Below, in pieces: positions 1 to 64,000 of a stretch of 64,000 nt of DNA (position 1 is its first letter; every line of letters starts with the position of its first letter). The position numbers were made by a program, and so were the translations under genes. Where the stretch lies: IMG/VR virus record IMGVR_UViG_3300037780_000034, positions 96,001-160,000 of that record, one strand, 5' to 3'. Origin of the DNA: a virus (lineage: Duplodnaviria; Caudoviricetes). Below the pieces are notes generated by a model. That model made no database searches and was not told the origin of the DNA. It saw nothing but the letters and a program-made list of their open reading frames with translations.

Positions 1-224
1 CAGATGCGTGGACTACTTGGTTAAGTGTATTTGCACAAATTCTAATGATCCGCAAATACTGGGAATCGTGGTCATTATGGATAATTATGGATGTCGCTGC
101 GATTGGTATCTATTTTGCCAAAGGATTGTATGTAGTTTCAGGACTATATTTTATATTTCTTATCATTGCTACCATCGGACTATTTAAATGGTATCGTGAT
201 TGGAAATCCCAACAAATTAATTAA
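1..224 (+). CDS. pnuC: PnuC nicotinamide riboside transporter, C-terminal part (5' truncated by window)
   Basis: Frame from nt 3 reads DAWTTWLSVFAQILMIRKYWESWSLWIIMDVAAIGIYFAKGLY..., the PnuC C-terminal signature; upstream of nadR. Confidence 0.85.
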   Translation, partial: DAWTTWLSVFAQILMIRKYWESWSLWIIMDVAAIGIYFAKGLYVVSGLYFIFLIIATIGLFKWYRDWKSQQIN

Positions 225-229
225 AACCT

Positions 230-253
230 AAGAGAGGGGTATACCCCTCTCTT
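230..253. terminator. Perfect 24-bp palindrome, likely terminator hairpin
   Basis: AAGAGAGGGGTA/TACCCCTCTCTT directly after the pnuC stop. Confidence 0.6.
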
Positions 254-276
254 TGATATATAAAGAGAAAGTTGAA

Positions 277-879
277 ATGTCTAAAAAAAGAAATAACTTG
301 ACTAAAGAAGAATGTCAAGAAAAGGCACTGCTTTGCAAAACCAGAAGTGAATTTGAAAAAACATATAATTCACATTATAAAAAAGCAAAACGGGAAAATT
401 GGTTAGATGACATATGTCCACATATGGAAATTTTATTAAATAACTGGACCAAAGAAGAATGTCAAGAGAAGGCACTTCTCTGCGAAAGCAGAAGTGAATT
501 TAAAAAAACATATAATTCACATTATAACAAAGCATTACGAGAAAATTGGTTAGATGACATATGTCCACATATGACTACAATCGTATTAGTAGACACTGTA
601 TATATTTGGAATACGCTTGAAAATCCACAATTGTGGAAAATTGGAATAAGTAATCACTATACTGTAGAAAACCGAATTAATAAAGTTGGTAAAGAAGGTA
701 ACATAACTCCACATTCCAAATATTGGAAAGTATTTGAAGATGACAATGTTTATAGTATTGAAAAAGAATTGTTAAAATTAGGAGAACCATATCAATTTAC
801 TACTCCGTTTGATGGACATACTGAATTTCGTCTATTGACTGCCGAAGAAGAACAGTATATGAAGTCACTGATTGCATAA
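277..879 (+). CDS. Putative GIY-YIG/T5orf172-type homing endonuclease with two N-terminal repeats
   Basis: Two ~42-aa repeats (TKEECQEKALLC...WLDDICPHM; nt ~301-426 and ~448-573), then VYIW...WKIGISN; lies between pnuC and nadR. Confidence 0.6.
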   Translation: MSKKRNNLTKEECQEKALLCKTRSEFEKTYNSHYKKAKRENWLDDICPHMEILLNNWTKEECQEKALLCESRSEFKKTYNSHYNKALRENWLDDICPHMTTIVLVDTVYIWNTLENPQLWKIGISNHYTVENRINKVGKEGNITPHSKYWKVFEDDNVYSIEKELLKLGEPYQFTTPFDGHTEFRLLTAEEEQYMKSLIA

Positions 880-893
880 GGGGATGCTTAACA

Positions 894-1928
894 ATGGTTA
901 AAATTGGAATCACTATCGGAAAATTCATGCCGCTTCATCGTGGGCATGAACTATTGATTGATTTTGGGTCTTCAATGGTAGACCTTCTTTATGTTCTTGT
1001 ATCAGGTAAAGAAACTGATACTATTCCCCTAACTACACGGTATAACTGGGTATGGGATTATGTCAATAAAAATAATCTACAAAATGTAGAAGTAATTTAT
1101 CACGTTGATAATTCACCTACACCAATTAATGTAGATGAACACGGAACTGTTCTTGATCCAGAATTCCAAGAATATTGGAAAACAGAATTCAATCGCGTCA
1201 CCAACGCAACGCATTTTATTTCTAGTGATATGTATGGAAAAACTATGGCAGACCTTCTTGGTATCAAGTGGTTGCCAGTTGATCCAACACGTGAAATGAT
1301 CAATATCAGTGCAACACTCATTCGTAATGATCCTGTGACACATTTTGAAATGATTTCTGATGTTGCAAAACCGCATTATGTTAAAAAAATTGCTATAGTT
1401 GGTCCTGAAAGCAGTGGTAAATCCACTATGGTTAGTGATCTTGCTGATTTCTTTGGAAGTGAAATTGTCAATGAATATGGTCGCACATTGTGTGAAGTAA
1501 AAAACAATAATCTTACAAAAGAAGATTTTTTAGATATTATGCGGGGCCAACAGGCACTTATTGATAGTGTTACAAAAAAAGCAACCTCACCTTTTGTATT
1601 CATTGATACAGAAGCATATACCACTTATCTGTTTTCCAAAATTTATCTTGGAGAATATGTAGAAGAAATTCTTGATTTTGCACACAAACAAGAAATTGAT
1701 CATTATATTGTTTTATCTCCTGACATAGATTGGGTAGATGATGGAACACGTATTATGTCAAGATACAAGGATAGAGAAACATTTTATAAAGAAACAATAA
1801 AACTACTTGATTCGCAAAATAAATCTTTTGATGTAGTAAATGACGAAGATTATCGTAAGCGGTTTTGGAATGGGGTTGATGCAGTTCGTTATGTTAAATC
1901 GTTTTTGACTCATCCATTGACAACCTAA
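894..1928 (+). CDS. nadR: NadR-like NMN adenylyltransferase / ribosylnicotinamide kinase
   Basis: GKFMPLHRGH (HxGH) plus P-loop GPESSGKST, EYGR and DTEA. Confidence 0.9.
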   Translation: MVKIGITIGKFMPLHRGHELLIDFGSSMVDLLYVLVSGKETDTIPLTTRYNWVWDYVNKNNLQNVEVIYHVDNSPTPINVDEHGTVLDPEFQEYWKTEFNRVTNATHFISSDMYGKTMADLLGIKWLPVDPTREMINISATLIRNDPVTHFEMISDVAKPHYVKKIAIVGPESSGKSTMVSDLADFFGSEIVNEYGRTLCEVKNNNLTKEDFLDIMRGQQALIDSVTKKATSPFVFIDTEAYTTYLFSKIYLGEYVEEILDFAHKQEIDHYIVLSPDIDWVDDGTRIMSRYKDRETFYKETIKLLDSQNKSFDVVNDEDYRKRFWNGVDAVRYVKSFLTHPLTT

Positions 1929-1978
1929 AACGAATCGTATACGCTAAATTAGACAACATATGTAGAAGGAAGTATAGA

Positions 1979-2971
1979 ATGGGTTGTTGGAACGGAACTT
2001 GCGGGCTTAGTGGTCTGCCAATTATTCACGGTGAAGAAATGTATGTTTTTCCGATTTTGGAATCATATCGGGATAGCTTCTGTTACGCTACTGCACTGTA
2101 TCGCCCTAGCGTAGTGCCATTTCGCGCAGAATACAATGACTATGGTGCTGGTGAAAACTGCAGTGGTCCTGCACTAGAATTTCTTATTGCAGGAATTCGT
2201 GAAAATTTAATAGAAATGGAAGTTGGCGAAAATAAATATCACGACATTGCGGTAAAACGTGAAGGTTTTGATGTTGATATGTTTTTTGAAACATGCCACG
2301 AAAAGCGGCTTCGTATGAACAATCCTTTAAAATCATATCCTGGTCAGAAAGAATATCGTGAAATGTTCTTCACGATGATTCGTAAAGATGTTGTTGATCG
2401 TCTGTGGAATGAGTGGTCATTTGATATGTGGAAGGGTTCGGATGGTGATGTTCCAGAAGGATTTGAAGGCGACAAATACTATATTAAAAACGTCACTTAT
2501 GCGAAACTTGCTGAATTGATTCCACACTACATGGAACAAATGGCTGGAAAAGATAGCCCATATAAAAAAGCATTGGAAGGCATTGATGATGAATCAAAAT
2601 TACTAATGAAAGAATATTTCGGACGATATGCTTTCTTTGAAGGTTATCGTGAACACATTCTTTCTGGTTACTTTGGTCATGCATTTGGTAGTAGTTATGC
2701 TAGTGGTGGCTTCACTTCTATTGGAAATATTAAAGATAAAATTCTCGATGAATACTTTGACGGTGACAAAGAAGTAGCATATGAACTAATGCGTGAAGCA
2801 CTAGTTGGTATCATGATTAACAGTTTTATGGAATCAACCCGTAAAATCTGGTTGCCTTCTATGCATCAAGGTTCTCAAAGCGAATGCTATGATGAATATC
2901 GTTTGATGAATAAAATCACTACTGATATTATGAATGCACGCGAAAAACAATACGATTGTGATGAAGAGTAA
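1979..2971 (+). CDS. Hypothetical phage protein
   Basis: 330-aa ORF with RBS; no motif recognised. Confidence 0.7.
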   Translation: MGCWNGTCGLSGLPIIHGEEMYVFPILESYRDSFCYATALYRPSVVPFRAEYNDYGAGENCSGPALEFLIAGIRENLIEMEVGENKYHDIAVKREGFDVDMFFETCHEKRLRMNNPLKSYPGQKEYREMFFTMIRKDVVDRLWNEWSFDMWKGSDGDVPEGFEGDKYYIKNVTYAKLAELIPHYMEQMAGKDSPYKKALEGIDDESKLLMKEYFGRYAFFEGYREHILSGYFGHAFGSSYASGGFTSIGNIKDKILDEYFDGDKEVAYELMREALVGIMINSFMESTRKIWLPSMHQGSQSECYDEYRLMNKITTDIMNAREKQYDCDEE

Positions 2972-2988
2972 AAAAGGAAATTCATATT

Positions 2989-3474
2989 ATGAAACTTTAT
3001 ATTCCTGAAATTGGAGATCAATTTAAGTTAATAAATGATTGGACATTTGATCTATATAACGAGCAAAGAAATAAAAGTTTGTGGGATTTATATGAATGCG
3101 AAAATTCTCATAGCGTTTCGCTTCAACGTGTGGAAGAAAAAAATGCTAATGAAGAAATTAATAAAATTGCAAACAAGTATTATATATCAAATGGTTATAG
3201 GTATACCAGATATACTGAATGGGATCAGAATGATATAGATAGATATAATGAGCTTGATGACATTCGTAGAAAATTTACTTCATGTTTAGTTAAAATTCCA
3301 AAAGATTCCATTTTAAAGTTGGATCGTATTTTTATCCGAAAAGGAATGGATGATTGGAGTTCATTGACATTTTATCTAACTCATCATCCGGATATTTCTT
3401 TTAAAAAGAAGCCTAGATTTTGGGCAAAACTGCATGATTGTAACAATATAGAATTTGACCAAGTTTCTACTTGA
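2989..3474 (+). CDS. Hypothetical phage protein
   Basis: ORF with RBS; MKLYIPEIGD start and KKPRFWAKL C-terminus. Confidence 0.65.
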   Translation: MKLYIPEIGDQFKLINDWTFDLYNEQRNKSLWDLYECENSHSVSLQRVEEKNANEEINKIANKYYISNGYRYTRYTEWDQNDIDRYNELDDIRRKFTSCLVKIPKDSILKLDRIFIRKGMDDWSSLTFYLTHHPDISFKKKPRFWAKLHDCNNIEFDQVST

Positions 3475-3501
3475 CATTGTTATATGAATCCTGTATAAAT
3501 A
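3471..3501 (+). promoter_or_regulatory. sigma70-type promoter with GAATC in the spacer, overlapping a TATAAATA late-promoter motif
   Basis: TTGACA(3471)-17 nt-TATAAA(3494); GAATC at 3486. Confidence 0.7.
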
Positions 3502-3548
3502 TAAACACAGAACAAGAGTTCTTGTAATAGCAAAAGGAGTTTTTGCAA

Positions 3549-4580
3549 ATGAATAAAAAATTTAATACATTGGTATTTTGTGGTAGATTTTCTCCATTTC
3601 ATCTTGGACATAAGGCTGTAGTTGATCGTGCACTAGAATTGGCAGATGAAGTCGTCATCGTAGTGGGGTCCAGCTTTCAAGCACGAAGCACAAAAAATCC
3701 CTTCACATTTGAAGAACGTAAAGATATGATCAAAGCATTGTATCCAAACGATAATGTTAAAATTGTAGGGGTGCAAGATTATCCATACGACGACAATGCT
3801 TGGGTCAGTGCAGTTCAACGAGCAGTTAACAGCGTAAAAACTGGAACAAATACTGGTCTTATTGGTCATTCTAAAGATCACAGTTCATATTATCTTAAAA
3901 TTTTTCCAGATTGGAGAAATCACGTTGAAGTTGGCAATGTGGATGGAATAAATGCAACAGATATCAGAGCAATGATTTTTGGCAAAAATGTTAATCCAAA
4001 AAATATTTCTAAAATGATGCCAGACAAATCATATGATGTTATGTCATTGAATCTTATCAAAAATGGAAAAATTGGAGGATGGTATGACCATATTTGTCAA
4101 GAATATTCAGAAATAATTAAATATCACGAGGATTGGGAAAATGCTCCATATCCGCCAACATTTGTTACAACTGATGCGGTTCTTACACAAAGTGGTTACA
4201 TTCTGCTTATCAAGCGTGGGAAATTTCCATTTAAAGGGTGTTGGGCACTTCCAGGCGGATACCTTGCAAAAGGACAATTCATTGTTGATAATATGATCAA
4301 GGAACTTCGTGAAGAAACTTGTGTAAAAGTTCCTTCAAAAGTGTTGAAAGGGTCTGTTAAAGATGTTCAAATTTTTGATCATCCTGACCGTGATCCACGT
4401 GGACGAACTATTACTCACGGATTTTTCATTGATCTTGGATACCCAGATGAAAAACTGCCAAAGGTAAAAAACGGGGATGATGCCGCACATGCAGAATGGG
4501 TTCATCTAAGTGAACTAAAAAGTGATATGTTTGCATTTGATCATTTTCATATAATAAATCGCTTTATTCCAGTATATTAA
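3549..4580 (+). CDS. nadM: Bifunctional NMN adenylyltransferase / Nudix ADP-ribose pyrophosphatase (NadM-Nudix, NatV-like)
   Basis: GRFSPFHLGH; C-terminal Nudix box WALPGG...MIKELREET; HPDRDPRGRTIT. Confidence 0.9.
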   Translation: MNKKFNTLVFCGRFSPFHLGHKAVVDRALELADEVVIVVGSSFQARSTKNPFTFEERKDMIKALYPNDNVKIVGVQDYPYDDNAWVSAVQRAVNSVKTGTNTGLIGHSKDHSSYYLKIFPDWRNHVEVGNVDGINATDIRAMIFGKNVNPKNISKMMPDKSYDVMSLNLIKNGKIGGWYDHICQEYSEIIKYHEDWENAPYPPTFVTTDAVLTQSGYILLIKRGKFPFKGCWALPGGYLAKGQFIVDNMIKELREETCVKVPSKVLKGSVKDVQIFDHPDRDPRGRTITHGFFIDLGYPDEKLPKVKNGDDAAHAEWVHLSELKSDMFAFDHFHIINRFIPVY

Positions 4581-4590
4581 GGAAAGTCAG

Positions 4591-4734
4591 ATGAATTATA
4601 AGCTATGTCATATAGAACAACGCGCTGATGGTCTATGGTATATTGTGAATCCAGATTGCAATAAATCGTGGAGACAAGGATACAAAACAAAAGGATGGGC
4701 TACCAGAACATTAAACTGGTTGGTAAAAAAATGA
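4591..4734 (+). CDS. Small hypothetical protein (not in ORF track)
   Basis: MNYKLCHIEQRADGLW...; RBS upstream; ATGA overlap with next gene. Confidence 0.5.
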   Translation: MNYKLCHIEQRADGLWYIVNPDCNKSWRQGYKTKGWATRTLNWLVKK

Positions 4735-4913
4735 CAATCACTATAATACAAATAGGCGAAAAAGAAATCAAGTGTGGCAAATGTTTGTCACACTTGAAAT
4801 ACAATCAGTTGGATGTCAAAGAATATGAAATAAACCACGATTATCTTGGAGACTTTGATACGATATATGGTATCAAGTGTCCTGTTTGCAGTAATATCGT
4901 AAAGGATAAATAA
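4731..4913 (+). CDS. Small Zn-ribbon protein
   Basis: CGKC...CPVC; likely ATG at 4731. Confidence 0.55.
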   Translation: MTITIIQIGEKEIKCGKCLSHLKYNQLDVKEYEINHDYLGDFDTIYGIKCPVCSNIVKDK

Positions 4914-4914
4914 G

Positions 4915-5124
4915 ATGGAACTACAGCGTATCTATTTTAAAGCAGAAAGCATTGTTGAAAGCGATATGTCTTGGGAAGAAAAATATGATCTGATTTTCAG
5001 TTCAGAGATTTCTCAAAAGGTGTGCAAACTTGCCCGTGGGTTTGATTACTATGATCCTGATACCACATACGAGGAAGATGTGATGGCATTCTTCAACAGT
5101 TTCAAAGAATATTTGTGGGGCTGA
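4915..5124 (+). CDS. Hypothetical protein
   Basis: ORF in operon packing. Confidence 0.6.
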   Translation: MELQRIYFKAESIVESDMSWEEKYDLIFSSEISQKVCKLARGFDYYDPDTTYEEDVMAFFNSFKEYLWG

Positions 5125-5125
5125 T

Positions 5126-5293
5126 ATGACTGTTAACGAATTAATTAAACAACTGAGTGATCACGATCCAAACATGGAAGTCTATGTGACCACGAAAAAA
5201 GAAAACTGCAATGATATTGTCAATGTAGATTATGAATTGTTTTCATGTCATGGTCGGTATCGTGGTGTTTATATTGAAATTAGGGAAGAATAA
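5126..5293 (+). CDS. Small hypothetical protein (MTVNELIKQL family)
   Basis: N-terminus resembles ORFs at 19267 and ~37725. Confidence 0.5.
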   Translation: MTVNELIKQLSDHDPNMEVYVTTKKENCNDIVNVDYELFSCHGRYRGVYIEIREE

Positions 5294-5646
5294 TGAAAAT
5301 TCTATTATTTGCAGCAATAATCCTAGCCATTCCTAGTGTAGCACAAGCTGAATATAAATGTATGATTGAATCATCACATGGTCGTTCTCAGGTGCGGACT
5401 ATGGAATCGTTTGTTACATTAAAACAAGCAGAAAACACTGTAAAAAATTACGTGATTGAAAACCCACAACTTATAAATCGGAATAGTAATAGACGAACTG
5501 ATACTGCAAGCAGCCAGGAAGCATATTTGATATGCTTTGATGATGCAGGTGAAACAGTGTTATCAAAGTATTACAGGTCTGTTCCGAATTGCGAAGTGAG
5601 CAAATGGGATGGTAGTTTTGAATGTGAAGATTTTGTGATTGAATAA
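5293..5646 (+). CDS. Hypothetical exported protein
   Basis: Signal-peptide-like MKILLFAAIILAIPSVAQA. Confidence 0.6.
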   Translation: MKILLFAAIILAIPSVAQAEYKCMIESSHGRSQVRTMESFVTLKQAENTVKNYVIENPQLINRNSNRRTDTASSQEAYLICFDDAGETVLSKYYRSVPNCEVSKWDGSFECEDFVIE

Positions 5647-5750
5647 AAAATGATAAATTTATATCAAACTTGGAAAGATGATAAAGAAACCGAACCCAAG
5701 AAAAACAAAAATCATACAGAGCATAAGTGTATTTTTTTAGGTAATAACTA

Positions 5751-6014
5751 ATGCCAACAATGATTGATAAAAAATGTAAACACTGTAGCAGTAATATCAC
5801 TGTTCGTCTTGCTGATCACAATCGTGGTTGGGGAAACTTTTGTAACAAAAGTTGTAAAGCAAAATATCAAGAAAAACGCAATGGACAACATGCTGCATAT
5901 CGGAATGGTCGTGGGGTTAGCAACTTGCATCCTGAGCGTTTGAAAGATTACACAGATAATTACGATGATAGTCATCCATTTTCTCCAGATGGATTAGGAC
6001 AATGGTTAGATTGA
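5751..6014 (+). CDS. Cys-rich hypothetical protein
   Basis: CKHC...FCNKSC. Confidence 0.55.
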   Translation: MPTMIDKKCKHCSSNITVRLADHNRGWGNFCNKSCKAKYQEKRNGQHAAYRNGRGVSNLHPERLKDYTDNYDDSHPFSPDGLGQWLD

Positions 6015-6044
6015 CATAATATCAATTTATTATAAGGATAAAAA

Positions 6045-6596
6045 ATGATTGAAAATGAAGTAAAATATGTATTATCATTAAATTCTTTTGATCATACCAG
6101 TATTATTAATAATTCTAAAATATTAGAAATAAAACAAGGTTATGATAAAAATGGTGCACGGTTCAGAAAACAAAACAACGAATACTTTTTTAATTATAAA
6201 ACTATTACAAAAGCAGGGGTTGACGAGTTTGAACTAAAAATTTCAAAAGAAGAGTTTGATCGTTGTTATGATACGTGTATAGAAAAGTTACACAAGAAAA
6301 GATACACACTAAAAGATCATTTTGGAAATACTTGGGATATAGATTTTTTTCTAAATGACGACAAATTATATTTTGCAATGGCAGAATGTGAAATGTTAAA
6401 TGAAAATCAAGAATTTCCAGAAAAAATAATAGATTTTGTTGATAAATTTTGTGTGTATGTTGTTCCAAGAAAACATACAAAAAAATATTCAAGCAGAAAA
6501 CTTTCAAATGTGGAATATGCAAAAACTGTGTTTGAAAAAATAGATGGATTAAATAAGGTTTTGGAAAACTCTTACAAATCTGCTAATGCTGCTTGA
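6045..6596 (+). CDS. CYTH (triphosphate tunnel metalloenzyme) domain protein
   Basis: ENEVKY (ExExK), IKQGY, RFRK, KKRY, WDIDFF, AECE. Confidence 0.8.
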   Translation: MIENEVKYVLSLNSFDHTSIINNSKILEIKQGYDKNGARFRKQNNEYFFNYKTITKAGVDEFELKISKEEFDRCYDTCIEKLHKKRYTLKDHFGNTWDIDFFLNDDKLYFAMAECEMLNENQEFPEKIIDFVDKFCVYVVPRKHTKKYSSRKLSNVEYAKTVFEKIDGLNKVLENSYKSANAA

Positions 6597-6654
6597 CAAT
6601 CACTATGAAGTAACGTATAGTGACGTATAAGAACCACAAAGCAAGGACAACACA

Positions 6655-6957
6655 ATGACTACTACAATTGTAAAAGAAGTATTTTCAGTATCTGAACAAG
6701 TAGAAAATGCTCGTTCTTTACAAGATGTTTTAACTCATTTAGTTACAGAAGTCGGTGAACTTGCACTTGAAATACAAATTTCAGAAGGAAAATCATATAA
6801 AAATAGTGGTTCAGATGGAATAGTAGGGGAAGCAATTGATGTAATCGTTTGTGCATTAGACATAATTAAATTACATAATCCAAAAATAAAAGAAGATTAT
6901 GATTTATATCCTACTGTGTTAAGAAAACTAAATAAATGGAAAGAAACGTGCAAATGA
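6655..6957 (+). CDS. MazG-like nucleotide pyrophosphohydrolase
   Basis: LVTEVGELA...GEAIDVIVCALD. Confidence 0.75.
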   Translation: MTTTIVKEVFSVSEQVENARSLQDVLTHLVTEVGELALEIQISEGKSYKNSGSDGIVGEAIDVIVCALDIIKLHNPKIKEDYDLYPTVLRKLNKWKETCK

Positions 6958-7096
6958 CCCACATTTATAAAGTTTTATGTTTTTTTGGATATCACAAAAT
7001 GTTATTTGGGTATGTTCATCCAACTTATCCAAATGGATGGTATGACAAATGTAAACATTGTGGATATAAAAGTGAACCATATGAGATAGAAGACCA

Positions 7097-7396
7097 ATGT
7101 TGACAACAGCCCAACTATATGATATGATGTCAAGAGAAATCACAAAACAAAGGATGAATAACATGTTCCCTGAATACGTAAATTATAAAACAGAAAATTC
7201 TGATAACAAACAAAATAAAAAATTCTGGATGATTACTGGCGATAGAAATTCACCAAAAGTTCGTCATTATAACTATGAAGATGCTCTTAGAGAAGCAAAT
7301 CGTCTTTCAAGAAATAATCCAGGAACTGAATATTTTATTTTGGAAGCTGTTGAAAAAATTACACTTCCTACTGGTGTAATTCGTGAAAAATTATAG
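7097..7396 (+). CDS. Hypothetical phage protein
   Basis: ORF; RHYNYEDALREANRL motif. Confidence 0.6.
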   Translation: MLTTAQLYDMMSREITKQRMNNMFPEYVNYKTENSDNKQNKKFWMITGDRNSPKVRHYNYEDALREANRLSRNNPGTEYFILEAVEKITLPTGVIREKL

Positions 7397-7404
7397 GAAA
7401 TAAA

Positions 7405-7653
7405 ATGAGTTATCGTAAAATTACAGTAGACGGAAAAGAATACGAATACAGTATTGGTCGCACACACGTAAAAATAAAAGGTGTTGGAGTTTGGCTAAAA
7501 GAAGAAGTAGGTGAAAACTTTGCTAAAATATGCGGTTGTGGTTGTGGTGAACCAGTAGATACAATTTATTCACAAGAAAAACTTACAGAACATGATTATA
7601 CAATACGTGTACATCCTAAACATATTGCAGAAAAAATTAGGAAAGAAGTATAA
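7405..7653 (+). CDS. Hypothetical protein
   Basis: ORF with RBS. Confidence 0.6.
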   Translation: MSYRKITVDGKEYEYSIGRTHVKIKGVGVWLKEEVGENFAKICGCGCGEPVDTIYSQEKLTEHDYTIRVHPKHIAEKIRKEV

Positions 7654-7874
7654 TGGAAGCCGATGCAGACAATGAAGAATATAGTGAAGGTTCAGAAGCA
7701 CTTGAATTGCTAAAAGAACTATCACCAAATTATAAAGTCAAAGAAGTAACCCCAGATGAACTAAATAAAGAAGTAGCTGATGCTATCAAGCTACTTGGAG
7801 ATAATGAAATACTATGGGTAGAGCCTAACGGAAGTATTAATATCGAAAGCATAGATAAAAAACTACCCAACTAA
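7653..7874 (+). CDS. Hypothetical protein
   Basis: ORF with TAATG coupling. Confidence 0.55.
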   Translation: MEADADNEEYSEGSEALELLKELSPNYKVKEVTPDELNKEVADAIKLLGDNEILWVEPNGSINIESIDKKLPN

Positions 7875-7903
7875 AACAAATCATCAATTATAGGAGTTAT
7901 AAG

Positions 7904-9349
7904 ATGAAAAATATACTACAACTACTAACGGCAATTACCCGCACCGACAGCTACAAGATGTCTCAGTGGGTCCAATATCCAAAAGATACTACTCATATCA
8001 GTTCATACATTGAAGCACGTGGTGGAGAACCAGAAAGTGTCTTTTTTGGTCTACAGGCTTTCATCAAAGAATATATGATGAATCCTATCACTATGGCAGA
8101 TATTGATTTTGCAGAACGTGTGATTACTGCTCACGGAGAACCTTTCAACCGCAAAGGTTGGGAAATCATTGTGAAAGAATACGGCGGAATGCTTCCAGTT
8201 GAAATTGAAGCAGTGCCAGAAGGCACCATTATGCCTACCAGCAACGTTCAAGTCCAACTTGTTAATACCGATCCACGACTATACTGGTTAACTTCCTACT
8301 TGGAAACCGCTATATTACGTGGTGTGTGGTATCCTTCAACGGTTGCAACAATGTCACGCAAGATGAAGAAAGTAATTGCAGAAGCACTTTATAAAACGAG
8401 TGATATTCCTGTAATGGATCAACTTTTTTTCAAACTACATGACTTTGGTGCACGTGGTGCAAGTTCTACTGAGACCGCAGTTCTTGGCGGTATGAGCCAC
8501 CTTGTAAACTTCATGGGAACGGATACCTTTGAAGGAATTATGGGAGCAATGACTTATTACAACAGTGATGTTTGTGGTTTTTCTATTCCAGCAAGTGAAC
8601 ATTCAACTATTACTAGTTGGGGCAGTGAAGGTGAAATTGAAGCGTTCAAGAACATGATTGAACAATTTGCTGGTGAAGGTAAAATCTTTGCGTGTGTAAG
8701 TGACAGTTATGACATTTATGCAGCAGCAGGGGAAAAATGGCCATCACTAAAAGAAGAACTTGTTGCAAAAGGTGGAACTCTTGTAGTTCGTCCTGACAGC
8801 GGTGATCCTTTGACTATGCCTATTGAAATCGTTAAGATTTTAATGGATAAGTTTGGTTACACTATTAACAGTAAGGGATACAAAGTTCTTCCGCCTTACA
8901 TTCGTGTTATCCAAGGTGACGGCATTGATCACACCAGTCTTCCTGTCATTGTTGAAAATATGATTGCAGAAGGTCTAAGCCTTGATAACCTTGCATTCGG
9001 TATGGGCGGTGGACTACTCCAAAAAGTTGACCGTGATACACTGAAATATGCTATGAAAGCAAGCGCGCGGCGCGATGCAAATGGTGTATGGCATGATGTA
9101 TTTAAAGACCCTATCACTGACAAAGGCAAAACTTCTAAGAAAGGCCGTTTGGGGTTGATTTACAATTGTGGATTAGGAAATTGTGGGTATCACACTGTTC
9201 CAAAAGAAGTTGCAGATGAAAAAGGAAATGTTCTACGTCCAATTTTCCGTAATGGTGAATTGCTTGTAGAAGATGACTTTGAAACCATTAGACAACGTGC
9301 GCAATTACGTGAGGAAGAATACATTCTTCAAGAAGTTGAACGGTATTAA
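7904..9349 (+). CDS. nadV: Nicotinamide phosphoribosyltransferase (Nampt)
   Basis: TDSYK, LHDFGARG, SIPASEHS, VSDSYD, VVRPDSGDP, IQGDGI, AFGMGGGLLQ. Confidence 0.95.
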   Translation: MKNILQLLTAITRTDSYKMSQWVQYPKDTTHISSYIEARGGEPESVFFGLQAFIKEYMMNPITMADIDFAERVITAHGEPFNRKGWEIIVKEYGGMLPVEIEAVPEGTIMPTSNVQVQLVNTDPRLYWLTSYLETAILRGVWYPSTVATMSRKMKKVIAEALYKTSDIPVMDQLFFKLHDFGARGASSTETAVLGGMSHLVNFMGTDTFEGIMGAMTYYNSDVCGFSIPASEHSTITSWGSEGEIEAFKNMIEQFAGEGKIFACVSDSYDIYAAAGEKWPSLKEELVAKGGTLVVRPDSGDPLTMPIEIVKILMDKFGYTINSKGYKVLPPYIRVIQGDGIDHTSLPVIVENMIAEGLSLDNLAFGMGGGLLQKVDRDTLKYAMKASARRDANGVWHDVFKDPITDKGKTSKKGRLGLIYNCGLGNCGYHTVPKEVADEKGNVLRPIFRNGELLVEDDFETIRQRAQLREEEYILQEVERY

Positions 9350-9359
9350 AATGAAGTAA

Positions 9360-9390
9360 GTGGGGCAGGGAAACTTGCCCCACATTTTAT
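9360..9390 (+). terminator. Intrinsic terminator after nadV
   Basis: GTGGGGCAGG-GAAA-CTTGCCCCAC followed by ATTTTAT. Confidence 0.6.
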
Positions 9391-9422
9391 ACCAAAATAA
9401 CAAAATATTGGATAAAATAATT

Positions 9423-9611
9423 ATGAAAATTGAAACTAAAGATTATTATTGGGAATGTGGTGACGGTTGTTGTAGTGAATACGCAACCATTCTTTTTATT
9501 GATGGAAAAGAAATAGAAGATCGTCGCTTTGGTGATACTCGTGACGCATATCGCTATGTGCTTGAAGAAATGTTAGGACACGAAATAGATTACATTTATG
9601 AGGATGAATAA
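9423..9611 (+). CDS. Hypothetical protein
   Basis: Likely ATG at 9423 (track start lies in the terminator). Confidence 0.55.
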   Translation: MKIETKDYYWECGDGCCSEYATILFIDGKEIEDRRFGDTRDAYRYVLEEMLGHEIDYIYEDE

Positions 9612-9613
9612 TA

Positions 9614-9997
9614 GTGGATTTAGAATTAGATAAAAAATTATGTGAAAAGTATCCAGAAATATTTGCGAATCGTCACAATAAAAATGAACCAATTGTTTGG
9701 GGATTCGAATGTCGTGATGGTTGGTTTATTCTTATAGATCGTTTATGTGGAATTATTCAAAACAGAATAAAATATAATCCAGAAACGCCTCAAGTAGTTG
9801 CTATACAAGTAAAAGAAAAGTTTGGAAGACTTCGTTTTTATTATAGTGGTGGTGATGATTACATAAGGGGAGCAGTAGATTTAGCAGAATATTGCAGTGG
9901 AAACATTTGTGAAAGCTGTGGAACAAAATCTATTGTGAAAGACAGAGAAGGATGGTATACTAGCATATGTGATGAATGCATTAAGGATATAAAATGA
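9614..9997 (+). CDS. Hypothetical phage protein
   Basis: GFECRDGW...QVKEKFGRLRFY motif. Confidence 0.65.
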   Translation: MDLELDKKLCEKYPEIFANRHNKNEPIVWGFECRDGWFILIDRLCGIIQNRIKYNPETPQVVAIQVKEKFGRLRFYYSGGDDYIRGAVDLAEYCSGNICESCGTKSIVKDREGWYTSICDECIKDIK

Positions 9998-10287
9998 ACA
10001 AAAATTTAAAAGCAGAAACTACTATTATGCTTCCTAAATGGATTGATAAAATTTTATGGAAATTTGGGGCAAATAAACGTAAGCGTATTCTGAAATTTTT
10101 TGGGTTTTGGACAGTTGAAGATGAACTTTTTGAAATTCTTTCAGAAGAAATTCGTCACGAGATTGATAATGAAATTTTAGAAAATATTTTACTATCAAAA
10201 AATACACAAGGAGATCATAATTCAGAAGATTATGTAAAATGGATGGCAGAAGTATGGAAAGCCAATGATGAACGAAATAAATTGTAA
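9994..10287 (+). CDS. Hypothetical protein
   Basis: ORF with ATGA coupling. Confidence 0.55.
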   Translation: MNKNLKAETTIMLPKWIDKILWKFGANKRKRILKFFGFWTVEDELFEILSEEIRHEIDNEILENILLSKNTQGDHNSEDYVKWMAEVWKANDERNKL

Positions 10288-10446
10288 TCATTGTGGAACA
10301 AAAATTAAGTTTATTGGGTATACTGGATATCCCATATATTATTTAGGTTCTGGTCCAGATAATCCTCAAGATGCAGAAGTATTTTTCTGTGGTCCTTACT
10401 GCTCCACGCATTACGTTATAAATAAAAAAGAAAAAAAGGAATAACA

Positions 10447-10710
10447 TTGTTTGAAGTTGTGCATATACCAGAACAAAATTATATAAGTTTTTGGGAAATA
10501 AATTATAAATGTAAAGATTATATTCGCAAAGATAATAAAGGAAATATAAAATTATCCAAAGAAATGTATAGTTGGTTAAACGAAAATGTATCAAAATGGT
10601 CTGTTCATTTTGAATTTTATCACGAATACGATATATCAAAAATAATTATAAAATTTTCAAATGAAGAAGAAATGAACAGTTTTGTAGAAAAATGGAATTT
10701 AAATGACTAA
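10447..10710 (+). CDS. Hypothetical protein
   Basis: ORF in operon packing. Confidence 0.5.
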   Translation: MFEVVHIPEQNYISFWEINYKCKDYIRKDNKGNIKLSKEMYSWLNENVSKWSVHFEFYHEYDISKIIIKFSNEEEMNSFVEKWNLND

Positions 10711-10978
10711 ACATATAATACACGTAAATCGTCAACATATCGCTATGAATGCAAAAGATGGAAAAAATCGTCCAGTATATACTATAAAATCTGGAAACAA
10801 AATAAGATATGCTCGTGAAGTTTTCATTGACGGGCCATCAAAACTGGTATATAATGGTAGTCAATTAAGTTGTGGTGCACGTGCTTGGATTACAACAGAT
10901 TCAGAAATCATTTTGATTGATGAAATGACATTTAAGGAAGCGAGAAATATTGATGAAATGGAATCCACAACAGGATAA
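10703..10978 (+). CDS. Hypothetical protein, paralog of 22426..22677
   Basis: Shared IH..R..IA.N..D...RPVY.IK...YAR.V.I.GPS.L.Y...GARA. Confidence 0.65.
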   Translation: MTKHIIHVNRQHIAMNAKDGKNRPVYTIKSGNKIRYAREVFIDGPSKLVYNGSQLSCGARAWITTDSEIILIDEMTFKEARNIDEMESTTG

Positions 10979-12047
10979 TGCTTTAAAAGAAGTAGAAAAA
11001 TGGTTTAAAACAGAAAGTAAAGTAAAACCTATATTTAGAATTTTCGGATTTGCGGGGTCAGGTAAGTCAACTTTAGCCCGTCATTTTGCAGAACATATAA
11101 ATGGAACAGTGTGCTATGCCGCATATACTGGAAAAGCTGCTCTTGTAATGAGGAAAAATGGATGCGTTGGTGCATCTACCATACACAGATTAATTTATAA
11201 AGTAAATCAAGATTCAAAAGGTAATATATCTTTTTCATTAAATAGAGCAAGTGCATTAACGAAAGCATCATTGTTAATTATAGACGAATGCTCTATGGTA
11301 GATGAAAAAATTGCAAAAGACTTGCTTTCATTTAAAGTGCCAATACTTGTATTAGGAGACCCCGCACAGTTACCTCCCGTGAAAGGAGAAGGATATTTTA
11401 CTAACGAAGTTCCAGATGTTATGTTAACTGAAATTCATAGACAAGCTTCTGACAATCCTATTATTTTTCTTGCAAACAAAGTTCGCAATGGTGAAAAACT
11501 AAATTACGGTGACTATGGTGAAAGTAGAATCGTGTCTGAACTTGCAGATGAAATGATTTTTGAAGCTGATCAAGTGTTAGTAGGTAGAAATAATACAAGA
11601 GAAACTTTTAATTCATATGTAAGAAATACTTGTGGAATAAAAGACCTTTATCCCATAGAAAATGAAAAATTAATTTGTTTAAAGAATGATCATAACATTG
11701 GCATATACAATGGAGGCATGTTTACTGTAACGCAGAAATATAATAAAAATTATGATAGTGATTATTGTGTTTTAGGGGTATTAAATGATGATGAAGAATC
11801 ACATCCTTTATATGTAAATGTTCATAATAGTTTTTTTAATCCACTTTATAAAAAACCACATTGGGGTAAACTAAAAGATACACAGCAATTTACGTTTGGA
11901 TATACTATTACAGTAAACAAATCTCAAGGATCGCAATGGGAAAATTGCACAATTATAGATGAATCTTGGTGTTTTCGTGAAGATTGGAACAAATGGTTAT
12001 ATACTGCTATTACACGAGCATCCGAAAAGGTAACAATAATAAAATGA
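10953..12047 (+). CDS. Dda/RecD-like SF1B ATP-dependent DNA helicase
   Basis: GFAGSGKST, IIDECSM, LGDPAQLPPV, LTEIHRQ, TVNKSQGSQW, LYTAITRA. Confidence 0.9.
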   Translation: MKWNPQQDNALKEVEKWFKTESKVKPIFRIFGFAGSGKSTLARHFAEHINGTVCYAAYTGKAALVMRKNGCVGASTIHRLIYKVNQDSKGNISFSLNRASALTKASLLIIDECSMVDEKIAKDLLSFKVPILVLGDPAQLPPVKGEGYFTNEVPDVMLTEIHRQASDNPIIFLANKVRNGEKLNYGDYGESRIVSELADEMIFEADQVLVGRNNTRETFNSYVRNTCGIKDLYPIENEKLICLKNDHNIGIYNGGMFTVTQKYNKNYDSDYCVLGVLNDDEESHPLYVNVHNSFFNPLYKKPHWGKLKDTQQFTFGYTITVNKSQGSQWENCTIIDESWCFREDWNKWLYTAITRASEKVTIIK

Positions 12048-12319
12048 ATGAAACTGATATACAAAATATGGCAGATACTGTTAATACGTGGTTGCAAGAA
12101 GCACCAGAACGTGATAAAATGCTTTTTGTAAAATCTACTAAAAAAGAATTAATAGTATATCATAATACGCTTGGAAGAAAAATTAGAAATTATTTTGAAT
12201 TGTGGAAAAATGAATATACTCCAATTATAGAAAACGGGATAGATATCTCTGAAAATCATCCAGATCAAATAAGTATGAAAGTAATAGAAAAAGTATGGGA
12301 AATGAATAAAAATGAATAA
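12044..12319 (+). CDS. Hypothetical protein
   Basis: ATGA-coupled start at 12044. Confidence 0.55.
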   Translation: MNETDIQNMADTVNTWLQEAPERDKMLFVKSTKKELIVYHNTLGRKIRNYFELWKNEYTPIIENGIDISENHPDQISMKVIEKVWEMNKNE

Positions 12320-12821
12320 TGCAATTATTATGGCAGGAATTCCAGGTAGTGGTAAAAGCACCATTCGTGAAAAGTTTATTAAAAAACTTGATGATTTTGT
12401 TTTTATATACAGCACGGATGATTATATTGAAGATATAGCAAATATACAAGGATCATCTTATAATGATGTCTGGGATACTTATATTCGTGAAGCAACAGAA
12501 ATTCAAAATCAACGACTTGCTGATGAAATATCAAAAGGAACAGATGTTCTTTGGGATCAAACAAATGTTTCTGTTAAAAAAAGAAAATGGGCTATCTCTA
12601 AATTTCCAAAATATTACTCAATAAAATGTGTATGTATTGTTCCTCCACGTAATAAAGATGAAGAAAACGAGTTGTTTACCAGACTAGAAAATAGAAAAGG
12701 AAAACACATACCAAATCATATTATTGCAAATATGATTAATAGCTTTGCAATTCCTGAAAAAATTGAAGGTTTTGATGAAGTTATATTATATAATATATAC
12801 GGAGATAAGATAAATGAGTAG
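12312..12821 (+). CDS. P-loop kinase (AAA_33 / polynucleotide kinase-like)
   Basis: GIPGSGKST, STDDYIE, WDQTN. Confidence 0.75.
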   Translation: MNNAIIMAGIPGSGKSTIREKFIKKLDDFVFIYSTDDYIEDIANIQGSSYNDVWDTYIREATEIQNQRLADEISKGTDVLWDQTNVSVKKRKWAISKFPKYYSIKCVCIVPPRNKDEENELFTRLENRKGKHIPNHIIANMINSFAIPEKIEGFDEVILYNIYGDKINE

Positions 12822-13383
12822 AGATATATGGGTTAGTAGTGATTTGCACTTGTTTCACAGTAATATTTTAACTTTTACAGATTCGGAAGGAAAAAAAGTT
12901 CGTCCAGAATTTTCTAATGTAAAAGAAATGAATGAACATATATTGGAAATGCATAATTCTGTTGTAAAGAAAGGAGATATTCATTATTGTTTAGGCGATG
13001 TATTCATCGGTGATCGTGAAGAATTTAAAAAGTTTTGGCCAAAGTTTAATGGCAGTAAACGTTTGATCGTGGGGAATCATGATCACATAAAATTTTTATC
13101 TACTGGTGGATTTTTTAATAAAATTCAAATGTGGCGTATGTTTCCTGAATTTGGGTTAATGTTTAGTCACGTTCCTTTGCATACTAGTTCTATGATGAGA
13201 CACGTAGACAAAACAAAAAGTTATGCAGAAGGATGCAAGGTTCTATACGGAATCCACGGACATATACATCAAAATAAAAGTCCAGAAGGCCCATATCGTA
13301 ATGTATCAATGGAGGTTATAAATTATACACCAGTTCACATTGAAGATTTAATACAAGAAGCAAAAAATTATTTTAAGGATTAA
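12814..13383 (+). CDS. Calcineurin-like metallophosphoesterase
   Basis: SDLH, LGD, GNHD, HVP, HGHIH. Confidence 0.85.
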   Translation: MSRDIWVSSDLHLFHSNILTFTDSEGKKVRPEFSNVKEMNEHILEMHNSVVKKGDIHYCLGDVFIGDREEFKKFWPKFNGSKRLIVGNHDHIKFLSTGGFFNKIQMWRMFPEFGLMFSHVPLHTSSMMRHVDKTKSYAEGCKVLYGIHGHIHQNKSPEGPYRNVSMEVINYTPVHIEDLIQEAKNYFKD

Positions 13384-13387
13384 TAAT

Positions 13388-13570
13388 ATGGAAATTATTT
13401 TACACTACGTGCTACCAAATATTTTATTATTTACCAGTATATACGCAATAGCTAAATTATGCGAATTCATTATGTGGGAAATGATTTTGTTTATTTCTGA
13501 TCCGTGTGATGATCATAAAATAGGAAGGTTCTTAGACAAAATAGGGGTTGACAACAGCACACAGCAGTGA
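13388..13570 (+). CDS. Small membrane protein
   Basis: Hydrophobic 60-aa ORF. Confidence 0.45.
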   Translation: MEIILHYVLPNILLFTSIYAIAKLCEFIMWEMILFISDPCDDHKIGRFLDKIGVDNSTQQ

Positions 13571-13626
13571 TACTTGTTTGGTAGTCAAGCAGACGTATCT
13601 ACCAACCCATCCTGAAAGGAAAACCA

Positions 13627-13815
13627 ATGGAAACTTTTGCAATCATCACAGTAGCAGTTATCGCCACGTTTTTTGTATTTGGTGCTTACAAAATGTTTAT
13701 GTTCTTCAAAAATGACAACTCGTATAATCGTTATGAATACAAGATTGTTGATGTAGACGGAAATCTGGTTGAAAAGGTGATTGATACCCACGACCCAGAA
13801 TACAAAGACAACTAA
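13627..13815 (+). CDS. Small membrane-anchored protein
   Basis: N-terminal hydrophobic helix; promoter-like TTGACA at ~13548. Confidence 0.55.
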   Translation: METFAIITVAVIATFFVFGAYKMFMFFKNDNSYNRYEYKIVDVDGNLVEKVIDTHDPEYKDN

Positions 13816-13824
13816 ATATGTCAA

Positions 13825-13852
13825 AAATAAGGGGCAGTATTGCCCCTTATTT
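13825..13852. terminator. Hairpin terminator
   Basis: AAATAAGGGGCA-GTAT-TGCCCCTTATTT. Confidence 0.65.
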
Positions 13853-13872
13853 AATTATGAAAGAAGCTCTAT

Positions 13873-14766
13873 ATGACAGATAGAAAATTAACTGATATTT
13901 TTGTTGTGCCACCAATAAGCGTATTAGATGTAAAGCAAAAATATTGGAAAGATAGAAGAAAAAAATGGTTAGAATTAGGAATTCAAAGTGAGTTGGGCAG
14001 AAATGAAAATTTGCTAAAACTTTCAGATTTAATGAGTAAAAAACAAAAATCAACATCTATTTTTGATCCCGTTCTTTGCGAAATAATGTATCTATGGTTT
14101 ACAACCGAAAATGATTATGTAATAGACCCATTCTGCGGTGGTTCTGTTAGAGGAATAATTGCTTCACAACTAAAAAGAAATTATGTAGGAATTGATATAC
14201 GCAAAGAACAGTTGGCGCATAATGAAGAACAAAGTAAAAAGTTATGTATCGGTCATATGCCACGATGGATAGAAGCAGATGGCATTACAAAAGAATTAGA
14301 TGAAAAATTTGATTTCTTTTTTACTTGTCCTCCATATTATGATTTAGAAAAATATTCAGATCAAGAAAATGATCTTTCAAATATGAATCCAAAAACATTT
14401 GAACGTCTATATGAAGATATAATAAGATACCATCTTTCAAATTTAAATGACAACAGATTTGCTGCAATTGTAGTAGGTGACGTTCGTGATAAAAACGGAT
14501 TTTATTTAAAATTTCCTCACAAAACTGTTGAAATATTTGAACGTGCAGGATTAAAACTTTATAACGATATGGTTATATTGCAAGAACCTGCTACTGCAGC
14601 AATGAGGTCATTTAACTATATGAACAGTAGTAGAAAAATTGCAAAATGTCATCAAAATGTTTTAATATTTGTAAAAGGTGACTCTATACAAGCAACGAGT
14701 CGCTTGCCGATTTTCAAAGAACATAAAGAAAATACAGTTTTCAATAATTTGTTTACTACATTGTAA
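13873..14766 (+). CDS. Amino-DNA methyltransferase (N6A/N4C type)
   Basis: SAM-binding DPFCGG and catalytic-like TCPPY. Confidence 0.75.
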   Translation: MTDRKLTDIFVVPPISVLDVKQKYWKDRRKKWLELGIQSELGRNENLLKLSDLMSKKQKSTSIFDPVLCEIMYLWFTTENDYVIDPFCGGSVRGIIASQLKRNYVGIDIRKEQLAHNEEQSKKLCIGHMPRWIEADGITKELDEKFDFFFTCPPYYDLEKYSDQENDLSNMNPKTFERLYEDIIRYHLSNLNDNRFAAIVVGDVRDKNGFYLKFPHKTVEIFERAGLKLYNDMVILQEPATAAMRSFNYMNSSRKIAKCHQNVLIFVKGDSIQATSRLPIFKEHKENTVFNNLFTTL

Positions 14767-14802
14767 ATATCTTAGTGTGTATTAAACACGTAGGAGTGAG
14801 CA

Positions 14803-16020
14803 ATGATAGATAAAAAGTATTTTAAAAATATTATTGATGAATATAAAAAAGATGGCAGATATCGTGTATTCAATAATGTAGTTCGTGAACAAGGTAATTT
14901 TCCCAAAAATATATGGTATGGCAGATATAATATAACTGAAATTGTAAATTGGTGTAGTAATGACTATTTGGGTATGGGTCAAAACAAATTTGTTATAGAT
15001 TCAATGCATACTGCACTCAATAAAACAGGAGCAGGGAGCGGAGGAACAAGAAACATTAGTGGAACTTCGCATTATCATATAACATTAGAAAAAGAACTTG
15101 CTTCATTACATAGAAAACAAAGTGCTTTACTTTTTTCTAGTGCATATGTTGCAAATGAATGGACCCTGATAACACTTGGAAATATAATACCAAATATAGT
15201 TTTTATAAGTGATAGTAAAAATCACGCAAGCTTAATACAAGGAATTCGCCATAGCAGATGCGAAAAACATATTTGGAAACACAATGATTTAACTCACTTA
15301 GAAGAATTACTACAAAAGACACAATCAGAGGGAAAAACCCCTTGCATAGTGTTTGAAAGTGTGTATAGTATGGATGGAGACATATCACCAATTGAATCCA
15401 TATGCGATCTTGCAGACAAATACGAAGCAATAACGTATATAGACGAAGTTCATGCTGTTGGATTATATGGTGATACCGGAGCGGGATACTTAGAAAAACT
15501 AAAGCTACAAGATAGAATTGATATAATAAATGGAACACTTGGGAAAGCATTTGGAGTCATAGGAGGATATATAGCAGGAGACGAAGAAATATTAGATGCA
15601 ATAAGATTAAAGTCAAGCGGATTTATATTTACAACAAGTTTACCTCCTGTTATATGTGCTGGTGCAATAGCTAGTATAAAATATTTAAAAGATCACAATG
15701 AATTAAGATTGGACCATCAAAGTAAGGTAAAACATTTTAAAAATATGCTACAAGATCAAAACATAGAAATACATAAAACAACAAGCACACATATAATACC
15801 AGTTATGATAAAAGATGCAAAACTATGTAAAGATATAAGTGACAGATTGTTAGAAAAACACGGAATTTACTCACAAGCAATACAATATCCAACAGTTTCA
15901 GTAGGACAAGAAAGATTAAGATTTATACCGACGCCATTACATACTGATACAATGTTGTTACAGTGCATAGAGGCTTTGGATGAATGTTTTCGGAATTTTA
16001 ACATAAACAGGAATGCGTAG
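14803..16020 (+). CDS. hemA: 5-aminolevulinate synthase (PLP-dependent, Shemin pathway)
   Basis: [65 protein letters not shown]. Confidence 0.88.
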
Positions 16021-16155
16021 TATGAACGATTATGAACCAAATGACCAATTTCCACCTATAGAAGGAAATAATACAAGAATTGCAGGACCACTCATTTTTA
16101 TCTTCTCAATTGTAATTTTTGTTTTAGTTTTGATATTTTAGTAAAGGATTGGTAA

Positions 16156-16512
16156 ATGAAATTTACTACAACTGAAAACAAATCGTATAGACATAAAATC
16201 GGATATGTCCCAAAACCTTGGATTGAGTATACTTTCAAACCTTATGAAGAATATGAAGATATTTATAAAAGTTCAATCATAAAGTATTTTTACGATAATA
16301 TTAAGTTGTATGATTGGGATATATGTGGTGATGAAACTCACGATTTTGTATTTGAAGATGGAAAAGCATTTCGTCTTGAATATAGTTGGTGGAGTGAATG
16401 GTATCACGAAGATGATGAAAAAAATGGTCTGAAAGATGAATACAACATAACAGAAATATCAATAGAAGAAGCAACCGTTCCAGAAAAAAAGGTAGGAAGA
16501 AATTGGATATAA
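16156..16512 (+). CDS. Hypothetical protein
   Basis: ORF with RBS. Confidence 0.55.
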   Translation: MKFTTTENKSYRHKIGYVPKPWIEYTFKPYEEYEDIYKSSIIKYFYDNIKLYDWDICGDETHDFVFEDGKAFRLEYSWWSEWYHEDDEKNGLKDEYNITEISIEEATVPEKKVGRNWI

Positions 16513-16709
16513 AATATGAGCCAACAGAAGGTTTAATTGTATCAATAGAAAATCTAAAAAAAGATTTTTTAAATGCAGAAACTACATATGATAAATACAA
16601 AGCTTTTGAAAAAGCAATAGAATGGATTAAATCAAGTGACGAAATAAAATGGTATTTGTCAGAAAAATACAAAGAAACACTAGTAAAGTTAGATAGATAT
16701 GAAAAATAG
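16503..16709 (+). CDS. Hypothetical protein
   Basis: ORF in operon packing. Confidence 0.45.
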   Translation: MDIKYEPTEGLIVSIENLKKDFLNAETTYDKYKAFEKAIEWIKSSDEIKWYLSEKYKETLVKLDRYEK

Positions 16710-17181
16710 AATATTTCTAGACCTTGATGGGGTAATGGCAGACTTTGAAGGTCATTTTCAAAGTTATTTTGGAACACGTCACGATTCATTTTCAGATTTT
16801 GAAATGTGGAGAAAGATAGAATCATATAAAACTTTTTTTCTTGATCTTCCTGTTATGGATGGTGCTTTAGAGTTTTTCGATAGTATCAAGCATCTTAATC
16901 CTATTATTCTTACAGCTTGTCCCAAAACAAGCTATAATGTGAGTGCAATACAAAAGAAACAATGGGTTAAAATGAATTTATCTAAAGATATTTTAATTCT
17001 TCCTGTTCTTGGTGGAAAAAATAAAGCATTATTTATGCAAAATCAAGGTGATATTCTGATTGATGATTTCAAAAAGAATTGCGATTCTTGGACGAATTAT
17101 GGAGGAAACGCAATCCTTCATAGTAATTTCGTTGATACAACAAAACAACTTACTAATTTAATGGAAAATAACGATGGGTAG
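16699..17181 (+). CDS. HAD-family 5'(3')-nucleotidase
   Basis: DLDGVMADF, ILTA, LIDD. Confidence 0.8.
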   Translation: MKNRIFLDLDGVMADFEGHFQSYFGTRHDSFSDFEMWRKIESYKTFFLDLPVMDGALEFFDSIKHLNPIILTACPKTSYNVSAIQKKQWVKMNLSKDILILPVLGGKNKALFMQNQGDILIDDFKKNCDSWTNYGGNAILHSNFVDTTKQLTNLMENNDG

Positions 17182-18067
17182 AAATATTTTTGATGTAATA
17201 CAAGATAGAACATTGTGTCAACCGCCAAAATGGTTGCCACAAAATTTGCACTATTGTGTAATAACTGGATCGGTATCATATGCTGTTTCCAGCGATACAA
17301 GTGATATGGATGTCGTTGGATTTTGCATTCCTCCAAAAGAAATGATATTTCCGCATCTTCGTGGAGAAATTTTAGGATTTGGAACTCAAATTTCACGATT
17401 TGAAAATTGGCAGCAACATCATATTATTGATAAGTCTTCAAAACAAGAATATGATTTTAGTATATATTCTATTGTTAAATTCTTTCATCTTGCAATGGAA
17501 AATAATCCAAATATGGTTGATATTATTTTTACTCCGCAAAGGTGTGTATTATACTGTTCTCCGGTTGGACAGCTTGTTCGTGATAATAGAAAAATGTTTC
17601 TACATAAAGGTTCTTATCACAAGATGCGTGGATACTCCTATTCGCAATTACATAAAATAGGAACAAAAGCTAATTCTTCAAATCCAAAACGTCAAGAAAG
17701 CATTGAAAAATATGGGTATGATGTTAAATTTGGATACCACATTGTAAGACTTCTATTAGAAGCAGAACAAATTCTTATAGAACACGATCTGGATATAGAA
17801 AGAAATAGCGAAATATTAAAATCTATTCGTCGGGGAGAATGGTCTGAACAAAAACTTCGTAGTTGGTTTGACGAAAAAGAAAAACATCTTGAAGAACTTT
17901 ACATTAAAAGTGATTTAAGATCGTATCCAAATGAAGAAGAAATAAAACAATTATTATTGACTTGTTTGGAACAACATTACGGATCATTAGATAATGCAAT
18001 CAAACGAGAAGTTCCGGTAGAAAAACTAATTAACGAATTAAAATTAATTGTTGAAAAATACTCATAA
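17174..18067 (+). CDS. Pol-beta superfamily nucleotidyltransferase
   Basis: GSVSY...SDMDVVG; NNPNMVD; YHIVRLL. Confidence 0.8.
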   Translation: MGRNIFDVIQDRTLCQPPKWLPQNLHYCVITGSVSYAVSSDTSDMDVVGFCIPPKEMIFPHLRGEILGFGTQISRFENWQQHHIIDKSSKQEYDFSIYSIVKFFHLAMENNPNMVDIIFTPQRCVLYCSPVGQLVRDNRKMFLHKGSYHKMRGYSYSQLHKIGTKANSSNPKRQESIEKYGYDVKFGYHIVRLLLEAEQILIEHDLDIERNSEILKSIRRGEWSEQKLRSWFDEKEKHLEELYIKSDLRSYPNEEEIKQLLLTCLEQHYGSLDNAIKREVPVEKLINELKLIVEKYS

Positions 18068-18134
18068 CTACGTATTGACATTGTGACACTATGTGTTATA
18101 GTGTCAATACACCAATTAGAAAAGAGATTTCATC

Positions 18135-18572
18135 ATGATAGAAAATATTTATGATTTTAAATATGACAAAAAATCAATATCAGCAATTATAAGTTCTATC
18201 AAAGTATTAGAACGAGAACTTGGTCCTATCGGTAAAGAAAAACTGATTAATATGTTGGATGCTTTTGATCCTGAATTGAAATTAGATATTTTGACGTTTT
18301 ACGTTATTGGTGAAAGCAGTTGTAAAATGGTTTTCAATATCGGCAAAAAAGCAAATACAAAAAGAGAAGATCGTAAAATCATCAATGCAATCAAAGAAGT
18401 TCGGTCAATTAGTGGACTTGGATTACGAGAAGCAAAAGATATTATTGATGAAGTTGAAAATAAAAATGGATTTGTAGAATTAAGAATAAATCGTGATTTT
18501 GATCATGATTATTCAATCGTTCACGATAATTTTATTAACTCAATGTATAAATGGGGTTATGAAGTTGTCTAA
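18135..18572 (+). CDS. Protein with ribosomal protein bL12 C-terminal-like motif
   Basis: KIINAIKEVRSISGLGLREAKDIID resembles bL12 KIxVIKxVRxITGLGLKEAKDLVE. Confidence 0.6.
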   Translation: MIENIYDFKYDKKSISAIISSIKVLERELGPIGKEKLINMLDAFDPELKLDILTFYVIGESSCKMVFNIGKKANTKREDRKIINAIKEVRSISGLGLREAKDIIDEVENKNGFVELRINRDFDHDYSIVHDNFINSMYKWGYEVV

Positions 18573-18811
18573 AAAAATATTTTCAATAAAAACAAAAAAG
18601 AAAATTATTTATTTTCTTTTATCAGATGACTGGAAAACAAAAACTCCTTGGGTCCATAAAGGAAATAATATTAGATATATAGATTTTCGCATTGAAATAT
18701 CAAAAAAACATAATTATAGTGACATTAAACTAAAATATTATTATATTGGACCTTTTGCTATATTGTCTGGAAAAAGACTTGAAAATTTAAACAAGGTAAG
18801 GAAAGATATAC

Positions 18812-19270
18812 ATGAGTCTTATTAACAAGCTAAAAGAAACTATGGAAGAACTTGAAAAAGCTAAAATAGTTGGTTTAGAAAATCAACATAATGCGTCAGT
18901 AGACGCAATTAAAAGAGAACGTCAACAAACTAAACAATGGTTAGATTCAATTAAAGATACGTTGATTTCACAAATTAACGAAGGAAAAATTCCTTTAAAG
19001 AAAATAAAAAGTTATGAAAAGAAATCTTGGGTTAAGAAGTGTTTCTTAGGAAATGCTGAACATCAAGATATTTGGAATGATTTTCAAAGTTTCTGGAAAA
19101 GTGAGGGATTGTATGTTATATATGAAGAAGGTCATGATGGTATGGGAATGGAAGAGTGGATCAACTTATCTTTAAAAGTATCACCGCCAAGAATGCGTTC
19201 TCCGGAATTTAACAAAACTACCAGATATGGTTTAAAAGGCGATTTAAGCGTAGGAGATTATAGAGGATGA
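18812..19270 (+). CDS. Hypothetical protein
   Basis: ORF; EGHDGMGMEEWI motif. Confidence 0.6.
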   Translation: MSLINKLKETMEELEKAKIVGLENQHNASVDAIKRERQQTKQWLDSIKDTLISQINEGKIPLKKIKSYEKKSWVKKCFLGNAEHQDIWNDFQSFWKSEGLYVIYEEGHDGMGMEEWINLSLKVSPPRMRSPEFNKTTRYGLKGDLSVGDYRG

Positions 19271-19518
19271 AAGTAAAAGAACTTATTGAACAATTGAATT
19301 CACTTGATCCAGAAATGGATATTTATATTCAAAAAGATAGTGAAGGAAATGGATTTGAAAAATTGAGTGGTGCTGATCCAGATGGTGTATTAATTCAATT
19401 TGATAAATATGAATTTGAAATTTATGATGCAAGTTGGGATGCAACAGAAGCCGATATGGACGAAGATGAATGGGAAGAATATAAAGCTAATCCTCGTGTA
19501 TTAGTATTATATCCTTAA
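19267..19518 (+). CDS. Hypothetical protein
   Basis: MKVKELIEQL...DSEGNG. Confidence 0.6.
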   Translation: MKVKELIEQLNSLDPEMDIYIQKDSEGNGFEKLSGADPDGVLIQFDKYEFEIYDASWDATEADMDEDEWEEYKANPRVLVLYP

Positions 19519-19523
19519 TAAAA

Positions 19524-19754
19524 ATGATAGAAGTAAATAGTTTGGCATCACTGTTTGAACCTTGCACGTGTGAGCCAAGATACACGATTGAGCTACACGG
19601 TAACGGATACGCTCTATATTATGGTCGCTGTATGCATCGTCACGGTTATAACCTTGTATACTTAAATGACCCCGCACTTAACTGTGATTTAAAAAAAATT
19701 GAAGCACTATTAAATCTTGGTAATACAGAATATAAAAAGTTAAAAAATGAGTGA
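19524..19754 (+). CDS. Hypothetical protein
   Basis: ORF in operon packing. Confidence 0.5.
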   Translation: MIEVNSLASLFEPCTCEPRYTIELHGNGYALYYGRCMHRHGYNLVYLNDPALNCDLKKIEALLNLGNTEYKKLKNE

Positions 19755-19992
19755 TGCAATTAAAAAAGCGAGACTTTCAGTTTCTGCACTTGGCATAAGT
19801 GAAATAAGTGCTGTTGCAAATGACGAAACATTACAAGAATTATTTGCACAAAAACAAGAACTTATTGCAGAAATGAACAAACAAAAAAGAAAAGCTGCTG
19901 ACGAAGCTGCTAAACCATATATGGAAGCAATAGAAGAAATTGACAAAATGTATGCTTTTATTTTAATATTATTAGGAAATAACGAAGATTAA
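19747..19992 (+). CDS. Coiled-coil hypothetical protein
   Basis: ORF in operon packing. Confidence 0.55.
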   Translation: MSDAIKKARLSVSALGISEISAVANDETLQELFAQKQELIAEMNKQKRKAADEAAKPYMEAIEEIDKMYAFILILLGNNED

Positions 19993-20008
19993 TTAAAAGG
20001 AAGTTTTA

Positions 20009-21223
20009 ATGTATAAAAGTAATATAAAGATTCCAGAAAAACACTATGTTGGTATGGTTAAAAGAAATAATGAAAAAATTCCATTAGGGTTTATAACTCC
20101 TTGGGGAGAAGATTCTTCTGCAAAAAAACGTATGTCAACTGTGGATAGTTGGGCAAACCGATCTTCCAGAAACACAAAATCACTGCCTACTATGATTATT
20201 AACAATATTCCGATGAGTGGGTTCAAAATGACCACTGATATTCGTAGCAGCAGCTATGGTGGAAGTGACAAATGGCGTATAGAAGACCCTAGAGGATTTG
20301 AATTGGAAATCACTAGTCATAATCTTGCTCAATTGCTTTCCGTAGGTATGATTGATCGTGGAGAAATTTCAGATACGTGTGTATGGGCGCGTGATGGACA
20401 AGTCAACGTTTTACTTAGCACTTCAACCAAAGAATACAAAGAAGCAGTAGAAAATACAAAAGTGTCAGAAATGTCTGCCAGTTGGAAAGACGTTAAAATA
20501 GGAAATAAAATTCTATTAAAAAATAACATATCTGGAATCTGGCTTGGTAAAATGTTTTTGACTGGAATTAGTTATTATTATAATAATAGCAATGCTAATA
20601 AAATAAAAGTGTCAGAAAAATCTATTCATATAATTTATATTAATACAGATAACAAAAAGAAATTATTAGTTATTAATAATCCAAAACTTGCTTCTATATT
20701 ATCAGACGAAACTATATTAGACTCAGATGCAGAAATTCTTGCAAACAACTTGTTAAATGACAAAAATTGTAGTATAGAATATAGTGGATATAGTAACTTT
20801 TTTGCGTTAACCATCGGTGCACCTAAATTTGGAAAAAATACTACTTTATCATTAGAACCTGTCTCGGTTGATACTCAAGATCAATTAGATGTATTAGTAA
20901 ACAATTACAACGAACGTGGAAGTATATATACAAAAGCAAGTAACTTTTTATATAAAATAGAAAAAAATAGAGATTATTCTATTCATAAAAGTATGAAAGT
21001 AGAATACGTATGTAAATATTTTTGTCTAGATTCATTTAAAAATAATGAAATTATTCAACTATACAATTCCGTTACTAATCTTAATACCTATAATTGGGGA
21101 AAAAATAATACATATTTAGAAGAACGTAAACACGATTATTTCTTTAATAATAAGGATGAGTTTTATCATATGGTTGTTACATTTGATACTAAATCTGGAA
21201 ATAAATTAAAAGCATATGTGTGA
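20009..21223 (+). CDS. Hypothetical phage protein
   Basis: 404 aa; WRIEDPRGFELEI...CVWAR motif. Confidence 0.7.
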   Translation: MYKSNIKIPEKHYVGMVKRNNEKIPLGFITPWGEDSSAKKRMSTVDSWANRSSRNTKSLPTMIINNIPMSGFKMTTDIRSSSYGGSDKWRIEDPRGFELEITSHNLAQLLSVGMIDRGEISDTCVWARDGQVNVLLSTSTKEYKEAVENTKVSEMSASWKDVKIGNKILLKNNISGIWLGKMFLTGISYYYNNSNANKIKVSEKSIHIIYINTDNKKKLLVINNPKLASILSDETILDSDAEILANNLLNDKNCSIEYSGYSNFFALTIGAPKFGKNTTLSLEPVSVDTQDQLDVLVNNYNERGSIYTKASNFLYKIEKNRDYSIHKSMKVEYVCKYFCLDSFKNNEIIQLYNSVTNLNTYNWGKNNTYLEERKHDYFFNNKDEFYHMVVTFDTKSGNKLKAYV

Positions 21224-21228
21224 GATAA

Positions 21229-21429
21229 ATGAAACATACTATATATTTACCTTGTAATAGTCGTGCACACTTTGATGGAGATTTTTCATATCGTTGTGAA
21301 AATTGTTTTGCCGTTGTTGGAAGTATAGGACAACCAAAACGATGTTCAGACTTAGCAAAAGAATTTAAAATGTATGAAACTCTAGGTCATCAAGGATGGG
21401 ACTATGAAAAGGAAAATCAAGAATCGTGA
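21229..21429 (+). CDS. Small Cys-rich protein
   Basis: YRCENC...GSIGQP..C. Confidence 0.55.
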   Translation: MKHTIYLPCNSRAHFDGDFSYRCENCFAVVGSIGQPKRCSDLAKEFKMYETLGHQGWDYEKENQES

Positions 21430-21671
21430 CGGAAAAAGAAAGAGAAATGAGTAATAAAACAGTTTTTAAAGAAGAAGACATACATAAAATATACTTAGAA
21501 TGGATGAACGAAACAGAATCTGGATCATATCGTAAAGATAGATTTGTAAATTTATTGAAAGGAATTCCATTAGAAACTCAATACGAAATAGAACAATGGT
21601 TAGTATCTTCTCTTGCAATCGGATTAGAAGAAGGATACAATACAGAAAAAAGGAACAATCAAAATGAATAA
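21426..21671 (+). CDS. Hypothetical protein
   Basis: ORF in operon packing. Confidence 0.5.
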   Translation: MTEKEREMSNKTVFKEEDIHKIYLEWMNETESGSYRKDRFVNLLKGIPLETQYEIEQWLVSSLAIGLEEGYNTEKRNNQNE

Positions 21672-21972
21672 TACTCCTGATTATGAACAGTTATATTTTC
21701 AATTAGTAGAAGCATTGGGATATGAAAAAGAACATGTTCTTTCTAATGAATTACAAGATAAGTCCATAGAAGCAGCAAAAATACTTCGCAGAGTTGCAGT
21801 AGCAATGCAAACCAGTTCTCCTGAAACTAGCGGAGCATTGTTTATATGTGGTATTGGTGGTGAAAAGGATGATCTAGGACTTCCTGAAAGATTAAGTGTA
21901 TGTCCAACATATGGAATGCAGGGAAGTGCTACATATACAAAAACACGAGAATATAGCGAACCAGGATGGTAA
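21664..21972 (+). CDS. Hypothetical protein
   Basis: ORF; FICGIGGEKD..GLPE motif. Confidence 0.6.
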   Translation: MNNTPDYEQLYFQLVEALGYEKEHVLSNELQDKSIEAAKILRRVAVAMQTSSPETSGALFICGIGGEKDDLGLPERLSVCPTYGMQGSATYTKTREYSEPGW

Positions 21973-21976
21973 TATT

Positions 21977-22429
21977 ATGAAAACAAAATTGGTTGAAACA
22001 ATGTCAATGCCTATAAATGCTGATATGTGCGAAATATCAGTATTAAAAGACAATTCTATATTTAATTACCGTGTTGTTGAAATTAAAACAACCAATTTTT
22101 TAAATAAAATTTTTATATCTTGTGTAGAATCAAAAAAACTTAAAACTACTAACAAGAAATTACAAGAAGGGTTTTTGATTTATTCTTCTCAAATCATAAC
22201 TTGTATAGGAATAGAATTAACAAAAGATGATTATATAGAATGGGTATTGTCTTGTAAACCAATTAAAGAAATAATAAATACACAAAACACATTATATAGA
22301 ATTAAATATGATGATGAATTTAAAAGTATATCTAAATTAGAAAACATTGATGTGTGTGAAAATACTTCTGAAAGTAAAAAATACAATTTTCACATAATTA
22401 ATCATTTAATGGGATTAATTAAACAATGA
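21977..22429 (+). CDS. Hypothetical protein
   Basis: Likely ATG at 21977. Confidence 0.5.
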   Translation: MKTKLVETMSMPINADMCEISVLKDNSIFNYRVVEIKTTNFLNKIFISCVESKKLKTTNKKLQEGFLIYSSQIITCIGIELTKDDYIEWVLSCKPIKEIINTQNTLYRIKYDDEFKSISKLENIDVCENTSESKKYNFHIINHLMGLIKQ

Positions 22430-22677
22430 CAACTAAAATACATATAGATAGATCAATTATTGCATTAAACTATCGTGATAACGGAAAAAGACCTGTTTAT
22501 ATTATTAAAACAGAAAATACTATTTCTTATGCAAGAGGGGTCAAGATACTTGGTCCCTCTGAATTAATTTATGATGATAGTAAAAACAACTTTGGTGCAA
22601 GAGCATATATACTTACAGAAAGTGAAGTTGTTCTTATTGATGAAATGAGTTATGAAGAAGCAGTTTTGTCAAAATAA
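22426..22677 (+). CDS. Hypothetical protein, paralog of 10703..10978
   Basis: Shared motifs with 10703. Confidence 0.6.
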   Translation: MTTKIHIDRSIIALNYRDNGKRPVYIIKTENTISYARGVKILGPSELIYDDSKNNFGARAYILTESEVVLIDEMSYEEAVLSK

Positions 22678-22709
22678 AATAAATATGTATTATATAATTG
22701 GAGATTATT

Positions 22710-23330
22710 ATGACACAAACTACTGGTCAAGAAATAAGAAAAATATTAAATGTATTAGAAGCGAGAACTCCTAATAATGAAATTTCATATACTGATGAGA
22801 AAGATAAATTAACTATTGACATTAAAGGTAAAAAATCTGCTGAAATAACAAAATTAGCAAAGCAGTTTATGGAAGTTAAAAAATTAGAAAAAGAGTTAAA
22901 AGAAACTAAAGACTCTATGACTGATAATATTAAAAGAGTAACGGAAGCACTGTTTGATGCAGAAGATGCATTAAAAACAAAATATATCAAAACAGTTTCA
23001 ACTGTTATGACAATAACAAAAGATATAAGCCCATCACAAAAAGAAGAATTTGATGTAGATGGGTTTTTTAAAGAACTACACGATTTATTGGATAAAGACA
23101 TAGTTTCAAAGCTATTAGATTTAAAAGAAAAATATACAAACATTAAAGAGATTTCTGGAAGAAAAGGTTCTTTGCGTGATGTTAAAATAAAAGAAGAAGT
23201 TATTTCTGAAAGTTTTATGAGTAGCTTAAAAGAATGGACTTTGGACTTTGCTAATAAAATAATGAAACGATTACCTTTGTTTGATAAAAAGTTGCAAAAG
23301 CTAATGAAAAAATACGGGATCAGTTCCTAA
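22710..23330 (+). CDS. Putative virion head protein with LxE-type leader
   Basis: N-terminal IRKILNVLEA; GGAG RBS. Confidence 0.6.
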   Translation: MTQTTGQEIRKILNVLEARTPNNEISYTDEKDKLTIDIKGKKSAEITKLAKQFMEVKKLEKELKETKDSMTDNIKRVTEALFDAEDALKTKYIKTVSTVMTITKDISPSQKEEFDVDGFFKELHDLLDKDIVSKLLDLKEKYTNIKEISGRKGSLRDVKIKEEVISESFMSSLKEWTLDFANKIMKRLPLFDKKLQKLMKKYGISS

Positions 23331-23558
23331 AAAGATTGTCTATTGACACAACACTCTGGGCGAGTTATGTAAGAAGTGTGCGAAGAAGAATCGCACGCTT
23401 AACCTTATGGAGTGACAAGAAATGAAAATAGTATTCAGCGAAATGGAAACTGAAATCCTTAAAGAACTTCGTAAGTGGGCAGAATCAAAATATAAAACAC
23501 ATTTTGAAATGTTGAATTATGAAGAAGTGTTGGCAGAATTCTGGAAAGAAAAACTTAA

Positions 23559-23828
23559 ATGATAAAATATTTTGATCCAAACGATTTGATAATTGTTGAT
23601 CCTGAAGCAGGTATGCATTTTTATAAACAAGCGGTTTATGAATATGGAGACAACTATGAACTTAGTATTATCACAAACGATGATATTACTTATGAATATG
23701 AATTGCGGTTTAATACATTACCAACAAAGCTTAGATACTTCTTCAAAGATGGATTATCTTGCGATGATGTAGAAAATTTAATGAGTTACGTAGTAGGACT
23801 AACTGGGCACAAACCAATTCAGATATGA
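23559..23828 (+). CDS. Hypothetical protein
   Basis: ORF. Confidence 0.5.
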   Translation: MIKYFDPNDLIIVDPEAGMHFYKQAVYEYGDNYELSIITNDDITYEYELRFNTLPTKLRYFFKDGLSCDDVENLMSYVVGLTGHKPIQI

Positions 23829-23836
23829 GATAATCA

Positions 23837-24148
23837 ATGTCTAAAAAACGTTTTAACATTACTGCTATTATCTATGATAAACGTGGCAGGGTTCTTTCTA
23901 TTGGAAAAAACTCCTATACCAAAACGCATCCAGTTCAAGCAGCATATTCTGAAAAAGCTGGATTGCCTCATAAAATATATCTACACGCTGAAATTCACGC
24001 AATAGTAAAATGTAAAAATCTTGAAAAAGCACATAGAATTGTAGTTTTTCGCTATGATAATGAGGGAAATCCTCGTTCTGCAAAACCTTGTCCAATATGT
24101 GAAAGTGCCATAAAAGAAACTTCTATAAAAGTTATAGAACATACTTGA
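23837..24148 (+). CDS. Zn-dependent cytidine/CMP deaminase-fold protein
   Basis: HAE...PCPIC. Confidence 0.75.
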   Translation: MSKKRFNITAIIYDKRGRVLSIGKNSYTKTHPVQAAYSEKAGLPHKIYLHAEIHAIVKCKNLEKAHRIVVFRYDNEGNPRSAKPCPICESAIKETSIKVIEHT

Positions 24149-24760
24149 CATAGACGCAAATATGTTGTATAAATATAAAGTCTGATTCGTTCAGTCATAT
24201 GGTATTAAAACACATAGCACAGAAAATGAAAATGTTTTTTTTCTTCTACGTTTTCACTTTTTATTAAGTTAGATAGTGAATAGATATAGTAGAAATGTGC
24301 ACTTATATATTTTACCAATATATGAGTTGGTTTACGTCAGGGATGACCACCCTAAAAAGAGTAGGCAATCGTGAACACCTAATCTAGTTGGATTACGGAA
24401 CCTACAGGGAGCAAAAAGCTATCTACACGGCTAATGCTCTTGCGTCATAACGAAGATAGTAAGTAAAATGGTACAGCGTGACCGCCATTTCCTAACGATA
24501 TAGGTTTTATTGTGTAGAGTGTCTTGATACGGAAATGCAAATTTTCTAAGGACATGCTTTGCCCACGGAAGGGCAAAGTGTGTCCATTCCTCGGAAATAT
24601 ATCTTAAGATTATATAATAATAATTATAATTAATAAATCAATTAAAAATAAAAAAAAGAAAATATATACAAATTCTGAGTGATTAACGAAGAATTGTATA
24701 TATTTTATGATTATTAAGTAATGAAACGTAGTGAAATTACTTAATATCTCATTTAATCTT
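24146..24760 (+). ncRNA. Promoter-led structured non-coding region (ncRNA or replication origin candidate)
   Basis: TTGACA at 24146; ~600 nt without a credible ORF; hairpins at 24550-24585, 24659-24706 and 24713-24745. Confidence 0.45.
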
Positions 24761-24833
24761 ATTATCTTACCTATTGACTCTCATTGAACACATGTGTAAA
24801 CAGATTGTAGTCATTTGATTTACGGGGATAGTT

Positions 24834-25106
24834 ATGTCTAACAAACAAGAATTGGATTCAGATGTATTGATTGGAAAAGTAATATATTTAATGTCAGATA
24901 TAACAGAAATAATGGCAAATGAAAAATTTACATTAGAAGAAAGAAAATACATACATATGTTATATAGAAACTATATTGTATATTCTGCTCTAACTGATAC
25001 GTTACCTTCAAACGAATCATATGTAGTAACAAACAAAGTATTGCCTAATAACCCGTGTTATATTTCAAAAGATATAGATGTAATTAAGAAATGGAAAGAT
25101 GAATGA
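24834..25106 (+). CDS. Hypothetical protein
   Basis: ORF with RBS. Confidence 0.5.
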
Positions 25107-25450
25107 AAATATTTATGGTAGGTGGTTCAATTCGTGATAAACTAATGCATCGTCCTTGTGAGGATTATGATTGGTTAGTTGTTGGTTCATCACACGATGA
25201 AATGATAGAAAATGGATTTGTTCAAGTAGGTGCAGATTTTCCTGTATATTTGCATCCTGAATCAAAACAAGAATATGCTCTTGCTCGTGTAGAAAAGAAA
25301 ACAGGCAGTGGTTATCTTGGGTTTGATACAATACATCAAAGTGGAAATCTTAATCCAAAATTATTGCAAAAGTTTGTTGATCTTGGGTATGATCCAGAAA
25401 AAGAATATAATATTAATGAGTTAATGACAGTTTTCAAAAATATGAAATAA
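25103..25450 (+). CDS. cca: CCA-adding tRNA nucleotidyltransferase, N-terminal catalytic-head fragment
   Basis: [37 protein letters not shown]. Confidence 0.85.
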
Positions 25451-25460
25451 TTTGTTTATG

Positions 25461-25489
25461 TTGACAGCATAGACAAATAGTCATATAGT
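25461..25489 (+). promoter_or_regulatory. sigma70-type promoter between the two cca fragments
   Basis: TTGACA-17-TATAGT. Confidence 0.7.
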
Positions 25490-25513
25490 GTGATTCAGAT
25501 TGGAGTGAGTATA

Positions 25514-26542
25514 ATGATAAAATTAAAAGACTTTGTTGATTTGATTTCGGATTTACAACGCAGGGATTTATCAATTAACAGTATTGCAGTTGGTCCAACT
25601 GATGAATTTTGCACTATGGTTGATCCTTTTGATGGTGAAACTGATATAAAAAATAAAGTTTTACGTCATACAAGTGATGCATTTATGGATGATCCTGTTC
25701 GTGTATTACGAATTGCAAGATTCCGTGCACGATTTGGAAGTGATTGGAAGATTGCAGAAGATACAAAAACATTAATTCATAAGATGGGAAAGTCTGGGGT
25801 TCTTGATGAACTTCAACCCGATAGAATTTGGAAAGAACTAAGTCGGGCACTTATGGAAAAACATCCTCGTTTGTTTTTTGACACTCTATTAGAGTGTGAT
25901 GTCTTGCATATTATTTTCCCAGAAATATATGCACTTTGTAGTGCATTGGAAAGTCATAGGTGGCATCCAGAAGGGAATGCATATGAGCATACTATGCTTG
26001 TATTGACACAAACAACTCGTTACGAATTTGGAGAAGAATTTGGTCTATTATTGCGTCTTGCTGCATTAGTTCACGATTTTGGAAAAGGATTGACACCAAA
26101 GGATAAATTACCAAAACATTATGGACACGATGTTAATGGTGTATCAGTGGTTGAAAGTTTTTGTAAAAGGCTTCGTGTTCCTACAGTTATGTGCAATCGT
26201 GTAAAAAAAGCAACACGATATCATATGTATATGCATAAATTAACTGAGTTGAATTCAAAAACTTATGTTAAAATGTTTAGCGATATGAATTCGTGGAATG
26301 ATGAAACCACAGTTGACTTATTGTATTGGGTAGGGATCGTTGATAGTCGTGGCAGGTTGGGAAGTGAACATTGTTCTATTGATGAACTACAGTTACTTCC
26401 AAAAATTTGGAATAATGTTAGAAGTGTAAAGTTTGTTGATGTATTTCCAAATGGTGAGACTGATGTTAATAAGATTAAAAAAGGATTGGAAAACGCTAGG
26501 ATTAATGCAGTAACAGAAGCAAAGAAAGAATTTCAAATATGA
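25514..26542 (+). CDS. cca: CCA-adding enzyme, C-terminal part with HD phosphohydrolase domain
   Basis: DLQRRDLSINSIA, DPFDG, DDPVRVLRIARF, ERIW-like DRIWKEL, HDFGKG. Confidence 0.85.
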   Translation: MIKLKDFVDLISDLQRRDLSINSIAVGPTDEFCTMVDPFDGETDIKNKVLRHTSDAFMDDPVRVLRIARFRARFGSDWKIAEDTKTLIHKMGKSGVLDELQPDRIWKELSRALMEKHPRLFFDTLLECDVLHIIFPEIYALCSALESHRWHPEGNAYEHTMLVLTQTTRYEFGEEFGLLLRLAALVHDFGKGLTPKDKLPKHYGHDVNGVSVVESFCKRLRVPTVMCNRVKKATRYHMYMHKLTELNSKTYVKMFSDMNSWNDETTVDLLYWVGIVDSRGRLGSEHCSIDELQLLPKIWNNVRSVKFVDVFPNGETDVNKIKKGLENARINAVTEAKKEFQI

Positions 26543-27036
26543 CTACAAAAAGTGAAATTATGAAAGAATATTATAGTTTATCAGTAGCACAACGTAGATA
26601 TATATTTGATGATACTTATTATGCTGTAAATCCTAAAACAGAAGAAGTTCTGGTTAGGAAAGGTTATGTATTTTCATATCGTGAACGCAGTAGAACTATG
26701 AATAATGGTATATTAAAACTGGGATCAAAATTTACTGAAAAAGCACATAAATTTGTTGAAAGTTATTTAAATATTAAATTTAAATCTAATATTGCATATC
26801 AAGATGGTATTGTTGTAAATGATATTAATTTTTTACGTTCGTTAATAACAGAAGGAAAACTAGTAGATGAAGAATTCTATTTTGATGTATATAGTGGAAT
26901 CGGAACTACAATTTTGAATGATGTTAAATATATCTTGCATCCACATTTAAAATGGAAGTTAGAAGTTGATACAAGTGAAATATATTGTTATAAATCTAAA
27001 TTTAACAATAAACAATATTATTTAAAATTCTCATAG
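26539..27036 (+). CDS. Hypothetical protein
   Basis: ORF. Confidence 0.55.
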   Translation: MTTKSEIMKEYYSLSVAQRRYIFDDTYYAVNPKTEEVLVRKGYVFSYRERSRTMNNGILKLGSKFTEKAHKFVESYLNIKFKSNIAYQDGIVVNDINFLRSLITEGKLVDEEFYFDVYSGIGTTILNDVKYILHPHLKWKLEVDTSEIYCYKSKFNNKQYYLKFS

Positions 27037-27069
27037 TAATAAATAATTAATATAATTAGGAGAATTTTT

Positions 27070-28266
27070 ATGAGGATTGGTCAAATACTAAAAGAAGCTA
27101 CCAGACCATATATTGAAAAAGTAGTTGATCCAGCATTGATGACATTTTCAGAATATTATAATTTGGTTAATCCACAAGATAAATTTCATCCATCTGATGC
27201 ATATGATGTAGATTTAAAAAAATTAAACGCATATGAATCTGTAGATGATTATCAGAACCTAATTAACACAATAACAATTAATAATATTGTTTTTGAAATA
27301 CGAGAAAAAGCAGATGATCGTTGGGACAAAAAATATGTAAAAACTGACCAAGATAATAATATAGTTCGTGATGAAAACGGATTAGCTACATATTTGAATG
27401 ATGAAGAAATAAAGATGATTATTCCTGCTGAAAAGCGATATGATTATGAATATGCTGCAATAAGAAAAGATACCAATGAAATTGTTGGTAAAACTGAAAA
27501 TGAGTGGGGAACTTTACTTATAATGGTTGCCCAAGAATACAGAAATTTTGGATTTGGAACATTATTGGTAAAATTAAAACGTCAGAGAAATCCTGAAAAA
27601 AGTAGTGGTGGGTTCACCCGGTCTGGTCTTAAGAATTTCAGAAGAGTTCATTCTCAAATGGTTCGGGATTATATGGAAAGCGGATTTTATTCTTATTTGG
27701 TAAAAAACGATGTTATAACTTCTGCTCGTGTAAAAGCCATTGTTGGTTCTATTTTGTCAAGACCATCAAAACAAAAGCAAAAAAACTTGGATACTACAAA
27801 TACAAGCGATTGGATAATAATGACTGATGAAGGAAGTTCATACGTCATTGTTTATGACAAAAAGCTTTATCAGTTTACAAAAGATGATATAGACTATAAT
27901 GATTATTGGATAGAAAAATTTATAATCGGTATGGTAGGCATAGGTGGAAGTGATAAATTTACTTATATTGATAGAAAATATGGTCCTGACAATGTAATTT
28001 CAAAGTCAATAGAAATTTTGATTAATGGAGAATATCCTAAACCAGTATACTTAGAAGAATCTGAATACAACTTAATACGAAACAAAAATATAAAATCTGA
28101 AAAAATAAATAAAAATAATAATGTTATGTATAAATGTTGGGTAAATTCTCCAACTGTAAATATAAAACAAATTTCTAATAAAGAAAAGAAAATAAGACAG
28201 AAATATGATGAATATGATGAATTAAGGTATCGTATTCACGAAATTGCAGAATCTCTTGCAAAGTAG
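27070..28266 (+). CDS. Putative virion head protein with LxE leader and GNAT-like segment
   Basis: MRIGQILKEA; MVAQEYRNFGFGTLL resembles the acetyl-CoA-binding motif. Confidence 0.55.
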   Translation: MRIGQILKEATRPYIEKVVDPALMTFSEYYNLVNPQDKFHPSDAYDVDLKKLNAYESVDDYQNLINTITINNIVFEIREKADDRWDKKYVKTDQDNNIVRDENGLATYLNDEEIKMIIPAEKRYDYEYAAIRKDTNEIVGKTENEWGTLLIMVAQEYRNFGFGTLLVKLKRQRNPEKSSGGFTRSGLKNFRRVHSQMVRDYMESGFYSYLVKNDVITSARVKAIVGSILSRPSKQKQKNLDTTNTSDWIIMTDEGSSYVIVYDKKLYQFTKDDIDYNDYWIEKFIIGMVGIGGSDKFTYIDRKYGPDNVISKSIEILINGEYPKPVYLEESEYNLIRNKNIKSEKINKNNNVMYKCWVNSPTVNIKQISNKEKKIRQKYDEYDELRYRIHEIAESLAK

Positions 28267-28325
28267 TTGACACTCATTTAACTGTTTGATACCAAAGCAA
28301 TCATTGCACAATGAAGGAGAAATAA

Positions 28326-28538
28326 TTGAATACTGATGAAATAATTAGTTCATCTTTACAAACATATATTGATGAAATTTATGATGGAGATATATATGAA
28401 CTTTTTGAAAATTACGAAGATATAGAGATAGCATATGAACTATGGGAAAATACCCAATCTGGTGAACTGAATCTAGTTGACATTGAAACAGAGATTCGCT
28501 ATCTTCGTAAGAACCAGATGCTTCACATAATAGAATGA
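28326..28538 (+). CDS. Hypothetical acidic protein
   Basis: GAAGGAG RBS, TTG start. Confidence 0.55.
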   Translation: MNTDEIISSSLQTYIDEIYDGDIYELFENYEDIEIAYELWENTQSGELNLVDIETEIRYLRKNQMLHIIE

Positions 28539-28748
28539 CGACAACGTAGCAAGGAGAAACTAAAATGTATATGATTTTTGCTGAAAACTACAATGGAGAT
28601 ATCATTCGTGCTATCACTTGGAATAAAGGAAAGATTGAAGGAATTCTTCATATGAAACTTGCTCTTAAAGAGAGCAAAAAGACTGCTTCAAAAATTTGGG
28701 CAGAAAAAATCAACAAACAAGAAACCACTGTTTAAGAAAGAAACATAA

Positions 28749-28985
28749 ATGAACGGATACAGTTATACCTATTATTATGACACTGAAGAAGATGTTCGTA
28801 AAATTTTTCATACTGTGATTCACCCAGATGGAAGTCATCATAACATTCCTTGGAGTTCATATGAACATATGGATAGTGAAGATTTTAAATTGTGGGTTCA
28901 CTTGGGTATGCCACAAAGTCCACTAACCGGAAGCAATTTTAATAAGAAAAGTCTTATTGAATATCTAAACCAAGCAATGTCGTAA
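28749..28985 (+). CDS. Hypothetical protein
   Basis: ORF. Confidence 0.55.
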   Translation: MNGYSYTYYYDTEEDVRKIFHTVIHPDGSHHNIPWSSYEHMDSEDFKLWVHLGMPQSPLTGSNFNKKSLIEYLNQAMS

Positions 28986-28999
28986 AGAGGGTTATCAAA

Positions 29000-30118
29000 A
29001 TGGGATACTATACTTTTTTGTTTTTTATTCCTGTAGTTGTGTGGATTTTGTTTTCAAAATTATATTTTAAAAATGAGTTCACATATAAAGAAATGATTGC
29101 ACAAAGTATAGTATCTCTTTTTGTAATTTTTTCTATATTTTCTTTTGGAAGCTATTCCCAAACATATGACACAAAACTTGTTAATGGCTTAGTAACTGAA
29201 CTTAACCAAAGAAAAGAAAATTGTCCTATGGGATGGAACGACTGGACTGACAATTTTTGCACAGAATATAGAACACGTACAGTTCCAGATGGACAAACTT
29301 GCACTACATCATCTAATGGAATTCGTAGTTGCACCACAAACTATAAAACACAGTATAATTACATATATAGTTGGGAACAACGTTATTTTGTAAAAACAGA
29401 TATCAATGATGGATATGAAATTAGCAGAATTGATCGTCAGGGTAAAGATATTCCTCCAAGATTTTCTGAAATAAATATAGGAGACCCAGTAACACATAGT
29501 ATTGCTTATACAAATTATATTCGTGGAGCGTATGATAGCTTATTTAATGAAAAATTGCCAAGTGATGTGTTACCACCACTTTCTTACCCAAAAGTTCGTG
29601 ATTACTATAAAGTAAATCGTCTTGTAGTATATGGAGTTGAATTTAGTCCTGCGGTTTTTAACGAATGGAATAATCAACTTTCTGCAATGAATTCTAACAT
29701 TAGAGAAACAAACGCAAACGTGATTATAGCAATTACTGGCGAAACACAGGAATTTGCCAATAGGTTGTCACAGGCGTGGGAAGCGCATAATATTAATGAT
29801 GTAATAGTATCAATAGGTATCAACAATAATCAAATAATTTGGGCAGATGTTCGTAGTTGGAGTTCTAATGAATTAGTAAATGTTTCAATTCGTGATGAAA
29901 TACTGAACCTAAATGAGTTAGATTATGTAAAAATAAACAAAATTATAAGTGAAAATATAGTTGCTCATTATAATCAAAAAGATATGAGCGAATTTGAATA
30001 TCTTGCTGATGATATTCCGCCTCCTACTTGGGCTATGATATTAGCATTTATCTTCTTGATGATTGCATCACCTATAATAACTATACTTCTATCTAAAAAT
30101 CAGATCAAATCTAAATAA
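29000..30118 (+). CDS. Membrane protein with a large extracytoplasmic domain
   Basis: Two N-terminal and one C-terminal hydrophobic helices; Cys-rich loop. Confidence 0.7.
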   Translation: MGYYTFLFFIPVVVWILFSKLYFKNEFTYKEMIAQSIVSLFVIFSIFSFGSYSQTYDTKLVNGLVTELNQRKENCPMGWNDWTDNFCTEYRTRTVPDGQTCTTSSNGIRSCTTNYKTQYNYIYSWEQRYFVKTDINDGYEISRIDRQGKDIPPRFSEINIGDPVTHSIAYTNYIRGAYDSLFNEKLPSDVLPPLSYPKVRDYYKVNRLVVYGVEFSPAVFNEWNNQLSAMNSNIRETNANVIIAITGETQEFANRLSQAWEAHNINDVIVSIGINNNQIIWADVRSWSSNELVNVSIRDEILNLNELDYVKINKIISENIVAHYNQKDMSEFEYLADDIPPPTWAMILAFIFLMIASPIITILLSKNQIKSK

Positions 30119-30130
30119 AAGGAATTAAAA

Positions 30131-30688
30131 ATGAAAACTAAAAGTATTTTAGCAATTTCAAGTGCAATCGTTATCTTTGGAGCAGTTGCATTTTCGGCAG
30201 TAAGTTATATTTCTGCATATAATTTGGGAAATCGTCTTGAACAAAATATTGTAGCAACATACGAAAATAATCGTAACGTGCTTGCACAATATGGAAATCG
30301 TGTTTCTGAGGCTGCTCAAATCCCTGCAATGCAGCGTGATGATTTAACACAAGTTGTCACTGCTGCGCTGGAAGGACGTTATGGAGAAGATGGTTCACAA
30401 GCTGTATTTCAATGGATTCAAGAACAAAATCCACAAATAGATTCAACTGTATATGTTCAATTACAGAGAATTATTGAAGCTGGAAGGATTGAATTTGCCA
30501 ATGAACAAACTAAATTGGTAGATCAAAAACGAGTATATGAAACCGCACTTGGCTCATTTTGGAAAGGAACTTGGCTGAATATTTCTGGATATCCATCAAT
30601 AAACCTTGACGACTTTCAAATTGTATCCACCTCTCGTGCAAATGAAGCATTTGAATTTGGAATTGAAGAACCAATTCAGCTAAGGTAA
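30131..30688 (+). CDS. Membrane-anchored protein, possibly LemA-like
   Basis: N-terminal TM helix plus helical domain; family call tentative. Confidence 0.55.
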   Translation: MKTKSILAISSAIVIFGAVAFSAVSYISAYNLGNRLEQNIVATYENNRNVLAQYGNRVSEAAQIPAMQRDDLTQVVTAALEGRYGEDGSQAVFQWIQEQNPQIDSTVYVQLQRIIEAGRIEFANEQTKLVDQKRVYETALGSFWKGTWLNISGYPSINLDDFQIVSTSRANEAFEFGIEEPIQLR

Positions 30689-30715
30689 TCCCATCTTCAA
30701 CAGAAAGGATTTTTT

Positions 30716-30931
30716 ATGCTGTTTGAAAAACAATATAATTTAATTGGTGGGCAGTATGTTACTGCCCACCCTGATTCAAATATGTCACTGAATAGTTTGT
30801 ATCCTTATTATAATGGTTATGATCTAATTGCAATAAAACCAAATGGAATATTGGTATATAAACGTAGAAATTTTGTCGTTAGATTGTTTCGCTATGTCAA
30901 ATTTATTATAAAAGGTAAAAGATATGCGTAA
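30716..30931 (+). CDS. Hypothetical protein
   Basis: ORF. Confidence 0.45.
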   Translation: MLFEKQYNLIGGQYVTAHPDSNMSLNSLYPYYNGYDLIAIKPNGILVYKRRNFVVRLFRYVKFIIKGKRYA

Positions 30932-31271
30932 TGGACTCATTGAAGATTCAGATGGAACAAAATGGTGGTATATAAATGACAAACTTCATCGGAGTGATGG
31001 CCCTGCAGTTGAATATTCAGATGGAACAAAAAGTTGGTATATAAATGGCAAATGTCATCGGAGTGATGGCCCTGCTATTGAATATGCAGATGGAAGAAAA
31101 AGTTGGTGGATAAATGGCCAACGTCATCGGAGTGATGGCCCTGCCGTTGAATTTCCAGATGGAAGAAAAAGGTGGTATATAAATAATAAAGAATATTCTT
31201 TTACTGATTATTGCATTGAATTAAAATTATCAAAAGAACAAATATGTGAATTGGTATTACATTATGCGTAA
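30924..31271 (+). CDS. MORN-variant-like repeat protein A
   Basis: 23-aa repeats WYING..HR.DGPA.EY.DG.K. Confidence 0.8.
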   Translation: MRNGLIEDSDGTKWWYINDKLHRSDGPAVEYSDGTKSWYINGKCHRSDGPAIEYADGRKSWWINGQRHRSDGPAVEFPDGRKRWYINNKEYSFTDYCIELKLSKEQICELVLHYA

Positions 31272-31611
31272 TGGACTTGTTGAATATCCAAGTGGAACAA
31301 AGGAGTGGTATATAAATGACAAACGTCATCGTATTGATGGCCCTGCTGTTGAACGAGCAAATGGAACAAAGGAGTGGTATCAAAATGACAAACGTCATCG
31401 GAGTGATGGACCCGCTATTGAAGATTCAGATGGAATAAAAATGTGGTATATAAATGGCAAACGTCATCGGAGGGATGGACCCGCTATTGAAGATTCAGAT
31501 GGAATAAAAATGTGGTTTATAAATGGTAAAGAATATTCTTTTACTGATTATTGTATTAAATTAAATTTATCAAAAGAACAAATATGTGAATTGGTATTAC
31601 ATTATGCGTAA
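31264..31611 (+). CDS. MORN-variant-like repeat protein B
   Basis: Starts at ATGCGTAA overlap with the stop of A. Confidence 0.8.
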   Translation: MRNGLVEYPSGTKEWYINDKRHRIDGPAVERANGTKEWYQNDKRHRSDGPAIEDSDGIKMWYINGKRHRRDGPAIEDSDGIKMWFINGKEYSFTDYCIKLNLSKEQICELVLHYA

Positions 31612-32020
31612 TGGACTTGTTGAATTTCCAAGTGGAACCAAAATGTGGTATCATAATGACAAACTTCATCGGAGTGATGGCCCTGCCATTGAACAAACAG
31701 ATGGAAGAAAAAGGTGGTATCATAATGACAAACTTCATCGCATTGATGGCCCTGCTGTTGAATATGCAGATGGAACAAAAATGTGGTTTATAAATGACAA
31801 ACGTCATCGGAGTGATGGCCCTGCAGTTGAATATTCAGATGGAACAAAAAGTTGGTATATAAATGGCAAATGTCATCGGAGTGATGGCCCTGCTATTGAA
31901 TATGCAGATGGAAGAAAAAGTTGGTGGATAAATGGTGAAAAATATTCCTTTACTGACTATTGTATTGAATTAAAATTATCAAAAGAACAAATATGTGAAT
32001 TGGTATTACATTATGCTTAA
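31604..32020 (+). CDS. MORN-variant-like repeat protein C
   Basis: Same architecture with one more repeat. Confidence 0.8.
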   Translation: MRNGLVEFPSGTKMWYHNDKLHRSDGPAIEQTDGRKRWYHNDKLHRIDGPAVEYADGTKMWFINDKRHRSDGPAVEYSDGTKSWYINGKCHRSDGPAIEYADGRKSWWINGEKYSFTDYCIELKLSKEQICELVLHYA

Positions 32021-32222
32021 TGGACTTGTTGAATTTCCAAGTGGAACCAAAATTTGGCATCAAAATGACAAACTTCATCGCATTGATGGCCCTGCTGTTG
32101 AACGAGCAAATGGAACAAAGGAGTGGTATATAAATGGTAAAGAATATTCTTTTACTAATTATTGTATTGAATTAAAATTATCAAAAGAACAAATATGCGA
32201 ATTGGCATTGACCTATGCGTAA
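32013..32222 (+). CDS. MORN-variant-like repeat protein D
   Basis: Shortest paralog; same C-terminal cap YSFT.YCIELKLSKEQICEL. Confidence 0.75.
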   Translation: MLNGLVEFPSGTKIWHQNDKLHRIDGPAVERANGTKEWYINGKEYSFTNYCIELKLSKEQICELALTYA

Positions 32223-32243
32223 CAAAATTATTAAGGAATTAAA

Positions 32244-32462
32244 ATGACAAATCAAAGACCAGCAAAAACATACAATAGAACCGAAAATAATGGAGATATT
32301 AATATTAAAACACTAATTGAATTTACTAAGAAAGCAGAAATTTTGTTGTTAGACAATAATCAAGAAGATGCATCTTTTTATTTTTCGCAGGTTCACGATT
32401 GGTTAATAAAAAATCCACATATCGGATTAAATGAAAATTGTAGTAAAATTTTAGGATTATAA
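32244..32462 (+). CDS. Hypothetical protein
   Basis: ORF with RBS. Confidence 0.55.
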   Translation: MTNQRPAKTYNRTENNGDINIKTLIEFTKKAEILLLDNNQEDASFYFSQVHDWLIKNPHIGLNENCSKILGL

Positions 32463-32464
32463 TT

Positions 32465-32932
32465 ATGATATCTAAAGAAATGGAAGACAAAATAAATAAA
32501 TTTTTTTCGTTTGGTAGGTGTGAATATAGAGAAAACTTTAAAATAAGTTTATGTGCAAAATGCGATGGATTGGGATTTTATACAACAGAAACATTAGTTG
32601 ATTATCACCGAAATGATTATGAATACAATACACATAATTGTAATGTATGCAATGGTGACGGAAGAATCATAGTGATAGAAAAAAGTGTTGTTTTAAATAC
32701 AAGCCAAGAAAAAGAAATTGTTCCATATATTGGAAATGAAAATCTATTAAAACAAAACAAATGCACACATATTCATTTAAAAGTAGATAATAGAAATCCT
32801 TTTTTGGAAAATAGACATCCAGAATTAAAGGAGTTGACATACACCAACTATGATGCTATGGTAAGAAACATCTTAATAGAAGAAGCGTTGGTAACAGATG
32901 ACAAAAACAGAAAAAACACCTTCCCGTTCTAA
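32465..32932 (+). CDS. Protein with DnaJ-type Zn finger
   Basis: CAKCDGLG...CNVCNGDG. Confidence 0.6.
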   Translation: MISKEMEDKINKFFSFGRCEYRENFKISLCAKCDGLGFYTTETLVDYHRNDYEYNTHNCNVCNGDGRIIVIEKSVVLNTSQEKEIVPYIGNENLLKQNKCTHIHLKVDNRNPFLENRHPELKELTYTNYDAMVRNILIEEALVTDDKNRKNTFPF

Positions 32933-33206
32933 ACCGCTTAAAGTAGTTGATGAACACGAACAAAAAGTAAGAGACAATGCAGTGTATTATAATGTTTCTT
33001 TTTTTCAACCTGGCTTTGGAACAAAAGTATATCAATCTTTTGAAGATTTTAAACACGCAAAGGCATATTGTCAGGTAGTTTTAAAGGAACCTAATCGCTT
33101 GCGTTCTGGACTTATCTATGCTATAGATAATAATGGAAATCACGCATTAGTAGGAACTATGGATCGTAATTTAACTTGGAAAGAAGTAATTCCACAAACT
33201 GTATAA
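32898..33206 (+). CDS. Hypothetical protein
   Basis: ORF. Confidence 0.5.
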   Translation: MTKTEKTPSRSKPLKVVDEHEQKVRDNAVYYNVSFFQPGFGTKVYQSFEDFKHAKAYCQVVLKEPNRLRSGLIYAIDNNGNHALVGTMDRNLTWKEVIPQTV

Positions 33207-33220
33207 ATAAAGGAACTATT

Positions 33221-35392
33221 ATGAAAATTAATACTAAACCAGAAAACGTAGCAGAATATAAAAATATAACTTCTGTAAACGAATTTAAAATCAAGTCAAA
33301 TTTTCACAGTTTTCAGATTCTTAGTTCTGGATTGTATGCAAACAAGATTCGTGCTATTATTCGTGAACTTTCTTGTAATGCGTGGGATAGTCACGTAGCA
33401 GCAAATAATGTAAACACTCCGTTTGATTTGCACCTTCCAACTAGTATTGAACCATATTTTTCTATTCGTGACTATGGAACTGGTCTTACACACGAAGAAG
33501 TTGTTAATATTTATACGACTTATTTTGAATCTACTAAATCAGATTCAAATGATTTCATTGGTGCACTTGGTCTCGGTTCTAAGTCTCCATTTTCTTATAC
33601 AGAAAACTTTACAGTAACCGCTATCAAAGATGGCGTGAAAAGTATTTATACTGCATTTGTCAGTGAACAAGGTGTTCCTTCTGTTGCACGTATGGCAGAT
33701 TTAACAACTGATGAACCAAATGGTGTTGAGGTTAAATTTGCTGTAGAAAATACTTATGATTTTTCAAAGTTTGAAAATGAAGCAAAATATGTTTTGACTT
33801 ACTTTAAAGTGAAGCCAAACTTTACAGGAAGAACTTGCAGCGTATTTACTCCTGAATATGAAGAAGTAAACATCGTTGACAATATCAACGTTATGAAATA
33901 TAGCGTTAATAATAGTTCAAGTGTTGCAATTATGGGAAATATCGCATATCCAATTGATGTTCCTAATAAAGAAAACAACTTGGGAAATCTTGCAGAATTA
34001 TTGAGGCACAATCTTGAAATTACATTCAACATCGGTGATGTTGAATTTCAAGCAAGCCGTGAAGGTCTTTCATACACTGCTAAAACAATCAATTCTATCA
34101 AAGAAAAATTGCAATCTTTACAAAATCGCTTGGATTACTCTCTTGAAAAAGAAGTAGCACATATTACAAACGAATGGGAACTTTGTTTCTTTTTGTTTGA
34201 TAAATATCAAACAAACATATGGAAAAATTCTGTTATTAATTATATTAAAAATAATGTAAAATCTCCATTGATTAAAAATAATGTAAATTATTTTTCGTTA
34301 GAAGATATTTATCTATTGTCAACAGAAATAGAAAATAAGTATAATGTATCTGTTCGTCATATCAAGTATGATTCATATTCACAGAATTTTAGAAATATGA
34401 CAGAACACACTGTTTATGATAATAAAACTGGTTCTTATGTAAAAAAGTTATCTATTGAAGTTGATACCGATACCGTATTTGTAAAATACGATAAAAAACA
34501 CGGAGCATTACAGCACGTAAAACACCATTTTAAACATAATAGACCAAAACATTATACACATATTTATATTCTTTATCCAGCAACCAAGGACAAAGAAGCT
34601 GACTATGATGGGTTTTTTAAAGCTATACACAATCCTCCAAACTCACATATTGTGGAAATGTCTAATCTAATTGAAAAGCCAAAAGTAGTTAGAAATACTG
34701 TTGCAAAAAACAAAGACATTTCTATTCTACGGTTAGAAAAAGATTCTTATCGTAACTCATATACTTGGAAACAAGGAAGCTTGCTGTCTCACTATGATAC
34801 TAAAACAACACATTTTTATATTCCCCTGTCTGGATATAGTGGTATATGGAAAGACGGATACGAAGAAACGGATATAAAAAGTTTTGTAGATGACCTCAAT
34901 ACATCTGGTATTGATCATTTGTTGGGAATTAAAACAGTATATGGAATACGTAAATCAGATATAGAAAAAGTGATTGCTATGAAAAATTGGGTTAACATTC
35001 AAGAATATCTAATAGATAAACTTGAAAGTATTGATAAACCAATGCTAATTCCATATGTTTTCTCAAAAAATAACAACTATGGAAAATCTCTTATAAAAGA
35101 CATTTTGCCGTCTGTTCCAGATACTGATTTTGCAAAATATTTTGATAATGCTGATTTAAGTAGTTTTCCTACAAGCTTTTCAAAGTTATCAGAACTCTAT
35201 AAAAGGTATACTAATAAAACTAATATTAAAGAAATGTTTACAGAATCAGTAAAAGAGTTTAACGCTTTTATGGAAAAGTATCCACTGATACTGTATGCAG
35301 ATTATGGAAGATACTATACACAACAACAAATTCGCAAAGATTGTATTAACTTAATTAACTTAATTGAAAACAAAACCCAAGGAGAAAATTAA
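33221..35392 (+). CDS. rIIA: rIIA protein (GHKL/HSP90-like ATPase N-terminus)
   Basis: IIRELSCNAWDSH, IRDYGTGL, FESTK, IGALGLGSKSPFSY; paired with rIIB. Confidence 0.88.
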   Translation: MKINTKPENVAEYKNITSVNEFKIKSNFHSFQILSSGLYANKIRAIIRELSCNAWDSHVAANNVNTPFDLHLPTSIEPYFSIRDYGTGLTHEEVVNIYTTYFESTKSDSNDFIGALGLGSKSPFSYTENFTVTAIKDGVKSIYTAFVSEQGVPSVARMADLTTDEPNGVEVKFAVENTYDFSKFENEAKYVLTYFKVKPNFTGRTCSVFTPEYEEVNIVDNINVMKYSVNNSSSVAIMGNIAYPIDVPNKENNLGNLAELLRHNLEITFNIGDVEFQASREGLSYTAKTINSIKEKLQSLQNRLDYSLEKEVAHITNEWELCFFLFDKYQTNIWKNSVINYIKNNVKSPLIKNNVNYFSLEDIYLLSTEIENKYNVSVRHIKYDSYSQNFRNMTEHTVYDNKTGSYVKKLSIEVDTDTVFVKYDKKHGALQHVKHHFKHNRPKHYTHIYILYPATKDKEADYDGFFKAIHNPPNSHIVEMSNLIEKPKVVRNTVAKNKDISILRLEKDSYRNSYTWKQGSLLSHYDTKTTHFYIPLSGYSGIWKDGYEETDIKSFVDDLNTSGIDHLLGIKTVYGIRKSDIEKVIAMKNWVNIQEYLIDKLESIDKPMLIPYVFSKNNNYGKSLIKDILPSVPDTDFAKYFDNADLSSFPTSFSKLSELYKRYTNKTNIKEMFTESVKEFNAFMEKYPLILYADYGRYYTQQQIRKDCINLINLIENKTQGEN

Positions 35393-35393
35393 A

Positions 35394-36224
35394 ATGAACT
35401 CATACCCTTATCTAATTCAAGGAACTAATATCGTTATTTTTATTAATAACGAAACCTACACTATTACAAAATCACATATCTCATATGAAAAAGTATTGGA
35501 ATCAATTCGTTCCAATGATTGGGAAACTGTAAAAAACATTGTTGATCCTAAAAAAGTAATCATCAATTATGGAAAAGGAAATGTTTCCATTCAAGGTGAA
35601 ACACTTTATTGGAAAGATAAAGAATTCCATAATTCATTAAGCTCACGAATGATTAAAATGTTTCAAGATGGTTTCTCTATTGAACCAATGATCAATTTTA
35701 TGGAAAATCTTATGGAAAATCCAAGTTATCGTGCAGTAAATGAACTATACGAATTCTTGGAAAAAAATAACCTTCCTATTACACCAGATGGTCATTTTCT
35801 TGCTTATAAAAAAGTAAAAAACGATTATATGGACGTTCATAGCAGAACTGTTCCAAATAAACTTGCAAAAATGTTTACTGATGAAGAAATTCAAAGTATG
35901 CCTATCGTTGGTGGACTTAATGGCGAAGTAACAGTAAAAATCAATTCTGACAATGTTACTGTTGTCAAAATGCCGCGAAATCAGGTTAACGATGATAAAA
36001 CTCAAACTTGCAGCGAAGGTCTTCATTTTTGTTCAAAAGAATATCTTTCAAGCTTTGGTGGTGAAAGGATTATGGTTCTTAAAATCAATCCACGAGATGT
36101 AGTATCAATTCCTGTTGACTACAATCGTAGTAAAGGTCGTTGCAATAGGTATCAAATCATTGCTGAACTTGGTGTCAAAGAAGAAGTGTTTGACGAAGTT
36201 GTGATGGAAAACGCTAACGTATAA
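35394..36224 (+). CDS. rIIB: rIIB protein
   Basis: LPITPDGHFLAYKKV, MPRNQVNDD...CSEGLH, INPRDVVSIP.DY. Confidence 0.88.
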   Translation: MNSYPYLIQGTNIVIFINNETYTITKSHISYEKVLESIRSNDWETVKNIVDPKKVIINYGKGNVSIQGETLYWKDKEFHNSLSSRMIKMFQDGFSIEPMINFMENLMENPSYRAVNELYEFLEKNNLPITPDGHFLAYKKVKNDYMDVHSRTVPNKLAKMFTDEEIQSMPIVGGLNGEVTVKINSDNVTVVKMPRNQVNDDKTQTCSEGLHFCSKEYLSSFGGERIMVLKINPRDVVSIPVDYNRSKGRCNRYQIIAELGVKEEVFDEVVMENANV

Positions 36225-36233
36225 CTTTTGTAA

Positions 36234-36261
36234 AATACACGGGAACTAGTTCCCGTGTATT
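36234..36261. terminator. Perfect 28-bp palindrome after rIIB
   Basis: AATACACGGGAACT/AGTTCCCGTGTATT. Confidence 0.65.
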
Positions 36262-36517
36262 CCTCTTTTAGGAATGTGAATATGGAACTTATTGAAAAGA
36301 AATTAAAGTTTTTACAAGATAGTGACAGTATGCAAAAAGATGATGCCTTTCAACAATTAAATGTTGAAGTATTAGATAGTGGCGCCGGAGCATATGTAGT
36401 TATTTCAACTAAAAGATGGTCGTTTGATGAGTCAGACATTGATAACTTTGCAAAAATGTTAAAAAAAGAAATTAAAAATGTAGGACACAGTATAAAATAT
36501 AATGCAGAAAATTAAAG

Positions 36518-36832
36518 ATGATAATATCAATAGACTATGATAATACATATACCGTTGATCCGGTATTATGGGATCAATTTATAAAAAATGCTATTTCAAA
36601 AGGACATACTGTCTATTGCATTTCTGCAAGGTCAGAACCTATGATGGAAGATGCAAAGAATACGATAGGTAAAATAATCGGTCCAGCAAATTGCTTTGGA
36701 ACAAACTTTGAACCAAAAAAAAGTTTTATGTGGAAAAACCATAAAATAAAAATAGATGTATGGATTGATGACACGCCAGAGTATATAACAGATATTACTT
36801 ATGGTGGATTAATTATGCCATATTCTCCATAG
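36518..36832 (+). CDS. Small HAD-superfamily protein
   Basis: SIDYDNT, ISAR, VWIDD. Confidence 0.7.
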   Translation: MIISIDYDNTYTVDPVLWDQFIKNAISKGHTVYCISARSEPMMEDAKNTIGKIIGPANCFGTNFEPKKSFMWKNHKIKIDVWIDDTPEYITDITYGGLIMPYSP

Positions 36833-36843
36833 GATATTTTAAA

Positions 36844-37146
36844 ATGACAAATATAGTTTCAACAAATTATGACTTTGTAAATCATTTCTTAAATTCAACA
36901 AAACAAATATTTCGTGATCATCTTGTATTAAAAGATGGTTCTATTTTATCTATTCAAGCAAGCGAACTTCATTATTGTTTTCCAAGGAATAACAATGCTG
37001 ACCATTATGAAACTGTTGAAATTTGGCTATACCCAAAAAACGAAACTTTTTTTGCTGAATGGGGCGGCGATGATACTACACCAGCAGCATTTGTGCCAGT
37101 TGAAAAAGTTAATGAATATATATTAAAACGTGGTGGAATATTATAA
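36844..37146 (+). CDS. Hypothetical protein
   Basis: SIQASELHYCFPR...YETVEI motif. Confidence 0.6.
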   Translation: MTNIVSTNYDFVNHFLNSTKQIFRDHLVLKDGSILSIQASELHYCFPRNNNADHYETVEIWLYPKNETFFAEWGGDDTTPAAFVPVEKVNEYILKRGGIL

Positions 37147-37172
37147 ATATTATAATATAAAGGAATATTATA

Positions 37173-37649
37173 ATGGATATAAGAACGTTAATTAATAAAA
37201 TAAATTCGTTTGATGAAGAAACTTCTTTAGTAGAAAGTGTATTAAAAGAATATAGCATAAATGATTTATTCACATTTGATAATTCTTATCTTAACGAAGA
37301 TTTAAACAATTTAAAACCATACCAAACCCAAAATTGGGATATAGATTATTCAAACGCATTTAAAAAAGGTGTTAAGAAATATAGAAATAATCCAAAAGTT
37401 TTAAAAGAATTAAAAGAATTAGAAAATTTTATTATTTCACACTCTGAAAAACCAGAAAAATCTACATTTCCACCACAGTATAATGTTCATATAATAAAAA
37501 CTGATCCAAAATTTTCAGGTGCATACGATGCTCATATATTAGGCAGTAAAATAATAACACTATTTTACATAGAAACTGATTCTGAAAAATTGAAACTACG
37601 TTGGATATATCTTGGAACACACGAAGGTGCAAAGAGCCATCTTGCTTGA
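37173..37649 (+). CDS. RelE/YafQ-like mRNase domain with N-terminal LxE-type leader
   Basis: YSNAFKKGVKK...YDAHI...WIYLGTH; TATAAATA at 37142. Confidence 0.6.
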   Translation: MDIRTLINKINSFDEETSLVESVLKEYSINDLFTFDNSYLNEDLNNLKPYQTQNWDIDYSNAFKKGVKKYRNNPKVLKELKELENFIISHSEKPEKSTFPPQYNVHIIKTDPKFSGAYDAHILGSKIITLFYIETDSEKLKLRWIYLGTHEGAKSHLA

Positions 37650-37883
37650 CAACTAACTCTTAGTGTGATATATGATTCGGTAACGATCAATAATCGTAAT
37701 CACACTATTATGAATGACACCAAATGACAGTTTTTGAATTAATTAGCATACTTCAACAATTTCCACAGGATTACAAAGTATATTGTGAAGGTGGAGATTA
37801 TAAAGACGATTATCGTGAAGTCTACAAAGTTGAAGTATCACACAGATCAACACTCGGAACACCAGTAGGGATTTTTATTAAAA

Positions 37884-38189
37884 ATGAATGATCGTATTAC
37901 AGAGATTATCAAATCTATGGGAATTATCTCAGAATCAGAACATTATGAAATTGCTGAAAAAGTAATTCGTGAATGTGCGATTCTATCACGAAATTTGTCT
38001 CCACACGGAGAACTTACAGAAAAAGCAATATTGGATCACTTTGGAATTTCAAATTCACAAGAAACAGTTTCTGATTTTTTGGATGAAGATGAAGATTATT
38101 CTGTAGAAGACCTTTTTACTTTTTCAAATGGATATGATCCAATTTATAAAAAATATCAAAATGAGGAAAATAACGATGATCACTCTTGA
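37884..38189 (+). CDS. Hypothetical protein
   Basis: ORF; AEKVIRECA motif. Confidence 0.55.
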   Translation: MNDRITEIIKSMGIISESEHYEIAEKVIRECAILSRNLSPHGELTEKAILDHFGISNSQETVSDFLDEDEDYSVEDLFTFSNGYDPIYKKYQNEENNDDHS

Positions 38190-38670
38190 ACAAGCAATTA
38201 AACTCGCAAACTACCAAATAACTGGGGGAAGCCAGTATCTTTGGAAATGTTTTGGCCCAAATGCACGGTATCTTGATTTCGTGGACAACGAAAAGATTTC
38301 GTATTCTGTAATTTTTGATACAGAAACACAAGTTGTATATCAGGCAACCATAAGTGATTATACTCGGGAAAATCATTATCTTCTGCTAAACAAAGAGTAT
38401 CGTGAAGACTATATTGCAGAATCAGATTCAAGAGGTTCAAGATATAATCAAGTATATGACGATGTAAACTATGTAGAACTTGAAGAAGTAAATGATTTTG
38501 TTGAAAAAGCAGATGCCATCATAAACGGTAAAGAATATGATGATCGTGTATCAATTCCTCTTGATTTTGACGATGCACTTCTTTTTAAAATTATGATTGC
38601 TGCTCATAAAGAAGACCTTACACTAAATCAGTTCATTGAAAAAAGTATTAATTCCTTTATAAATAAATAA
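38176..38670 (+). CDS. Hypothetical phage protein
   Basis: ITGGSQYLWKCFGPNAR; C-terminal AAH..DLTLNQF. Confidence 0.65.
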   Translation: MITLEQAIKLANYQITGGSQYLWKCFGPNARYLDFVDNEKISYSVIFDTETQVVYQATISDYTRENHYLLLNKEYREDYIAESDSRGSRYNQVYDDVNYVELEEVNDFVEKADAIINGKEYDDRVSIPLDFDDALLFKIMIAAHKEDLTLNQFIEKSINSFINK

Positions 38671-38689
38671 AAATAAAGGATTAAACATT

Positions 38690-39109
38690 ATGAGAAAATA
38701 TTTAAATATTGTAGAAGCTTCAAACAAAGGATGTCCACCAGCTACACAAGATATTGATTTAAATCTAAAAAATCGTCAAAAAGCAATTGACGAATATCAT
38801 TATGGTCCAGCTAACCCAGACAATCCAGAAAATTATTGGAAAGATGCAGCAAAAAGATGGAATATCACTGAAAAAACTGCAAAAACAATGACTTGTTCAA
38901 ATTGTGCTGCATTTGACGTTAGCGATAAAATGTGGGATTGTATCACAAAAGGAATTGAAGGCGATAATAAAGATGTAGACTCTCTTGCTACTATTCATAA
39001 AGCCGACTTGGGATATTGTAACTTTTTACATTTTAAATGTGCAGGAACAAGAAGCTGCACAGCTTGGGTAACTGGTGGAGCAATAGACGACAAAGATAGA
39101 ACTAAATGA
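38690..39109 (+). CDS. Cys-rich late protein with LxE-type leader
   Basis: MRKYLNIVEA; CSNCAAF...GYC...FKC...RSC..W; TATAAATA at 38658. Confidence 0.7.
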   Translation: MRKYLNIVEASNKGCPPATQDIDLNLKNRQKAIDEYHYGPANPDNPENYWKDAAKRWNITEKTAKTMTCSNCAAFDVSDKMWDCITKGIEGDNKDVDSLATIHKADLGYCNFLHFKCAGTRSCTAWVTGGAIDDKDRTK

Positions 39110-39750
39110 AACTAATAAAAACAAATGAACAATTTAATCCAAATCCATATTTGTCAACTCCTATAGATTTAGAATTAGTTAAGAATTTAAAATTAACTGA
39201 TTTTGACAAAGATGGATATGAAGTTCCTTCTCCACTGGAACAACTTCATTATGAAGCACAAGGTGTAGAATTAAATAAAGAAATACAATATCATATAGCA
39301 CCAGTTCAACCTTGGTATTATGATGAAGAATCCAGTGAAAAAGAATTAGTGTTGGATCATTGTATGATATTGACACGTTGGGAATTTTCAGGTGAAGCAA
39401 GAAAACAATTAGAATATGTAGCAAAGCAAAGACCAATACTAAATAAATTGCTCGGCATTAAACACAAATGGGGCATAGACTTTAGTTTAGATTGGATAGA
39501 CGATACATACTGTATGGAAATAATTCATATAGAACAAGACTTTTTCAATATTGATGAAGCAAATGATGCAAAACAAAAACTTGAAAATATAATAGAAACA
39601 ACTGATTGGAAACAAGGCGCAAAAGACCTTATCACTATAAAATCTAAATGGATAGATTTAAATTCTGATGACCAAAGCGATTTTAAAGCAAAGTTTTTTG
39701 GTTGGGACAGAGCATTTAACAATAAAAAAGTTTTTTCATTTTTTTCATAA
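39106..39750 (+). CDS. Hypothetical protein
   Basis: 214-aa ORF. Confidence 0.65.
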   Translation: MKLIKTNEQFNPNPYLSTPIDLELVKNLKLTDFDKDGYEVPSPLEQLHYEAQGVELNKEIQYHIAPVQPWYYDEESSEKELVLDHCMILTRWEFSGEARKQLEYVAKQRPILNKLLGIKHKWGIDFSLDWIDDTYCMEIIHIEQDFFNIDEANDAKQKLENIIETTDWKQGAKDLITIKSKWIDLNSDDQSDFKAKFFGWDRAFNNKKVFSFFS

Positions 39751-39821
39751 AAAATGCACTATTTTGTATATTTTTCTGTTTTAAAAACATAAATACAATT
39801 ACAAAAACAGAAAGAACATAA

Positions 39822-39917
39822 ATGAGTTTACGTAATAGAAATATATCATCTAACCAGATAATCCCCGCAAGAGGATTAGGTTGTGGTGTCTTTCAATTGG
39901 AGGGGTATATAGACTAG
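39822..39917 (+). CDS. Possible 31-aa leader peptide upstream of the tRNA island
   Basis: MSLRNRNISSNQIIPARGLGCGVFQLEGYID*, followed by a terminator. Confidence 0.35.
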   Translation: MSLRNRNISSNQIIPARGLGCGVFQLEGYID

Positions 39918-39947
39918 ATTAAAAGAAATTTTAAGAAAAGTTTATAA

Positions 39948-39980
39948 AACCCTCTGAATAAAATCAGGGGGTTCTTTTTT
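39948..39980 (+). terminator. Intrinsic terminator
   Basis: AACCCTCTGA/TCAGGGGGTT stem plus T-run. Confidence 0.75.
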
Positions 39981-39997
39981 TAAACTACGAAAAGGTG

Positions 39998-40026
39998 TTG
40001 ACAACGATAAGCGAATCACTTATAGT
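39998..40026 (+). promoter_or_regulatory. Promoter P1 of the tRNA island
   Basis: TTGACA-17-TATAGT; GAATC at 40013; imperfect direct repeat with P2. Confidence 0.85.
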
Positions 40027-40084
40027 TAGTTCATCAAGAAACGGACAGCAGATAAAAAAATCTGCAAGATGTTGAAAAAAGGTG

Positions 40085-40113
40085 TTGACAACCATAACCG
40101 AATCAGTTATAGT
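40085..40113 (+). promoter_or_regulatory. Promoter P2 of the tRNA island
   Basis: TTGACA-17-TATAGT; GAATC at 40100. Confidence 0.85.
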
Positions 40114-40134
40114 TACAACATCAAGAAACAAAAC

Positions 40135-40162
40135 AGAACGAAAGTTCTACGCTCTTTGAAAA
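40135..40162 (+). promoter_or_regulatory. rrn-like boxB hairpin plus boxA antitermination signal
   Basis: AGAAC-GAAA-GTTCT then GCTCTTTGAAAA. Confidence 0.6.
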
Positions 40163-40307
40163 TTTGGTATTCGTCTTAGGGAAAACCCGATAATAGACTG
40201 AAAACAGTGAAACGATGCTGGCGAATATGCCTGTAAGTTCTCTGTTAATGATTGATAATGAATGACTACTTTTGTGCAAACAACTGTTATGAAACATTAT
40301 CAAGAAT

Positions 40308-40388
40308 TCTGTTTTCAAATACACAGATATACTAACAGAAGGCTATCCGGAAGTCATTATGCTAAGTTTCTGTGTATCTGAAAACAGA
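40308..40388 (+). ncRNA. Long-stem hairpin ncRNA candidate
   Basis: TCTGTTTTCA/TGAAAACAGA and ATACACAGA/TCTGTGTAT. Confidence 0.45.
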
Positions 40389-40488
40389 TTAGGTCGTCAG
40401 TATAGACTCCATATGCAAGGCCGTTTAAGGGAATCAGGAGTGTCGGCAGCACAAACTTGTTTGTGACGGACTATTCCCTATTAGAATA

Positions 40489-40566
40489 AACTATGAAAGT
40501 AACTGAAATAGTATCATAGTCGCTCTATGATCTTGGTGCAAATCCAAGCATAGTGAAATCATAGTT
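40489..40566 (+). ncRNA. tRNA-like ncRNA candidate with T-arm
   Basis: AACTATGA/TCATAGTT stem; CTTGG-TGCAAAT-CCAAG. Confidence 0.45.
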
Positions 40567-40683
40567 TCCAACTTACTAACTTTACGCCTCCTTCAATAGT
40601 AAGTTGGGTTATTTTTCTGCCACTGTAAATGCAATACTTTACAGTGATGGGCTGGATAAAAGGTGAGCAGACATCTTCCAGCA

Positions 40684-40806
40684 CTTTTCTTACAGAACAG
40701 GTGATCCTAGTGTGGAACGGTATATAAATCCCTATCTTATACCAAGGAAAAAAGATTTTAGGGAATCTGGTGCAAATCCTTTCATCACCTTTTCTGTAAG
40801 AAAAAG
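40684..40806 (+). ncRNA. Long-stem ncRNA candidate with T-loop-like GGTGCAAATCC (Y-RNA-like layout)
   Basis: TTTTCTTACAGAA/TTCTGTAAGAAAA and AGGTGA/TCACCT. Confidence 0.45.
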
Positions 40807-40811
40807 TTTAT

Positions 40812-40933
40812 TGCATCGTAGCTCAGAGGTAGAGCAGGTGACTGTGGATGCTAAAGGTCATAGGGTCAGTTCGATTCTGACAGCATCAACCGTAATCACT
40901 TGGTCGCAGGTTCGATCCCTGCCGATGCAGCCA
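40812..40933 (+). tRNA. tRNA-Asn(GTT) interrupted in the anticodon loop by a 47-nt tRNA-minihelix insert (40846-40892)
   Basis: Removing the insert gives GGTGA-CTGTTAA-TCACT; G73 and CCA present. Confidence 0.75.
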
Positions 40934-41014
40934 ATATTTTGTGTAATTTATTGATACAGTTACACAACTTAAAACCCAATCAAATGCGCAGTTTTGGGTC
41001 TGCGCGATATTTAA

Positions 41015-41106
41015 GGAACATTGGCTGAGTGGTCTAAAGCATCGGTTTGCTAAACCGACGAAGGCAAATATGTCTTCCATTGGTTCGAATCCAATATGTT
41101 CCGCCA
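41015..41106 (+). tRNA. tRNA-Ser(GCT)
   Basis: Cloverleaf, long variable arm, CCA. Confidence 0.92.
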
Positions 41107-41125
41107 ATAACGAATATGAAGAATA

Positions 41126-41202
41126 CAGGGTATGGGATAGTCTGGTTAATCTAACGCCCTTGGACGGCGTTGACGGTGGTTCAAATCCACCTACCCTGAC
41201 CA
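41126..41202 (+). tRNA. tRNA-Pro(TGG)
   Basis: ACGCC-CTTGGAC-GGCGT; C1-G72, A73. Confidence 0.92.
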
Positions 41203-41344
41203 TAAATTTCAGAGGGTTAAAACAGCGGATTATGTATGTTTCGTAAAATGAAAACAAAAGTAGTTTAAAATGTAAAGTTTATCTGTAGATAAACCTCTTG
41301 CATTTTTCTACAGAAACCGAAAAAGTCCCTCACTTTAATAACTT

Positions 41345-41420
41345 GCGGGTATAACTCAGTTGGTAGAGTATCTGACTTCCAATCAGAATGTCGTCGGTTC
41401 GAATCCGATTGCCCGCTCCA
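41345..41420 (+). tRNA. tRNA-Gly(TCC)
   Basis: TCTGA-CTTCCAA-TCAGA; U73. Confidence 0.95.
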
Positions 41421-41516
41421 AAATATGTCGGTTCCATTCAGTTGGTTTATTGAAGAACGATACTTCAATTTAGTCTAGTCGTTTAGACAATCGGCTCCAT
41501 TTTTAAACTTTTTTTT

Positions 41517-41645
41517 AGGATCATTTCCGCAATATTTTACTTTGCATCAGAAGCACGTGTTTGCAGGTTCAAGTCCTGCCTCCCCAACCATAATAATTGA
41601 CGGGGAGTAGGCAAATGGTAAAGCCGCGTTAAGTAATATGATCCT
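41517..41645 (+). tRNA. Circularly permuted tRNA (anticodon CAG) in WCMGCAA scaffold
   Basis: 3' part 41544-41590 (ends CCA) precedes 5' part 41601-41629; rejoined stem CGTGC/GCACG. Confidence 0.7.
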
Positions 41646-41756
41646 GTTATATACTACAGGCTAACTTTTGGGGGTTAGCTTGGTGTTACAGAAGTATAGG
41701 AAATCATTCGGAACCAAATAATGCCTATACCATTTTACGGTTCCAGCAAAACACAG

Positions 41757-41785
41757 TTGACAACCGATAGAGAATCAGCTACATT
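41757..41785 (+). promoter_or_regulatory. sigma70-type promoter with GAATC
   Basis: TTGACA-17-TACATT; GAATC at 41772. Confidence 0.7.
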
Positions 41786-41827
41786 ACAGACACTGAAAAT
41801 GAAACCACTAACAAAAGGTGAAACACT

Positions 41828-42280
41828 ATGAAGGGCATTGAAGCCAAATATACTGCTAAAGTAATTGCAAAAATGATCAAACATAATCGTTCAATTGAAC
41901 GCAAACATCAGCGTAAAAGTGAACGTGATTTCTTTGATGATGAAAGCTATGTTATTGCAAACTTTACACATAAAGAAGGAAAGAAACTTTCTTCACAATT
42001 TCGTGCATTTATGATCCATAATGCTTTTAAGAAAAATCGTGGATTTACAAGTGCAGAAGTTGCTTATTTTAACCTTGGTGAAAATTCACTGTCTACTATC
42101 AAAGAGAATAAAGAACTATATTCACGATATATGGATAGGTTTAAACGCCAGCAAAAAGCAATTAACATTGTTCGTCATAAACTTCTTGATCATAATGAAC
42201 GTGAAAGTTTTGAAAACTGGCTTAACACAAATGCAATGAATGAAACTTACTTTGACGAAAATTTCCTTCAACCTGCATAA
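41828..42280 (+). CDS. Hypothetical protein
   Basis: 150-aa ORF behind a promoter. Confidence 0.7.
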   Translation: MKGIEAKYTAKVIAKMIKHNRSIERKHQRKSERDFFDDESYVIANFTHKEGKKLSSQFRAFMIHNAFKKNRGFTSAEVAYFNLGENSLSTIKENKELYSRYMDRFKRQQKAINIVRHKLLDHNERESFENWLNTNAMNETYFDENFLQPA

Positions 42281-42286
42281 TACTGG

Positions 42287-42344
42287 TTGACACTGTTGAA
42301 AATCATTGATATAGTGTCAACAACAACAAAACGCTCTTTGACAA
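42287..42344 (+). promoter_or_regulatory. Internal promoter with second boxA
   Basis: TTGACA-17-TATAGT then CGCTCTTTGACAA at 42332. Confidence 0.65.
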
Positions 42345-42432
42345 TTTAACCATCTTCCCTATGCGAAAGCTATGATGGGATAAAAACAGACTTATTGTGT
42401 AAGATGAAGAATCTGTAAATCGCAATTGGTTG

Positions 42433-42538
42433 TCTGTTTTGAATATGATAGCACCACTTCCGAGTAATCAGATAATAACTGATTATTTCGAGTTAATTAA
42501 TAGTTTGAGCAAACGGATGCTATCATATTCAAAACAGA
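42433..42538 (+). ncRNA. Long-stem ncRNA candidate
   Basis: Perfect 21-bp inverted repeat TCTGTTTTGAATATGATAGCA. Confidence 0.5.
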
Positions 42539-42543
42539 TATAA

Positions 42544-42617
42544 GGCTCTATTGCATTGTGGAATGCAGCGGCTTCTAACCCCGTTTCAAGCAGGTTCGAC
42601 TCCTGTTAGGGCCACCA
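42544..42617 (+). tRNA. Arg-type tRNA body with ambiguous anticodon (CTA in canonical register, TCT in shifted register)
   Basis: GCGGC-TTCTAAC-CCCGT; A20; CCA. Confidence 0.7.
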
Positions 42618-42727
42618 AATAAAACCAAATGGAGAGAAAAATGTTCTAGATTTATATACCACCATAACTTCTATTGATTTAAAGTTTAAAGAAAGACCTT
42701 TACTCAAATATCAATAGGAGAAACAAA

Positions 42728-43108
42728 ATGAGTATTCAATTAAAAATTAAAAATAAACATCTTAGTGAAGAAGCACGAATCATACGTTTTGAAGAAAACA
42801 AAATCAAAAAACACGCTCGTAACGTAAGAGAACGTCAAGGGCACCAAACTGCCGATGATATAATGAAAACTTTTCAGTCACTTAGACATCATCGCAGATG
42901 GGACGTTCGTAACGAAAATCGTGCTACTTTTATTGCCAGAGCCTTCATAGAAGGAAAATCATATAAACAAGTTGAAACCAAACGTAATCCAGAGAATGAA
43001 TATACATTTATAGCGTTTGTGTTGCCAAGAGTGTTGACAATGGTAAACAAGTATGGCAATGTCCAGATAACAAAAGAAGAATTACTCAAATGGTGTAATC
43101 AAGAATAA
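42728..43108 (+). CDS. Hypothetical phage protein
   Basis: LKIKNKHLSEEARIIR...HRRWDVR.E.RA motif. Confidence 0.7.
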   Translation: MSIQLKIKNKHLSEEARIIRFEENKIKKHARNVRERQGHQTADDIMKTFQSLRHHRRWDVRNENRATFIARAFIEGKSYKQVETKRNPENEYTFIAFVLPRVLTMVNKYGNVQITKEELLKWCNQE

Positions 43109-43115
43109 CTAAAAC

Positions 43116-43192
43116 GGAAGCATAGCATAATTGGTTAATGCCCACGTCTCATAAACGTGTTTATCTTGGTTCAAGTCCAAGTGCTTCCACCA
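43116..43192 (+). tRNA. tRNA-Met/Ile2(CAT)
   Basis: CACGT-CTCATAA-ACGTG. Confidence 0.9.
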
Positions 43193-43337
43193 ATATGTTG
43201 AAACTTAATTGTCAGTCTGACGTTTCAATATTAATTAATTAATGACTGGCCAAAGGCTTGATGTGTTAAAAACCTTGTGGTGATGTAATCAAGATAAACC
43301 ACATAAACTCCTTTGTATGAAATGAAATTTCCTCTTT

Positions 43338-43394
43338 AGGATGATTACCGCAAAATTAATAAACTTTTTTTTGGTAAAAGCAGAACATCATCCT
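43338..43394 (+). ncRNA. WCMGCAA-scaffold RNA carrying a bare Gln(TTG)-type anticodon stem-loop
   Basis: AGGATGA/TCATCCT; CTTTT-TTTTGGT-AAAAG. Confidence 0.6.
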
Positions 43395-43407
43395 GATTGT
43401 GTATTGT

Positions 43408-43487
43408 GGGCGAGTGGGCAAATTGGTAAAGTCGGTTCACTCAAAATGAGAGTCATTTTGTCGGTTCGAGTCCGACCTCGCCTACCA
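43408..43487 (+). tRNA. tRNA-Leu(CAA)
   Basis: Loop CTCAAAA, variable arm, CCA. Confidence 0.85.
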
Positions 43488-43572
43488 ATTTTATCTTATG
43501 AGTTAAGATTTGTTTTAATCATTGAAGTCCCTCTACGGGCACCAACAACTATAAACACTAAAATAGAATAAT

Positions 43573-43647
43573 GCGGACATCGTATAAGGTTATTACGCTT
43601 GGCGACCAGCTAAGAAATACAGGTTAGAATCCTGTTGTCCTGCTCCA
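43573..43647 (+). tRNA. Atypical tRNA-Gly-like gene (anticodon ACC, G33, bulged acceptor)
   Basis: CTTGG-CGACCAG-CTAAG; T-loop TTAGAAT. Confidence 0.55.
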
Positions 43648-43655
43648 AATAACTG

Positions 43656-43684
43656 TTGACACTCACCAGAGAATCAACTATAGT
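43656..43684 (+). promoter_or_regulatory. sigma70-type promoter with GAATC
   Basis: TTGACA-17-TATAGT; GAATC at 43671. Confidence 0.75.
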
Positions 43685-43708
43685 AACAGTGTAAGAACTA
43701 ATACTTGT

Positions 43709-43785
43709 GGGCCTGTAGCATAATTGGTTAATGCCCAGTGCTCATAACACTGTCAATCGCGGTTCAAGTCCGTGCGGGCCTACCA
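43709..43785 (+). tRNA. tRNA-Met/Ile2(CAT)
   Basis: CAGTG-CTCATAA-CACTG. Confidence 0.9.
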
Positions 43786-43805
43786 GTATTAGTTTTTGAT
43801 TTTTT

Positions 43806-43863
43806 AGGATGACTTCCGCAAAATTATGCATTTGACCGTTAATCAAAAAAGCAAAATCATCCT
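43806..43863 (+). ncRNA. WCMGCAA-scaffold RNA carrying a bare Asn(GTT) anticodon stem-loop
   Basis: AGGATGA/TCATCCT; TTTGA-CCGTTAA-TCAAA. Confidence 0.6.
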
Positions 43864-43873
43864 GTAATAGAAT

Positions 43874-43967
43874 GGGCGCGTGGCGAAATTGGTTGAAACG
43901 CAAGGCACTTAAAATGCCTCACAGATTAGTGATCACACTGTGGGTTCGAGTCCCACCGCGCCTACCA
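43874..43967 (+). tRNA. tRNA-Leu(TAA)
   Basis: AGGCA-CTTAAAA-TGCCT; long variable arm. Confidence 0.92.
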
Positions 43968-44026
43968 AAATGTAGTAAACACAAAGAAATTTACTTCTAC
44001 TCATAAATAAGTAGAAGGAGAATTAA

Positions 44027-44467
44027 ATGAGTGATTACTTCAAAAATTATATGAACTTAACAAAAGAAAACAGACAAAGACACTTAGATATATCTTCACC
44101 TTGTGAAGAACGTGGTGGGAATAGCACAATATATAGAGGAGTCCTTGCTCAATATTTAAACACTCCTATCCCGATGGGTAGGATAGCAGTTCTGGCTCAC
44201 GCATGTAACAATAATAAATGTTCTAATCCACAGCATTTATATTGGGCGACAGACAGAGAGAATATAGTAGAAGATGGAAAAAAGTTTGGAACTTTTAAGA
44301 GTGTTTGGGAACGAATGGTAGACAAGCACGGTTATGAAGAAGCTTGTAGGCTACAAGCCAACGGTGCCCAATCAAAGGCAGGACAAGGAAACAAAGGTAA
44401 ACGAAAGTCTGAAGAACATAAGCGCAAAATATCCGAATCTTTAAAAATAAAAAATAGAAAAGAATAA
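44027..44467 (+). CDS. HNH homing endonuclease with NUMOD3-like tail
   Basis: HACNNNKCSNPQHLYWAT.REN; KSEEHKRKISES. Confidence 0.75.
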   Translation: MSDYFKNYMNLTKENRQRHLDISSPCEERGGNSTIYRGVLAQYLNTPIPMGRIAVLAHACNNNKCSNPQHLYWATDRENIVEDGKKFGTFKSVWERMVDKHGYEEACRLQANGAQSKAGQGNKGKRKSEEHKRKISESLKIKNRKE

Positions 44468-44538
44468 ATCTTCTAATAATATAAATAATTATAGAAATTT
44501 GCAACCATTATACAACTACCAAAAAGGATTAAAATGTT

Positions 44539-44661
44539 AGGATCATTACCGCAATTTTATTTGCATTTCCAGCCGTAGATGCAGGTGCAATTCCTGCTCA
44601 CCCTACCAATATAAATTATGGGGTGATCGTCTAATAGTAGGACAACGTATAATATGATCCT
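44539..44661 (+). tRNA. Circularly permuted tRNA-Glu(TTC) in WCMGCAA scaffold
   Basis: 3' part 44563-44608, 5' part 44620-44647; rejoined stem ACGGC/GCCGT; Glu-type D arm. Confidence 0.72.
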
Positions 44662-44697
44662 GTTCTTTAAAAAAAAGAAAGTTAATTTAAGTTTTTT

Positions 44698-44815
44698 AGA
44701 TTATGTTCAGCAAACCATATAAATTATATGAAAGCCTATCAACGTTGCCGGAAGGCCCGTATGGCAAACCCAGTTTTCGATTTTCTGGTTCTATAAAAAA
44801 GTAGACACATAATCT
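44698..44815 (+). ncRNA. WCMGCAA-scaffold RNA with long-variable-arm-like and T-arm-like hairpins
   Basis: AGATTATGT/ACATAATCT; TTCAGCAA. Confidence 0.5.
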
Positions 44816-44823
44816 GTAATAAT

Positions 44824-44900
44824 TGCGGGGTAGACTGGAGAGGTACCCAGCACGGTCTCATAAGCCGATCACGGCGGTTCGAATCCGCCCCCCGCAACCA
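44824..44900 (+). tRNA. Initiator-like tRNA-Met(CAT)
   Basis: TGCGGGG/CCCCGCA acceptor; loop CTCATAA. Confidence 0.85.
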
Positions 44901-44985
44901 TTTTTATAAAATGATAATTCCCTTTATTTTTACGAGTTTCCTTTCCGAGTAAAAATATCAAGGTTGAGTTATCATTTTATAAAAA
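44901..44985 (+). ncRNA. Long-stem hairpin ncRNA candidate
   Basis: TTTTTATAAAATGATAATT/AGTTATCATTTTATAAAAA. Confidence 0.45.
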
Positions 44986-45164
44986 TGAGGATATAAATTA
45001 TGGATAAAGAAATACAAGATTTTATAGATTTTTGGAAAGAAAAAGATGTAAAATTACCAAATCCACAAAATTATCCAAAATCTTTTGAATGGTATGTTAC
45101 AATGTGGAAATATCACACAAAATAATATTATAAATACCTATGTAAGTTAACATAGGAGATAATA

Positions 45165-45809
45165 ATGTCATTAATAAGAATTCAACAAATACTAAAAGAT
45201 ATGAACCACGATCCAGGTCCAATTGATGGATTATGGGGAAGCAGAACAAAAGCTGCATTAGAAAGTTTAATACAATGGGAAGGAAAACCAGTAACGGTTA
45301 CTTCCAATTCATCTGATGATGATTTACCTTGGATGATAGAAGGAAAAAAAGTATTTGGGTTTCACGAAGTTAGAAATAATAGTGAATTAAGAAAATGGTT
45401 AAGAAGTGATGGTGCTACTCTTGGTGATCCAAAAGCACTTCCCTGGTGTGGTGATTTTACCGAGACTGCTATAAAAAACTCATTACCAACTGAACCTTTT
45501 ACTGGTAGAATGCTTGAAAATCCATATTGGGCAAGAAATTGGCTTGAATTTGGTCGTGCATCGCCTGCTATATATGGATGCATAGGCGTTTTTAGTAGAG
45601 GCACAGGAGGTCACGTTGGTTTCTTGGTAGGTGAAGATGCAACAGACTATTATGTTTTTGGTGGAAATCAAAGCGATAGTGTTAATATAGTAAGAATAGA
45701 TAAAAAACGTTTACTGGGAACAAGATGGCCATTGACTTACAATATTGTTAATACACCATTACCTAAAAGAGACCCAAAAACTGTAATCAAATCAGTTAAT
45801 GAAATATAA
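45165..45809 (+). CDS. Endolysin-like protein: PG-binding domain plus TIGR02594/NlpC-CHAP-like amidase
   Basis: PGPIDGLWGSRT; PWCG, ARNW, GHVGF, GGNQ; TATAAATA at 45129. Confidence 0.8.
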   Translation: MSLIRIQQILKDMNHDPGPIDGLWGSRTKAALESLIQWEGKPVTVTSNSSDDDLPWMIEGKKVFGFHEVRNNSELRKWLRSDGATLGDPKALPWCGDFTETAIKNSLPTEPFTGRMLENPYWARNWLEFGRASPAIYGCIGVFSRGTGGHVGFLVGEDATDYYVFGGNQSDSVNIVRIDKKRLLGTRWPLTYNIVNTPLPKRDPKTVIKSVNEI

Positions 45810-45818
45810 GGAAAAGTT

Positions 45819-46055
45819 ATGAAAATAGTATTTGCCCAAGGTGCATTTGATGATTTTGATGGAACACAAGAAGAACTTGATAACCTTCTTTCGGAATTAA
45901 AAGAAATGATTGAAAGTGGTTCACTTATGGAAAAAAGTGAACCAGTGGATTTAGACTTATTGCAAGAAGAAAATCCAGAAATATATGAAAAAATTATGAA
46001 GTTTGATAGTTTAGATCAAGATACGTTTGAAAATACTAAAAATAAACTCCATTAA
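45819..46055 (+). CDS. Hypothetical acidic protein
   Basis: FAQGAFDDFDGTQEELD motif. Confidence 0.6.
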   Translation: MKIVFAQGAFDDFDGTQEELDNLLSELKEMIESGSLMEKSEPVDLDLLQEENPEIYEKIMKFDSLDQDTFENTKNKLH

Positions 46056-46059
46056 TTTT

Positions 46060-46138
46060 GGCCCCATCGTCTACGCTGGTGTTAGGATACTCGGCTTTCA
46101 TCCGAGAGAAGTCGGTTCAATTCCGTCTGGGGCTACCA
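46060..46138 (+). tRNA. tRNA-Glu(TTC)
   Basis: CTCGG-CTTTCAT-CCGAG. Confidence 0.9.
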
Positions 46139-46145
46139 AAATAAT

Positions 46146-46231
46146 GTGTCGGTGGGTGAGCGGTTTAAACCACCTGACTGTAAATCAGGCGCTGAAAAGC
46201 AACGCTAGTTCGAATCTAGCCCGACACACCA
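46146..46231 (+). tRNA. tRNA-Tyr(GTA)
   Basis: CCTGA-CTGTAAA-TCAGG; variable arm. Confidence 0.92.
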
Positions 46232-46273
46232 AATATTATGAGTGCAAAGTTACAAGCACTCAAAACAAATCTT

Positions 46274-46350
46274 GTGCGTGTGTAGCTGAATGGTTAAGCG
46301 CAGGATTGCAAATCCTGATTATGTTGGTTCGAGTCCAATCACGCACTCCA
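46274..46350 (+). tRNA. tRNA-Cys(GCA)
   Basis: CAGGA-TTGCAAA-TCCTG; U73. Confidence 0.88.
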
Positions 46351-46389
46351 ATATAGTCTACTCTAATAAATAATAAAAAAGGTAAAAAA

Positions 46390-46560
46390 ATGGAAATATC
46401 TGATAGGATTGAATCTTTAAAAGCAAAACATCGTGAACTTGATAGTAGGATTGAAGTTCTGTATGCTGAAAGAGTAGACGAAAAGTATATAACTTCTCTA
46501 AAAAAAGAAAAGTTAAAGATAAAAGAAGAAATTACTAAGTTACAAAATAGCTTAGTATAA
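46390..46560 (+). CDS. DUF465/YdcH-like small coiled-coil protein (not in ORF track)
   Basis: MEISDRIESLKAKHRELD...LKKEKLKIKEEI. Confidence 0.65.
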   Translation: MEISDRIESLKAKHRELDSRIEVLYAERVDEKYITSLKKEKLKIKEEITKLQNSLV

Positions 46561-46568
46561 AATAATTT

Positions 46569-46652
46569 AGGAATATTTCAGCAAATTTATCTTGGATAAA
46601 ACATTGTTCTCAAAAACAAAGTGAAGTGGTTCAAATCCACATCAATATTCCT
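46569..46652 (+). ncRNA. WCMGCAA-scaffold tRNA mimic (D-like, anticodon-like and T arms; no CCA)
   Basis: AGGAATAT/ATATTCCT; TTGTT-CTCAAA-AACAA; GTGG-TTCAAAT-CCAC. Confidence 0.55.
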
Positions 46653-46663
46653 GACTAATATCT

Positions 46664-46773
46664 TGGAACATTACCGCAACTATAACATAAACAATGGGTT
46701 ACAGGTTCAAATCCTGTCTTTTACAGTTTGTAAAAGTAGTTCAATGGTAGAACAATTGTCAAAAAATGTTCCA
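46664..46773 (+). tRNA. Degenerate circularly permuted tRNA (anticodon CAT) in WCMGCAA scaffold
   Basis: 3' part ~46684-46725, 5-nt linker, 5' part 46730-46759; GTAAAAG/CTTTTAC acceptor; no encoded CCA. Confidence 0.6.
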
Positions 46774-46782
46774 GTATTTTAT

Positions 46783-46856
46783 GGGGGATTAGTTCAATGG
46801 TAGAACAGGTGCTTTACGCGCATCATACAGCAGTTCGATTCTGTTATCCCCTACCA
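46783..46856 (+). tRNA. tRNA-Val(TAC)
   Basis: GGTGC-TTTACGC-GCATC. Confidence 0.9.
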
Positions 46857-46871
46857 ATATTAGGAAAAAAT

Positions 46872-47309
46872 ATGAATAATAAATGGGATTTAAGATTTTT
46901 AGAATTAGCAAAACATATTGCAGAATGGTCAAAAGACCCAAGCACAAAAGTTGGGTGTGTAATAGTAAGACCAGATAAAACTATTGCGTCTGTTGGTTAC
47001 AATGGATTTCCACGTGGTGTTAATGATGAACCAGAAAGATATAATAATCGTGAGATAAAATATCTTATGGTAAAACACGCAGAAGAGAATGCAGTATACA
47101 GTTCAAAAGAATCATTGACTGGATATACGGCGTATGTTACACACTATCCGTGTTCTAGTTGCACAGGAACACTAATACAAAATGGAATAAAAAGAATTGT
47201 AACACAAAAACCAGATGATAGTTTTGCTTCAAGGTTTCGTGATAGTTTTGAATCATCAAAAATAATGATTAATGAAACTGGTATAGAATTAGTTTTAATA
47301 GAAGATTAA
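46872..47309 (+). CDS. dCMP deaminase
   Basis: SKDPSTKVG, GYNGFPRG, HAEEN, PCSSC. Confidence 0.9.
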   Translation: MNNKWDLRFLELAKHIAEWSKDPSTKVGCVIVRPDKTIASVGYNGFPRGVNDEPERYNNREIKYLMVKHAEENAVYSSKESLTGYTAYVTHYPCSSCTGTLIQNGIKRIVTQKPDDSFASRFRDSFESSKIMINETGIELVLIED

Positions 47310-47311
47310 AT

Positions 47312-47396
47312 GGGCTAGTGTTGAAATAGGTAGACAATGCGCACTTAGAATGCGTTGCCGAAAGGCGTGGGGGTTCAAGTCCCTCCTAGCCTACCA
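47312..47396 (+). tRNA. tRNA-Leu(TAG)
   Basis: GCGCA-CTTAGAA-TGCGT; variable arm. Confidence 0.92.
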
Positions 47397-47415
47397 TTAT
47401 TGAAAGGATACAAAA

Positions 47416-47588
47416 TGAAAAACAAAATAAAAACACCTAAACCACGAAATGAATATGCAATTTCTGCAAGGTTTAGAACAGGTGCTGGTCCTATGCAAAA
47501 ATCTAAGAAAGCACAGAGACAACAAGATAAAATTGCTTTAAAGAAAAAAGGTAAAGACTACTTTAACAATAGAGAAACTATTCTTTAA
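47416..47588 (+). CDS. Small basic hypothetical protein
   Basis: KPRN.YA...GAG motif; start after the tRNA. Confidence 0.55.
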
Positions 47589-47735
47589 GTAGTCTTGTTT
47601 TATAATATATGAAAGGATATAATATGTTTACATTAATAGTAGGAATAGTAATTGGTGCTTTCATTGGTTGGAATTTTCCACAACCAGAGTTTGCTAGAAA
47701 TATTCAAAATAAGATAAAAAATATTCTAAAATAAT

Positions 47736-48509
47736 GCCACGGTAGCTCAGTCCGGTAGAGCATACAGGTTTGTAAAATAGTAAATATCTAAAAAGGATAT
47801 TTACTATGATTAGAAATAAAATAGAATGTAAAAAATGTGAAAGATTGATAAGTTTATCAAATCATAAAAGACATACACAATCCTGTAATGGCAAAAAAGT
47901 ATCTTCAAACAAAACTATTGAAGAAAATCATATTGATTGGAAAACAATACAAGAAGATTATGACAATGGATTAACATACCGTGGAATAACAGAAAAATAC
48001 AAAATATGTCAACAATCAATATCAAATGCGAGAAAAAAAGGTCTGTTAAAAACACGTTCTAAATCAGAAGCCTCTAAACTTTATTATAAAAATAATACAC
48101 CAAACATAATGAGCGATGAGGCCAGAAAAAGAATTTCTGAAAAAATGTCCGAACATAATCACGGCGGAAGAAGTAAATGGTTTGAGATAGATGGGAAGAA
48201 AGTCCAAGGAACTTGGGAGCTTAACTTTGCCAAATTTTGCAAAGAGAACAACATAGAATGGCAAAGATGCAAACCTTGGAAATATAAAATGGATAAAAAA
48301 ATAAGAAGCTATACACCAGACTTTTATATTCCAAGCAAAAAATTATTTATAGAAATAAAAGGTCATTGGTGGGGAGATGATAGAAGAAAAATGAACTGTG
48401 TAATAGAACAACATCCTGATAAAAACATTCTTATAATAGAAAAAGAGATATACGAACAGATGCTAGATGGAAAATTAGAATGGTGATTCGAATTCACATC
48501 GTGGCACCA
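47736..48509 (+). pseudogene. tRNA-Thr(TGT)-like gene split by an endonuclease gene
   Basis: 5' part GCCACGG...TTTGTAA (47736-47775); 3' part GTGA-TTCGAAT-TCAC-A-TCGTGGC-A-CCA (~48483-48509). Confidence 0.65.
47806..48486 (+). CDS. PD-(D/E)xK-type (TnsA/DUF559-like) putative homing endonuclease
   Basis: QGTWEL, YTPDFY, IEIKG; N-terminal Zn/HTH region. Confidence 0.7.
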   Translation: MIRNKIECKKCERLISLSNHKRHTQSCNGKKVSSNKTIEENHIDWKTIQEDYDNGLTYRGITEKYKICQQSISNARKKGLLKTRSKSEASKLYYKNNTPNIMSDEARKRISEKMSEHNHGGRSKWFEIDGKKVQGTWELNFAKFCKENNIEWQRCKPWKYKMDKKIRSYTPDFYIPSKKLFIEIKGHWWGDDRRKMNCVIEQHPDKNILIIEKEIYEQMLDGKLEW

Positions 48510-48512
48510 TAG

Positions 48513-48605
48513 TTTTATGATACACTGTCCGCAACAGGTCTTGATGGGGTAGCTTACGAGCAAGCCAAAGTGTAGGTGTAAGTCCTACCGCAGTGTATCA
48601 TAAAA
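48513..48605 (+). ncRNA. WCMGCAA-scaffold RNA with 15-bp stem and T-arm
   Basis: TTTTATGATACACTG/CAGTGTATCATAAAA; TCCGCAA; GTAGG-TGTAAGT-CCTAC. Confidence 0.55.
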
Positions 48606-48615
48606 ATATAAATAT

Positions 48616-48692
48616 TGTTCTGTAGCACAATTGGTTTAGTGCAGGCGACTGATAATCGTCAGATTCAAGTTCAAATCTTGACAGAACAACCA
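48616..48692 (+). tRNA. tRNA-Ile(GAT)
   Basis: GGCGA-CTGATAA-TCGTC. Confidence 0.92.
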
Positions 48693-48701
48693 ACAAATTT
48701 A

Positions 48702-48777
48702 TGGTAGAAGGGAAATTGGCGACCGACCGCACTTTGAATGCGTGTTATTGTAAGTTCGAATCTTACTCTACCAACCA
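48702..48777 (+). tRNA. tRNA-Gln(TTG)
   Basis: CGCA-CTTTGAA-TGCG; U1-A72. Confidence 0.85.
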
Positions 48778-48799
48778 ATATAAAGTAAAAATGAAATAC

Positions 48800-48884
48800 G
48801 GACAAGTGCCCGAGAGGACAAAGGGAACTGACTTTTAATCAGTCGCTATATGCTACGTGGGTTCGAATCCCACCTTGTTCACCA
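48800..48884 (+). tRNA. tRNA with Lys(TTT) anticodon on a Tyr-like type II body
   Basis: ACTGA-CTTTTAA-TCAGT; D arm CCCGAGAGGACAAAGGG; long variable arm. Confidence 0.85.
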
Positions 48885-48962
48885 AAATATGGTCGAATCA
48901 GATTGACATATACAGTCAACTATGCTATTGTATAGTATATTCAATGAAAGAAAGATATTACT

Positions 48963-49409
48963 ATGAAAATTGAATACCGTCAAGGCGATCTATTTAAAAC
49001 AGAGATTAAAACAATTGTTCACGGATGCAATGCGCAAGGTGTTATGGGGTCTGGGGTTGCGAATATAATTCGTGAACAATATCCAGAAGCATATGAGCGT
49101 TATCGTAATGAGTATGAAAAACATAATTATCTAAAGCTTGGTGATATCATATCAGTTCCTTGTAATTACAAGTTTATTGTAAACGCTATTACACAAGAGT
49201 ATTTTGGGCGTGACAATAAACGATATGTTAGCTATGATGCAGTAGATGACGTTATGGTAAAGTTAAATAAATTTTACGATATATACGGTATTTCAGAAAT
49301 TGCTATGCCAAAAATTGGTGCTGGTTTAGGAAATGGTTCTTGGGAAGTGATAGAAGCAATCATAGAGAATCGTCTTGACACCGTGAAACCAGTAGTGTAT
49401 ACTATGTGA
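48963..49409 (+). CDS. Macro domain ADP-ribosylhydrolase-like protein
   Basis: GDLF, HGCNAQGVMGSGVA, MPKIGAGLGNG.W. Confidence 0.88.
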   Translation: MKIEYRQGDLFKTEIKTIVHGCNAQGVMGSGVANIIREQYPEAYERYRNEYEKHNYLKLGDIISVPCNYKFIVNAITQEYFGRDNKRYVSYDAVDDVMVKLNKFYDIYGISEIAMPKIGAGLGNGSWEVIEAIIENRLDTVKPVVYTM

Positions 49410-49420
49410 TATGAAATAAT

Positions 49421-49497
49421 CTCCACGTAGCTCAACTGGACAGAGCGAGTGACTTCTAATCACTAGGTTGAGGGTTCGATTCCTTCCGTGGAGGCCA
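49421..49497 (+). tRNA. tRNA-Arg(TCT)
   Basis: AGTGA-CTTCTAA-TCACT. Confidence 0.93.
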
Positions 49498-49561
49498 TTT
49501 CTTATACTACCTTATACCCTACTAACAGGTATAAATACCTATGAACTAGGAGAATACTATA

Positions 49562-49957
49562 ATGAGCATTTCAAACCAAAAAGGTGATATAGGGGAAGCA
49601 CATTTTGTTTTAAGGGCTACTGAAAAGGGATATTGGACTGGAAAAATGCCACAAGACTGCCCTTATGATTTTGTATTGGATAGAGGAAAAGGATTAGAGC
49701 GTGTTCAGGTAAAATACAGGTCTAGTGCAAAAAAAGGTTCAATACAAATTAATTCCTTTAATTCAAGTCCGCAATCAAATAGAACATATAACGGTTTCGT
49801 TGATCAATTTGCAGTATATAACCCAGAAACATCAGAAGTATATCTTATTCCAGCTAATTTAGTAATGGAATCTGGTGCTTCTATTTTTAGAGTAGAATAT
49901 CCTAAAAATAATCAACTAAAAGGTGTAACTTTTCTTTCTGAATTCAAAGAATGGTAG
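49562..49957 (+). CDS. PD-(D/E)xK endonuclease (intron-associated PDDEXK_5-like)
   Basis: KGDIGE, YDFVLD, RVQVKY; TATAAATA at 49530. Confidence 0.75.
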   Translation: MSISNQKGDIGEAHFVLRATEKGYWTGKMPQDCPYDFVLDRGKGLERVQVKYRSSAKKGSIQINSFNSSPQSNRTYNGFVDQFAVYNPETSEVYLIPANLVMESGASIFRVEYPKNNQLKGVTFLSEFKEW

Positions 49958-49980
49958 TTCGAATCTTACTTGCAGCACCA
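49953..49980 (+). pseudogene. Orphan tRNA 3' fragment (T arm, acceptor strand, CCA) overlapping the endonuclease stop
   Basis: GTAG-TTCGAAT-CTTAC-TTGCAGC-A-CCA. Confidence 0.55.
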
Positions 49981-50096
49981 ATAAAAATATTGTATTGAAC
50001 CCCACTATTCATATGCTGAGTGTTTTAGACCTGACACTGTGAAGCGAATATGCGTTCAATACCTGCTAGGGGAATTGGTCCCTCCTAGTCAGTTTT

Positions 50097-50170
50097 GGCC
50101 CCTTGGTATATGGATATTACGCTCGGCTGTCTACCGGGAAAAACGGGTTTGAGTCCCGTAGGGGTCGCCA
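50097..50170 (+). tRNA. tRNA-Asp(GTC)
   Basis: CTCGG-CTGTCTA-CCGGG; G73. Confidence 0.9.
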
Positions 50171-50171
50171 A

Positions 50172-50575
50172 TATAGACTGTGACGTAATCGGCCCTTGTG
50201 AGGAACGCTCCCGTAACCAGTCGGGTTAAAGTTGCAAACAACCCAGTCTATAAAATAAAGTCCTATGTCCGACTTACCGATTTTGGTATTTTGGCTTAGG
50301 CACCAGTTTGATCTAGATACTTTTATTTTTGGAGCAAGAGTAGTCGTGTGTGATGATAAAAATGAAAGTCGTTTCAATGCTAGACAACATTCGGTTCAAG
50401 GACGTGCGAACCAGTATTATGACACCTGCACGTTGACCCTGAAACCAGTGTGCAGCATTATACGATGGGTAACAGTCTGGAGAGTGACAGACATATATGC
50501 GAAAAGGGTTTTTAGTAGTATGTGGTAATTCTTAAACCCTGAAATATCCATTAAGATCGTCGGTAGGCCACATAT
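50172..50575 (+). ncRNA. ~400-nt structured ncRNA region
   Basis: Several stems (ATAGACTG/CAGTCTAT, GGTTC/GAACC, CTGCAC/GTGCAG, AGGGTTT/AAACCCT) and a possible pseudoknot TATGTGG/CCACATA. Confidence 0.45.
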
Positions 50576-50577
50576 TT

Positions 50578-50652
50578 GGGGGATTGGTGAAATCAGGATC
50601 ACGTAGGTGTTGCATACCTAAATTATCGGGGCAGGTCCGATATCCTCCACCA
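50578..50652 (+). tRNA. tRNA-Ala(TGC) with atypical T-loop
   Basis: G3-U70, A73; TAGGT-GTTGCAT-ACCTA; T-loop GGCAGGT. Confidence 0.8.
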
Positions 50653-50812
50653 TATAAATAAAGGATATGTTATGATTGGTTTAATATTTTTATCATTTAG
50701 TCCATTGTTTTTGATAGCATCAAATGACTATTTTGGTAAAATTTCTTCTATAATTTGTGCTGTTATTGGCATAACCATAATAACTATATCTCTGTTAATG
50801 TAAGGAATAAAA

Positions 50813-51142
50813 ATGTCATATGAAAAACCACTTCCTAAACCATTATATCCGCCAGTTGACCAAGGTTCACTAAAAGCTTTTGAATATTACAAAGAATTTA
50901 TAGAATATCTTGGAGCAAAGCCGGTAAATCATACTGAAATAGAAAATGGTGATACCACAAGTTTAGAACATTTGTTATGGATGTGTAATCATTGTATACC
51001 AAGAATTCGTGATGATGGATTAGGATTTAATGTTTCTAAGTATTCACGATGGTTAGGATACATACAAGGTTGTTTAATTTGTAAAGGTTACACAAGTGTA
51101 GCACAAGAAAGAGACAGAACAAGAAACTTTTTTAATGAATAA
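50813..51142 (+). CDS. Hypothetical phage protein
   Basis: HLLWMC...KYSRWLGYIQG. Confidence 0.65.
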   Translation: MSYEKPLPKPLYPPVDQGSLKAFEYYKEFIEYLGAKPVNHTEIENGDTTSLEHLLWMCNHCIPRIRDDGLGFNVSKYSRWLGYIQGCLICKGYTSVAQERDRTRNFFNE

Positions 51143-51148
51143 TCTTTT

Positions 51149-51367
51149 TGGATCAGTTCAGCAAACAATATTTCCGTGAAAAGGACCGTGACGGTGGTGC
51201 AAATCCGCCCTTCCCCGCCACAGATACACTATGACAACATAGACGGGTTAATCGCCGTAGGAACGAAGCAGTTTCCAAACCAACGATAGGAAGAGTTTGT
51301 CGTCTTCTGTAGTGTATCTTTGACGGGGAAGTAGCTCAGTTAGTAGAGCAGGTAAAAAGTTGATCCA
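51149..51367 (+). tRNA. Circularly permuted tRNA-Phe(GAA) in WCMGCAA scaffold; linker holds another hairpin RNA
   Basis: 3' part 51174-51220, 5' part 51325-51353; rejoined 76 nt with stem GGTCC/GGACC. Confidence 0.75.
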
Positions 51368-51368
51368 G

Positions 51369-51656
51369 TTAATATAATAAAGAATCGTCTAGCCATCTTA
51401 TTACAGCGTGATCCAAAACAAGTTTAGCATCTTCAACTGATATATTAAACCATTCTCCACTTATTCTTTTGTAAGATATCTCACTATGTATTTTACTTTC
51501 CATAATTCTTGTTTTTTCATCTGGAATTTCAACATAATAATGAAGATAAAGTTTATCTGGATTTCCAGTTTGTAGGTTCTTTAGCCTACGATGTGGGTCT
51601 TTTGCAAACCCAATCTTTTGACGATTTTCATTGTTACCTATAATATAAATATACAT
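51369..51656 (-). CDS. GIY-YIG/T5orf172-family protein
   Basis: YIYII...KIGFAKDP.RRLK.LQTGNP...GEWF. Confidence 0.8.
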   Translation of the reverse strand: MYIYIIGNNENRQKIGFAKDPHRRLKNLQTGNPDKLYLHYYVEIPDEKTRIMESKIHSEISYKRISGEWFNISVEDAKLVLDHAVIRWLDDSLLY

Positions 51657-51680
51657 ATAACTATTTATGGAGATTAAAAA

Positions 51681-51854
51681 ATGGACTCACCGTTTAAAAC
51701 ACAATTTGACTTACCGCGTGCTGGATTAATTAGACAAGAATTAATTACATATGAAGATCGTGGTGGGGTAATATTTAAAATCACTACTATAAGAAATTTT
51801 CATAACGGCGACTATATAGATTCACAAACTATTGTCCCTATCGTAGAAAAATAA
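51681..51854 (+). CDS. Small hypothetical protein (not in ORF track)
   Basis: MDSPFKTQFDLPRAGLIRQELITYE...; GGAG RBS. Confidence 0.6.
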   Translation: MDSPFKTQFDLPRAGLIRQELITYEDRGGVIFKITTIRNFHNGDYIDSQTIVPIVEK

Positions 51855-51858
51855 CATT

Positions 51859-51944
51859 GCTGAAGTCCCATAGCGGCGATTGGAAAGGTTTTGTAATCCT
51901 TCGGTTAACACCCATCGTGAGTTCGAGTCTCACCTTCAGCACCA
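51859..51944 (+). tRNA. tRNA-Thr(TGT) with long variable arm
   Basis: GCTGAAG/CTTCAGC; loop TTTGTAA. Confidence 0.8.
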
Positions 51945-51967
51945 ATATACAATACAAAAATTATTTT

Positions 51968-52044
51968 CCCGACTTAGTGTTTAGCGGTTAGCACGGATGA
52001 TTGTGGATCATCAAGGCCAGATTCGAATTCTGGGGTCGGGACCA
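51968..52044 (+). tRNA. tRNA-His(GTG) lacking G-1, with A73
   Basis: GATGA-TTGTGGA-TCATC; T precedes C1. Confidence 0.9.
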
Positions 52045-52052
52045 AATATTAC

Positions 52053-52144
52053 GGAAGTATGGCAGAGTCTGGTTTATTGCATCTGCTTTGAACGCAGAAG
52101 AACGTGAAAGCGTTCCGTGGGTTCGAATCCTACTGCTTCCGCCA
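52053..52144 (+). tRNA. tRNA-Ser(TGA)
   Basis: TCTGC-TTTGAAC-GCAGA; long variable arm; G73. Confidence 0.92.
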
Positions 52145-52152
52145 AAATTTAT

Positions 52153-52241
52153 AGGGGTGCGCCAACGTTGGAGTGTTGGGCTGGTCTCCAAAACCAGTGT
52201 TTGAAAAAACTTAGTGAGTTCGAATCTCATCACCTTTGCCA
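52153..52241 (+). tRNA. tRNA-Trp(CCA) with long variable arm
   Basis: CTGGT-CTCCAAA-ACCAG; G73. Confidence 0.85.
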
Positions 52242-52261
52242 ATATAAAACTCAGGAAAATT

Positions 52262-52486
52262 ATGAAACAAAGATTACCATATGCAACAAGAAATCTTAAA
52301 AACTTTATAACCGCAGTATATCCACTTCTATTAGATGATAGATATATTGATATGACTGAAAGTCAATTTGTTAGTGAAGTTATGAAAAATAGTGGAGGAT
52401 CACTAAATCCAAAAACTATAATCTCAGTATATAATTCACTTATGAGTGATGCAGGGTTGGAGCCATTATATGAAAATCATAAATAA
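52262..52486 (+). CDS. Hypothetical protein
   Basis: MKNSGGSLNP motif; start after the tRNA. Confidence 0.55.
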   Translation: MKQRLPYATRNLKNFITAVYPLLLDDRYIDMTESQFVSEVMKNSGGSLNPKTIISVYNSLMSDAGLEPLYENHK

Positions 52487-52587
52487 TAAAAGATGGAAAA
52501 TACAATCTAAACAACAATTTGGCAATAAGATAACTTATATAATCAAATGTGTAGAATTTCCATCTGATATAAGAAGGATTTCTATTA

Positions 52588-52845
52588 ATGGATGGGAAAA
52601 ATACCCAGATGCCGACAGTTGACCAATTAGCAGAAATTGCTATGGAAAGTGAAATTACTGATCCAATAGATTGGGGAATGTTAGTTGTATCTGAAAAACA
52701 CGCATACAAAATGATGGCTTCATATGTGTTGGAAATGGCAGAAACACAAAAAAATAACAAACATTTTGATACTATATTGATGGCAACTATAACCAAGTTG
52801 CTTGTTGAAAATTTTGTATTAAATTTAAAAGTTAATAATAAATAA
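52588..52845 (+). CDS. Hypothetical phage protein
   Basis: AMESEITDPIDWGML motif. Confidence 0.65.
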   Translation: MDGKNTQMPTVDQLAEIAMESEITDPIDWGMLVVSEKHAYKMMASYVLEMAETQKNNKHFDTILMATITKLLVENFVLNLKVNNK

Positions 52846-52864
52846 TCTCTAAGGAGATTATAAT

Positions 52865-53143
52865 ATGAAATTAAAAGATTTTGCTATAATAAAAACCAGT
52901 TTTTCAGATGCAGATTTTTGGTTAGTCAGGCGTGGAAGTATTGATATGGTTGGAAAACCTGTTAAAAATTATGATCCAGAATACATCGGTGTTAAAGTAA
53001 CTAGTGATAAAATACTTCCAAATTTTTTATTTTATTGGTTTATGAATTTTCATAATACAGGATATTGGAAAACTGTTGCAACTGGAGCAACAAACCTTGT
53101 TAATATAAAAACAGAAGATGTTAAAAATATACCAGTAGGATAA
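52865..53143 (+). CDS. Small protein resembling a type I R-M HsdS target-recognition fragment
   Basis: ILPNFLFYWF...ATGATNLVNIK.EDV..IP. Confidence 0.5.
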   Translation: MKLKDFAIIKTSFSDADFWLVRRGSIDMVGKPVKNYDPEYIGVKVTSDKILPNFLFYWFMNFHNTGYWKTVATGATNLVNIKTEDVKNIPVG

Positions 53144-53148
53144 TTATA

Positions 53149-53574
53149 ATGAAAGAGTTAGATTTACTATATGATAGTGTAAGAATAAAATTAGGTCAAA
53201 AACAGAGAGACCCAGATTTAGATGATTTTATGGAAGAATACTATGAAATTACAAGTCCTCATCCTTTTGATAATGTAACACGTATTTTGGGTAATACTGC
53301 TGTTCATATTTCTCCTACAAGTGATAATGAAATTCATATTCACGATATACTGTCTTTGCTACCAAGAAGTGGTGCAGGAACAGATGCAATGAAAGAATTA
53401 ATTAACTTAAGTGATAAGTATGGAATTCCTCTTTCTGGGTTTGCAAAAGCATATCATAAAGATAAAAAATTTATAACTGATACTGATAAATTGTTAAACT
53501 GGTATAAAAAACTAGGATTTACTGTTGTAAACAAACACGAAGATGGTTATGAAATAAGGTATAGCAAATATTAA
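53149..53574 (+). CDS. GNAT-like acetyltransferase
   Basis: RSGAGTDAMKEL...WYKKLGF. Confidence 0.65.
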   Translation: MKELDLLYDSVRIKLGQKQRDPDLDDFMEEYYEITSPHPFDNVTRILGNTAVHISPTSDNEIHIHDILSLLPRSGAGTDAMKELINLSDKYGIPLSGFAKAYHKDKKFITDTDKLLNWYKKLGFTVVNKHEDGYEIRYSKY

Positions 53575-53607
53575 TTATTTCACTCACGTATCCCCCTTGA
53601 TTACGAA

Positions 53608-54276
53608 TCAAGACAAAGGTAACTGGATGGAAATATAAATTTGTGATATTTCTAATTCAATTATTTTTTTTTGTTCTTCTAATTTTTTAATTTTTTTATT
53701 TATATTATCCAACTTTTTTTCTAATAATAATTTTTCTTTTTTTTTATTTTCGTTTATCTTTTTATCATATGATTTCCAAGAAACAATTCTTTTTTTAATA
53801 TATCCATTTTCAAGGTATGTTTCAATTTCTTCTGGTTTTACCTTGCAGCAGTGGCGTTCTTTTATATTGCTCATCCAAATTGTCCCATATTGACTATTGC
53901 CTTTTCCTGTTTGCGATTCGGACATTATGATACCTATATTTTTTCTTGCTCTTTCATATAGTCTTGTATTGACATATCTTTTTTGTGAGGATGATGAAGA
54001 ATACATACAAGTGAATGCTCTTACAACCTTTTTCCATCCATAACTTCCTTCATTAAGCATTTTGCAAAGCAAGTAATGACATAAAAAATGTTCACGAGCA
54101 GTGAGAAGAACAAGATTATTATTTTCGTCGGAGCCTCCGAGAGATTTTGGAATTATATGATGATTTTCGTAATAAACGTATGATTTATGCGTTGACCTTC
54201 TTTTTATTCTTCCGTTGATTTTTGCATTTTGTATTATTTTATAATATAATTTTGTATACTTATTAGTTAAAAACAT
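53608..54276 (-). CDS. HNH homing endonuclease
   Basis: ENHHIIPKSLGGSD...LVLLTAREHFLCH; likely ATG at 54276. Confidence 0.8.
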   Translation of the reverse strand: MFLTNKYTKLYYKIIQNAKINGRIKRRSTHKSYVYYENHHIIPKSLGGSDENNNLVLLTAREHFLCHYLLCKMLNEGSYGWKKVVRAFTCMYSSSSSQKRYVNTRLYERARKNIGIIMSESQTGKGNSQYGTIWMSNIKERHCCKVKPEEIETYLENGYIKKRIVSWKSYDKKINENKKKEKLLLEKKLDNINKKIKKLEEQKKIIELEISQIYISIQLPLS

Positions 54277-54384
54277 ATTTACGAACCTCTTTTTTATTTT
54301 ATTTATAAAATTTATGGGTTCGCAGAATCCTTGAACACTATTGAATAGTTTGGTAATTTGGATGACGATAGAGGAACCAATAAA

Positions 54385-54476
54385 GGTCATATGACAGAGT
54401 GGTTGATTGTGCCTGATTGGAAATCAGGTGAACGTATAATAGCGTTCCATAGGTTCGAATCCTATTGTGACCGCCA
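54385..54476 (+). tRNA. tRNA-Ser(GGA)
   Basis: CCTGA-TTGGAAA-TCAGG; long variable arm. Confidence 0.92.
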
Positions 54477-54479
54477 TTA

Positions 54480-54878
54480 TTAGAATATTTGCTTTTCTAT
54501 TTTAAGTGATATTATTTTTTCGTTTGGAACATATCTCCAATAGTATTTTCCACAGTCTTTTGTTATTCCAAATACAGTATACGTAATTCCTATTTTTACT
54601 ATTATTGCGTCTTCTCCATCTAATAAAACTTTATCACCTTCTCGGAAGGTTCCTGACATTTTAAACATAGCCCCTTTTGCTATTTTGGTTAAAAAGTCTT
54701 TTATCCAAAGAGTAATTAAAAAAGAAAACAACACCAATATTATTGGAGTCATTATTTCAGAAATTGTCATTGATATATCACCTATTGAAATCATCGTAAT
54801 ATTACTCCATTTATAAATATTATTTAATATAACTAACAAAAATATAATATATGGAGAGATTTTTATGTCAAATGACAA
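54480..54878 (-). CDS. Small membrane protein with MscS-like beta domain
   Basis: TM helix, then F.EGD.V.LDG...IVKIG; start uncertain. Confidence 0.5.
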   Translation of the reverse strand: MSFDIKISPYIIFLLVILNNIYKWSNITMISIGDISMTISEIMTPIILVLFSFLITLWIKDFLTKIAKGAMFKMSGTFREGDKVLLDGEDAIIVKIGITYTVFGITKDCGKYYWRYVPNEKIISLKIEKQIF

Positions 54879-55125
54879 AAAAACATTAATACACTATGAT
54901 TTATTTGGTGATCAATTATGTGACGAAGACGTAGTTATTGCTGCAGATGGGATTCGTGGTCAACTAAAAGTGTGTAAAATAATCAAACAAACTGAAAAAA
55001 TGATACGTGTAGAACCTATAAATAAAGATACTTACAGAGTAAGAAGCTTTTTACGATATCCAAGACATTTGATAAAAGTAGATAAAGAAAAAGCAATAGA
55101 ATATATTTTAACATTGGAATTATAA
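54865..55125 (+). CDS. Hypothetical protein
   Basis: ORF with GGAG RBS. Confidence 0.6.
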   Translation: MSNDKKTLIHYDLFGDQLCDEDVVIAADGIRGQLKVCKIIKQTEKMIRVEPINKDTYRVRSFLRYPRHLIKVDKEKAIEYILTLEL

Positions 55126-55126
55126 T

Positions 55127-55492
55127 ATGCTTCAACACAAACACTTAATTATAAGAGCAGAAGTAACCAAACCATTAATAGATGAAACTGTAGCAGAAGA
55201 ATGGATAAAAGATATAATATCTCATATAGGTATGAAAATATTAATAGGACCATTTTCAAAATATTTAGATATTGCTGGAAATCGTGGATTAACCGTAGGT
55301 GCAATAATAGAAACAAGTCACGTTATATTACATAGTTGGGATGAATGTAGTCCTGCAATAATACAATTAGATTTGTATAGTTGTGGTCCATTAGACCCAT
55401 TAAAAGTATTTGAAAAATTACAAGTGTTTGATCCAATAAAAGTAGAATATAAATTTTTAGATAGAGATAAACAATTACAAATTATAGAATAA
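55127..55492 (+). CDS. speD: S-adenosylmethionine decarboxylase proenzyme
   Basis: HKHLII, GLT, IETSH...HSW.E, QLDLYSCG. Confidence 0.8.
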   Translation: MLQHKHLIIRAEVTKPLIDETVAEEWIKDIISHIGMKILIGPFSKYLDIAGNRGLTVGAIIETSHVILHSWDECSPAIIQLDLYSCGPLDPLKVFEKLQVFDPIKVEYKFLDRDKQLQIIE

Positions 55493-55523
55493 AAGGGGGG
55501 AACATATGTTCCCCCCTTTTTTT
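55491..55523 (+). terminator. Perfect 30-bp palindrome plus T-run
   Basis: AAAAGGGGGGAACAT/ATGTTCCCCCCTTTT. Confidence 0.75.
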
Positions 55524-55568
55524 GTTTGTTGAATAAATAGTATAATATAAAGTTAAAGGATATATTAA

Positions 55569-57479
55569 ATGTTAATATCTGAAATGATAACCCTATTGGA
55601 AGCAACAAAATACGATTCTATGTTTGATGTTATTACTGGCAATAAATTAAAAACAATTCCAGATAATGTAAAACAATCGTTTAAAGATGCTATAGATACT
55701 CAGATAAATTGGGCTAGAAAATATTTAAAAAAAGAAGATAGAATTATATGGTTTTTACGAGTCTGTAAAATTCATTATTTGGAAGTAATGTTAGGAAGAT
55801 TTCCATCTGATGAAAATATGAAAAATATCAGCAATGAAAGTGACAGATTAAAATTAACAAATGAAAAAAATATCATAATAAAAGAAATAAATAAAACTTC
55901 AAACAAAGCGGGTGGATTGCAGGCAGTTAGAGATATAGGCACTGTTAGAAGAAATTTAATACATTATATTGGACAAGATCAAATTACCAGTATTCAAAAT
56001 TATGTTTTTAAAAATGAGCATCCAAACGAATTATATCAAAAATTTGAAGAATTTGAAGAAGAATGGAAAGAAAAAGTAGGAAGGGATAGTGTTACCATCA
56101 AAGAAGGTGACAAACTTATACTGGGATTTGATGGAGGCACAAAAGGATGGTGGTTGTTAGACCGTGGTGCATGTCGTGAAGAAGGTGATGCAATGGGTCA
56201 TTGCGGTAATGTTCCAAGTATCAAATCTGGTGATAGAATACTTAGCTTTAGAACCCAAATAGAAGGAAAATATTGGAAACCTCATTTAACTTTTATATTA
56301 CACGGTGATGGAACGCTTGGCGAAATGAAGGGTAGAAATAATGATAAACCTAATGAAAAATATCATCCTTATATAATAGAACTATTAAAACAATCTGATT
56401 TAATCAAAGGTATAAAAGGTGGCGGATATCGCCCAGAAAATAATTTTAGTTTAAGTGATTTGGATAAATCTGATCAAGATGATTTAATTGAAATAAATTC
56501 AAACTTAATGAATGTTTTTCAAAGATATAGAAAAAATGGATTTTCAAAAGAAATATTAGCAGAAATAAAAGATAAAAATTATGAATCAAGTTTGCCAAGT
56601 GTTGAAAGTTTTGATTATCCAACAGTTACATTAGAAGAGTGGTCCAATTTAGAAGAATTTGCAAGAAATTTTGATAATGAAGTTTTAAATTCATTAATGG
56701 CAAAAATTGATATAGAAGAAGAATTGGAAAATGATAGATTAGATGATGATGAACTACAAGAAATTGCAGATGAAATCAAAGTAGATTCAAACGATTATTA
56801 TGATATATTAGAACGATTACCACAACAAATACTTCAAACTATGGCAAATGATTTAAATCTTAATGTAGATGTTACCAATTTTAAAGGAATAGATTCTTTA
56901 TCTGAAAATATTGACAAATCAAAATATGGAGACATAATAAGACGTGCCATTGTAAAAACAAAAAACCTAAATAGTCAGCCTATTAAAGATGATCCTCAAA
57001 CAGTTGAATTTATTAATTTTTTTATGAATTCTGTAATATTAAGATCAAGTAAAATTTATAGTGCATATTTAGAATACGATGAAAATAATATTTTTGAAAC
57101 AACATTTTCTTATAAGATTAGTTTTGATGATTTTGTTAATATATTAGAAGAATCTTTTAGTAGTGGTGATGCTACCGAAGATGAAGAAGCTTTTTATATG
57201 GCACAAGATGCAATCAATGAAGGACAATGGTTATCCGTTGATAGTTATGATATATATCAAACATTAAAAAATTTAAAAAAACAAAATAGTCAATTTTCTG
57301 ATTATGACGAAGATGACAGAGAGTTGTATAATTCGTTTATAAAAAGAATAAACACTACAAACGTTGATTTATCTAATTTAAATCCAATAGAAGTTGCACG
57401 AGAAGTAGTAAGAATGATAAATTTTAATGAAAATGCAGAATTAAAAAGATTAAACATTTTAGCAGGTATTAAAAAATGA
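55569..57479 (+). CDS. Putative head protein with PcfJ-like domain, LxE leader
   Basis: MLISEMITLLEA; EGDAMGHCG...LSFR...EMKGR.N; ends LKRLNILAGIKK. Confidence 0.65.
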   Translation: MLISEMITLLEATKYDSMFDVITGNKLKTIPDNVKQSFKDAIDTQINWARKYLKKEDRIIWFLRVCKIHYLEVMLGRFPSDENMKNISNESDRLKLTNEKNIIIKEINKTSNKAGGLQAVRDIGTVRRNLIHYIGQDQITSIQNYVFKNEHPNELYQKFEEFEEEWKEKVGRDSVTIKEGDKLILGFDGGTKGWWLLDRGACREEGDAMGHCGNVPSIKSGDRILSFRTQIEGKYWKPHLTFILHGDGTLGEMKGRNNDKPNEKYHPYIIELLKQSDLIKGIKGGGYRPENNFSLSDLDKSDQDDLIEINSNLMNVFQRYRKNGFSKEILAEIKDKNYESSLPSVESFDYPTVTLEEWSNLEEFARNFDNEVLNSLMAKIDIEEELENDRLDDDELQEIADEIKVDSNDYYDILERLPQQILQTMANDLNLNVDVTNFKGIDSLSENIDKSKYGDIIRRAIVKTKNLNSQPIKDDPQTVEFINFFMNSVILRSSKIYSAYLEYDENNIFETTFSYKISFDDFVNILEESFSSGDATEDEEAFYMAQDAINEGQWLSVDSYDIYQTLKNLKKQNSQFSDYDEDDRELYNSFIKRINTTNVDLSNLNPIEVAREVVRMINFNENAELKRLNILAGIKK

Positions 57480-59179
57480 AATTAATTGAAGTAGTAGAGT
57501 TATTTGAAGCACAAAATTATGAAGAAATGTTTAATAGTGTTTATGCAATAGCACAAAAATTACCAGAAGAAAATTCTATAAAACATGTTAAAGATATGAT
57601 AATGGAAGATATCAAGTGGGCAAAGCAACAATTAAAAAAAAGTGACCGAATAGTGTGGTATCTTAGAATAATAAAATACCGATGGTTAAAACAATTAGAA
57701 CGCACAAGGTTTCCACATCTTTCAACTGAAGAAATAACTTTATTATCACAACAAATTGATAAAGAATTAAGTAAGTTAACACAAAAATATAATTATGTTA
57801 TACAAAGTAGTGACTATATAAATAGAACATTTCGTGCAACGATAGAACATTTTTTAAGTTTACCAGTTGCAAAGATTTCAAATTATGTATGGACAACGCA
57901 ACCATCAAATAAAATTATAAAAGATTTTGAAGAATTTGAAGAAGAATGGAAAGAAGCAAGTGGAGAACGTGCAGTTGATATTCAAGAAGGTGACAAACTT
58001 ATACTAGAGTTTGATGGCGGAACAAAAGGATGGTGGTTACTAGCACGTGGTGCGTGTCGTGAAGAAGGCGGGGCTATGGGACACTGCGGAAATGTCCCAA
58101 GTGTAAGAACTGGCGACAGAATACTTAGTTTTCGTGTAAAAAATCAAAATAACAAATGGACACCTAATTTAACTTTTATCTTGGATAAAGATGGTTATCT
58201 TGGAGAAATGAAAGGTCGCGGAAATGAAAAACCAGCAGCAAGATATCATCCTTATATAATAGAACTATTAAAACAAACAAAATTGATCAAAGGTATAAAA
58301 GGCGGTGGGTATGCACCAGAAAATAATTTTAGATTAAGTGATTTAAGCGAAACCCAAAGAGAAGAACTAATAAAAATAAATCCTGAATATATGGATTTCT
58401 TAGATATGGTAAAACGATTTGGTCCAGATAACAAATCAGTTATAAAAAAAGCTATTGGTATAATGGACGAATTTATATCTTATGAAAGTTATGATAGTGA
58501 AAAAAATTGGTTTGTAATAGAGTCGTGGAAAGATGCAAGTGACCTTGTATCTGATTATGGAAATGATACTGCAAAATCTATATCTGATTATATGTCAGGA
58601 GATAGATTTTACGATTTATATTATGATGTTGATGATTCGCAAATATCAACATTTCTAAATGATTTAGATAGAATAGAACGTAAAAGTGGAAAAAATGATA
58701 CAACAAAACAGCGTATAGTAGAATGGTTAAAAAACTTTGACCCTGAATTTGATCCAAATGAACAAGATTGGGTAGATTATATAATTGAAAATGATATAGA
58801 TGATATCAAAGACCCAGTTTCAAGTGCTATATTAGATGGAGAAAGAGCAGGAGCAGAATCGCAAATGTATGATTCATATAAGGATGCTGTTTTTGAATTT
58901 TCTTCACCATTAGGTGTTGGTGAATTTATTTTTGAAGAAACAGATGAAGGTGATAAAAAAATTTACGAACCTATAAAGTTTGTAATAAGAATACCAGATA
59001 TTGTGCAACTTATAAAAGATGCTAATGGTGATGAACAAGATTTAGAAGATCATATGTATGATGGTTTCTTTTATGATTCAGAAATAAAAGTAGAACAACC
59101 ATACTACGGTTGGCAAGACTATGATGAGTCTGCTGCTATAGAAAGATTTTATGAACTATTAGATGAAAGTATTGGATAA
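57476..59179 (+). CDS. Paralogous putative head protein with PcfJ-like domain
   Basis: MKLIEVVELFEA; near-identical central domain; divergent acidic C-terminus. Confidence 0.65.
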   Translation: MKLIEVVELFEAQNYEEMFNSVYAIAQKLPEENSIKHVKDMIMEDIKWAKQQLKKSDRIVWYLRIIKYRWLKQLERTRFPHLSTEEITLLSQQIDKELSKLTQKYNYVIQSSDYINRTFRATIEHFLSLPVAKISNYVWTTQPSNKIIKDFEEFEEEWKEASGERAVDIQEGDKLILEFDGGTKGWWLLARGACREEGGAMGHCGNVPSVRTGDRILSFRVKNQNNKWTPNLTFILDKDGYLGEMKGRGNEKPAARYHPYIIELLKQTKLIKGIKGGGYAPENNFRLSDLSETQREELIKINPEYMDFLDMVKRFGPDNKSVIKKAIGIMDEFISYESYDSEKNWFVIESWKDASDLVSDYGNDTAKSISDYMSGDRFYDLYYDVDDSQISTFLNDLDRIERKSGKNDTTKQRIVEWLKNFDPEFDPNEQDWVDYIIENDIDDIKDPVSSAILDGERAGAESQMYDSYKDAVFEFSSPLGVGEFIFEETDEGDKKIYEPIKFVIRIPDIVQLIKDANGDEQDLEDHMYDGFFYDSEIKVEQPYYGWQDYDESAAIERFYELLDESIG

Positions 59180-59255
59180 TACAATTAGCACTTGACACTG
59201 ACAGAATCTTATGGTATATTATCGTTATATAACAAACATATAAGGAGATAAGTAT

Positions 59256-59507
59256 ATGGGTAAGAAAAAAGGTGGAAAGAGTAAAGGATTTATTTCACAA
59301 GGTATTCACAGTAACGTTGCAAGTTCTACGCTAAATGCAATGCGCAGTGATTATCTTCAAAGTGGTGAACGTGTTATGAACCAGCTTAAAGCATTTCGTG
59401 CTGGAAAAAACGTAGTAGTTACTATTGAAAATCCTAATAAAAATGAAACAAATAAACGTTTAATTCGTGTAAATGCACGCGACATTTGGAAAAAGTTAGA
59501 GAAATAA
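59256..59507 (+). CDS. Small basic hypothetical protein
   Basis: MGKKKGGKSKG...; promoter at 59192. Confidence 0.65.
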   Translation: MGKKKGGKSKGFISQGIHSNVASSTLNAMRSDYLQSGERVMNQLKAFRAGKNVVVTIENPNKNETNKRLIRVNARDIWKKLEK

Positions 59508-60400
59508 TGAATGTTCTTGGCCTTTTCAGTGGAATAGGCGGGTTTGAATTAGGATTACAAAGAGCAGGATTTAATATTTCTGCTCTTTGTGAAATAGAAG
59601 AACCTTGTATTCGTGTTTTAAATAAAAATTTTCCAGATGTTCCAATTCTAAAAGATATATACAAAGTTAATTTAACAGAAAATGAATATGATGTATTATG
59701 TGGAGGATTTACCTGTTCAGATATATCTATATCTAGTAAAACTGGAACTGGTATAAATGGAAGTCGTTCAGGTATTTGGAAAGAATATTATAGATTAATT
59801 TGTGAAGGTAAGCCTAAATATGCGATCATTGAAAACGTCAGTGGATTGCTTGGAAGAGGACTTGAAGTCATTTTACACGACCTTGCCAAAATCGGGTATG
59901 ATGCGTGTTGGACAACGTTCGATTCAAAGTTTTTTGGAACTCCCCAACGACGCCGTAGAGTTTATATTGTGGGAATCCGTGACGGAATCCCCAACGGAAC
60001 CGATTTATTCAGGTTTAGAGAACGTAATACAGAAGAACACAGACAAACGTTGGATTCTTTCAACAACCGCTTTGAATGGGATTTTACGAAGAAGCAAGGA
60101 ATCACAAATTCCTTTGCCTACTTTACTAGACAACGCAGTGACGAATTTGCTTGTTTAGGTGTAAGTTCCACTCTTACAAAACGTGATTATAAAGACTTTA
60201 CCGATTTAGTTTATCAAGATGGAACCTTACGTAGGGTCACGCCAGAAGAAAGATTATTATTACAAACTTTTCCTATTGATTGGTTTGATGATTGTAATTT
60301 ATCAATGTCTGATAAATTTAAATTCAACGGAATGACAGTTAATGTTATAGAACATATAGGTAAGTGTATTATGGAATTTGAAAATGAAAGAAAAGTTTGA
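59507..60400 (+). CDS. DNA cytosine-5 methyltransferase
   Basis: LFSGIGG, GGFTC (motif IV variant), ENV, QRRRRVY. Confidence 0.88.
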   Translation: MNVLGLFSGIGGFELGLQRAGFNISALCEIEEPCIRVLNKNFPDVPILKDIYKVNLTENEYDVLCGGFTCSDISISSKTGTGINGSRSGIWKEYYRLICEGKPKYAIIENVSGLLGRGLEVILHDLAKIGYDACWTTFDSKFFGTPQRRRRVYIVGIRDGIPNGTDLFRFRERNTEEHRQTLDSFNNRFEWDFTKKQGITNSFAYFTRQRSDEFACLGVSSTLTKRDYKDFTDLVYQDGTLRRVTPEERLLLQTFPIDWFDDCNLSMSDKFKFNGMTVNVIEHIGKCIMEFENERKV

Positions 60401-61025
60401 TTTTAACAATATAAAAGAGTTTGATAACCATATAAGTCTTTCTATTCCTAATTATGATGGGTTATTTGATATTTTTCAAGCAATAGCGTTAGAATATATG
60501 CCAGAAGATGGAAAGTGCATTGATATAGGGTGTAGCACTGGAAAGTTTCTTAACGATTTATCTTTGCAAACAAAAGGAGATTATTACGGAGTAGATGTGG
60601 TAGATATGAAATCACCATATTACGAAAATATTACTTATGTAAATGCAGATGCTTATGATATTTTAAAACAATTTACTAATGTAGATTTAATAATATGTAT
60701 GTTTACTTTGCAATTTCTTGGAAAAACAAAAAGAAAACTTGTTGTAAATGAACTGAAAAGATTAGTAGAAAATGGTTCAAAACTTTTAATAGCAGAAAAG
60801 GTTTTTATAGGTGACGCAAAGCTTTCTTCTGTAATATACAAAGAACATATCAATCAAAAAAGAAAACATTTTTCTGACACAGATATATTAGATAAAGATT
60901 ATGCACTTCTTGGAAAAATGCAATGTCTTTCTGATTTTGATATTAATAAAGAACTTGAACATATAGGATTTCAAAGTCAAGTATGGCAAAGTTACAATTT
61001 CAAAGGATGGTTCGTAGAACACTGA
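60384..61025 (+). CDS. CmoA-like SAM-dependent methyltransferase
   Basis: FDNHI..SIPNY, DIGCSTG, FTLQFL, LLIAEK. Confidence 0.7.
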   Translation: MKEKFDFNNIKEFDNHISLSIPNYDGLFDIFQAIALEYMPEDGKCIDIGCSTGKFLNDLSLQTKGDYYGVDVVDMKSPYYENITYVNADAYDILKQFTNVDLIICMFTLQFLGKTKRKLVVNELKRLVENGSKLLIAEKVFIGDAKLSSVIYKEHINQKRKHFSDTDILDKDYALLGKMQCLSDFDINKELEHIGFQSQVWQSYNFKGWFVEH

Positions 61026-61081
61026 TAAATAGGTATTGACAGCAACTGCGATATAGTATATAGTTACTACTATGTGTTATT

Positions 61082-61408
61082 ATGCCTGAACATTGTTCAG
61101 GTATAATCTTTATAAGGAATCTAAAAATGTCAAACAGAAACACAACAAACGATATTAAATTTATTGATCCAATAACTTATGAAGTTGTATGCACCTATAA
61201 TGGGTGTTCAGAAAAATTTGAAATACATAAAACGGAAATAAAAGAAAGACACAAACCAAACAAAAAACAAGAGAGAGACATTGTTTATTTTCAACACTAT
61301 AGAAAATGCAATGAATGTGGCAAAACCATAAGACTTAATATTGATGAAAGGGCTACACGTTCAAGTAAAGCTGTAGCCATAAAAAAATCTTTAAAAGAAA
61401 AAGACTGA
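61082..61408 (+). CDS. Hypothetical Cys-containing protein
   Basis: C...C...CNEC; start uncertain. Confidence 0.5.
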   Translation: MPEHCSGIIFIRNLKMSNRNTTNDIKFIDPITYEVVCTYNGCSEKFEIHKTEIKERHKPNKKQERDIVYFQHYRKCNECGKTIRLNIDERATRSSKAVAIKKSLKEKD

Positions 61409-61473
61409 TTATATAAAAATATTTTAAATCTTTAAAGTAGGATTATAAAATGTAGAAATTAAATGAGGAAAAA

Positions 61474-61977
61474 ATGTTTACGGATACCCAAGTAGAAGAA
61501 TTAGTTGAATTACTGTTAACTTTAAATAAAAATACAAAAATATATATAGGGTGTGATTCCTATAGATTTATGAAAAAAGAAAAAAAATATGCAAAGTTTG
61601 CAACCGTGTGTATCGTTCATATGAATGGAAATAATGGTTGTAGAGTTTTTTCACATACGTCTATAGAACCGGACTTTGATTTAAAGGCTAATAGACCAAA
61701 GATGCGTATGCTTAATGAAGCAAAGAAAATTTGTGAAGCATATAATCAATTAATTCCTTTTGTAGATGAATATGATGTATCAGTTCATTTAGATATAAAT
61801 CTTGATGAACAGCATGGTTCAAACTGTGCTGCAAAAGAAGCAGCCGGATTTGTGCTTGGTATGACTGGATTGCCAGAAGAAAAAATCATATTTAAACCAG
61901 ATGCTTGGGCATCTTCGCACGGAGCAGACGGTTCTGTTCACGGTAGAACATCATCAACAAATAACTATATTATATAA
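61474..61977 (+). CDS. RNase H-like YkuK (DUF458) family protein
   Basis: YIGCDS, RML.EA, HLDIN, KPDAWASS..AD. Confidence 0.8.
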   Translation: MFTDTQVEELVELLLTLNKNTKIYIGCDSYRFMKKEKKYAKFATVCIVHMNGNNGCRVFSHTSIEPDFDLKANRPKMRMLNEAKKICEAYNQLIPFVDEYDVSVHLDINLDEQHGSNCAAKEAAGFVLGMTGLPEEKIIFKPDAWASSHGADGSVHGRTSSTNNYII

Positions 61978-62003
61978 ATATGTTTGTATAGGAACTTTGC
62001 AAA

Positions 62004-63107
62004 TTGAAAAAATATGATTTCATATTAACTGAACGTGTTAAACCCAGAATTGACCATCCTGAAGACCTTGTATGGCAGTATGGTAGTTCTGGGTTTAAAA
62101 ACGCAGTAAATGCATTAAAATATACTCAAGAAAATGAAGATTCCATCACCTTAAAATGGGATGGAACTCCTAGTCTTATATTTGGAAGAGACCCAAATAC
62201 TGGAAAATTTACACTAACTGATAAAACTGGATTCGGCGCAACCACCTATAAAGGTAGACCAGATGATGCACAAGAATTATACAATATGTTATATTCAAGA
62301 TTGCCTAATCAACCAAATAGAAGTGAATATGCAAAAAAGATTGCCATATTATGGAATTACTTTGAAAAAATTACTCCACCTACATTAAGAGGATTTTATC
62401 AGGGAGATTTATTATATGTTGGAACTCCTACTGTAGAAAATAACAATTATGTAATAAAACCAAATAAAATAACATATTCTATACCTGTAAATAGTAAATT
62501 CGGAAAAGCAATTTCTTTAAGTGTTATAGGAATAGCAGTTCATAGTTTTTTTAAAAATTATGGAATAAGTGTTCCAGAACCTGTTAATGATGTGTCTGAT
62601 TTACAAACTACAAATGAAGTATTAGTAATACCTCCGAGAATATCAACTTTAAAAGTATTTGATGTTTCTTCTCCAAAAATTTCAAATATTGATTTGATTG
62701 ATTCTTTGCTTGACCAAGTTGTATTAAAATCTAAAAAAATTAGTGATTTTAATACTTATATTGGAAAATATGTAAATCATATGGCAAGGATGGGAGATAA
62801 CAATTATGAAAATGCTCCGACAGAATTTATAAAATGGTTTGAAACTTATAAAAATGTAAGTGAAACTAAAAGAAATAAAATAAAACTTCACATAAAAGAA
62901 AATGTTGATGCATACAATAAATTGTGGGAAGCAATATCAAAAATTAATGAAATGAAAACACTAATAAAAAAGCAACTTGATAATCAAGAAAACAATATCA
63001 TTAAAGCATCTATAAGTGGAAAAAATAACCACGAAGGATATGTAGTATCGACCCCTTATGGCAAGATAAAATTGGTTGATAGATACATATTTATGAGAAA
63101 GGATTAA
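62004..63107 (+). CDS. DUF6267-like protein with ATP-dependent ligase/nucleotidyltransferase motifs
   Basis: TLKWDG (motif I), YQGDL, EGYVV, IKLVDR; TATAAATA at 61973. Confidence 0.6.
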   Translation: MKKYDFILTERVKPRIDHPEDLVWQYGSSGFKNAVNALKYTQENEDSITLKWDGTPSLIFGRDPNTGKFTLTDKTGFGATTYKGRPDDAQELYNMLYSRLPNQPNRSEYAKKIAILWNYFEKITPPTLRGFYQGDLLYVGTPTVENNNYVIKPNKITYSIPVNSKFGKAISLSVIGIAVHSFFKNYGISVPEPVNDVSDLQTTNEVLVIPPRISTLKVFDVSSPKISNIDLIDSLLDQVVLKSKKISDFNTYIGKYVNHMARMGDNNYENAPTEFIKWFETYKNVSETKRNKIKLHIKENVDAYNKLWEAISKINEMKTLIKKQLDNQENNIIKASISGKNNHEGYVVSTPYGKIKLVDRYIFMRKD

Positions 63108-63110
63108 AAG

Positions 63111-64000
63111 ATGAAAACCGAAGAATTTGAAAACAAAGAAATTATAGTCATTTATCCTGGCAGATTTCAACCATTTCATAAAGGACACCTGAAGATATAT
63201 AACTGGTTAAAATCAAAGTTTGATAATGTTTTTATCACAACCAGTAATACAACTGAATTAGATCGTAGTCCTTTTTCATTTGATGAAAAAAGAAAAATTA
63301 TGTTATTTTCTGGTGTTGGAGAAAATAGTATAATACAAGCAAGTAAACCATATAGTCCTGATGAATTATTAGAAAATTATGATCCGACTAAAACCATTTT
63401 AGTTATGGCTGTAAGTCAAAAAGATATGAGTGGTGAAAATCCAAGGTTTAGTTTTAATGATAAAAAAGATGGATCAAAAAGTTACTTTCAAAAATTTGAT
63501 ACTAATAATATGCAACCAATGGACAAACACGGTTATGTTATTGTTGTTCCAACTGTTGAATTTTCAATATTAGGAAAATCTGTTAATAGTGCAACTGAAA
63601 TACGCGATATGTTTAAAAATTCTACACCAAATATTCAAAGAAAAATCGTAAAAGATTTATATGGAAAATATTCTGACGAAATTCACGAACTATTAAGAAA
63701 AAAATTAAATATTCTTACTTCTTCATTCGTTAACGAAGCATTGGAATATCATTTAACAACAAAAACCCCTATACGTGAAAGTATTCTTAGAAGTGGAAGT
63801 AGATCGTTTTTTGATATGATAAACCATATTAAAGAAAATATAAGCAATTATTATCTTGATGAAATTGATAGAGAATTATTGAAAACTGACATTGGAGAAA
63901 TAGTTACACTAAAAGATGGCACACAGGTTCCTCTTGATCTTCCGTTTACAAGAACAGATGAAGAAATGATGGAAGCAGAATATAGAGGTAAAGATGTAAC
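63111..64000 (+). CDS. Cytidylyltransferase-family (HxGH) protein, 3' truncated (not in ORF track)
   Basis: YPGRFQPFHKGH...SPFSF..K...SAT.IR; open to the window end. Confidence 0.8.
   Translation, partial: MKTEEFENKEIIVIYPGRFQPFHKGHLKIYNWLKSKFDNVFITTSNTTELDRSPFSFDEKRKIMLFSGVGENSIIQASKPYSPDELLENYDPTKTILVMAVSQKDMSGENPRFSFNDKKDGSKSYFQKFDTNNMQPMDKHGYVIVVPTVEFSILGKSVNSATEIRDMFKNSTPNIQRKIVKDLYGKYSDEIHELLRKKLNILTSSFVNEALEYHLTTKTPIRESILRSGSRSFFDMINHIKENISNYYLDEIDRELLKTDIGEIVTLKDGTQVPLDLPFTRTDEEMMEAEYRGKDV

What the first reader, a model, noticed from the sequence alone, without database searches (positions are those of the whole stretch)
51149..51367. Circularly permuted tRNA-Phe(GAA), the only Phe tRNA in the window
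Seen: positions 30-76 (51174-51220, ending GCCA) come before positions 1-29 (51325-51353). Joining them gives exactly 76 nt: GGGGAAG/CTTCCCC acceptor, GCTC/GAGC D stem, perfect GGTCC-GTGAAAA-GGACC anticodon arm and a T-arm with TGCAAAT. The ~100-nt linker holds its own long hairpin (AGATACACTA/TAGTGTATCT). Colinear tRNAs here cover 18 amino acids; only Phe and Asn are missing, and both occur in non-colinear form. Inference: this completes the set and argues for function rather than decay.
Basis: partly seen in the sequence, partly recalled or inferred. Interest (0 to 1): 0.9.

Follow-up and report, generated by a model that had tools for sequence, protein, structure and literature searches.

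The report
Permuted tRNA-Phe look-alike on Y-RNA handle
The swapped-halves tRNA-Phe is really in the sequence, but it is most likely one of nine small phage RNAs that mount tRNA parts on a shared stem, probably for a Ro60-like protein, and not a gene for a working phenylalanine tRNA.

Summary
Observation confirmed. Joining 51325-51353 to 51174-51220 gives a 76-nt cloverleaf that ARAGORN calls tRNA-Phe(GAA). The 317.7-kb phage record has no colinear tRNA-Phe.

The unit is one of nine same-strand elements in the tRNA array. All share a handle: an 8-10 bp closing stem followed by unpaired WCMGCAA. Their payloads differ: bare anticodon-like hairpins, sealed tRNA mimics, and three open permuted tRNAs with CCA.

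The same handle fills the tRNA arrays of related jumbo phages, including Cronobacter phage GAP32 and Pectobacterium phage CBB. It is about ten times enriched in the first kb downstream of a Ro60-like gene in 80 phage loci. This genome encodes that protein (top 13 PDB fold matches are all Ro60).

The joined Phe has G73, G32, G55 and no GG in the D loop. All 14 colinear phage tRNA-Phe have A73, Y32, U55 and GG, and UGC at T-loop positions 54-56 occurs in 0 of 372 colinear tRNAs. There is no BHB motif, splicing endonuclease or RtcB.

Most likely it is a Y-RNA-like tRNA mimic that matures without ligation, perhaps cut by RNase P into two paired pieces as M. smegmatis YrlA is. No RNA data were available. 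This scan has already met the handle family in other phage genomes.

The parts
51149..51157 (+). Handle, 5' strand UGGAUCAGU; pairs with 51359-51367 (7 Watson-Crick pairs plus G-U and U-G)
   Evidence: MFE fold; handle scan; aligned to handle positions of model R1
51158..51164 (+). Unpaired handle motif UCAGCAA (family consensus WCMGCAA here, ACAGCAA in relatives)
   Evidence: Present in all nine units, in relatives and next to Ro60-like genes
51165..51173 (+). Spacer ACAAUAUUU; its UUU can pair with AAA of the trailer right at the junction
   Evidence: Sequence; an analogous second stem is seen in units 1 and 4
51174..51220 (+). tRNA positions 30-76: CC, loop GUGAAAA (anticodon GAA at 51178-51180), GGACC, variable GUGAC, T arm GGUGG-UGCAAAU-CCGCC, acceptor 3' strand CUUCCCC, G73, CCA
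51221..51324 (+). 104-nt linker between CCA and G1, with a 10-11 bp hairpin (51222-51231 with 51310-51319) enclosing small hairpins. Its stem 8-mer GAUACACU/AGUGUAUC equals the closing stem of unit 8 (48518-48600)
51325..51353 (+). tRNA positions 1-29: acceptor 5' strand GGGGAAG, UA, D arm GCUC-AGUUAGUA-GAGC, A26, GGU
51354..51358 (+). A-rich trailer AAAAA, typical of the 3' side of handle units
51359..51368 (+). Handle, 3' strand GUUGAUCCA plus terminal G (family end ...UCCWG)

Best explanation
The stretch 51149-51368 encodes one small non-coding RNA of a multicopy phage family. Each member has a handle (an 8-10 bp closing stem plus unpaired WCMGCAA/ACAGCAA) that carries a tRNA-derived payload. 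Here the payload is a circularly permuted derivative of tRNA-Phe, with the RNA's ends inside the anticodon stem at 29/30.

The handle is inferred to be the binding site of the phage's Ro60-like protein (475 aa, G000 85209-86636). That would make this a Y-RNA-like RNP in which the tRNA-shaped module acts as the effector, decoy or tether.

The RNA probably matures without ligation. RNase P is inferred to cut 5' of G1 (51325), and the linker is trimmed back to the encoded G73-CCA (51217-51220). This would leave two base-paired pieces: about 72 nt (51149-51220) and about 44 nt (51325-51368). M. smegmatis YrlA and two-piece tmRNAs mature this way.

Shown here: the anatomy, family membership, the linkage of handles to Ro60-like genes, the Ro60 fold, and the departures from decoding tRNA-Phe. 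Inferred: binding to the Ro60-like protein, the RNase P cut, and the decoy or tether role.
For: Nine handle units lie on the + strand in window 41001-52000, against 0.44 expected in shuffles (maximum 2) and 0 on the - strand. Their payloads range from bare hairpins to sealed mimics. Unit 7 hits Rfam YrlA at 31.5 bits.

Model R1, built without units 2, 3, 5, 6, 7 and 9, finds unit 7 at E 2e-12, units 2, 3 and 6 at E about 1e-4 to 1e-3, and the 5' two-thirds of unit 9 at 25.6 bits.

The same handle occurs many times in the tRNA arrays of relatives L001-L007 and L009, including GAP32 and CBB, where it is unannotated. All five relatives tested encode the Ro60-like protein. In L001 and L002 the handle units directly flank that gene.

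In 80 loci fetched with the Ro60-like protein, same-strand handles occur at 0.48 per kb in the first kb downstream, about 0.05 per kb elsewhere, and only once on the opposite strand in that bin.

The protein carries PF11443 + PF25043 and matches phrog_850 'RNA-binding protein'. Its AF2 model (pLDDT 78) has Ro60/TROVE as all 13 top PDB matches, E 2e-8.

Unit 9 has G73, G32, G55 and no GG in the D loop, whereas all 14 colinear phage tRNA-Phe have A73, Y32, U55 and GG. UGC at T-loop positions 54-56 occurs in 0 of 372 colinear tRNAs, but in 3 of 6 open permuted units: W4, W9 and L085.

Precedents: M. smegmatis YrlA is cut by RNase P and carries CCA in vivo, and its halves stay Rsr-bound (PMC4201824). 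Thermus phage phiLo Ro60 binds phage Y-like RNAs (PMC12135203). Bas63 gp130 is Ro60-like and lies upstream of 'tRNA' genes suspected to be Y RNAs (10.1101/2024.10.10.617714).
Against: There is no RNA data and no binding data. In this genome the Ro60-like gene lies about 60 kb from unit 9. Pfam TROVE does not match the protein, and the handle motif differs from the YrlA motif GNCGAAN0-1G. Unit 9 itself has no Rfam YrlA hit.

A pure mimic does not obviously need an exact 5-bp anticodon stem, a 7-nt loop with U33 and R37, or an encoded N73-CCA. Yet all six open units found keep both the loop and CCA. The genome lacks any other tRNA-Phe, although relatives have one. The phage also encodes an Rnl1-type RNA ligase, so a joining route cannot be excluded.
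Confidence: 0.62

Rival explanations
1. True permuted tRNA gene. The precursor is cut before C30 and after U29, the ends are ligated (for example by phage Pnk/Rnl1), and RNase P plus 3' trimming remove the linker. The product is a covalent 76-nt tRNA-Phe(GAA) that supplies the missing Phe decoder.
For: The halves are exactly complementary and the cloverleaf is clean. G73-CCA is encoded, as in all 22 colinear tRNA genes. No other tRNA-Phe exists in the record, while relatives have a colinear one. An Rnl1 ligase is present. Three units in the window share the 29/30 break.
Against: The same handle flanks payloads that cannot become tRNAs. There is no BHB: trailer AAAAA cannot pair with CCGUG. No tRNA splicing endonuclease or RtcB is encoded, and no ribozyme or intron family matched in 38-58 kb. 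The flanks are coding, so there is no room for a ribozyme. The break position differs in L085, at 26/27. G73, G32, G55 and A18 are never seen in colinear phage tRNA-Phe. Sibling unit 4 is redundant with colinear tRNA-Glu and has C37. Sibling unit 1 is a Leu anticodon on a class-I body. Rnl1 is split into two ORFs.
Confidence: 0.12
2. Two-piece working tRNA. After the RNase P cut the two pieces stay paired, are charged by PheRS, and act in translation or in another aminoacyl-transfer reaction with the handle still attached.
For: An anticodon loop and CCA co-occur in all six open units found. Two-piece tmRNA and CCA-tailed M. smegmatis YrlA are precedents (tmRNA is from my own knowledge).
Against: G73 replaces the A73 identity element seen in 14 of 14 colinear tRNA-Phe. 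By general knowledge of ribosome-tRNA contacts (inference), a helix leaving the anticodon stem at 29/30 should clash with the decoding and P sites. L002's Phe-like unit has G33.
Confidence: 0.06
3. Structured RNA of the handle family, but the handle's partner is not the Ro60-like protein. It could be another protein or a processing signal, and the tRNA module serves another role.
For: The Ro60-like gene is 60 kb away here. The motif differs from known Ro60 sites. No binding data exist.
Against: Handles show strong positional linkage to the Ro60-like gene across 80 loci and in the nearest relatives.
Confidence: 0.12
4. Decaying remnant of a rearranged tRNA-Phe gene with no function.
For: Several near-universal tRNA positions are changed. 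A homing-endonuclease-like ORF abuts the unit. The long linker looks like an insertion.
Against: All helices are intact and the two halves fit with no gap or overlap. The handle matches the family. A diverged variant in another metagenome keeps the handle, the anticodon arm and an ACCA end. The G55/no-GG signature recurs in unit 4 and in L085.
Confidence: 0.08

Closest known systems
YrlA-type bacterial and phage Y RNAs bound by Rsr/Ro60 (Rfam RF02553; Chen et al. 2014, PMC4201824)
   Same: A terminal 5'/3' stem with a conserved unpaired motif on the 5' side. A tRNA-like module in permuted order (T arm, acceptor, D arm). A Ro60-type protein encoded by the same genome. M. smegmatis YrlA is cut by RNase P at the 7-bp acceptor and carries CCA, with both halves staying bound.
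   Different: The motif is WCMGCAA, not GNCGAAN0-1G. Unit 9 has no Rfam hit, and unit 7 scores only 31.5 bits against a threshold of 69. This unit keeps a full anticodon loop, encodes G73-CCA, and has a 104-nt structured linker. The protein is a diverged DUF2828/DUF7788 form not matched by Pfam TROVE. The family has nine copies, interleaved with tRNA genes.
Thermus phage phiLo Ro60 with Yrl1/Yrl2 (PMC12135203) and Bas63 gp130 (bioRxiv 10.1101/2024.10.10.617714)
   Same: A phage-encoded Ro60-fold protein with phage-encoded small RNAs that have a stem-bulge-stem layout. gp130 lies just upstream of 'tRNA' genes that the authors suspect are Y RNAs, and it counters a host defence (ppl).
   Different: phiLo Yrls carry a CGAA motif and are not described as tRNA mimics. 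For Bas63 no RNA was defined. Neither paper describes an ACAGCAA handle or open, CCA-bearing permuted tRNAs.
Circularly permuted nuclear tRNA genes of Cyanidioschyzon merolae and other algae; Thermofilum pendens (Soma et al. 2007, recalled from memory; permuted tRNAs appear in papers listed)
   Same: The 3' half precedes the 5' half with a linker between the acceptor ends, and the joined product is a normal cloverleaf.
   Different: In those genes the leader and trailer form a BHB motif. It is cut by the splicing endonuclease and ligated through a circular intermediate. Here there is no BHB, no such endonuclease, and a bacteriophage context, and the flanks are a family handle shared with non-tRNA payloads.
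Two-piece tmRNA from circularly permuted ssrA genes (alpha-proteobacteria, some cyanobacteria; from my own knowledge)
   Same: A permuted gene for a tRNA-like RNA in bacteria. It matures by excision of the segment between the CCA end and the 5' end, without ligation, into two base-paired pieces.
   Different: tmRNA has a tag reading frame, SmpB partnership and Ala charging; none of these applies here.

Membership tests
Decoding tRNA-Phe (bacterial or phage) | Cloverleaf with anticodon GAA in a 7-nt loop | tested here: met
   Met only after joining the halves in silico
Decoding tRNA-Phe (bacterial or phage) | Discriminator A73, a major PheRS identity element | tested here: not met
   G73 at 51217; 14 of 14 colinear phage tRNA-Phe have A73
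Decoding tRNA-Phe (bacterial or phage) | Canonical elbow: U54-U55-C56 and G18-G19; pyrimidine at 32 | tested here: not met
   T loop UGCAAAU, D loop AGUUAGUA, G32. UGC at 54-56 occurs in 0 of 372 colinear tRNAs; 361 of 372 have GG
Decoding tRNA-Phe (bacterial or phage) | A contiguous mature RNA | not testable with these tools
   No RNA run holds the stretch; only DNA contigs could be laid
Archaeal/algal permuted or split tRNA genes | BHB motif (3-nt bulge, 4-bp helix, 3-nt bulge) at the junction of leader and trailer | tested here: not met
   Trailer AAAAAGU cannot form the 4-bp helix with CCGUG. Leader and trailer instead form a 9-bp closing stem 5-18 nt away from the junction
Archaeal/algal permuted or split tRNA genes | tRNA splicing endonuclease and RtcB-type ligase available | tested here: not met
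   PF01974 and PF01139 are absent from the 318-kb record, with positive controls. The host is unknown, so this covers the phage only
YrlA (Rfam RF02553) | Score at or above the gathering threshold (69 bits) | tested here: not met
   No hit on unit 9; sibling unit 7 scores 31.5 bits and unit 1 21.4 bits
YrlA (Rfam RF02553) | GNCGAAN0-1G motif near the 5' end | tested here: not met
   UCAGCAA stands in that place
YrlA (Rfam RF02553) | tRNA-like module in the order T arm, acceptor, D arm, closed by a 5'/3' stem | tested here: met
YrlA (Rfam RF02553) | Ro60 ortholog encoded nearby (within about 4 kb, same strand) | tested here: inconclusive
   A Ro60-fold protein is present on the same strand but about 60 kb away. 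In relatives L001, L002 and L085 the units do flank the gene
ACAGCAA-handle RNAs linked to phage Ro60-like (DUF2828/DUF7788) proteins (unnamed; seen before in this scan) | 8-10 bp closing stem with unpaired NCNGCAA directly 3' of its 5' strand | tested here: met
   UGGAUCAGU, UCAGCAA ... GUUGAUCCA
ACAGCAA-handle RNAs linked to phage Ro60-like (DUF2828/DUF7788) proteins (unnamed; seen before in this scan) | Multicopy, same strand as the tRNA genes, far above chance | tested here: met
   9 observed against 0.44 expected, and 0 on the other strand
ACAGCAA-handle RNAs linked to phage Ro60-like (DUF2828/DUF7788) proteins (unnamed; seen before in this scan) | Genome encodes the Ro60-like protein, and handles cluster at that gene across phages | tested here: met
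ACAGCAA-handle RNAs linked to phage Ro60-like (DUF2828/DUF7788) proteins (unnamed; seen before in this scan) | Physical binding of the handle by the protein | not testable with these tools
   Needs RIP or EMSA

The most novel reading that the evidence does not exclude
The open subclass of handle RNAs consists of permuted tRNAs that keep an anticodon loop and an encoded N73-CCA: units 1, 4 and 9 here, two in L002 and one in L085. They may be matured by RNase P into chargeable tRNA bodies. Either they are then cut and ligated into true tRNAs by the phage RNA-repair enzymes, or they act as aminoacylated two-piece tRNA mimics held on a Ro60-like ring. In the second case they could serve as decoys or adaptors against tRNA-targeting host defences. 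The first case would be the first permuted tRNA gene expressed in a bacterial virus.
Probability: 0.15. Interest if true: 0.9.

Novelty: new variant of a known kind. Interest (0 to 1): 0.55.

Why it matters
If the best reading holds, large phages encode whole arrays of Y-RNA-like RNAs that present tRNA parts on one handle for a Ro60-like protein. These arrays hide among, and are mistaken for, tRNA genes. That bears on how phage 'tRNA' counts are read. It also bears on the role of a very widespread phage protein: more than 7,900 relatives scored E <= 1e-10, and one member is reported to counter a host defence. The open members, with an anticodon loop and CCA, are the most tRNA-like Y-type RNAs I know of. 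They raise a testable question: is a Y RNA charged, or used as bait for tRNA-directed enzymes? Cultured relatives (GAP32, CBB) carry the same unannotated RNAs, so the family can be tested at the bench.

Tried and rejected
RNA evidence: no RNA holder was listed for 50800-51700. The four runs laid were all DNA contigs and showed no joints.

Orthologue hunt: an exact 31-mer of the anticodon/T region found nothing in viral contigs. Loci fetched with the upstream 109-aa ORF from viral and metagenome contigs are not syntenic for unit 9. blastn of 50600-52300 against phage records hit only tRNAs.

Pfam TROVE (PF05731) found nothing in the genome. I would have wrongly concluded 'no Ro60' without the fold test. 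A sequence search of PDB chains was also blank.

A MAFFT alignment of 16 units was structurally consistent only in the T arm, so no alignment-wide covariation count was made. Model R1 aligns only the 5' two-thirds of unit 9, because of the 104-nt linker.

An alignment of the linker with unit 8 shows shared stem 8-mers only. The tally of anticodon triplets shown on handle units was too contaminated by loose handle calls to use. The promoter and terminator scan gave nothing above shuffles. A literature search for DUF2828 was uninformative.

Full report
**1. The observation**

The window is G000:C1:96001-160000 of a 317.7-kb virus record with 31% GC, from a pond metagenome.
- 51174-51220 reads CC-GUGAAAA-GGACC-GUGAC-GGUGG-UGCAAAU-CCGCC-CUUCCCC-G-CCA.
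- 51325-51353 reads GGGGAAG-UA-GCUC-AGUUAGUA-GAGC-A-GGU.

Joined in the order 5' half then 3' half, they make 76 nt. ARAGORN calls this tRNA-Phe(gaa), and RNAfold folds it as a cloverleaf. The 104-nt linker holds a 10-11 bp hairpin.

I scanned both strands of the genome for the pattern T arm + acceptor 3' strand ... acceptor 5' strand. Apart from artefacts of normal tRNAs, this recovered only this unit and one at 46663-46774. No colinear tRNA-Phe is found by ARAGORN or by Infernal with RF00005. The record is about 85% complete. The claim that only Phe and Asn are missing is not exact, because no tRNA-Ala was found either.

**2. What surrounds it**

Leader and trailer pair as UGGAUCAGU (51149-51157) with GUUGAUCCA (51359-51367), and UCAGCAA follows the 5' strand. 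The same layout recurs nine times on the + strand between 41.5 and 51.4 kb: an 8-10 bp closing stem of the type UAGGA.../...UCCUG, then unpaired WCMGCAA. Shuffles give 0.44 on average (maximum 2), and the minus strand has none. The payloads differ:
- Short hairpins, one with an Asn-like loop CCGUUAA (units 2 and 3).
- T-arm-like pieces (units 6 and 8), and another fold (unit 5).
- A sealed tRNA mimic with no anticodon loop and no CCA (unit 7). It hits Rfam YrlA at 31.5 bits, below the threshold of 69.
- Three open permuted tRNAs broken at 29/30 with N73-CCA: unit 1 (Leu CAG on a class-I body), unit 4 (Glu-like UUC with C37) and unit 9 (Phe).

A covariance model built from five open units, without unit 9, finds unit 7 at E 2e-12 and units 2, 3 and 6 at E about 1e-4 to 1e-3. 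It also finds the handle, motif, anticodon hairpin, T arm, acceptor strand and CCA of unit 9 at 25.6 bits. The long linker spoils the rest of that alignment.

**3. Relatives**

Loci fetched with the neighbouring 109-aa ORF come from jumbo phages whose tRNA arrays are full of the same handle, mostly with ACAGCAA, always on the tRNA strand. L006 is Cronobacter phage GAP32 and L005 is Pectobacterium phage CBB. Their records annotate none of these RNAs.

Further open, CCA-bearing permuted units were found:
- L002 5223-5345: Arg ACG, with A-CCA.
- L002 7912-8034: Phe-like loop UGGAAAA, C-CCA, and a linker of only AU.
- L085 11731-11855: Asn GUU, G-CCA, with the break at 26/27.

Sealed units are more common. 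A metagenome run holds a diverged variant of unit 9. It has handle GGAUCAU, motif ACAGCAA, the same anticodon arm, a T stem kept through changed bases, another acceptor strand, and an ACCA end.

**4. The protein partner**

Pfam TROVE finds nothing in the genome. A first-reader note pointed to an ORF 9.4 kb before the window, and I tested it. L011:7209-8636 (475 aa) carries PF11443 + PF25043 and matches phrog_850 'RNA-binding protein'. Its AlphaFold model (pLDDT 78, pTM 0.73) has Ro60/TROVE structures as all 13 top PDB matches, at E down to 2e-8 and TM about 0.6.

The family is very large: 7,972 of the 8,000 candidates scored had E <= 1e-10. I fetched 80 phage loci with this protein. Same-strand handles occur at 0.48 per kb in the first kb downstream of the gene, against about 0.05 per kb elsewhere. 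Only one lies on the other strand in that bin. All five relatives tested encode the protein. In L001 the handle units lie just upstream of it, and in L002 just downstream, including the open Arg unit. The open Asn unit of L085 lies about 300 nt downstream of the gene.

**5. Is it a decoding tRNA-Phe?**

All 22 colinear tRNAs of the window encode CCA, have U54-U55, and have GG in the D loop. Among 372 distinct colinear tRNAs in all held loci, positions 54-56 are never UGC, and 361 have GG.

All 14 colinear phage tRNA-Phe have A73, a pyrimidine at 32 and U55. Unit 9 has G73, G32, G55 (UGCAAAU) and AGUUAGUA with no GG. The G55/no-GG pair recurs in unit 4 and in L085 (UGCAAUU with AAUAGUA). It is therefore a conserved signature of this subclass and not random decay.

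There is no BHB motif, since trailer AAAAA cannot pair with CCGUG. The phage has no tRNA splicing endonuclease and no RtcB. No ribozyme or intron family matches, and the flanks are coding. An Rnl1-type ligase exists but is split into two ORFs, so a joining route is not excluded.

**6. Mechanism**

The literature gives a direct precedent. YrlA RNAs are tRNA mimics in permuted order on a Ro60-binding stem. M. smegmatis YrlA, which has a 7-bp acceptor, is cut by RNase P and carries CCA in vivo, and both halves stay bound to Rsr (PMC4201824). Phage Ro60 proteins bind phage Y-like RNAs (PMC12135203). Bas63 gp130, which is Ro60-like, counters the Ppl defence and lies upstream of suspected Y RNAs. 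A subset of jumbo phages was already known to carry TROVE proteins (PMC7824862).

I therefore read unit 9 as a Y-RNA-like RNA. The handle binds the Ro60-like protein (inferred). The payload is a tRNA-Phe-derived body with its anticodon loop exposed. RNase P probably opens the acceptor at G1, and the linker is trimmed to CCA (inferred). No ligation is needed. What the tRNA body then binds is unknown; candidates are a synthetase, a modification enzyme or a tRNA-directed defence nuclease.

**7. Verdict**

The 'set-completing tRNA' interpretation is only partly supported. The feature is a new variant of a known kind, the Y-RNA tRNA mimics.

This scan has already met the handle family in at least 27 other genomes. 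The added value here has three parts: the open, CCA-bearing, anticodon-bearing subclass; its G55/no-GG signature; and the test against colinear tRNA-Phe. The spliced-tRNA reading keeps about 12% and would be remarkable if true.

Noticed in passing
window 40812-40933: tRNA-Asn(GUU)-like gene with a 47-nt insert inside the anticodon loop. Rfam tRNA scores 54.5 bits over 119 nt; ARAGORN calls it Thr(cgt) with an intron.
   Followed up: partly
window 52151-52241: A 91-nt tRNA-like gene with loop CUCCAAA (Trp CCA), a long extra arm and a GCCA end. ARAGORN cannot name it; Rfam gives tRNA-Sec 35.7 bits (below threshold) and tRNA 28 bits.
   Followed up: partly
window 43573-43643: tRNA-like sequence (Rfam tRNA 33.4 bits) with an odd anticodon loop CGACCAG, T loop UUAGAAU and no CCA. 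It may be another mimic without a handle.
   Followed up: no
window 42544-42617: tRNA with anticodon CUA (amber-reading), called tRNA-Pyl by ARAGORN. L085 and L092 also carry one.
   Followed up: no
whole genome G000: No tRNA-Ala was found by ARAGORN or Infernal, so the colinear set lacks Ala as well as Phe and an uninterrupted Asn.
   Followed up: yes
window 51369-51656 (-): A 95-aa MUG113/T5orf172 (GIY-YIG-like) ORF ends exactly at the 3' end of unit 9. Inside it, UGAUCCAAAA (51409-51418) is a perfect 10-bp complement of UUUUGGAUCA (51146-51155), an alternative partner for the handle's 5' strand.
   Followed up: partly
window 51222-51319 and 48518-48600: The linker hairpin of unit 9 and the closing stem of unit 8 share the same 8-mers GAUACACU/AGUGUAUC. 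The linker may be a nested, motif-less former unit; its interior is not alignable with unit 8.
   Followed up: partly
window 44538-44662; window 51149-51368; L085 11731-11855: Shared signature: T loop UGCAAxU (G55) with a D loop ending AGUA and no GG. Never seen in 372 colinear phage tRNAs; it may be a covarying change of the G18-U55 elbow contact.
   Followed up: yes
window 50171-50670: About 500 nt after tRNA-Asp without a convincing ORF and without any Rfam hit.
   Followed up: no
L011 5092-6232 (G000 83092-84232): Rnl1-type RNA ligase split into two overlapping ORFs (PF09511 in the first, a weak T4_Rnl1_C match in the second), 1 kb upstream of the Ro60-like gene.
   Followed up: partly
L001 14671-14771: A handle unit encloses a colinear tRNA-Arg(UCU)-like body, which ARAGORN calls a tRNA gene. 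Some annotated phage 'tRNAs' may therefore be handle RNAs.
   Followed up: partly
L006 (GAP32) 7662-9468; L005 (CBB): Cultured phages GAP32 and CBB carry many handle RNAs between annotated tRNA genes. Their GenBank records list only tRNAs and hypothetical proteins there.
   Followed up: yes
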